Shown here: piece by piece, positions 1 to 17,663 of the stretch
How positions within the stretch are numbered: the first letter of the stretch is position 1
How the letters are laid out: each line of letters begins with the position of its first letter
Assembly (NCBI GenBank): GCA_041744215.1
Contig: JBGTLG010000001.1
Location: 1 to 17,663 of the forward strand
Origin: Fimbriimonadales bacterium
GTDB lineage: Bacteria; Armatimonadota; Fimbriimonadia; Fimbriimonadales; ATM1
Length of the DNA stretch: 17,663 nt
Direction of reading: 5' to 3'
Position numbers and translations under genes: made by a program
Notes under the pieces: generated by a model
What the model saw: only the letters and a program-made list of their open reading frames with translations
Told to the model about the DNA's origin: nothing
Databases searched by the model: none

Positions 1-235
1 CTCCGTTCGCGATTCTTCCGGGCGGGCCTTGTACTCGACCCGCGCTCGCCGCCAGTCCCACTCCCATCTCTATTTTGCTTTGCACCCGTTGGTTGAGACC
101 AAACAGTTTCAAAAACATTTCTTGCGTTCTCGTTTCCGAAATTCGCAAATCGAAAACAACAAAAGAAAACTGTACAAAAGAAAACAACAACACGGTTCCC
201 AAGCGACGTTTTCCACAGACAAGTCGCCCTTGTGA

Positions 236-406
236 ATGAATTGGCCGATCCCAAAGGAGAAGCACATCCGGCGGTTTCAGGACTTGTACGTGCGCCGTTT
301 TAATGCGACGCTTACGCCGCAAGAAGCGTTCGATGCGCTTACTGCCCTAACTCACATTTATTATGCCAAACACATTGCGTTACGCCATCTACGCCCGCAA
401 GAGTAG
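236..406 (+). CDS. Small hypothetical protein (56 aa) overlapping the recombinase start
   Basis: Translated by hand (below the ORF-track cutoff): ATG 236 to TAG 406, MNWPIPKEKHIRRFQDLYVRRFNATLTPQEAFDALTALTHIYYAKHIALRHLRPQE. Its 'IxxFxxLYxxxFxxxLTxxEA' pattern resembles small helical proteins I recall next to this type of LSR (unverified). Confidence 0.55.
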   Translation: MNWPIPKEKHIRRFQDLYVRRFNATLTPQEAFDALTALTHIYYAKHIALRHLRPQE

Positions 407-2006
407 CGAGGAAGATGAACGGCAAGCCGAGAGTCTTCCCGGCCAGGTCAATGCCCTGAAAGGCTTTGCTGCCGAGCGGGGCATTGAGATCATCGAGGTG
501 CTGGAAGAGGCCCGCTCCGCCAAGGAACCAAGCACCCGCCCAGTCTTTGCGAGCCTTATCGAAAAGCTCAAAGCGGGCCAGGTTGACGGGATACTCTGCT
601 GGAGTATCGACAGGCTCTCGCGAAATCCGGTCGATTCCGGCCTCATCAGTTGGCTGTTACAGCAAGAAATCATTATGTCGATCCGGACGATGACCCGCGA
701 GTACGTGCCCGAAGACAACGCCGTCATCATGGCGGTAGAAACGAGCGTCGCCAATCAATACATCCGTGACCTCAGCCGCAACGTCAAGCGGGGCATGTCG
801 CGCAAGGCCGAACAGGGTTGGTGGCCCGGCCTTGCGCCGCCGGGGTATCGCAATGACAAGGAAACCAGAACCATCGCCATTGACAAGCCGCGTTTCGAGA
901 TGCTACGACGGGCGTGGGAAATGTTGCTCTGCGGAAACTACTCAGCCAGTTATGTTCTCCAAGAACTGAACCGATGGGGTTTTACCGTCGAGGGCAGGCA
1001 CGAAAGAACGAAGCCGCTTTGTCGGTCTGCCTTTTACAGGCTTCTGTCCAATCCGTTTTACACCGGTGAGTTCATGTACAAAAGCGAAATTCGCAAAGGC
1101 AATCACCAGCCGATGGTAAGCCGCTACGAGTTCGATCTTGTTCAGCAGCTGCTCGGGCGGCCGACCCGGCTGCGGTCCGTCAAATCCTGCTTTGCCTACT
1201 CGGGCCTTATTCGGTGCGGCGCGTGCGGCTGCCTCATCACCGCCGAGCGCAAGACGAAGGTCTATCGGCGAACAGAGCGTATCCGCAGCTACATCTACTA
1301 CCACTGCACCGGTGCGAAGGGTTGCAGGCGAGAAGGTGTGACAGAGAGCTACCTTGACCAACAAATCGGCGCACTACTCCAATCGTGTAGCCTTCAGGCA
1401 GAGGTTGCAGAGATCATCCGGGAAGTGATCGACGATTGCCTCACAGCGGAGATCCGATTAGGACAGACATTGGAACCGAACCGGCAAGGAAATCTCCGGC
1501 AACAGCATGTGCGTTTAGAGGCGCTGTTGGAGATGCGCCTGGCAGGTGAGCTATCGGCAGATGAATACGTCGCTGAGAAGAACCGGCAGCTTACTGCTAT
1601 TCGCAATCTCGAAGGGTCGCTGCGCCGGTGCAGAGAACTTTCGGATCGGCTGAAAGAAGAGTTTCGCCAGTCCGTTTTGGCCGTGACCGACATATCGGCG
1701 CGTTTCGCAATAGCGCCGCCGGAAGAAAAGCGAATGACGGCGAATGCGCTAGCACACGCCTACTTTCTCACTCTGGGATCGTTTCAGTACCGGTTGCATC
1801 CGATTATTGAGCTGTTCTGCACTTTCGAACTCGCGAAAAAGTCCAGACAACAGGTAGAGAGCGAGCTGGCTGTGCCCGACTGTCGCTTTCGGTGGGCCGT
1901 TCGGAACGTAATACGCACTCTGATGACAGGTCACGACAACTGTTTCGAGGAGTCAACGAAATTTGCAACCGACGACAAGTTGCCAAAGACTGGGATCAAC
2001 CGATGA
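363..2006 (+). CDS. Large serine recombinase / integrase (resolvase catalytic domain, recombinase domain, Zn ribbon, coiled coil)
   Basis: YARKS with catalytic Ser14, DRLSRN motif, APPGY...LLSNPFYTG recombinase domain, H-x-P-x-V-S motif (HQPMVS), CGACG...YYHC...C zinc ribbon, coiled-coil C-terminal region; 547 aa. Confidence 0.95.
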   Translation: MPNTLRYAIYARKSSEEDERQAESLPGQVNALKGFAAERGIEIIEVLEEARSAKEPSTRPVFASLIEKLKAGQVDGILCWSIDRLSRNPVDSGLISWLLQQEIIMSIRTMTREYVPEDNAVIMAVETSVANQYIRDLSRNVKRGMSRKAEQGWWPGLAPPGYRNDKETRTIAIDKPRFEMLRRAWEMLLCGNYSASYVLQELNRWGFTVEGRHERTKPLCRSAFYRLLSNPFYTGEFMYKSEIRKGNHQPMVSRYEFDLVQQLLGRPTRLRSVKSCFAYSGLIRCGACGCLITAERKTKVYRRTERIRSYIYYHCTGAKGCRREGVTESYLDQQIGALLQSCSLQAEVAEIIREVIDDCLTAEIRLGQTLEPNRQGNLRQQHVRLEALLEMRLAGELSADEYVAEKNRQLTAIRNLEGSLRRCRELSDRLKEEFRQSVLAVTDISARFAIAPPEEKRMTANALAHAYFLTLGSFQYRLHPIIELFCTFELAKKSRQQVESELAVPDCRFRWAVRNVIRTLMTGHDNCFEESTKFATDDKLPKTGINR

Positions 2007-2062
2007 AGGATCCGGGAGCAATTGAGAAGTTCAAGAAGGACTACTTTCGCCCATACCGGCAC
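1891..2062 (+). repeat. Direct repeat copy 1: LSR 3' end plus downstream sequence (putative att-containing junction J1)
   Basis: Manual alignment with 3337-3507 gives about 21 differences over ~172 nt (~88%). Starts GGTGGGCCGTTCGGAACGTAATACGCACTCTG and contains the palindrome CGTTC-G-GAACG. Confidence 0.95.
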
Positions 2063-2071
2063 CATGGTTAA
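2003..2071 (+). CDS. Possible 22-aa peptide coupled to the LSR stop by an ATGA overlap
   Basis: MKDPGAIEKFKKDYFRPYRHHG*. The equivalent ORF in repeat copy 2 is cut short by AAG>TAA. Confidence 0.2.
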   Translation: MKDPGAIEKFKKDYFRPYRHHG

Positions 2072-2138
2072 ATCTGCGCCCATTCGGGCTGGATTCTCGT
2101 CCTTTCGGTGTAGGAGTGCCCCAGACCAGGGAGGAGGC

Positions 2139-2168
2139 TTGACGGACCCGGTGCTTGTGGGATAGAAT
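2139..2168 (+). promoter_or_regulatory. Putative sigma70 promoter P1
   Basis: TTGACG (2139-2144), 18-nt spacer, TAGAAT (2163-2168), upstream of ORF 2246. Confidence 0.5.
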
Positions 2169-2195
2169 CTGTAGCCTTCTCGGGGCCGTTGGGCG

Positions 2196-2224
2196 TTGAC
2201 AATGTATGCTCCGCCGGCTAGCTT
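2196..2224 (+). promoter_or_regulatory. Putative sigma70 promoter P2
   Basis: Consensus TTGACA (2196-2201), 17-nt spacer, TAGCTT (2219-2224). RBS AGAGGTG precedes GTG 2246. Confidence 0.5.
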
Positions 2225-2245
2225 GGTCCTAAGAGGTGACACCAA

Positions 2246-2482
2246 GTGACCACGAAATTCATCAAGAACCTGAATAAATTTGTTGAGAGAGCAACCAAGA
2301 CAAAGATCGAAGTCATTGATAGAGAAACTATCGAGGAAGCTCGTCGGCGCGTCGAAAGAGAGTATGGAAAACCCATGGCTATCTCTACTCGCCGAAATCT
2401 AATAGGTCGAGGCAACACCAATTCGTCCAAGCTTGTTCAACGCTCAGAGCTAGAACGGGATCTGGATAGGTGCTTGAGATAG
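2246..2482 (+). CDS. Small basic hypothetical protein (78 aa)
   Basis: GTG start with RBS AAGAGGTGA, upstream promoter motifs and a downstream hairpin; charged, helical-looking sequence. Confidence 0.75.
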   Translation: MTTKFIKNLNKFVERATKTKIEVIDRETIEEARRRVEREYGKPMAISTRRNLIGRGNTNSSKLVQRSELERDLDRCLR

Positions 2483-2504
2483 GAAGTTCACGACCATCGC
2501 CTTA

Positions 2505-2532
2505 AGGCACCACTATCAGTGGTGCCTATTTT
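2505..2532 (+). terminator. Stem-loop / intrinsic terminator-like element between two genes
   Basis: AGGCACCACT-ATC-AGTGGTGCCT (perfect 10-bp stem) followed by ATTTT. Confidence 0.65.
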
Positions 2533-2539
2533 CTAAGCC

Positions 2540-3157
2540 ATGGATGACAAGCTACCTAATGATAAGGGCGGTGTTCCCCAGACACTAAAGGAACTCTTCC
2601 AGTTTTACCACGACGTAGTGAAGAGACTTTACAGCGTCGTTCAAGCGGAAAACTCACTGCCGGTTGAAATACTCTTCGAGCTTCACGCTGCCTTTGACCA
2701 CGTAACGAGAATATACACCTTCCATGAGCGCGAGGCCGATGCGGTAGCTAAGGCCTATTCGCACCTAAAGCGTTCCTGTCTCGATGTTTATAAGATTTAT
2801 CTCAGAGACACATTGGATATGTTCGAAGAGCTGCGCCGAATCGAAACACATTACATCGACAACGGGGAGTTCGATTTCAAACTTCGGCAGTTAGTCGCCG
2901 ATATTCGACGTAAGGCTCGTCACGCCCGCAGCGTGGAGGGAGATAAGCGCGAGGATATCGATGGTAAGATTCAGGCATTCGACCTCTGGCAAGAGGTCGC
3001 AGACGACTGCCAAAGGCTTAGAGAAAGTTTTTACTACTGCCCACACGTGGCGTGGGCAAAGAAGAAAGGTTTTTGGAACGCCGTTAAGTACATTGTAGTC
3101 GGAATAATTGCTAGCCTGATTGCGGCGGCTATCTGGCAATGGTGCGCCAGCCTCTAA
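2540..3157 (+). CDS. Hypothetical helical protein with C-terminal transmembrane anchor (205 aa)
   Basis: Clean ORF with the pattern E-x2-AAFDH-x2-R...KAYSHLKRSCLD and a hydrophobic tail YIVVGIIASLIAAAIW after KKK. Confidence 0.85.
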   Translation: MDDKLPNDKGGVPQTLKELFQFYHDVVKRLYSVVQAENSLPVEILFELHAAFDHVTRIYTFHEREADAVAKAYSHLKRSCLDVYKIYLRDTLDMFEELRRIETHYIDNGEFDFKLRQLVADIRRKARHARSVEGDKREDIDGKIQAFDLWQEVADDCQRLRESFYYCPHVAWAKKKGFWNAVKYIVVGIIASLIAAAIWQWCASL

Positions 3158-3336
3158 AGGAGCCCACTGCCCAAGGTGAGCGGAGGCTCAAATCCGGCAG
3201 TGGAAACCGGCAACTGTTTCTCGCAACGCATTATAGTTTGCAAGCCTCTCAATCTTAAGAGAAGGTTTAACGCACAGTTAGATCAAACTGAGTTTCCCTC
3301 GTTAGTGAATTGGGACGGGGGTAGTGTGTCCCGAAT

Positions 3337-3507
3337 GGCGGGCCGTTCGGAACGTCATACGCACTCTGATGACAGGTTACGACAACTGTTTGAAGGAGTC
3401 AACGAAATTTGCAGCCGACGACGAGTTGCCAAAGACTGTACTGAACCGATGAAGTATCGGGGAGCAATTGAGCAGTTCAAGTAAGATTACTTCGCCTAGA
3501 CTGGCAC
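3337..3507 (+). repeat. Direct repeat copy 2 (orphan LSR C-terminal tail; junction J2)
   Basis: From 3336 it reads WRAVRNVIRTLMTGYDNCLKESTKFAADDELPKTVLNR*, against the LSR tail RWAVRNVIRTLMTGHDNCFEESTKFATDDKLPKTGINR*. The frame is closed upstream by TGA at 3306-3308. Confidence 0.95.
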
Positions 3508-3586
3508 ACGAGCGAAGCTGTGGTCTGCTCCCCAAATCTGACGACGGAAAGGAGCGAATCGTTGTTGACGAGCAGGTGGCTCCCCT

Positions 3587-3712
3587 TGGCGGGCCCGGCG
3601 TGAACGCATTCGCACTCTGCTATCAGATAAGGACATTGAACAATGGAGTTGCGCGGACTGCTCGTTTCTTGACAGCACTGAATTAGGCGCTGACGATGGG
3701 AATGCGGCATGA
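3587..3712 (+). repeat. Diverged third LSR-tail / att-like junction J3
   Basis: TGGCGGGCC-N15-CGCACTCTG with the same spacing as J1/J2. Translates WRARRERIRTLLSD..., stays open for 41 codons and ends in TGA overlapping the ATG of ORF 3709. Confidence 0.7.
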
Positions 3713-4059
3713 AGAAAGACTCGGGACTAAGTGAGTGTTTCCAGCTCATCTCCACTATGGGCAAGCACGCGATGTGGGAGAAAAAGGCCAATGGCGAAGC
3801 AATGCATCAAGCACCGCTCGGCTACAAGAATGCTCGCCAAGACGGCCGATCGGTCATCGTTTCAGACCCGGCTACCTTCCATCTAGTGGAAAGAGCTCGT
3901 TTGCTGCGGGGTCAGGGCTGCACTTTGAAGGAGATATGTCGGCTAATGAAGAAGATGGGACTTCGATCAAGAAGAGGCAAGGTCATCACCGCCTCTGGGA
4001 TGGACAGGATTCTCAAGCGGCCTCGTCCTTTTGTTCAGACAACATCCAATACCTGCTGA
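3709..4059 (+). CDS. Stand-alone recombinase DNA-binding-domain protein with no catalytic domain (116 aa); possibly an LSR remnant
   Basis: KHAMWEKKANGEAMHQAPLGYKN...IVSDP...GCTLKEICRLMKKMGLRSRRGKVITASGMDRILKRP aligns by eye with LSR KRGMSRKAEQGWWPGLAPPGYRN...IAIDK...SAFYRLLSNP. Confidence 0.8.
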   Translation: MKKDSGLSECFQLISTMGKHAMWEKKANGEAMHQAPLGYKNARQDGRSVIVSDPATFHLVERARLLRGQGCTLKEICRLMKKMGLRSRRGKVITASGMDRILKRPRPFVQTTSNTC

Positions 4060-4990
4060 CAAGTTAGCTGCTCTGCTTCGAGCACGAAACGAGCGGACTC
4101 GAAGTTCGAACGACAGTGGGCGCTTAATTGGGGTAACGTCACCCCAACCCGAGCGAGGGCGAGTGGCGTTGATTGAGCGAAAGCCCGCTGACGATGAAGT
4201 GACGAAGTACGTTGCGACTGCAGCCAGGACAGCGGCAGCAGTCCTGTCGATACTTGCTTCTACGAGTGCGGTTGCGACAATTATTCTCTTTCTTTTTCAG
4301 CAGCCGTTGATTGCAGGCGCCTGCTTGCTCGCTGCGGTTGTTTTCACTGCTTGGCGCCTCATCCACATTTATAGAAGGAGGAAGAACGCGGCTGTGCAAC
4401 GTGTGTTCGCTGTAAGCACCGCTTGCAAATACCTGGCTGAACGAGCAACTTGGCTACTAACATCAACCCCCGAGGAAGGCAGGGCCGCGCTGACATATCT
4501 GCTCTACGCATTTCAGGCAATTCACGATTGCGATCCAAGAAGCCCGGACTACGGTTGGCAGGTAGCACTATGGGCTCCCAATGGCCCCAAATGTCTCCGA
4601 ATCATTGCTTCGGTCAACGTAGGAAGGACTACGGAGAACCGGTATCTCATGGGAGATGGCTCGGCACCGGGTACCATTGACGGTCTAGTATGGAAGGCCT
4701 GGATCGAGAAGCAAGATCTTCACTCAACGGATGCGCAGAGCGATGATCGCGTCGATACGAAGGAGCATAAGAAACACCAGAATCCCGAGCGTCGGTCGTC
4801 AATCGGCTCGATTTTCTGCAAGCTGGTGTGTCTCGATGAGCGCTCGGTCGGCGTCATTTCCATCAACAACCGACAAACAGGACTTTTCTTCGAGGATGAA
4901 GCAGACGCCAGAGCCGCAATCGCTGGGCTTGTTGCAATATGCATGAAGCTGACCGATAATGTAACAAGCTCAAGCGAGGTTAGTACATGA
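4031..4990 (+). CDS. Two-TM membrane protein with C-terminal GAF-like domain (true start may be downstream)
   Basis: Two hydrophobic segments (AAVLSILASTSAVATIILFLF; LIAGACLLAAVVFTAW), then GAF-like motifs GLVWKAW...SIGSIFCKLV...VGVISINNRQTGLF. Confidence 0.75.
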   Translation: MFRQHPIPADKLAALLRARNERTRSSNDSGRLIGVTSPQPERGRVALIERKPADDEVTKYVATAARTAAAVLSILASTSAVATIILFLFQQPLIAGACLLAAVVFTAWRLIHIYRRRKNAAVQRVFAVSTACKYLAERATWLLTSTPEEGRAALTYLLYAFQAIHDCDPRSPDYGWQVALWAPNGPKCLRIIASVNVGRTTENRYLMGDGSAPGTIDGLVWKAWIEKQDLHSTDAQSDDRVDTKEHKKHQNPERRSSIGSIFCKLVCLDERSVGVISINNRQTGLFFEDEADARAAIAGLVAICMKLTDNVTSSSEVST

Positions 4991-5205
4991 ACAGAGCATC
5001 AATGGAATCAACAGACAAAGATTTCTACGCCTATACACAAGGCGAGATCTCTCCAGACGAGCTGTACCACCGGTGGAAGGAAAAGCATCAGGTCGGCTTG
5101 TTCCGCTACTTCTGCCTCGAGACGATCGCTGACTTCAGGGCGATTTGGGGCGCAATCCTCGGCATATTCACTTCTCGAAGCAATCAATCCTCACGGCACC
5201 CGTAA
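4987..5205 (+). CDS. Small hypothetical protein (72 aa)
   Basis: ATGA overlap with the upstream gene, RBS GAGGT, and a hairpin over the stop codon. Confidence 0.7.
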   Translation: MNRASMESTDKDFYAYTQGEISPDELYHRWKEKHQVGLFRYFCLETIADFRAIWGAILGIFTSRSNQSSRHP

Positions 5206-5220
5206 CACGGGTGCCGTTTC
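5193..5220 (+). terminator. Stem-loop / terminator-like element
   Basis: ACGGCACCCGT-AAC-ACGGGTGCCGT (perfect 11-bp stem) followed by TTC; the U-tract is weak. Confidence 0.6.
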
Positions 5221-5445
5221 TCGTCAACAAGTACTTTCATGGTCTGAACCTACGATTGGGCGCGGTAGATCACACGAGTAGTGTTAAGTGCCCTCTGATG
5301 ATTAGTTGGCTCTATGGTTGAGAGAAATTCTCCTTTGGTGGGCCTGGTCAATGACCCGCTTGTAGGTTCCTGATTCGGATCATTCCAGGCAACGCGGGAG
5401 CCTCTCGTTTAGGAACCAGCGTAGGAACCATGGTGGCACGCGAAC

Positions 5446-8010
5446 CTAGGGTTGACCCTGCACTTGAACGGCGAGTCGCGCTCGCACGTCGGCGTAGATA
5501 TCAATTCCAGAGCCGACCCCAACTTCAAAACTGACTGCGATTGCATATGGAATGGTCTCATCAAGCTCACCGGCTTGAGCCAGGCAATCGACTGCAATTT
5601 CGGCTGTCGCTCCATTCGCAACCAGAACATTGCTTGAGCCATCGAAGCGGGCATGAAACACGGTGCCTTTGCCTCTAGAATGATCGTCCGGCTGGTTCGT
5701 GTTACTTCCATCCATGCCTGCAATATGGGGCAGCCGTGCAACAAGCTTTGCCATTCGATAGAGTTGATGACTCGGGTTGACTGGCGTGAACCAGGCGATT
5801 GTCACGGTCATCGAGCGATAGCCGATGTTTCCTCCCAACGTCTGGGGCACGGGAATCCTGAACAGGTGGCCTTGATCTGGTCCGATGAAGCCATGACCGA
5901 GCATGATTGCATGCTGATCAGTACAACCAGGCTCGAAGTCGCGAGGGATGCATCCAAACGTCAGGAACCGAGCAATGTCGCGCTTTAGAGCTGCTGATGA
6001 CTGGCCATTCTGGAAGAGTGTCTCTAGTCGGCCATATGTGGCTGGATTCACCCTGCTGTGATGCACAAGCAGTGCCTTGGCATAGAGCGGCCAAAACTGG
6101 GGCTCAGGATCGCCGAGCGCGTCCGAATCCAGCACTGCCTCGATCAGCTGGTGGGCGGTTCGCGTGGCCAGAGCTGCCGCTACGCTCGTGCCATAGATAT
6201 TAGATCGCTGATCTAGTCGGCCCTGTTGATCGGGTGCGGCTGCCGAGATGCCTGCAAAGCGACCCGGCGACAGTACCGGCTCAAGTCGAAGCGGCTGTGC
6301 CGCTCGGGACCGCAAAAGCGTTCTGCCTCCACCAAGTAAAAGTTCAGGTTTGATAGAACTTCGAAATCCTAGTCCAAGGCCGGAGATTACTGTTGGCAGT
6401 TCCGCCGAAACATACGGGTCAACGAGGTGCGCATGCAGACCACCTTCCGCTACGCTGTCACTGTGAGAAGAGCCTACTGTGAGGGCGTTCACAGACTCTG
6501 AAGGCGACAAGATGGCCCGGTCGCTAGCCATCGAACTTAAGGCCACGACGCACGCGATTTCTCGGTCGCTTTCGGTCGCACCTTGGAGATCGGTTATTGC
6601 GCCGTAAGCAGGTAATTCAAAGCTTCCCGTCACATTGCCTGCACTGACCACGAACAACACGCCATAACGCCATGCGAGGTAGTCAATCAACCTTGCCCAT
6701 GGACTCATGCGCCTCGAAAATGGCCTGCTACTGTCTCCAAGTGAGAGATTGATGATCTTGACCGTGGGGGCACTGGCCGGAGCATTACCCTCTCCCTCAA
6801 ACATCCGGCGAACAGCGCTATACATGTAGTCGACAAGGAGAATCTCCGGTGGAAAGTGCTCGTGAGATTGAGCATCTTCGCAGCACATGACTGGCCGCAC
6901 GTAGAGGCGCGACGATATAGGGGGAGCTCCGGCCAAGAGATCTCCATGGATGATCAGAGACGCCATCTCTGTGCCATGGCGACGAGACGCGACAGTTGCA
7001 TACCGCTGTTCGAGGCCGTCTGGATCGTCAATCGCCATCCGACCCTGAAGCAGCACGTGATTCTGGATGGGGACGCCATCAATAAGAGCCACAAGTGGAT
7101 CGCCAAGTTCACCAACCGCTTCCGGGATCGGTGAATCGTCAAGATCTTCTTCGTCGGGTGTCGTGATCGAGGCAGCGCTTTGAGGACGCACAAACATGAC
7201 ACCATCGGCGTTCAAGAGTGCAATGTCGCCTAGGTCAATCAAGGCTTGAACGGCCGCTCTCGGAAGACGTGCGAGTATTGCCGCGTATCGAATCTCGCCT
7301 ATTAAGGAAGTAAACAGCACCTGTCCGCCAGATGCCTGTACCGACTCGGTGACACTTTGAAATCTTCGCACATTTACGTCACCGCTGTCGCTGTACCAAA
7401 GCTCGACTTCAGCCTGGACCACTTGATCGCCAACCGATCCCAAGAGCTCGGCGAAGAAGGCCTGATCTTGAGGATTGATCCGGTCCCGCGCACCCCATGG
7501 CCGAACATCAATCAAGTGCTCAAAAAGGTCTCGCCACTTGGCAAATCCGCGGGGAAACGCTTCATTCCTCTTGAACCGATTCCAAAGGGTGACAAGCTCT
7601 CGGAGCGAAGTCTCATTGGGCATCACTAAGTAGAAGTGGGCCGGAACTGGTTTCTCGGGCCGCTCTCTGCCATCGTGGCCGATGACCACAAATCCTGTAG
7701 CGTCGGTTTCCTCTCCCTCTTCCTCGAAGAGGAACTCCAAGCCGATCTGTCGGGCTTTTTCGGCAAAAGTGGGAATTCCGCTTCCGGCTACCTCAAACAC
7801 GATTGCCCGTTCCGGGGCCAGGCTCGTTGGGTCGTCCCTCAACTCGCTTACGCGGCCTTCCGCGATGAGTTGCTCGATAAGTTCAAAGCTGCCGCCGAAT
7901 CGTTCAGTCTGTTGCTGGCGACCTGGCCTGTGGAGTCTTGCGCCACCGCCGCGCCTCCTAGCTCTGTCTTGGACGCTTGGGTTTGGGATCGGAAGATATG
8001 GTTGTTGCAC
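5446..8010 (-). CDS. ietS: S8 family (subtilisin-like) serine peptidase, IetS-like
   Basis: Catalytic motifs VALIDG (Asp), HGTEMAS (His), NLSLG, SAGN (oxyanion Asn), KPEL and GTSVAAA (Ser); long N-terminal extension; directly downstream of an AAA+ ATPase. Confidence 0.9.
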   Translation of the reverse strand: MQQPYLPIPNPSVQDRARRRGGGARLHRPGRQQQTERFGGSFELIEQLIAEGRVSELRDDPTSLAPERAIVFEVAGSGIPTFAEKARQIGLEFLFEEEGEETDATGFVVIGHDGRERPEKPVPAHFYLVMPNETSLRELVTLWNRFKRNEAFPRGFAKWRDLFEHLIDVRPWGARDRINPQDQAFFAELLGSVGDQVVQAEVELWYSDSGDVNVRRFQSVTESVQASGGQVLFTSLIGEIRYAAILARLPRAAVQALIDLGDIALLNADGVMFVRPQSAASITTPDEEDLDDSPIPEAVGELGDPLVALIDGVPIQNHVLLQGRMAIDDPDGLEQRYATVASRRHGTEMASLIIHGDLLAGAPPISSRLYVRPVMCCEDAQSHEHFPPEILLVDYMYSAVRRMFEGEGNAPASAPTVKIINLSLGDSSRPFSRRMSPWARLIDYLAWRYGVLFVVSAGNVTGSFELPAYGAITDLQGATESDREIACVVALSSMASDRAILSPSESVNALTVGSSHSDSVAEGGLHAHLVDPYVSAELPTVISGLGLGFRSSIKPELLLGGGRTLLRSRAAQPLRLEPVLSPGRFAGISAAAPDQQGRLDQRSNIYGTSVAAALATRTAHQLIEAVLDSDALGDPEPQFWPLYAKALLVHHSRVNPATYGRLETLFQNGQSSAALKRDIARFLTFGCIPRDFEPGCTDQHAIMLGHGFIGPDQGHLFRIPVPQTLGGNIGYRSMTVTIAWFTPVNPSHQLYRMAKLVARLPHIAGMDGSNTNQPDDHSRGKGTVFHARFDGSSNVLVANGATAEIAVDCLAQAGELDETIPYAIAVSFEVGVGSGIDIYADVRARLAVQVQGQP

Positions 8011-9019
8011 GTTGTCCTTGTTTCCTTGCCTTGTCAGTTCCTGCGCGCATCATCCGCCAGTCGGCAAGAACAGACGCAAGGGCGCCTTCTGGTGTGGTTT
8101 CGCCGAGAGACAAAACAAGCTTCCTTCGGAGGTTCAGGCAGAACTGCTCAAGTTCTGAGAATGTCGTAGAACCGAGGGACTTCGCTAGAGCCGTTGAGGT
8201 CATTTTGAGCAAGGGTTGCAGGTCTTGGAGATAGATCTTCAAATAGCTCGTCACCTGGATCTGCGTGGGTGGTGGGAGTTCCAATCTCAGCTCGAATCTC
8301 CGCCATGCTGCTCGGTCAAGCAGCTCCTCATGATTAGTGGCTGCGATCACTGTTGTATAGCTGGGCAAGTCGTCGATCTGTAGAAGCAAACTGGTTACGA
8401 CCCGCTTGATTTCTCCGGTCTCGTGGATGTCGCCACGCTCCTTCCCCAAGGCGTCGAACTCGTCGAAAAACAGGACGCAAGGGGTCGTTCGCGCATAGTC
8501 GAAGACACGGCGCAATCGGCTAGCTGTCTCCCCCAGAAAGCTACCGATGATAGCGTCATACCGAACTACGAAGAACGGAACGCTGAGGGACTCTGCGATC
8601 GCCTCGGCAAGCGATGTCTTCCCATTGCCTGGTGGACCCACAAGCAGTATTCGATGTCTCGGCTCCAATGAGTGCGCCCGAAGCAGGTCGGCACGAAGTT
8701 GCTCTTCGATGATTTGGCTCACAAGCCGCTGGCAATCAGTTCCCAGGATTAAATCCGAAAGTCGCCGGCGGGGAATGAACTCCATGACCAAGTCTCGCGC
8801 CTTGCCGTTTGGGTCTGACTGAGCCGGCCGAGGCTGCGCTGACCCGTTGCCGTTGAGATCCGGCTGTGCGTTGAGGGCTTTTGAAAGTCGGTCTGCCAAC
8901 ACGTTGTGTTGCTTGGCCCGTTCTTCGGCGATGAGTGTTTCAGCGACTGTTCGCACTGCTTGCTTGTCACCTGCTGAACTGGCCTTCACCAGGGACACGA
9001 GAAGATCACTTCGCGACAT
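7958..9019 (-). CDS. ietA: AAA+ ATPase, IetA-like
   Basis: Walker A GPPGNGKT, Walker B LFFDEFD, GEIKRVV, second region of homology AATNHEELLDRAAWRRFE; overlaps the S8 gene by 53 nt. Confidence 0.92.
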   Translation of the reverse strand: MSRSDLLVSLVKASSAGDKQAVRTVAETLIAEERAKQHNVLADRLSKALNAQPDLNGNGSAQPRPAQSDPNGKARDLVMEFIPRRRLSDLILGTDCQRLVSQIIEEQLRADLLRAHSLEPRHRILLVGPPGNGKTSLAEAIAESLSVPFFVVRYDAIIGSFLGETASRLRRVFDYARTTPCVLFFDEFDALGKERGDIHETGEIKRVVTSLLLQIDDLPSYTTVIAATNHEELLDRAAWRRFELRLELPPPTQIQVTSYLKIYLQDLQPLLKMTSTALAKSLGSTTFSELEQFCLNLRRKLVLSLGETTPEGALASVLADWRMMRAGTDKARKQGQRATTISSDPKPKRPRQS

Positions 9020-9194
9020 TGGCTTCCTCGCCTTCGGCTGCTTCGATCTCTACTCGACGGGCAACTGCTTCAGCAATCCATGTATTGCGTGGAACCGTGA
9101 TCGCCTGCGACTCCCGAATCCGATCGATGCGATCGATCAGCTCTTTCGGTAGCCGAAGGGTCACTGCCAGTCTGCCGTTTTCACCTTGCGCCAT
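9006..9194 (-). CDS. Ribbon-helix-helix (CopG/Arc-like) DNA-binding protein (62 aa)
   Basis: AVTLRLPKELIDRID...RNTWIAEAV is a typical RHH strand-helix-helix pattern; overlaps the ATPase start by 14 nt. Confidence 0.8.
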   Translation of the reverse strand: MAQGENGRLAVTLRLPKELIDRIDRIRESQAITVPRNTWIAEAVARRVEIEAAEGEEANVAK

Positions 9195-9205
9195 GTCGTA
9201 AACAC

Positions 9206-9240
9206 CAACGTCACCCTGACGTCAACTTGATGTCATGACG
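9206..9240. promoter_or_regulatory. Putative RHH operator: phased TGACGTCA-like boxes
   Basis: CAACGTCA (9206), TGACGTCA (9217) and TGATGTCA (9228) at an 11-bp period, then TGACG (9236), immediately upstream of the RHH start. Confidence 0.65.
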
Positions 9241-9439
9241 AGCCTACCCTGTCGAAGGGTTCACAAGTGCTTGAGAACGGCGGCATTTACGTTTCCCGGC
9301 TTAAGTGCGTGAACCGACAGCGAATGCTCTGGCGCGGATTGTCCACAAGGCGGAAACGAGCTGGTCGACGATCCCGGACTCAAAGAGGCCGGATGGACCC
9401 AGCGGGTTGTGCCAGTCTTACGGTTGATATAGATCTCTT

Positions 9440-10012
9440 CTAACTGCGGATCCAATCGCCTAGGCCGTTGTGATTCGCCGCATCGATCGTTTGGCACCGA
9501 ATGTCTCCGTCAGTGCTAGTCATCATGATTCCAGAATAGTTTGGAAGGCCGGGCCAATGGGGATGCGAGTGGTTTTTTACAAATGACTTCGTCTCGTAGA
9601 GGAAGCTGCCGTTGACAAAGGCAATTGTTGCGATGCCCTTCTCGGCAGCGTAATCAAGTGCACCAGACTGAAAGCCGCACGTGGCGAAAATCATGCCCTT
9701 ATGCGCTTTGATCGCGTCCAATTTTGCCCATAGGGTTAACAACGTATCTCGCTTGACTGGCCCAGAGTAGCGCTTACACTCTACGGCGATTCGGATACGT
9801 GCGCCTTGGAGGAGTTGGAACTCAGCGACCGCATCCAGCTCGTAGTCGCCGCCTGTGCCGCTAAGATGGCTCAAGTGCTCAATCGTGAAGCTCTCGAGTT
9901 TGTCTCCGCCCGCCTTCAACCACTTCACCACCTGAAGCTCGTACTGCGTCGGTGTGATATCGGCAGGTACTAGAGGATTCCACGGTGAATCCGGGTTTCG
10001 CTTTGGATTCAT
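9440..10012 (-). CDS. Mrr-like PD-(D/E)xK restriction endonuclease domain protein (190 aa)
   Basis: TPTQYE...YELDAVA...IAVECKRY...KGMIFATCGFQSGALDYA matches the Mrr catalytic-domain pattern. Confidence 0.85.
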   Translation of the reverse strand: MNPKRNPDSPWNPLVPADITPTQYELQVVKWLKAGGDKLESFTIEHLSHLSGTGGDYELDAVAEFQLLQGARIRIAVECKRYSGPVKRDTLLTLWAKLDAIKAHKGMIFATCGFQSGALDYAAEKGIATIAFVNGSFLYETKSFVKNHSHPHWPGLPNYSGIMMTSTDGDIRCQTIDAANHNGLGDWIRS

Positions 10013-10342
10013 GCTATGACCCTTAGAACTACCATTGGGTTGTTTTTAGATTGCTTATCTACTTCCCTAGATTCGGTTGAGACAGACGGCATAAGGGAAG
10101 TTAGAAGTTCGTGTGGTCAATTTGGGCGGATAAGCACTGAAAAAAGCTAGATGACATCTTCTTCGGCACTTGACTGCACATACCATGGCTCGAATGCTGT
10201 CCGCGTTGTAACGACGCGTGACTAGTCCCCATTTTCGCTCCAGTCAAGTAGCTTGCCCAAGTTGAGTTTCGTCAATCTACCCGAGGCGGCGCTGATGCCG
10301 AGGTAGTGGTCGCAGATGGGCATTAAGTGATCACGAACGACT

Positions 10343-10362
10343 AGCAGGCCTTGCGGCCTGCT
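10343..10362 (-). terminator. Stem-loop at the end of the 10362 gene
   Basis: AGCAGGCC-GCAA-GGCCTGCT on the minus strand (GNRA loop) at the stop codon; weak U-tract. Confidence 0.55.
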
Positions 10363-10625
10363 TAGTAGTCTTCAGGTAGTAGAACGGTGGTTGCAGCGCG
10401 ATCGGCTTCGGTGATGATCCAGAACTTGGTCTGGTTGCTGTCTGTATAGACCGAGAGCAACCGCCAGCCGTGCTCCAGCGAGCGCTGGTTCTCCTGCCAA
10501 TCTTCTTCATCAACCTCGCCCCAATGGCCGGTGACGTGCAATGCCAAGGCCATCAAGACGTCCGCTTCCTGCAGTTGGTTGAGGGCGTTTGCCGTGATGA
10601 CGACGCGCCCGAGATCGAAGAGCAC
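10362..10625 (-). CDS. Small plasmid/ICE-associated hypothetical protein (87 aa, ...LLPEDY C-terminus)
   Basis: GTG at 10625 preceded by AAGGAGG. Motifs FDLGRVVIT, HxxGHWGEV, RLLSVY, WIITEADR and TTVLLPEDY match a family I recall from mobile elements. Confidence 0.85.
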   Translation of the reverse strand: MLFDLGRVVITANALNQLQEADVLMALALHVTGHWGEVDEEDWQENQRSLEHGWRLLSVYTDSNQTKFWIITEADRAATTVLLPEDY

Positions 10626-10653
10626 CGTCGCCTCCTTGGTCGAGTGACTGGTC

Positions 10654-11043
10654 TCAGTGAAACGCTTCCGACTCGAAACACAGCTCGACGGTCTGTTCAT
10701 GGACCCGGTAGAGCGCCTCAATGTCGAGCCATAAGCTCTCGCGATTGTCGTCAGGCTGCAGCCCGACGCGATCGTTCTCGAAGAACAAACGCCCCGTGCC
10801 AAGCGTTATCCGTTCGCCGACTCTCGGCGTTGATGGATAGACGCCATGATAGAGATCGCCGATGTGACGGGAAGTCCGGGCGACCAGGACCTGCGCGACG
10901 AGCGAGCCGCATCTGCCGGCCGGTCCGGTTTCAAGCTGGCACGTCAGTGACGTGTCCTCGTCCATCAGATAGACCGAGCCGTAGCGATCGGTGACCGGCT
11001 CGCACGGATCCCAAGTCAAGATGCCGCTGCCGAGTTTGAGCAT
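10654..11043 (-). CDS. Hypothetical protein (129 aa), phage/mobile-element-like
   Basis: ATG at 11043 preceded by AAAGGAGG; GC-rich third codon positions; protein-like motifs SRHIGDL, VGLQPDD and WLDIEALYR. Confidence 0.8.
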   Translation of the reverse strand: MLKLGSGILTWDPCEPVTDRYGSVYLMDEDTSLTCQLETGPAGRCGSLVAQVLVARTSRHIGDLYHGVYPSTPRVGERITLGTGRLFFENDRVGLQPDDNRESLWLDIEALYRVHEQTVELCFESEAFH

Positions 11044-11292
11044 CGTCAAACCTCCTTTGCCGTGAGATATCAAGGTTCTGCCCAGCTGCAGCGTTAGAAA
11101 ACGCCGCAGCCGGGTAGCTCACAGCGTCGTCAAACTCATCCCGATTGTCAAATTTGGATGCGTTCTTCGGATCAAGCAGCGGATTCCGTTCTCTTCGGTC
11201 AACTGCTTTTGCGCTGTTCTTCCCGCTTTGGGTCAATGGATGAACGATCTCCGCTTCACTTCGGGGATTGAGCACATCTCAAGGAGAACATC

Positions 11293-12306
11293 ATGGATTC
11301 AGTTTGCACTCTCAGCGACCTCCAGCAATCGATCGCCCAAGACGATAACGGCAAATGGGACAAGGTCGTCCCGACGAAGAACCTCTGCCTCAGAGAGGGC
11401 CGCCTCGACTTTCATGGCGAGAGTCCGGCCAGCGAGACCTCGCTCAGCCTCACCCCGTGGTCGAGAAGCCAACTCTGCAACCTGCTCGGCATTCCCAGTG
11501 CCTACTTCGGCAACTGCCCGCCCGAGCTGCAGGACAGGCAATTCAACTACTGGCTAGGCCGGCTAGTCGAACATCGAAGCGAAGATTCCAACGGCGAACT
11601 GCCGCACGAATCGAAAGCGAGCAAGCTCTTGCTTCGGGGCAAGGGCGAGACGCTAAGAGCGGCGCTCAGCACCCGCTACAACCGCTTCGACAACAAAGAC
11701 ATTGTTGAGCATCTGACGCCGTATCTTTCGGAAGGTTGGGAAACGACCTGGTACGCTTTCGACCAAGACATTCTCCATCTGCGCCTGACCCGTCCAGCCA
11801 CCATGCGAGAGATTCGCACAGGGGATTTCGTTGTCGGCGGTATGCATGTGATCAATAGCGAGGTTGGCCGCTCAGCGATCACGATCCGCGCAGTTCTGTA
11901 TCGGCTGGTTTGCACCAACGGCCTCATCTGTCCGGTCGGTGAAAGGGAACTGCTTCGGAAACGGCATGTCTTCACCGTCGGCCACCAGTTCCGCACCGAA
12001 CTCTCCGAAGCCGTCGAAACGGCGATCGCGCAAGCCGAATCCGGCCTCAATGTGATGCAGGAATCGACGAGGTTCGATATCGGCAACGTCGCCGAAGAAA
12101 TCGACGAACTCGAGGCGCGCTACCCGCTGCCCGGCTCCTACCTCAAGGAGATCAGGGAGATGGCCGATATCAGCCCAAGTTCGTGGACTTCGCTCTACGA
12201 CCTGACCAACCTTCTGACCCTTGCTGCCCAGCGGCTGCCGCCGACCCAAAGGGTTGAAACGGAAGCTGTGGCCGGCGACTTCATGCTCTCACGGCTCGGG
12301 CGTTAG
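11293..12306 (+). CDS. DUF932-family protein
   Basis: LRAALSTRYNRFDN and INSEVGRSAITIRAVLYRLVCTNGLI...RKRH motifs; RBS AAGGAG at 11281; downstream terminator. Confidence 0.88.
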   Translation: MDSVCTLSDLQQSIAQDDNGKWDKVVPTKNLCLREGRLDFHGESPASETSLSLTPWSRSQLCNLLGIPSAYFGNCPPELQDRQFNYWLGRLVEHRSEDSNGELPHESKASKLLLRGKGETLRAALSTRYNRFDNKDIVEHLTPYLSEGWETTWYAFDQDILHLRLTRPATMREIRTGDFVVGGMHVINSEVGRSAITIRAVLYRLVCTNGLICPVGERELLRKRHVFTVGHQFRTELSEAVETAIAQAESGLNVMQESTRFDIGNVAEEIDELEARYPLPGSYLKEIREMADISPSSWTSLYDLTNLLTLAAQRLPPTQRVETEAVAGDFMLSRLGR

Positions 12307-12316
12307 CCCAATACCC

Positions 12317-12342
12317 AAACCGGTCCCCAGGGACCGGTTTTT
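12317..12342 (+). terminator. Intrinsic terminator (possibly bidirectional)
   Basis: AAACCGGTCC-CCAG-GGACCGGTTTTT between convergent genes. Confidence 0.85.
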
Positions 12343-12410
12343 GCCGACTGCAAAGCCTTCTGAACAGATATTCGTCGCCGGCGACCGAATAGTCGACGAG
12401 TCAGCCCCGC

Positions 12411-13439
12411 TTACCGCTGGGGTGGTAGAACCTTGGACCACTTGTTTAGTGCCCGACCCCTCTGAGCCTTCGAGGGGTGAAACTTCCATAAATTTGGCTC
12501 ATCGTCAGAATGAAATCGCTCGATATACTCCCGAACCGGATCCTCTCCTACAACAAGTGCAGCAACTCCATCGGCGAGGTACTCAGCCTCAAATCGAAAC
12601 CCCCTCCCAATCAAAAAGAGTCCAAGTATTACAAGAACTGAAATGCCCGAATGCAGCTGCGACAGTCGCATCTTTCTCCCGTGATCGTCACGTTTAACAG
12701 CTATCTCCTCTTCGAACCCTCTCCGTGCCGCTATTGGGTCACTTACCTGCTCACGTAGGAGCATCTCCAATTCACTGCGCTGGGCATCAACGCCCAGTTC
12801 AAACTGACTGTTACCTATGAAGGGAAGCAGCAGTGCCGTTACCACTGCAAGTGGCAGCATCAGCCTGAGCATCCATACGGCTATCGCATGCGTCTGAATA
12901 ATCTTGGTGGCGTTCCCTGTTGTGCAGTGCGCAAGCTCATGAGCAAGCATCGCCTCTGCTACTGATCGATTCTCGCTCGTAAGACGAAGAAAGCCGAGGG
13001 GAATAATAATGTCACAGCCCTTCCTTGTCGGGATCGCTGCCGGGCTCATCCCAAGGTCTTCTCGATTTACAAGGAGATTGATGTCTCGAGTCTTGGGGAA
13101 CAACTCACGGAAGCGACTGACCAGATTGGAGAGCATCGGGGCTAATGATCCCTCGGTGAACGGTGAAAGTCTCTCACCGTTCCCTTTGAGTTGCCTGCGA
13201 GTATAGATCGAAGCAAATGTGATGATCCCGAGAAACACACAGAATGTCGTGGCGTACCCTATGCGGCCAAACACATCGAGTCCAGGGTCAAATACAGCCA
13301 GTCCATAGACGATGGCACCTACCAATTGCCAAAGGACGAAGACTCGAAAAACCCCCATTCTGAACGCAAGGCTTTTAGAACGCTTCGAAACATTCCTTCT
13401 AATGATGCGGATGTTCTGCTGGTTGCTGTCAACCGCCAT
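12411..13439 (-). CDS. M48-family (HtpX/Ste24-like) membrane zinc metalloprotease
   Basis: AMLAHELAH (HExxH), EAEYLADG third ligand, FHPS...R C-terminal motif and several TM segments. Confidence 0.85.
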   Translation of the reverse strand: MAVDSNQQNIRIIRRNVSKRSKSLAFRMGVFRVFVLWQLVGAIVYGLAVFDPGLDVFGRIGYATTFCVFLGIITFASIYTRRQLKGNGERLSPFTEGSLAPMLSNLVSRFRELFPKTRDINLLVNREDLGMSPAAIPTRKGCDIIIPLGFLRLTSENRSVAEAMLAHELAHCTTGNATKIIQTHAIAVWMLRLMLPLAVVTALLLPFIGNSQFELGVDAQRSELEMLLREQVSDPIAARRGFEEEIAVKRDDHGRKMRLSQLHSGISVLVILGLFLIGRGFRFEAEYLADGVAALVVGEDPVREYIERFHSDDEPNLWKFHPSKAQRGRALNKWSKVLPPQR

Positions 13440-13887
13440 TAGCCACGGACACCCTTTCAGCGAGCCGCTCCACCAAGCAAGTCAATCGATCCAAGTGATC
13501 ACTGATCAGCCGTTCGGACTTGTCGTCCTCAATCATCGACTTGAGACTCTGCCGTAGCAGATCCTCTGCCTTTGCACGCGAATTCGCTTCGACATTGGAT
13601 TTCTTGACTTTTATCAACTCGGAGGCTGTCTGAACAATGGCGACCACGAGAGGAACGAAAGCGATCATCATCGTGCCCGCGTGCTCAGGCACACACTCCA
13701 GACCCGTTCGGCGTTTATGTTGCGTCTGGGAACCCGCGCAAATCCTTCGAATCCAGAACTCTCCACCCTCTTCCCATGCCAACAGTTCAGCCGGGTCGAG
13801 AGTGTCGACTACTGGCGTCAGGGCATCCTTCATTTCGATTACTGCCAAATCGTCTATTGGCAAACACGATCCATCGTTGATCTTCAT
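13429..13887 (-). CDS. Hypothetical protein (152 aa) with one hydrophobic helix, coupled to the M48 gene
   Basis: Overlaps the M48 start by 11 nt; hydrophobic stretch MMIAFVPLVVAIV followed by a charged helical tail. Confidence 0.7.
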   Translation of the reverse strand: MKINDGSCLPIDDLAVIEMKDALTPVVDTLDPAELLAWEEGGEFWIRRICAGSQTQHKRRTGLECVPEHAGTMMIAFVPLVVAIVQTASELIKVKKSNVEANSRAKAEDLLRQSLKSMIEDDKSERLISDHLDRLTCLVERLAERVSVANGG

Positions 13888-14007
13888 ATTCTTCCCACTA
13901 TCTCGGAGATCTCATATCGCGAAGTTCTGAATGACAGACAGGCGGGGCTGGCCCTCACGAGTCCCGACCTGAAGGCACAAAGTTTGATCCAATTCATCGC
14001 GGATGTC

Positions 14008-15912
14008 TCACTCCTTCGGAGTCACCCTCATCACCGTCGGTGGCTTTGGCTCAACAGGGACGAAATGCGCTGGTCCTGGCCACAAGGAAGCTGAGCGTTG
14101 AAGCTCTCGCAGCACTTTGCCCGAATCTGCTATCCACCCAGCGTCCATCGCATACGGATACCTCCGTTTGTCTCCCTGTGGGTACAGCACTGAATCGGCG
14201 GACCTGGTGAGCAGAGTGCTGAGATCAGCATCCCCCGTATTCCGATCATGGAAGGTGGGCTTCAAATTCGCTTCCATATTACTCATGAGCACGAGGAATC
14301 GCACCCACCGGTGCTGTTCGAAATCAAAACCCAGAAATGCCTTTCCGGCAAGTTCTCCGCGATCAAGCAACTCATCAACCATTTCCTTCGGCATGTCGAG
14401 ATTGAGTCCTCCCTCCTTGGGGCGAAGCGGCAAAAACACGATCCGTTCTCGATATCCGGGAAGTCGAGATTGCATGGTATCGCGAAAATTCTGGGCGGAA
14501 CTAAATATCGCCCCCAAGAAGCCCAACGTTGATCTGATCGGTTTGGACAATTCGGCGATGTGCGCGTCCGCACGGTGCATAAATGGTCGGATGACTTCGG
14601 ATGGCCCTTCCTCTTGCGAAACCTGTCTTGGTTGCACGTCTACCAACTGGATGCCAAATGTCGGCCGGGAAGGAATCCAGTTATCGAAGAAGTGGATCGG
14701 AAAGTTGCTTGAGATGCCTCCGTCGCTGAATAACGAAATCGACAGTTCTTCTCGAGGCCGCTTGATGGGGACAGAACTACCGTCCTTCGTATTGCCGCGA
14801 AAGGCAGGAAAGCTGTACAGTCTCACTGCGCTTATCAATAATGGAAAGCTCAAGCTCATGCGCGCGGCGACGACTACGGGCAGCTCTTCGGATGGCAGCG
14901 GATGCCAGCCGTCGGGTAGTGAACGCACTGGTGGTGTCCTATTAGCTGAGGCCATCGCTACCACCACCTCACGCGGAAACAGCCGATTCATGTCTTCTTC
15001 TGCGAAAACATACTCGTCGGTCTCGAGGGGCAATCGGTAGGGACGTTCCCGTGAGACGTTTGTTGTCATCATGGCAAGTTCGATGCCCTCTTCTTGCAGC
15101 CGGCTGAAGTTAAGAAGTTCACTCTCCTCCTCTCCGAATGCGACGTACTGGATCGCCCATGTGAGCCAATCGGTCAACACGCCGTCCTCGGACGCGTGCG
15201 CGCCTGGTTCGTGCCCGAAGCAGATTCCGAATTCAGTCTGATTTGGGAGAGTTCGACTAACTATTCTCAGTATCGCCCAGAGCCCGCCGATCGCACCACC
15301 CAAGAGTGCGAAGATAATGAAAGGAATGACGCCGGCAGGAGAGAAGAGTGAAAGATTCAGAGTTTCGCGCCACGAGGAGCCTGGTGGCGAGAGTGCGTAC
15401 GTCTGGAGCCAAGCGAACAGAATCCATAAGCCAATGCCAAGAATTGTTCCCACCAACGTCGGGCCGGTCGCCCAGCGCCACAGCGTGCCGTAGACGCGCG
15501 CCATGCGAAGTAGCAAGGGCCCCTGAGCGGCTGCCTTTCGAATCACTTCCAGAAGCGCGGCAGTACGCCTGTCCGGCTTAAATCTCTTGAGAATTTCGCC
15601 CGGTTCCGACAACGCCTTACCAACCTCGACCAACCTGGAGAAGCACGGGTGGAGCCCGTTCATAGGCCTGGCGGTCGGATTCCGCTGACGCCCGTATTCG
15701 GCAGCTGCCGTGAGTGCAGCAGCAATTGCGCCAGCGGACGTTCCTCCGATCGATGCGAACCTATATTTCTTGGAGAGCTCTGCGATAGCAGTTGGGTAGA
15801 CGATTCCGCTCGCAATGCCGCCCTTCATTATCAGATCGCACTGCGGGAGTTGGCTTGCGTCGATCGCTTGCCCCTCGGCTACTTGGCCAGGATTCGATTC
15901 GCGTTCACCCAC
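14008..15912 (-). CDS. Patatin-like phospholipase with an internal two-TM insertion (634 aa)
   Basis: KGGIASG oxyanion loop, GTSAG nucleophile elbow, ARMSLSFP and SDGGISSNFP (DGG); two hydrophobic segments lie between the catalytic motifs. Confidence 0.92.
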   Translation of the reverse strand: MGERESNPGQVAEGQAIDASQLPQCDLIMKGGIASGIVYPTAIAELSKKYRFASIGGTSAGAIAAALTAAAEYGRQRNPTARPMNGLHPCFSRLVEVGKALSEPGEILKRFKPDRRTAALLEVIRKAAAQGPLLLRMARVYGTLWRWATGPTLVGTILGIGLWILFAWLQTYALSPPGSSWRETLNLSLFSPAGVIPFIIFALLGGAIGGLWAILRIVSRTLPNQTEFGICFGHEPGAHASEDGVLTDWLTWAIQYVAFGEEESELLNFSRLQEEGIELAMMTTNVSRERPYRLPLETDEYVFAEEDMNRLFPREVVVAMASANRTPPVRSLPDGWHPLPSEELPVVVAARMSLSFPLLISAVRLYSFPAFRGNTKDGSSVPIKRPREELSISLFSDGGISSNFPIHFFDNWIPSRPTFGIQLVDVQPRQVSQEEGPSEVIRPFMHRADAHIAELSKPIRSTLGFLGAIFSSAQNFRDTMQSRLPGYRERIVFLPLRPKEGGLNLDMPKEMVDELLDRGELAGKAFLGFDFEQHRWVRFLVLMSNMEANLKPTFHDRNTGDADLSTLLTRSADSVLYPQGDKRRYPYAMDAGWIADSGKVLRELQRSASLWPGPAHFVPVEPKPPTVMRVTPKE

Positions 15913-15984
15913 TACTCATGTGCTCCAAGCTTTTCCCACTTGCTGGCCCGTCGTCAGAGCGACACCGTCAAGCTGAACACTCCT

Positions 15985-16581
15985 TCACTGTCGCGTCACT
16001 CTCCTTATCGTAATCGGGTGAAATGTCGTACTCGGATCTCGTGCGGCCTCAACCAGGGCCTTGATGCTCTGCTGTGCCTCGACGTACCGTTCGACGTTCA
16101 GTTCCCTCGGTGGAGTAATCGCTTTGTCAATCTCCGGTCCCGCAAGGCCCAGCACCTGCATCTGCCATTGCGCTTCTACGAGTTTCAACTCAGCCGACGC
16201 CGCGATGAAAGGTAAGCTCAGCTTGAAGTCCCTAGTCTTCCTGGCTATTGTGACCGCGAGGCGGATCGCGTACCCGACTTGCAATTCTGTGTTCCCTTCA
16301 TCAAACCGCTTGAAGGCACACCACTCGAGAGTGATAACGCGACGCTCTCGCTCCGATCCTATACTTCCGACGACAGGGATCCGGGCGGAAACTGCTTCGC
16401 TATAGCTAAAGTCGTAGACTCCTGAGTTCGTTTCTGGCAGATCGTCCAAAGTCTGAGGCAATCCGCCATTGGTTTCAATTGGGACGGGTCCATCGTCGCC
16501 ACTCCAAATCTCTACGACGTCCGTTGACGAATCTACGAGGTTCGAGGTTAGTTCTTTTGCAATTTTTTCGGCATTAGTCAT
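15985..16581 (-). CDS. Hypothetical protein (198 aa), tentatively pore-forming-fold-like
   Basis: RBS AAGGAG 8 nt upstream; no signal peptide; beta-rich core RVITLEW...QVGYAIRLAVTI...IAASAEL...QVLGLAG. The CDS is solid; the fold call is speculative. Confidence 0.75.
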   Translation of the reverse strand: MTNAEKIAKELTSNLVDSSTDVVEIWSGDDGPVPIETNGGLPQTLDDLPETNSGVYDFSYSEAVSARIPVVGSIGSERERRVITLEWCAFKRFDEGNTELQVGYAIRLAVTIARKTRDFKLSLPFIAASAELKLVEAQWQMQVLGLAGPEIDKAITPPRELNVERYVEAQQSIKALVEAARDPSTTFHPITIRRVTRQ

Positions 16582-16603
16582 CGTTCATTCTCCTTCGTTT
16601 TAG

Positions 16604-17663
16604 CTACCCACTTGAGTAAGCACCCGTCCACCAGTCATGGCCTTCGTACATCAGCTTCCAAATCCTCGGCTGAACGTCGAAGAACGGGAAGCCAAGGGCT
16701 TCGGCAAACTCCGCTTGAAACTCCTTACTCGCGAAGTACCGCCAAAAAGCGATGCCAGGAAGGCCCAAGTATTCTGATTCGTCGTGAATGGCGATGCAGA
16801 TGCCGTCGCCGTACTCAATCTCACCGAGCGATCCGCTGTCAACCCAAAGCTGCCAAGCGCGATACTCTTGCGCCGGATCGTTGGCAAATGTCAACTTTCC
16901 AACAGGAAACGCGGAGTAGTCCACATCCTCAGGATCGGGCGGATTGCCCCCCGTTGGTATGATGTTCCATCTCGTCTTCCAAGAAACGCCGCCTTCTGAG
17001 GAATTGATATTCTCGTCGTCGTAAAGCGGCCAGTAGGCGCCGAAGATCACCTGCGCCGGCGGTTCGTGCGATGCCGGATGGCCCATGTAGAAGAGGCTAA
17101 GGCAGGACCTGTCGTTATCGGTCGTCATGCCGTTGTCTCCGTATAGTTGGATTCTAGCCACACCGCTTCGGTCCATCGTCAGCCACTGCATGTATCCCAC
17201 GAAAAGCCCGCCGCGGTACTTCCAGTTTCCAAAGCGGTAAAAGCCTACATCGACGTTGGGATCGGGGTCCTCGTCCGGCCAGATGATGCCGTCGAAAACG
17301 CCGTTGCCGTCGTAGAACCCCAGCCTCGAATCGATCGAGGCGTCGCCAGAGAGCAAGTGCTTTTGAAGGTCAAACTCGACCAGTTCCGACATCTCGTACT
17401 GAATCCATTGCTCCGACTGTTCGTCGTAAACCTGGTAGCGACGGTAGCAAAGGAGAAACACTGTCCCACCATCTAGAACGGTTTCGTTGTCTGCCGCCAC
17501 ATGGAGTCTCGCTGTGCCGCTAGTGGTCAGTTTGCATCCGATAAAGTAGGCGGTCTCAGGATTCATTCCGGATTCGATGGCATAGAGGCCCCTGCCTTTT
17601 CCGGTCATCTCCCAAGCGACCCCAACGTCGTCGAATTCTTCGCTCTCCATGATCCCGACCCAG
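16604..17663 (-). CDS. Acidic, aromatic-rich hypothetical protein, probably 5'-truncated by the window edge
   Basis: 348 aa from ATG 17650, but the frame stays open to the window end (W-V-G-I-M...) and no clear RBS precedes that ATG. Confidence 0.75.
   Translation of the reverse strand, partial: WVGIMESEEFDDVGVAWEMTGKGRGLYAIESGMNPETAYFIGCKLTTSGTARLHVAADNETVLDGGTVFLLCYRRYQVYDEQSEQWIQYEMSELVEFDLQKHLLSGDASIDSRLGFYDGNGVFDGIIWPDEDPDPNVDVGFYRFGNWKYRGGLFVGYMQWLTMDRSGVARIQLYGDNGMTTDNDRSCLSLFYMGHPASHEPPAQVIFGAYWPLYDDENINSSEGGVSWKTRWNIIPTGGNPPDPEDVDYSAFPVGKLTFANDPAQEYRAWQLWVDSGSLGEIEYGDGICIAIHDESEYLGLPGIAFWRYFASKEFQAEFAEALGFPFFDVQPRIWKLMYEGHDWWTGAYSSG

Follow-up and report, generated by a model that had tools for sequence, protein, structure and literature searches.

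Integrons (IntI, attI, attC) have a primary site beside the recombinase gene and, after it, small units without a recombinase arrayed in one direction. IntI is a tyrosine recombinase that acts on folded single-stranded attC sites, and most cassettes have no promoter of their own and are transcribed from Pc. In SCC and CIME elements, units moved by large serine recombinases stack head-to-tail at one site, and some of them lack a recombinase and keep their sites. The Ccr sites lie at the 3' end of the host gene orfX/rlmH, not in the recombinase gene, and no tail swap takes place. The SPbeta integrase SprA/YokA and the Listeria A118 integrase have their attP outside the gene. SCC and pseudo-SCC composite islands and CIME accretion are named in the report on the ssrA-specific islands of Dehalococcoides, which carry the serine integrase DsiB (McMurdie et al. 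2011, PMC3146451). [quoted passage not shown] 1996, cited in PMC4383910).

This work describes a 17,663-nt stretch of a Fimbriimonadales genome (the window), in which scars of an integrase tail appear to bound small gene units without an integrase, an integron-like layout that seems to recur in related bacteria.

Results

The window opens with the 3' part of an upstream backbone gene (2..235, + strand), a 5'-open ORF cut by the contig end. It shares 55.6% aa identity with the ORF upstream of the integrase in a related genome, G010; the fragment itself gave no Pfam match, and the equivalent upstream ORFs of genomes G525 and G374 match Phage_rep_O (Pfam). A large serine recombinase of 547 aa, LSR_A, follows (363..2006, +), composed of a body that reaches to about base 1893 and a tail of the last 38 codons (tail A). 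It was assigned through Pfam (Resolvase, 2.5e-21; Recombinase, 3.5e-07; Zn_ribbon_recom, 8.1e-06), the phrog_95 integrase family (8.3e-65) and its homologues, of which 1166 were found. Positions 1-826 are 77% identical to contig C12, where the second integrase of the genome is located.

The first-pass annotation proposed that the 3' end of this gene recurs as att-like junctions around small cargo segments, an observation that was confirmed in part. A motif scan recovered YGGYGGGCC-N15-CGCACTCTG at 1890, 3336 and 3587 (+) with zero mismatches, at a chance expectation of 0.01 and with three matches reached in 0/200 shuffles. Base 1890 is indeed the first base of codon 510 in the 547-aa ORF (363-2006), the segment spacings (1446, 251 and 1749 bp) hold, the ORFs of 78, 205, 116, 319 and 72 aa are present in the list, and the sequence left of each core is unrelated (50.5% by forced global alignment). 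The core of J1 is CGGTGGGCC (1890..1898, +), an attP-type junction and mosaic point at which the integrase body is joined to a tail module. J2 (core TGGCGGGCC, 3336..3344, +) is an orphan-tail junction, and J3 (core TGGCGGGCC, 3587..3709 including its tail, +) combines a motif match with a 40-codon class-2 orphan tail, tail C, recognised by a tail HMM. The proposed fourth junction, TGGTGGGCC at 5336..5344 (+), is unsupported: it is at chance level (at least one match in 26/200 shuffles), the 2.68-Mb genome contains 128 occurrences of the degenerate 9-mer, and its right flank showed neither tail homology in the tail and C-terminal HMM searches nor likeness to a tRNA in the tRNA search. Nor did the promoters exceed expectation, with three promoter-like sites in 1800-5500 against 2.3 +/- 1.6 in shuffles.

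The repeat is far longer than the motif, as 1891-2062 and 3337-3507 are 87.8% identical over 172 columns, a span that covers the last 38 codons and about 55 nt past the stop. The class-1 tail module is present as copy A (1894..2062, +; tail codons and about 55 nt after the stop) and as the orphan copy B (3340..3508, +; 38 tail codons, stop and about 55 nt). Copy A is 87.6% identical to copy B and 92.4% identical to the C12 copy behind the second integrase, and all class-1 copies end at the same base. The protein encoded by copy B shows 76% aa identity to residues 510-547 of LSR_A (tail HMM, E 4.8e-4 genome-wide). At J3, only about 50 nt are shared at the DNA level; tail C is homologous at the protein level (tail HMM, E 4.9e-4 genome-wide; C-terminal HMM positions 55-72, E 0.002) and its stop overlaps the ATG of the following gene, p116. 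J3 is a third, diverged tail. The tail HMM, built from 47 homologues, detected exactly four significant places in the 2.68-Mb genome, namely tails A, B, C and that of C12. A 22-codon ORF (2003..2071, +) overlaps the integrase stop (ATGA) and, given its short resemblance to the N-termini of the p116 family, may be what remains of the 5' end of a p116-like gene.

Decayed full integrase genes left of J2 and J3 had been named as a finding that would speak against the proposal. They were searched for, and integrase-body remnants were undetected: homology of the orphan tails begins at HMM position 54-55 of 75, and C-terminal HMM positions 1-53 had no match left of J2 or J3. The left arm of J2 (3158..3335, +) is non-coding and without integrase homology in DNA local alignments against seven integrase 3' bodies (p 0.10-1.0); its dyad with the tail arm (10/14) is equalled at 43 of 2000 random places. 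The left arm of J3 measures 78 nt (3509..3586, +) and has no significant integrase-body homology (best p 0.03 of seven uncorrected tests). When left arms were compared with integrase 3' bodies at the DNA level, the lowest p in 49 comparisons was 0.01, which is at chance level. The supposed 251-bp cassette is merely a tail module plus these 78 nt.

The two integrases of the genome support a mosaic at the core, near base 1894. On the left of the core (169 nt), LSR_A and the C12 integrase are 61.9% identical; on its right, the figure is 92.4%. Identity to the paralogue is 0.60-0.63 over 1840-1899 and then 1.0 over 1900-1929.

The crossover position was mapped across the integrase family using 160 fetched homologue loci, 131 of which have a complete ORF. 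An opposite-strand tRNA gene overlaps the integrase stop or lies within 150 nt of it in 96 of the 131 complete loci. With the native tails of eight intact integrases as queries, orphan copies were found on the integrase strand only. Tail HMM matches outside the integrase numbered 21 upstream on the same strand, one downstream and none on the opposite strand; this HMM was seeded with its own matches, and its independent content is limited to the bias in strand and position. Pairs of attL and attR with a common core of 6-9 nt were identified at 14 loci, including one (L081) where the core at tRNA-Met is TGGTGGGCC, and in the source genome the reverse complement of the core forms the end of tRNA-Met and of tRNA-Ile. 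Because the native tail is orphaned upstream on the same strand in tRNA-fused relatives, the crossover lies inside the gene, and extra copies of the 3' end are therefore insertion scars. These data support the positions of J1-J3 as the exact crossover of the integrase family of LSR_A, within the integrase's own 3' coding end. Re-tailing was also seen elsewhere: a native-tailed integrase (L022) lies about 21 kb upstream of a tRNA-His-fused one (L047) on one contig and one strand, and the L022 tail is 96% identical to an orphan at a further locus (L049).

The cargo of unit 1 comprises two genes. The 78-aa gene (2246..2482, +; ORF list) has a terminator-like hairpin 3' of it (2505-2527), matches neither Pfam nor PADLOC, and shares 70.5% aa identity with an ORF adjoining the G010 integrase. 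The 205-aa gene (2540..3157, +) is 75.5% identical (aa) to its G010 counterpart, matches phrog_9168, a family of unknown function (1.1e-08), and is present in two of 401 genomes of the phylum, both times beside the 3' end of an integrase. In G010, the pair is inverted at the integrase's 3' end without a second tail. The pair is integrase-linked in the sole other genome where it occurs, and its behaviour is not that of a freely exchanged cassette; given its place in G010, unit 1 may be the integrase element's own DNA.

The gene p116 (3709..4059, +), previously read as a mini recombinase domain carried as cargo, is rejected as such. It encodes a small protein with only the helix-turn-helix region of the recombinase domain (RD), matching phrog_95 positions 229-312 (E 3.4e-07) and, below the cut-off, Pfam Recombinase (E 0.0047). 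Five homologues of 103-118 aa (56-82% identity) were found, and p116 is located at most 730 nt past an integrase in all seven fetched loci, a conserved small gene after the integrase tail that is part of the tail module in these relatives. The cargo of unit 3 consists of a 319-aa gene (4031..4990, +) and a 72-aa gene (4987..5205, +), both from the ORF list and both without a match in Pfam, PADLOC or PHROG. The GAF domain attributed to the 319-aa protein has no Pfam match at E <= 0.01, and among 228 genomes of the order the gene (p319) is found in its own alone.

An integrase with its native tail, followed by integrase-less units headed by orphan tails, was found in four of the seven fetched Fimbriimonadales loci, with two downstream orphans in each of G525 and G364 and one in each of G374 and G450a. 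Homology of these orphans starts from the same 9-mer, and the units measure 1.6-5.3 kb. A fifth locus has repeated post-integrase modules. The array loci were picked via p116 matches, some with several, a choice that favours arrays. Circular or deletion joints between the J sites were absent from the Logan contigs of three runs from one study; the only joint, 249 to 1894, corresponds to the C12 paralogue. No close relative able to show gain or loss at the cores was found.

Discussion

We consider the best reading of the locus, and a reasonably probable one, to be that units without an integrase accreted serially and site-specifically at the 3' end of the integrase. It draws on what was observed, namely the family-wide crossover position, the mosaic at the core, orphans that have no body remnants to their left, and a layout that recurs. 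LSR_A is a member of a large serine integrase clade in which the crossover falls within the integrase gene itself, at conserved Trp/Arg-Ala codons about 38 codons ahead of the stop, in a core that resembles the antisense of the tRNA acceptor/CCA end. With the crossover inside the gene, each recombination at the core parts the integrase body (left arm) from tail-coding DNA (right arm). J2 and J3 would then be orphaned tails that earlier site-specific events left behind as attL-type scars, and each would mark where a unit without an integrase body begins on the left. J1 would join the body to a tail module with a separate evolutionary history, which implies a re-tailed enzyme, and together with the orphan scars makes the stretch from 1890 to about 5300 a record of serial accretion. 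We infer the order of events and the origin of the units, which may have been integrase-less circles or full elements stripped by the enzyme's attP x pseudo-attB deletion. Since tRNA searches found no tRNA or other attB right half in the window, the far end of the array is undefined. A second fixed boundary, at about 2062 in all three class-1 modules, is unpredicted by the accretion model.

Orphans lie downstream of the integrase here and in four relatives, and upstream of it in tRNA-fused relatives; simple integration at a tRNA fails to explain the downstream ones.

The first-pass annotation favoured a gene-capture platform run by a serine recombinase. In the form considered here, the core inside the integrase gene would play the part of an integron attI, and circular cassettes without an integrase (a replacement tail, often a p116-like gene, and a left arm) would be inserted beside the integrase, every insertion re-tailing the enzyme and shifting older tails downstream, with excision and reshuffling possible. 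This interpretation is partly supported, and it fits the geometry best, with a native-tailed integrase first and same-strand orphans downstream (in the window, G525, G364, G374 and G450a). The units are small (0.25-5.3 kb), with unrelated, often defence-like cargo that can be strain-specific, such as p319; a terminator-like hairpin often lies just left of the next core; tails within an array are 88-92% alike despite unrelated cargo; and the core mosaic places near-identical tails on two 56%-identical integrases. Active capture and shuffling would nevertheless have to recombine two sites that have their right arm in common (body|tail x arm|tail). Serine integrases pair attP with attB and attL with attR, and J1 is not paired with J2 or J3 under these rules; to our knowledge, the required pairing is not performed by any studied serine integrase. 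Moreover, no circle, empty site or reordered array was seen among the contigs and genomes examined, a conserved motif common to the units' left arms did not emerge from dyad and DNA comparisons, G010 likewise has the 78/205-aa pair linked to its integrase, and the conserved tail with p116 looks less like a minimal cassette site than like the stretch of a full element next to the integrase. We regard the capture platform as doubtful.

Ordinary debris, that is, tandem integrase islands whose bodies were lost by non-specific deletions that left 3' fragments by chance, is already disfavoured and seems very unlikely. Other integrase fragments do occur at the locus (a 141-aa ORF of C12 matches integrase residues 215-255), all class-1 modules hold a truncated p116-like 5' end, and the region is a defence and mobile-element island. 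However, two independent orphans, which belong to different tail classes, begin no more than 1-2 codons from the crossover mapped for the family, seven further orphans in four other genomes begin at the same 9-mer, no body remnant is detectable left of any orphan, and p116 is an intact conserved gene, not a fragment. Least credible is a reading without a site-specific step, in which homologous recombination duplicated the integrase 3' end or spread it by gene conversion: three places of the genome share a 169-nt module at 88-92% identity that could seed such exchange, but the left edge of all copies is the crossover mapped in other genomes, tail C (about 50 nt alignable) is too diverged for it, and the DNA flanking the copies is unrelated on both sides.

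Comparison with known systems

Integrons resemble the window in array layout, and cassette exchange is a feature of integrons; the window differs in its serine recombinase, in a site within the recombinase's own ORF and in units with terminator-like ends. SCC and CIME share the head-to-tail recombinase-less units, whereas the site of the window lies inside the recombinase gene. The domain order of LSR_A (resolvase, recombinase, zinc ribbon) is common to the structurally solved integrases SprA/YokA (9dxh) and A118 (4kis), to which it has distant partial matches only (E 5.7e-07 and 2.1e-05). Mx8 IntP and SSV share an attachment site within the integrase ORF, but are tyrosine recombinases, and orphan-tail arrays are not described for them in the available part of PMC4383910.

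The Dehalococcoides DsiB/ssrA islands (PMC3146451) appear to be the closest published analogue. Compared by layout, DsiB and LSR_A are both serine recombinases of about 540 aa; the gene overlaps attP/attL in each case, and where its reading frame stops depends on the sequence beyond the junction. There, tandem islands are bounded by repeats of the target's 3' end, and islands without an integration module are read as cis-mobilizable elements that arose from accretion. The partner gene there, DsiA, is a small catalytic serine recombinase, whereas p116 has the helix-turn-helix region only. The Dehalococcoides target is the tmRNA gene, with a crossover in the T-loop and a 20-bp repeat; the window has no tRNA or tmRNA, and its repeat is the integrase tail itself, 169 nt long.

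The integrase LSR_A and its gene context

The window is the entire contig C1 (17,663 bp) of a Fimbriimonadales-type genome of 2.68 Mb in 42 contigs. Its forward strand encodes LSR_A (363-2006, +), a large serine recombinase of 547 aa with the domain order of that class: an N-terminal resolvase catalytic domain, followed by a recombinase domain and a zinc ribbon (Pfam Resolvase, residues 8-152; Recombinase, 180-264; Zn_ribbon_recom, 279-337; all above the curated cut-offs). The conserved residues of the N-terminal catalytic site are present in LSR_A; among 48 aligned homologues, LSR_A included, R12, K13 and S14 are almost invariant and S24, Q28, R84 and R87 are invariant. Site-specific recombination at short att sites is predicted for LSR_A from the comparative evidence.

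The nearest integrase to LSR_A is 56% identical, and a close relative is absent from the collections searched. A second integrase of 547 aa, 56% identical to LSR_A, lies on contig C12 of the same genome (region 524-3452, reverse strand). It is followed by a convergent pyrF-like (OMP-decarboxylase-like) gene and by an ORF of 141 aa that is a recombinase-domain fragment. The pyrF-like gene was considered as chromosomal flank and rejected; because a second copy exists on C40 (34.5% identity), it is uninformative on the end of the element.

The remainder of the window carries several genes of defense or island type. A complete Iet anti-phage system occupies 5446-9019 (-), composed of the subtilase IetS (854 aa, PADLOC 1.7e-266) and the AAA ATPase IetA (353 aa, 1.9e-140). 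Further genes encode an Mrr_cat nuclease (9440-10012, -), an M48 peptidase with a 152-aa partner (12411-13887, -) and a patatin-like phospholipase of 634 aa (14008-15912, -). The region 10364-12344, which includes a DUF932 gene (phrog_1362, 2.2e-33), has a second, 81% identical copy in this genome on C42, and the run contigs display variant letters and loose ends there. The last 141 nt (17523-17663) are identical to the ends of C36 and C14 and 98% identical to a site inside C8; this is a dispersed repeat at which the assembly breaks.

A tail-coding repeat at three junctions

The first-pass annotation proposed that a motif at the 3' end of LSR_A recurs downstream as att-like junctions. The motif, YGGYGGGCC-N15-CGCACTCTG, occurs on the + strand at 1890 (J1, the start of LSR_A codon 510), 3336 (J2) and 3587 (J3). 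This three-fold occurrence is real, as 0.01 matches are expected by chance and none of 200 shuffles contained three or more. It is only the 5' head of a longer repeat: 1894-2062, which starts with the final 38 codons of LSR_A (tail A), is 87.6% identical to 3340-3508 (tail B) and 92.4% identical to the sequence behind the C12 integrase. In all three copies of this module (class-1), the right end is identical to the base, approximately 55 nt past the stop codon. At J3 (tail C, class-2) only about 50 nt can be aligned at the DNA level, yet a homologous tail is encoded. A tail HMM built from 47 homologues gave exactly four significant hits across the genome, namely tails A, B and C and the C12 copy, with E-values of 4.8e-4 and 4.9e-4 for the orphan tails B and C, respectively.

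The fourth proposed junction, J4 (5336), is not supported. It is an isolated 9-mer that arises in 26 of 200 shuffles, with neither a tail nor a tRNA beside it; its reading as a tRNA remnant was likewise ruled out, as no tRNA was found there.

The body and the tail of LSR_A are separable within a single ORF, as seen from the identity jump between the two paralogues and from the points at which the orphans start. Over the 169 nt to the left of the core, the two integrases of this genome share 61.9% identity; to its right they share 92.4%, and the switch falls within 1890-1900. This jump indicates a mosaic made at the core, so that at least one of the two enzymes carries a tail that has not co-evolved with it. 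A C-terminal model of 75 positions, built without the proteins of this genome, matches the orphan tails at the protein level from position 54-55 onward.

That the sequences left of J2 and J3 are merely decayed full integrase genes, one of the outcomes that the first-pass annotation had named as fatal to its own proposal, is contradicted at both the model and the DNA level. Positions 1-53 of the C-terminal model have no match beside the orphans in any frame. When the left arms of seven orphans (window and relatives) were compared with the last 100 nt of seven integrase bodies, the lowest shuffle-based p among the 49 comparisons was 0.01, which is the level of chance. A resemblance by eye between the J3 left arm and the final 17 nt of an integrase body from a relative (G525) did not reach a significant alignment score (p 0.067). 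The dyad symmetry at J2 (10 of 14) was equaled at 43 of 2000 random places and is too weak to use.

Crossover inside the integrase gene in homologous loci

Loci of homologous integrases (n = 160) were fetched, 80 from species genomes and 80 from metagenomes. The ORF is complete in 131 of these, and 96 of the 131 have an opposite-strand tRNA gene that either overlaps the ORF at its 3' end or is at most 150 nt away. The tRNA-fused homologues enter the acceptor/CCA end of the tRNA at a conserved Trp codon, since CCA reads TGG on the antisense strand. A smaller group of homologues finish in a conserved 'native' tail, of which the version in the LSR_A family reads W-x-A-x-x-[DN]-x-I-R-T-L.

When the native tails of eight intact integrases were used as queries, orphan tail copies were found on the integrase strand only. 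Outside the integrase, a separate tail HMM matched 21 times upstream on the same strand, once downstream and never on the opposite strand, counts of which only the strand and position bias is independent, since this HMM was seeded with the matches of the query search. In 14 loci both attL and attR can be read: one end consists of the integrase body and then the tRNA, the other of a host flank resembling a terminator and then the native tail, and 6-9 nt are common to both. The common core of one of them (L081, at tRNA-Met) is TGGTGGGCC, identical to the window core, and the 3' ends of tRNA-Met and tRNA-Ile of the genome studied here are the reverse complement of that core. Together, the tRNA-fused ORFs, the same-strand orphans and the attL/attR pairs locate the clade's crossover within the integrase gene itself. 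Integration would sever the last 25-40 codons of the integrase and leave them at the opposite end of the element.

The window itself contains no detectable tRNA, tmRNA or Rfam family, and neither integrase of this genome reads into a tRNA or tmRNA 3' end; both have native-type tails. The window orphans are on the same strand as the integrase and downstream of it, as in four Fimbriimonadales relatives and in L175; the 21 orphans of the tRNA-fused relatives are upstream. L175, the sole locus among the 160 with this window-like geometry, has its orphan tail (4814-4897) downstream of a native-tailed integrase. A Saccharibacteria locus (L014) contains two orphan tails (491-556 and 3083-3154) upstream of a single tRNA-Trp-fused integrase, each preceded by a differing terminator-like flank, resulting in an integrase-less unit of 2.6 kb.

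Arrays and accessory genes in Fimbriimonadales relatives

Tail C is followed by p116, an ORF of 116 aa (3709-4059, +). It is not a piece of a pseudogene: it has five homologues of 103-118 aa (56-82% identity) and aligns well with small ORFs of other Fimbriimonadales. A p116 search across 228 genomes of the order returned matches in 54, mostly full integrases; this count takes in the unpublished genome G011, on which no result rests. None was found in viral contigs. Seven loci with small-ORF matches were fetched, and in all seven a small p116-like gene lies at most 730 nt after an integrase. The family (approximately 105-143 aa) comprises only the recombinase-domain helix-turn-helix and is encoded directly behind the integrase tail, whose stop in many cases overlaps the start of the small gene. 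Members are located at 11044-11430 in L200, 5067-5447 and 8172-8552 in L202, 9343-9660 (-) in L205 and 9456-9887 (-) in L204. These proteins are candidate directionality or accessory factors.

Four of the seven loci have same-strand orphan tails downstream of the integrase (two each in genomes G525 and G364, one each in G374 and G450a), although three of the seven were chosen for multiple matches, so the selection favors arrays. In these four, the homology of the orphans to the integrase's own tail begins at the same 9-mer and the units measure 1.6-5.3 kb; in a fifth locus (G491), the modules following the integrase are repeated. The cargo differs from unit to unit and is often defense-like (helicase-nuclease, Abi_C, caspase-helicase), and several units close with a terminator-like hairpin that lies a few bases to the left of the following core. 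The relatives have a common backbone ahead of the integrase, made up of HTH_3, Mrr_cat, a Phage_rep_O-like gene and a small ORF; the first 360 nt of the window correspond to the end of this backbone. At the G525 locus (L200; 1360-2410 and 19130-20247), the island begins at tRNA-Met, behind which come a tyrosine integrase and an rve transposase, and the third p116-like copy is broken by an IS (HTH_Tnp_1).

The central idea of the first-pass annotation, that units lacking an integrase are delimited by att-type junctions derived from the 3' end of the integrase itself, is borne out for J1-J3, which lie at the crossover of the clade. The pair of 78-aa and 205-aa genes in unit 1 occurs in only two of 401 genomes of the phylum, in both cases adjoining the 3' end of an integrase, so unit 1 may be the element's own DNA and not a cassette. 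In the other genome (G010, contig C2, approximately 148-152 kb; L096/L097) the pair is convergent to the integrase, versus co-directional in the window, which amounts to an inversion; neither a second tail at the pair nor an inverted repeat at the inversion was found there. On inspection, a weak tail-like match in G010 (E 0.27) proved not to be a tail.

Searches for close relatives of the array covered several collections. The tail DNA matched one of 61 relatives, the own genome, and none of the other 60; a codon-degenerate tail pattern had no matches in metagenome contigs; and the LSR profile retrieved only distant relatives (31-51% identity) from genome and metagenome contigs. Contigs of three runs from one study, one of them probably the source, were aligned to the whole window, which X2 and X3 cover thinly and with gaps; they contained no joints between the J sites, a result that speaks neither for nor against excision. 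Their sole joint, which connects 249 to 1894, belongs to the C12 paralogue, as do the variant letters at 1948-2002. With no attB right half present in the window, the array has no defined far end.

Origin of the array

The feature is real and site-specific, and integron-like capture and shuffling of its units is plausible but unproven. The shared right edge of the class-1 modules at about 2062 counts against site-specific accretion at the core, which does not predict it. Re-tailing of an integrase is also seen in other loci. A native-tailed integrase (L022) lies about 21 kb upstream of a tRNA-His-fused integrase (L047) on one contig and strand, and the orphan of a single-element locus (L049) matches the L022 tail at 96% identity. 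An element inserted beside another's integrase thus hands the resident enzyme the tail of the newcomer.

For the units that lack an integrase body, two routes may be considered. Integrase-less circles may have inserted at the integrase core, which is the capture model of the first-pass annotation and fits the geometry, an intact integrase first and orphans behind it, more directly than the second route; however, it requires a pairing of sites outside those recognized for serine integrases, and we know of no such pairing in this class. Alternatively, full elements may have accreted and each may then have lost its backbone and integrase. The loss would come from the usual attP x (pseudo-)attB reaction of the integrase, acting within the chromosome, and would yield exactly a foreign arm joined to a tail. 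This second route needs only reactions already known for serine integrases.

The broadest reading, which we consider possible but rather unlikely, is a serine-recombinase counterpart of the integron, common to Fimbriimonadales, with its primary insertion site in the integrase 3' end and captured units that rewrite the C-terminus. Each integrase-less unit, often with defense genes, would bring a replacement tail and usually a small accessory gene with only the recombinase domain; the latest capture would set the C-terminus of the enzyme, and older tails would be pushed downstream as a legible history.

Serine integrases are the chief tools for the insertion of large DNA, and their sites are usually regarded as lying outside the gene. 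A site within the gene would make the C-terminus vary with the recombination state and the latest insertion, a putative built-in switch. If the downstream units were truly captured, they would represent a second route beside integrons, mechanistically unrelated, for stacking accessory and defense genes at one recombinase, and orphan tails would be a simple sequence marker for such stacks in metagenomes.

Comparison with known systems

Our literature search found no paper on serine integrases with an in-gene attP at tRNA targets, nor on such arrays. Among tyrosine integrases, those of Mx8 and SSV reach across attP, as noted in the 2014 Islander database paper (PMC4383910). According to the same paper, tRNA genes are not among the known targets of serine integrases, whereas a tRNA 3' end abuts 96 of the 131 complete homologue loci here.

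The closest parallel is the tmRNA gene of Dehalococcoides, where McMurdie et al. (2011, PMC3146451) describe tandem islands, some of them integrase-less, with the serine integrase gene dsiB overlapping attP/attL; the authors suggest that dsiB is perhaps complete only on the circle or where an adjacent island supplies the 3' fragment. With the DsiB system as described there, the window shares an integrase gene over attP/attL and tandem units that include integrase-less ones. The DsiB system integrates at ssrA, whose 3' end is repeated over 20 bp, whereas the window contains no tmRNA and no visible target, but a tRNA-like core; the repeat in the window is a tail module accompanied by a small gene with the recombinase domain alone, and the orphans are positioned differently. 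This p116-like gene after the integrase, limited to the recombinase domain, does not encode a small catalytic recombinase like DsiA. Integrons, in turn, require the tyrosine recombinase IntI, whereas LSR_A is a serine recombinase, and integron boundaries are attC sites, imperfect palindromes that fold single-stranded, whereas the boundaries in the window are modules encoding the integrase tail.

Follow-up and report, generated by a model that had tools for sequence, protein, structure and literature searches.

A candidate crossover site inside the reading frame of a large serine recombinase in Armatimonadota, and the small inserts found at it

Results

The recombinase gene and its neighbours

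The stretch of DNA analysed here (the window) comprises 17,663 nucleotides from a Fimbriimonadales bacterium (GenBank assembly GCA_041744215.1, contig JBGTLG010000001.1), and all coordinates are positions in the window, on the + strand. Near its left end lies a gene for a large serine recombinase (LSR), whose 3' coding end, at a site that we call J1, has counterparts downstream at J2 and J3; each site is followed by a tail in the recombinase frame, and the third tail runs into a small gene, the mini gene. The features are as follows.

3..239, +, 3' end of an upstream ORF that is cut by the contig start (placed by synteny only)
236..406, +, small ORF of 56 aa directly before the LSR and overlapping its start (ORF list)
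363..2006, +, large serine recombinase, 547 aa (Pfam Resolvase, Recombinase and Zn_ribbon_recom)
1888..1939, +, J1 core, candidate recombination site inside the LSR ORF (nhmmer, start of the direct repeat, jump in identity to contig C12)
1890..2006, +, tail 1, in use, 38 codons and stop (LSR frame 1890-2003, stop 2004-2006)
1891..3336, +, segment 1, 1446 bp, with tail 1, a 78-aa ORF (2246-2482) and a 205-aa ORF (2540-3157)
2003..2071, +, 22-aa ORF whose ATG overlaps the LSR stop (sequence)
3335..3385, +, J2 core, silent (nhmmer, direct repeat)
3336..3452, +, tail 2, silent, 38 codons and stop (frame 3336-3449, stop 3450-3452)
3449-3484, +, 11-aa ORF after tail 2
3586..3635, +, J3 core, silent, divergent (nhmmer E 4.2e-11, alignment)
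3587..3712, +, tail 3, silent, 41 codons and stop (frame 3587-3709, stop 3710-3712, overlapping the mini-gene ATG)
3709..4059, +, mini gene, 116 aa, predicted stand-alone C-terminal half of the LSR alpha-E helix plus recombinase domain

The product of 363..2006 is assigned to the large serine recombinases by the catalytic, recombinase and zinc-ribbon domains recognized in its sequence and AF2 model. A resolvase catalytic domain (PF00239, E 2.5e-21), in which R12 is invariant and S14 nearly invariant among 31 relatives, is followed by a recombinase domain (PF07508) and a zinc ribbon (PF13408), and the sequence matches the SPbeta and A118 integrases. The model (mean pLDDT 84.8) has strands at residues 283-314, long helices at 346-442 and a return hairpin at 464-478; Pfam and the model together indicate the zinc-ribbon domain with inserted coiled coil by which the family is recognized. 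The J site is predicted to lie beyond the last folded domain: J1 encodes a helix (residues 506-521, including Trp511) that comes after a disordered linker behind the zinc-ribbon domain, and residues 524-547 are predicted to be disordered (pLDDT <50).

Upstream, the window begins with 394 nt that share 87% identity with the paralogous locus on contig C12 of the same genome. The ORF at 3..239 has no PHROGs match, and a Phage_rep_O protein occupies the same position in genomes G040 and G133; the ORF at 236..406 matches no Pfam or PHROGs family, and an ORF of 79-82 aa stands at its place in the same two genomes. Promoter and terminator scans of positions 1-5400 did not exceed shuffles.

The mini protein has neither a catalytic nor a zinc-ribbon domain. 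It scores 17.6 bits against Pfam Recombinase, under the cut-off of 21.1, matches the phrog_95 integrase, and aligns with LSR residues about 130-274 in a profile-profile comparison (probability 99.9); its AF2 model has a pLDDT of 85.5, and the best 20 Foldseek matches listed are all LSR structures (best E 2.5e-3). The 22-aa ORF at 2003..2071 is possibly a remnant of a mini-gene start: its 44-aa version on C12 aligns weakly at the matching positions of the mini-protein profile (hhalign probability 15.7%).

Three tails and a break in homology at J

As an earlier note on this sequence had described, the three tails are open in the LSR frame for 38, 38 and 41 codons, and the stop of each is a TGA within ATGAAG. 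The same frame is closed 9 codons upstream of J2 and 6 codons upstream of J3, so that tails 2 and 3 are read as silent and not as parts of genes. The supposition that such tails stay open more often than chance did not hold, open runs of 38 and 41 codons being available at 36% and 34% of all + strand starting points; the significance of the tails is carried by homology and not by open-frame length. J1 and J2, with a repeat spacing of 1446, begin a direct repeat (1891-2046 versus 3337-3492, 89%; in a longer alignment 1891-2062 versus 3337-3507, 87.8% over 172 nt), with which J3 has only a core of about 35-50 nt in common. A BLAST search with the J1 region against the 2.68-Mb genome matched nothing but J2 (89%) and the tail of another LSR gene, on C12 (94%). 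A J profile made from these four sites, which therefore match by construction, finds them at E <= 4e-11, the next best match having E = 1.2.

The two LSRs of this genome are 56% identical as proteins, and their tails are 94% identical as DNA. The change is abrupt: 36/60 nucleotides agree before J, and 59/60 and then 55/60 after it, which bears out the expectation that close homologues would break sharply at the W-x6-IR motif. The break falls at the same place between two further pairs of loci (L222 versus L223 and L220 versus L219). Beyond a 12-codon core, tails 1 and 2 differ in 7 codons non-synonymously and in 0 synonymously, and tail 1 and the C12 tail in 5 and 0. Contig C12 also holds relic recombinase fragments.

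Tail 3 resembles the working LSR tail of G133 in length, in end residues and in ATGA coupling to an orthologous mini gene. The earlier note had proposed that excision between J copies gives the LSR a new tail and couples it to the mini gene; the arrangement expected from an in-register J1 x J3 deletion does exist intact in G133, but a J1-J2, J1-J3 or J2-J3 joint does not appear in the contigs of three runs (X1-X3, one study) compared with the whole window, and contigs drop rare variants. The one listed joint (249 to 1894) and a loose end at 2046 were both rejected as the C12 paralogue mapping on the conserved ends. Runs X2 and X3 have gaps in cover and low depth.

Taken individually, J1, J2 and J3 are not significantly palindromic (the 26 nt at 3328-3353, around the start of J2, can be matched as an imperfect palindrome of 8 pairs, which by itself lacks significance, z -1.14), an exact-seed inverted-repeat search at the three sites gave nothing significant, and their single-strand folding is no better than that of shuffles. 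Neither a tRNA gene nor an Rfam family was found at J, and a scan of the genome_contigs collection for the exact J-core pattern gave 0 matches.

J in related loci

LSRs of this clade are present in 46 of 401 sampled Armatimonadota genomes, and 47 loci were examined. Eighteen contain 20 direct downstream copies of the LSR 3' coding end, and comparison identified an extra J copy in a nineteenth (L219), so that 19/47 loci have more than one J and 28/47 a single one. Copies with LSR coding sequence are all direct, apart from one 23-nt inverted match (L233). Counted from the conserved Trp column, 16/20 left boundaries of the repeats fall in a 13-nt span (-14 to -2 nt), the remaining four lying at +16, +20, +30 and -113 nt. 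In many of the extra copies the similarity is limited to 27-81 nt and is lost beyond that, so J is a discrete site, of about 28-60 bp, with a two-fold symmetry centred on the conserved Trp codon. In a control set of distant LSR relatives (<=43% identity, from genome and metagenome contigs, mostly Patescibacteria, with tails that cannot be aligned), such a repeat was found in 4/111 loci (3 different elements). A match in G074 (30 nt at 90%) was dropped, as it falls within an ORF of no relation and is close to what chance gives across 201 genomes.

The symmetry peaks at a single centre within the Trp-column codon and reaches 14 nt to each side. It amounts to 0.42 against a shuffle maximum of 0.33 for 45 LSR-linked sites, to 0.40 against 0.35 for 21 silent sites, and beats re-dealt arms in 500/500 trials (linked) and 490/500 (silent), statistics that overstate independence, as J sites are related by descent. 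The left flanks of silent copies, although unrelated to the LSR, retain the complementary half-site.

Two pairs of related loci present the empty and the occupied state. L222 has one J and a tail B; L223, 82% identical to it, reads J, tail A, 3.2 kb, J, tail B'. L220 and L219 follow the same pattern, with a 5.1-kb insert. Both inserts sit exactly at J, whereby the LSR gets a different tail, and the claim that related LSRs carry different tails owing to DNA inserted at J thus stands. These two inserts hold a mini gene and cargo such as a KAP NTPase, without an LSR; overall, inserts measure 0.25-6 kb, contain no LSR core and have both of their ends within a few nt of J. All 25 mini-gene matches lie downstream of an LSR in the same direction, and mini genes occur in 15/19 loci with extra J copies versus 3/28 without.

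Further cases fit the pattern less well. In G006, the two-gene module of segment 1 directly follows the closest relative of the LSR (75% and 65% aa identity), but inverted, and the genome has no second J anywhere. G040 has one inverted J copy, and G367 has two J copies far from the clade LSR; stacking in one direction therefore cannot be the full account.

Discussion

We consider it probable, with moderate confidence, that J is the crossover site of the clade LSR, located inside its own ORF, and that recombinase-less cassettes have been inserted there, each bringing a new tail. Lying within the reading frame past the last folded domain, J would at the same time encode a short conserved helix. 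Small segments without a recombinase, usually headed by an ORF-completing stretch and a mini gene that copies the DNA-binding domain of the LSR, would enter J in one orientation via conservative site-specific recombination; at each insertion the LSR would take the incoming tail, and the earlier J with its tail would be displaced downstream, to persist there as a silent copy. In the window, tail 3 and the mini gene may be the old LSR end, and segments J1-J2 (1446 bp) and J2-J3 (about 250 bp) may have arrived later; tail 1 appears to be the same module as is used by the second LSR on C12. Tail exchange would be a side effect of insertion, through which the ORF remains closed, much as genomic islands restore the 3' end of the gene they enter, and excision between two J copies would return an older tail and re-couple the LSR to the mini gene. 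The sequences themselves show the sites with their boundaries and symmetry, occupied and empty states in nature, and differing tails on related LSRs; from these we infer that this LSR is the acting enzyme, that the recombination is J x J, and any role for the mini protein. Known LSRs recombine unlike sites (attP x attB) in one direction, with a directionality factor for the reverse; the J copies look alike, and J x J would be unusual. It also counts against this reading that the motif is kept in the 28 single-J loci and may serve the protein rather than the DNA, that another recombinase could act at J, that four of the 20 boundaries lie elsewhere, that the three sites of the window are not significantly palindromic, and that no J-J joint appears in the contigs of the three runs.

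The earlier note had proposed a protein-tail and expression switch. On such a reading, the cell or the element would use J x J deletion or re-insertion to change the LSR tail and to couple or uncouple translation of the mini gene, altering recombinase activity, stability or directionality. We regard a working switch as unlikely. In its favour, all three tails are in frame with ATGA ends, overlap of the LSR with the next gene is common among relatives, the LSR-mini coupling is intact in G133, and the mini gene lies within 900 nt of the LSR stop in 12/47 loci; the mini protein, moreover, corresponds to the DNA-binding module of the LSR, and recombination could thus depend on how much of it is present. 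Published precedents are Mx8, where integration changes the 3' end and specificity of the integrase (PMC6070905), and the integration-dependent immunity of phage BPs (PMC4557955). Against this stand the 7:0 and 5:0 substitutions past the core, the predicted disorder of residues 524-547, open frames at chance level and the lack of an alternative joint in the contigs of the three runs. In addition, 5/10 silent tails found in relatives depart widely in length from the working tail, in either direction, one of the silent tails being frameshifted and one lacking its stop.

Similarly low odds attach to the possibility that J is the attP of a whole element, as in Mx8, and that extra J copies are junctions of tandem integrations whose recombinase genes were later deleted. 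In favour, the site lies inside the recombinase ORF, as it does in Mx8 (PMC6070905). Backbone genes are found upstream of J (Phage_rep_O, Mrr, ArdC) and, in L222, downstream of it (Fic, HTH_17, Replic_Relax, a coupling protein), and in an Elusimicrobia locus (L091) a direct repeat of the LSR 3' end lies 5 kb upstream. However, J is unbroken within the gene in chromosomal loci; whole-genome searches of G040, G006, G278 and G046, which could miss short or diverged copies, found no upstream copy; and the inserts, of 0.25-6 kb, without an LSR core, are bounded by J at both ends, which random deletion is unlikely to produce repeatedly. That no site-specific process is involved, the copies being decayed LSR 3' fragments or products of ordinary duplication or gene conversion and the motif being conserved for the protein only, is very improbable: relic fragments exist (as on C12), the Trp helix is conserved also in loci without repeats, and the raised identity of the window and C12 at the 5' end (87%, 394 nt) suggests homologous exchange, but 16/20 boundaries in a 13-nt span across 18 loci, short copies bounded on both sides, complementary half-sites in left flanks unrelated to the LSR, and a control clade with the feature in only 4/111 loci all speak against it.

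If J is, as we favour, the crossover site of the clade LSR, a gene-capture platform is conceivable, and we put this forward tentatively: an LSR with the site in its own ORF, cassettes with defence-type cargo, and a cassette-borne, non-catalytic copy of the DNA-binding part. The mini protein might then bind J half-sites and decide whether a cassette is kept, excised or inverted, each capture would rewrite the enzyme's tail and downstream translation, and the whole would resemble an integron in which the cassettes themselves encode a factor for specificity or directionality. LSRs are prized for genome engineering, and their natural sites are hard to find; a site in the recombinase's own gene would make site prediction trivial and directly testable for the clade. 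Unusually for the LSR family, the two partners have J sites of similar appearance, and the mini protein travelling with inserts might be an accessory or directionality factor of a new kind. The system would add a way of stacking small cargo by a serine recombinase, with defence genes (IetAS, KAP NTPases) among that cargo, in a little-studied phylum, and would illustrate an enzyme that tolerates having its C-terminus rewritten at each event.

Relation to known systems

Serine invertases (the Mu Gin G segment, Hin, Cin and Pin) and shufflons swap C-terminal ends by recombination within an ORF; they do so by inversion, the genes concerned encode tail fibres or pilins, and either state gives a functional product. 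The J repeats, unlike these, are direct (one is inverted, in G040), the gene is that of the recombinase itself, and the tails look neutral. Integrons have a tyrosine recombinase (IntI), folded single-strand attC sites and an attI outside the gene. The loci described here share with them a recombinase gene beside co-oriented, recombinase-less cassettes of varied cargo, but the array adjoins no recombinase other than the serine recombinase, the window's J sites fold no better than shuffles, and the arrays are short (2-3 J copies), with cassettes that have a mini gene and probably their own promoters. Titles and opening lines of abstracts on LSRs with a site in their own ORF, or on LSR cassette arrays, include none that describes this arrangement.

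In the myxophage Mx8, the site of IntP/IntX is inside the integrase coding sequence, so that recombination gives the enzyme a new 3' end (PMC6070905). J, too, lies within the recombinase ORF; Mx8 differs in having a tyrosine integrase and in integrating as a whole phage, whereas here a serine recombinase is associated with small cassettes, the ORF is unbroken in chromosomes and the four genomes searched have no upstream direct copy. The ssrA islands of Dehalococcoides carry a CcrB-like serine recombinase (DsiB) adjoined by a second, smaller gene of the recombinase family, stand in tandem, are bounded by direct repeats of the gene's 3' end, and include 15 islands without an integration module, read as cis-mobilizable elements joined by accretion (PMC3146451). 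Their target is ssrA and their repeat 20 bp, unlike J, and the smaller DsiA, as described there, has a catalytic domain and no DNA-binding domain, the reverse of the mini protein, which is the DNA-binding part only.

A close layout is that of the SCC/SCCmec composite islands of staphylococci, in which an LSR (CcrAB, CcrC) is accompanied by several direct copies of a short site with recombinase-less modules between them, and the gene that has this site at its 3' end retains its reading frame (PMC7029739). The likeness is one of site layout: direct J copies bound modules, some without a recombinase, in the window and in 19/47 loci. SCC docks in a host gene (orfX/rlmH), whereas J lies in the recombinase's own gene, and SCC repeats are about 15 bp, against J cores of about 28-66 bp. 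To our knowledge, SCC has no stand-alone recombinase-domain gene. The arrangement in the window is best read as cassettes piled at an in-gene site, like SCC composite islands.

Tails of the recombinase gene

The window is an entire contig (C1, 17,663 bp) of a genome assembled in 42 contigs. It encodes a large serine recombinase (LSR) whose open reading frame contains J, a candidate recombination site centred on the Trp codon (the Trp column) of a conserved W-x6-IR motif. Three copies of J (J1, J2 and J3) are present, and the in-frame ends read from them are tails 1, 2 and 3. The stretch between J1 and J2 is segment 1 (1446 bp), and the mini gene is a stand-alone copy of the DNA-binding part of the LSR.

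Features of the window (strand where assigned)
363-2006 (+): LSR, 547 aa, with Resolvase, Recombinase and Zn_ribbon_recom domains
1890-2003 (+): tail 1, the last 38 LSR codons, LSR frame
2246-3157: ORF pair of segment 1, 78 aa and 205 aa; counterparts in genome G006 at 65% and 75% amino acid identity
3336-3449 (+): tail 2, 38 codons, silent, LSR frame
3587-3709 (+): tail 3, 41 codons, silent, LSR frame
3709-4059 (+): mini gene
5446-9019 (-): IetA/IetS defence pair (sequence matches)
9440-10012: Mrr-like nuclease
11293-15912: element-type genes, DUF932 (phrog_1362), an M48 peptidase and a 634-aa patatin-like protein

The earlier note described three interchangeable in-frame tails of 38, 38 and 41 codons, each ending where a TGA stop is overlapped by an ATG, and we recovered all three. 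Copies 2 and 3 are silent, since the LSR frame is shut within 9 and 6 codons upstream of them, respectively. Tails 1 and 2 lie within a direct repeat (156-172 nt, 88-89% identity), and tail 3 has only a core in common with it; J1 and J3 differ at many positions. The tails are open no more often than chance would give, with open runs of this length beginning at 34-36% of starting points in the window; the evidence for the tails is their homology and not their openness. The 12 core codons show one synonymous difference between tails; beyond the core, codon differences are exclusively non-synonymous, both between J1 and J2 (7, with 0 synonymous) and between J1 and the LSR of contig C12 of the same genome (5, with 0 synonymous). 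Among relatives, silent tails run to 24, 12, 28, 29, 28, 73, 13 and 84 codons (one is frameshifted and one lacks its stop), and working tails to 46, 30, 28, 40, 53 and 26 codons. The part of the tail past the core looks unconstrained.

Homology break at the motif

The second LSR, on C12, has 56% protein identity to that of the window, and its final 153 nt are 94% identical to tail 1. In ungapped comparison, 36/60 positions are identical just before the motif, followed by 59/60 and 55/60 after it; the break in homology between these two genes falls at the junction named in the earlier note. The two diverged recombinases thus have one tail module in common, exchanged recently. The paralogous locus (C12, reverse complement, 524-2167 and about 3229-3452) has an upstream region 87% identical to that of the window and, further on, a relic of a recombinase-domain end.

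In G133, a genome of the same order, the LSR tail has the length of tail 3, the LSR stop overlaps the start of a mini-gene orthologue, and another copy of J, tail and mini-gene start lies 3.3 kb beyond. Given this tail length and overlap, tail 3 together with the mini gene is an old, genuine end of the LSR; in the window about 1.7 kb now separates the LSR body from it.

J copies across Armatimonadota

Clade LSRs (E <= 1e-60) are present in 46/401 Armatimonadota genomes sampled. The 49 loci fetched, together with C1 and C12, gave 48 LSR matches, reduced to 47 by removing a 22%-identical second match, and the last 300 nt of each LSR plus 100 nt were compared by BLAST with the LSR's own locus. 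Direct downstream copies including coding sequence numbered 20, from 18 of the 47 loci, and a single inverted copy (23 nt, L233) was detected; a nineteenth locus with an extra J was recognised by pair comparison and not by own-locus BLAST. Left boundaries of 16 of the 20 copies fall at -14 to -2 nt relative to the Trp column, the others at +16, +20, +30 and -113 nt. Many copies share only 27-81 nt, and the repeated unit is therefore a bounded site. As a control, 160 distant LSR loci were taken, 111 of them testable (the others running off the contig, having less than 1.5 kb downstream or containing N); a direct downstream repeat starting in the coding end occurs in 4/111, representing three different elements.

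Two-fold symmetry in the 45 LSR-linked sites is maximal at a single centre inside the Trp-column codon, with 0.42 complementary over 14 pairs (shuffle maximum 0.33), and the 21 silent copies, whose left flanks are unrelated, give the same centre (0.40, shuffle maximum 0.35), though these figures overstate independence because the sites are kin. Against re-dealt arms, symmetry is higher in 500 of 500 trials for the linked sites and in 490 of 500 for the silent ones, and it extends 14 nt to each side, with background beyond; for the three J sites of the window taken alone it is not significant. The homology boundary lies right at the symmetry centre, which strand exchange at that point would predict.

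In the AF2 model of the LSR (pLDDT 84.8), the zinc-ribbon domain ends at about residue 487, and the J core corresponds to a helix (residues 506-521, with Trp511) between disordered stretches at 493-505 and 524-547. At L220 (G524:C3) TGA stands in place of the J core's second Trp codon, so that this LSR ends within its own site, with the homology continuing.

Inserts at J and the mini gene

Seven close pairs were compared for synteny breaks. The loci L222 and L223, from one genus and 82% identical in DNA, are collinear as far as the Trp motif; thereafter L222 has tail B, and L223 has tail A, 3.2 kb, and a second J with tail B', followed by the downstream genes common to both. Within a single genome, L220 and L219 (85% identity) repeat the pattern with a 5.1 kb insert. 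The inserts of L223 and L219 carry a mini gene and cargo (in L219 a KAP NTPase of 1390 aa) without an LSR. None of the contigs from three runs of one study had a J-J joint. Since Fic, HTH_17, Replic_Relax and coupling-protein genes follow the last J in L222 and L223, and ArdC, Mrr and Phage_rep_O genes precede the LSR in G040 and G133, J is internal to a larger mobile element and not terminal.

The mini family matches LSR residues of about 130-274, the C-terminal half of helix E plus the recombinase domain (profile comparison, probability 99.9). For the mini protein model (pLDDT 85.5), the best 20 Foldseek matches listed are LSR structures only; their E-values are weak (2.5e-3 at best), and TM reaches 0.71. 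All 25 mini-like matches, from 18 loci, lie downstream of the LSR and in the same direction; 12/47 LSRs have a mini gene within 900 nt, and mini genes occur at 15/19 loci with extra J copies versus 3/28 without. A database search returned 88 relatives, mostly domain-only proteins of about 100-235 aa, named "recombinase family protein" at most.

Arrangements beyond simple stacking

Two J copies of G040 (66 nt, identical to each other) are direct repeats, and a third copy is inverted, 21 kb downstream of the LSR (G040:C1, 2732842-2732906); because the inverted copy and the second direct copy share about 160 nt of tail, converging J-tail units flank 20.6 kb. G006, of another genus, has the closest LSR (57%) and only one J genome-wide, and the 78-aa and 205-aa module of the window stands directly after its LSR, inverted (L218, 6723-7621, LSR orientation). 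The C-terminus of the 205-aa protein is hydrophobic, and the protein gave a weak PHROG match of unknown function. In G367 a distance of 13 kb separates two direct J copies (G367:C1, 7125304-7125402 and 7138369-7138426), and the clade LSR is 2.9 Mb away; the sole LSR nearby is a distant one on the opposite strand. One of the two J copies is 92% identical to the clade LSR's tail and downstream flank. From these three genomes it follows that J is found away from the LSR gene too, and that inversions occur. At L091 (Elusimicrobia) a direct repeat of the LSR 3' coding end lies 5 kb upstream, which is what a whole element with the site inside the recombinase gene would show.

Other genes and contig end

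The IetS match is an 854-aa S8 protease (E 1.7e-266) and the IetA match a 353-aa AAA ATPase (E 1.9e-140). The contig ends in a repeat where the assembly branches: its last 141 nt (17523-17663) match the ends of contigs C36 and C14 exactly and recur within C8 at 98% identity.

Comparison with known systems

The earlier note saw in excision between J1 and J2 or J3 a possible switch of protein tail and expression. Recombination at the motif does exchange tails in nature, but that this works as a functional protein switch is not established and, as the evidence stands, improbable; that the LSR could be coupled to the mini gene again is a reasonable idea that can be tested. Among titles and abstract starts, we found no description of an LSR docking in its own ORF, nor of domain-only partners moving with inserts. 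Parallels exist for other aspects. A link between small serine recombinases and defence genes, KAP NTPases among them, has been described (PMC13552941). In Mx8 the site lies within the integrase gene and integration alters the enzyme's end (PMC6070905). Stacks driven by an LSR and delimited by copies of the 3' end of a gene, with recombinase-less modules among them, are seen in SCC composite islands (PMC7029739) and in the ssrA islands of Dehalococcoides (PMC3146451).
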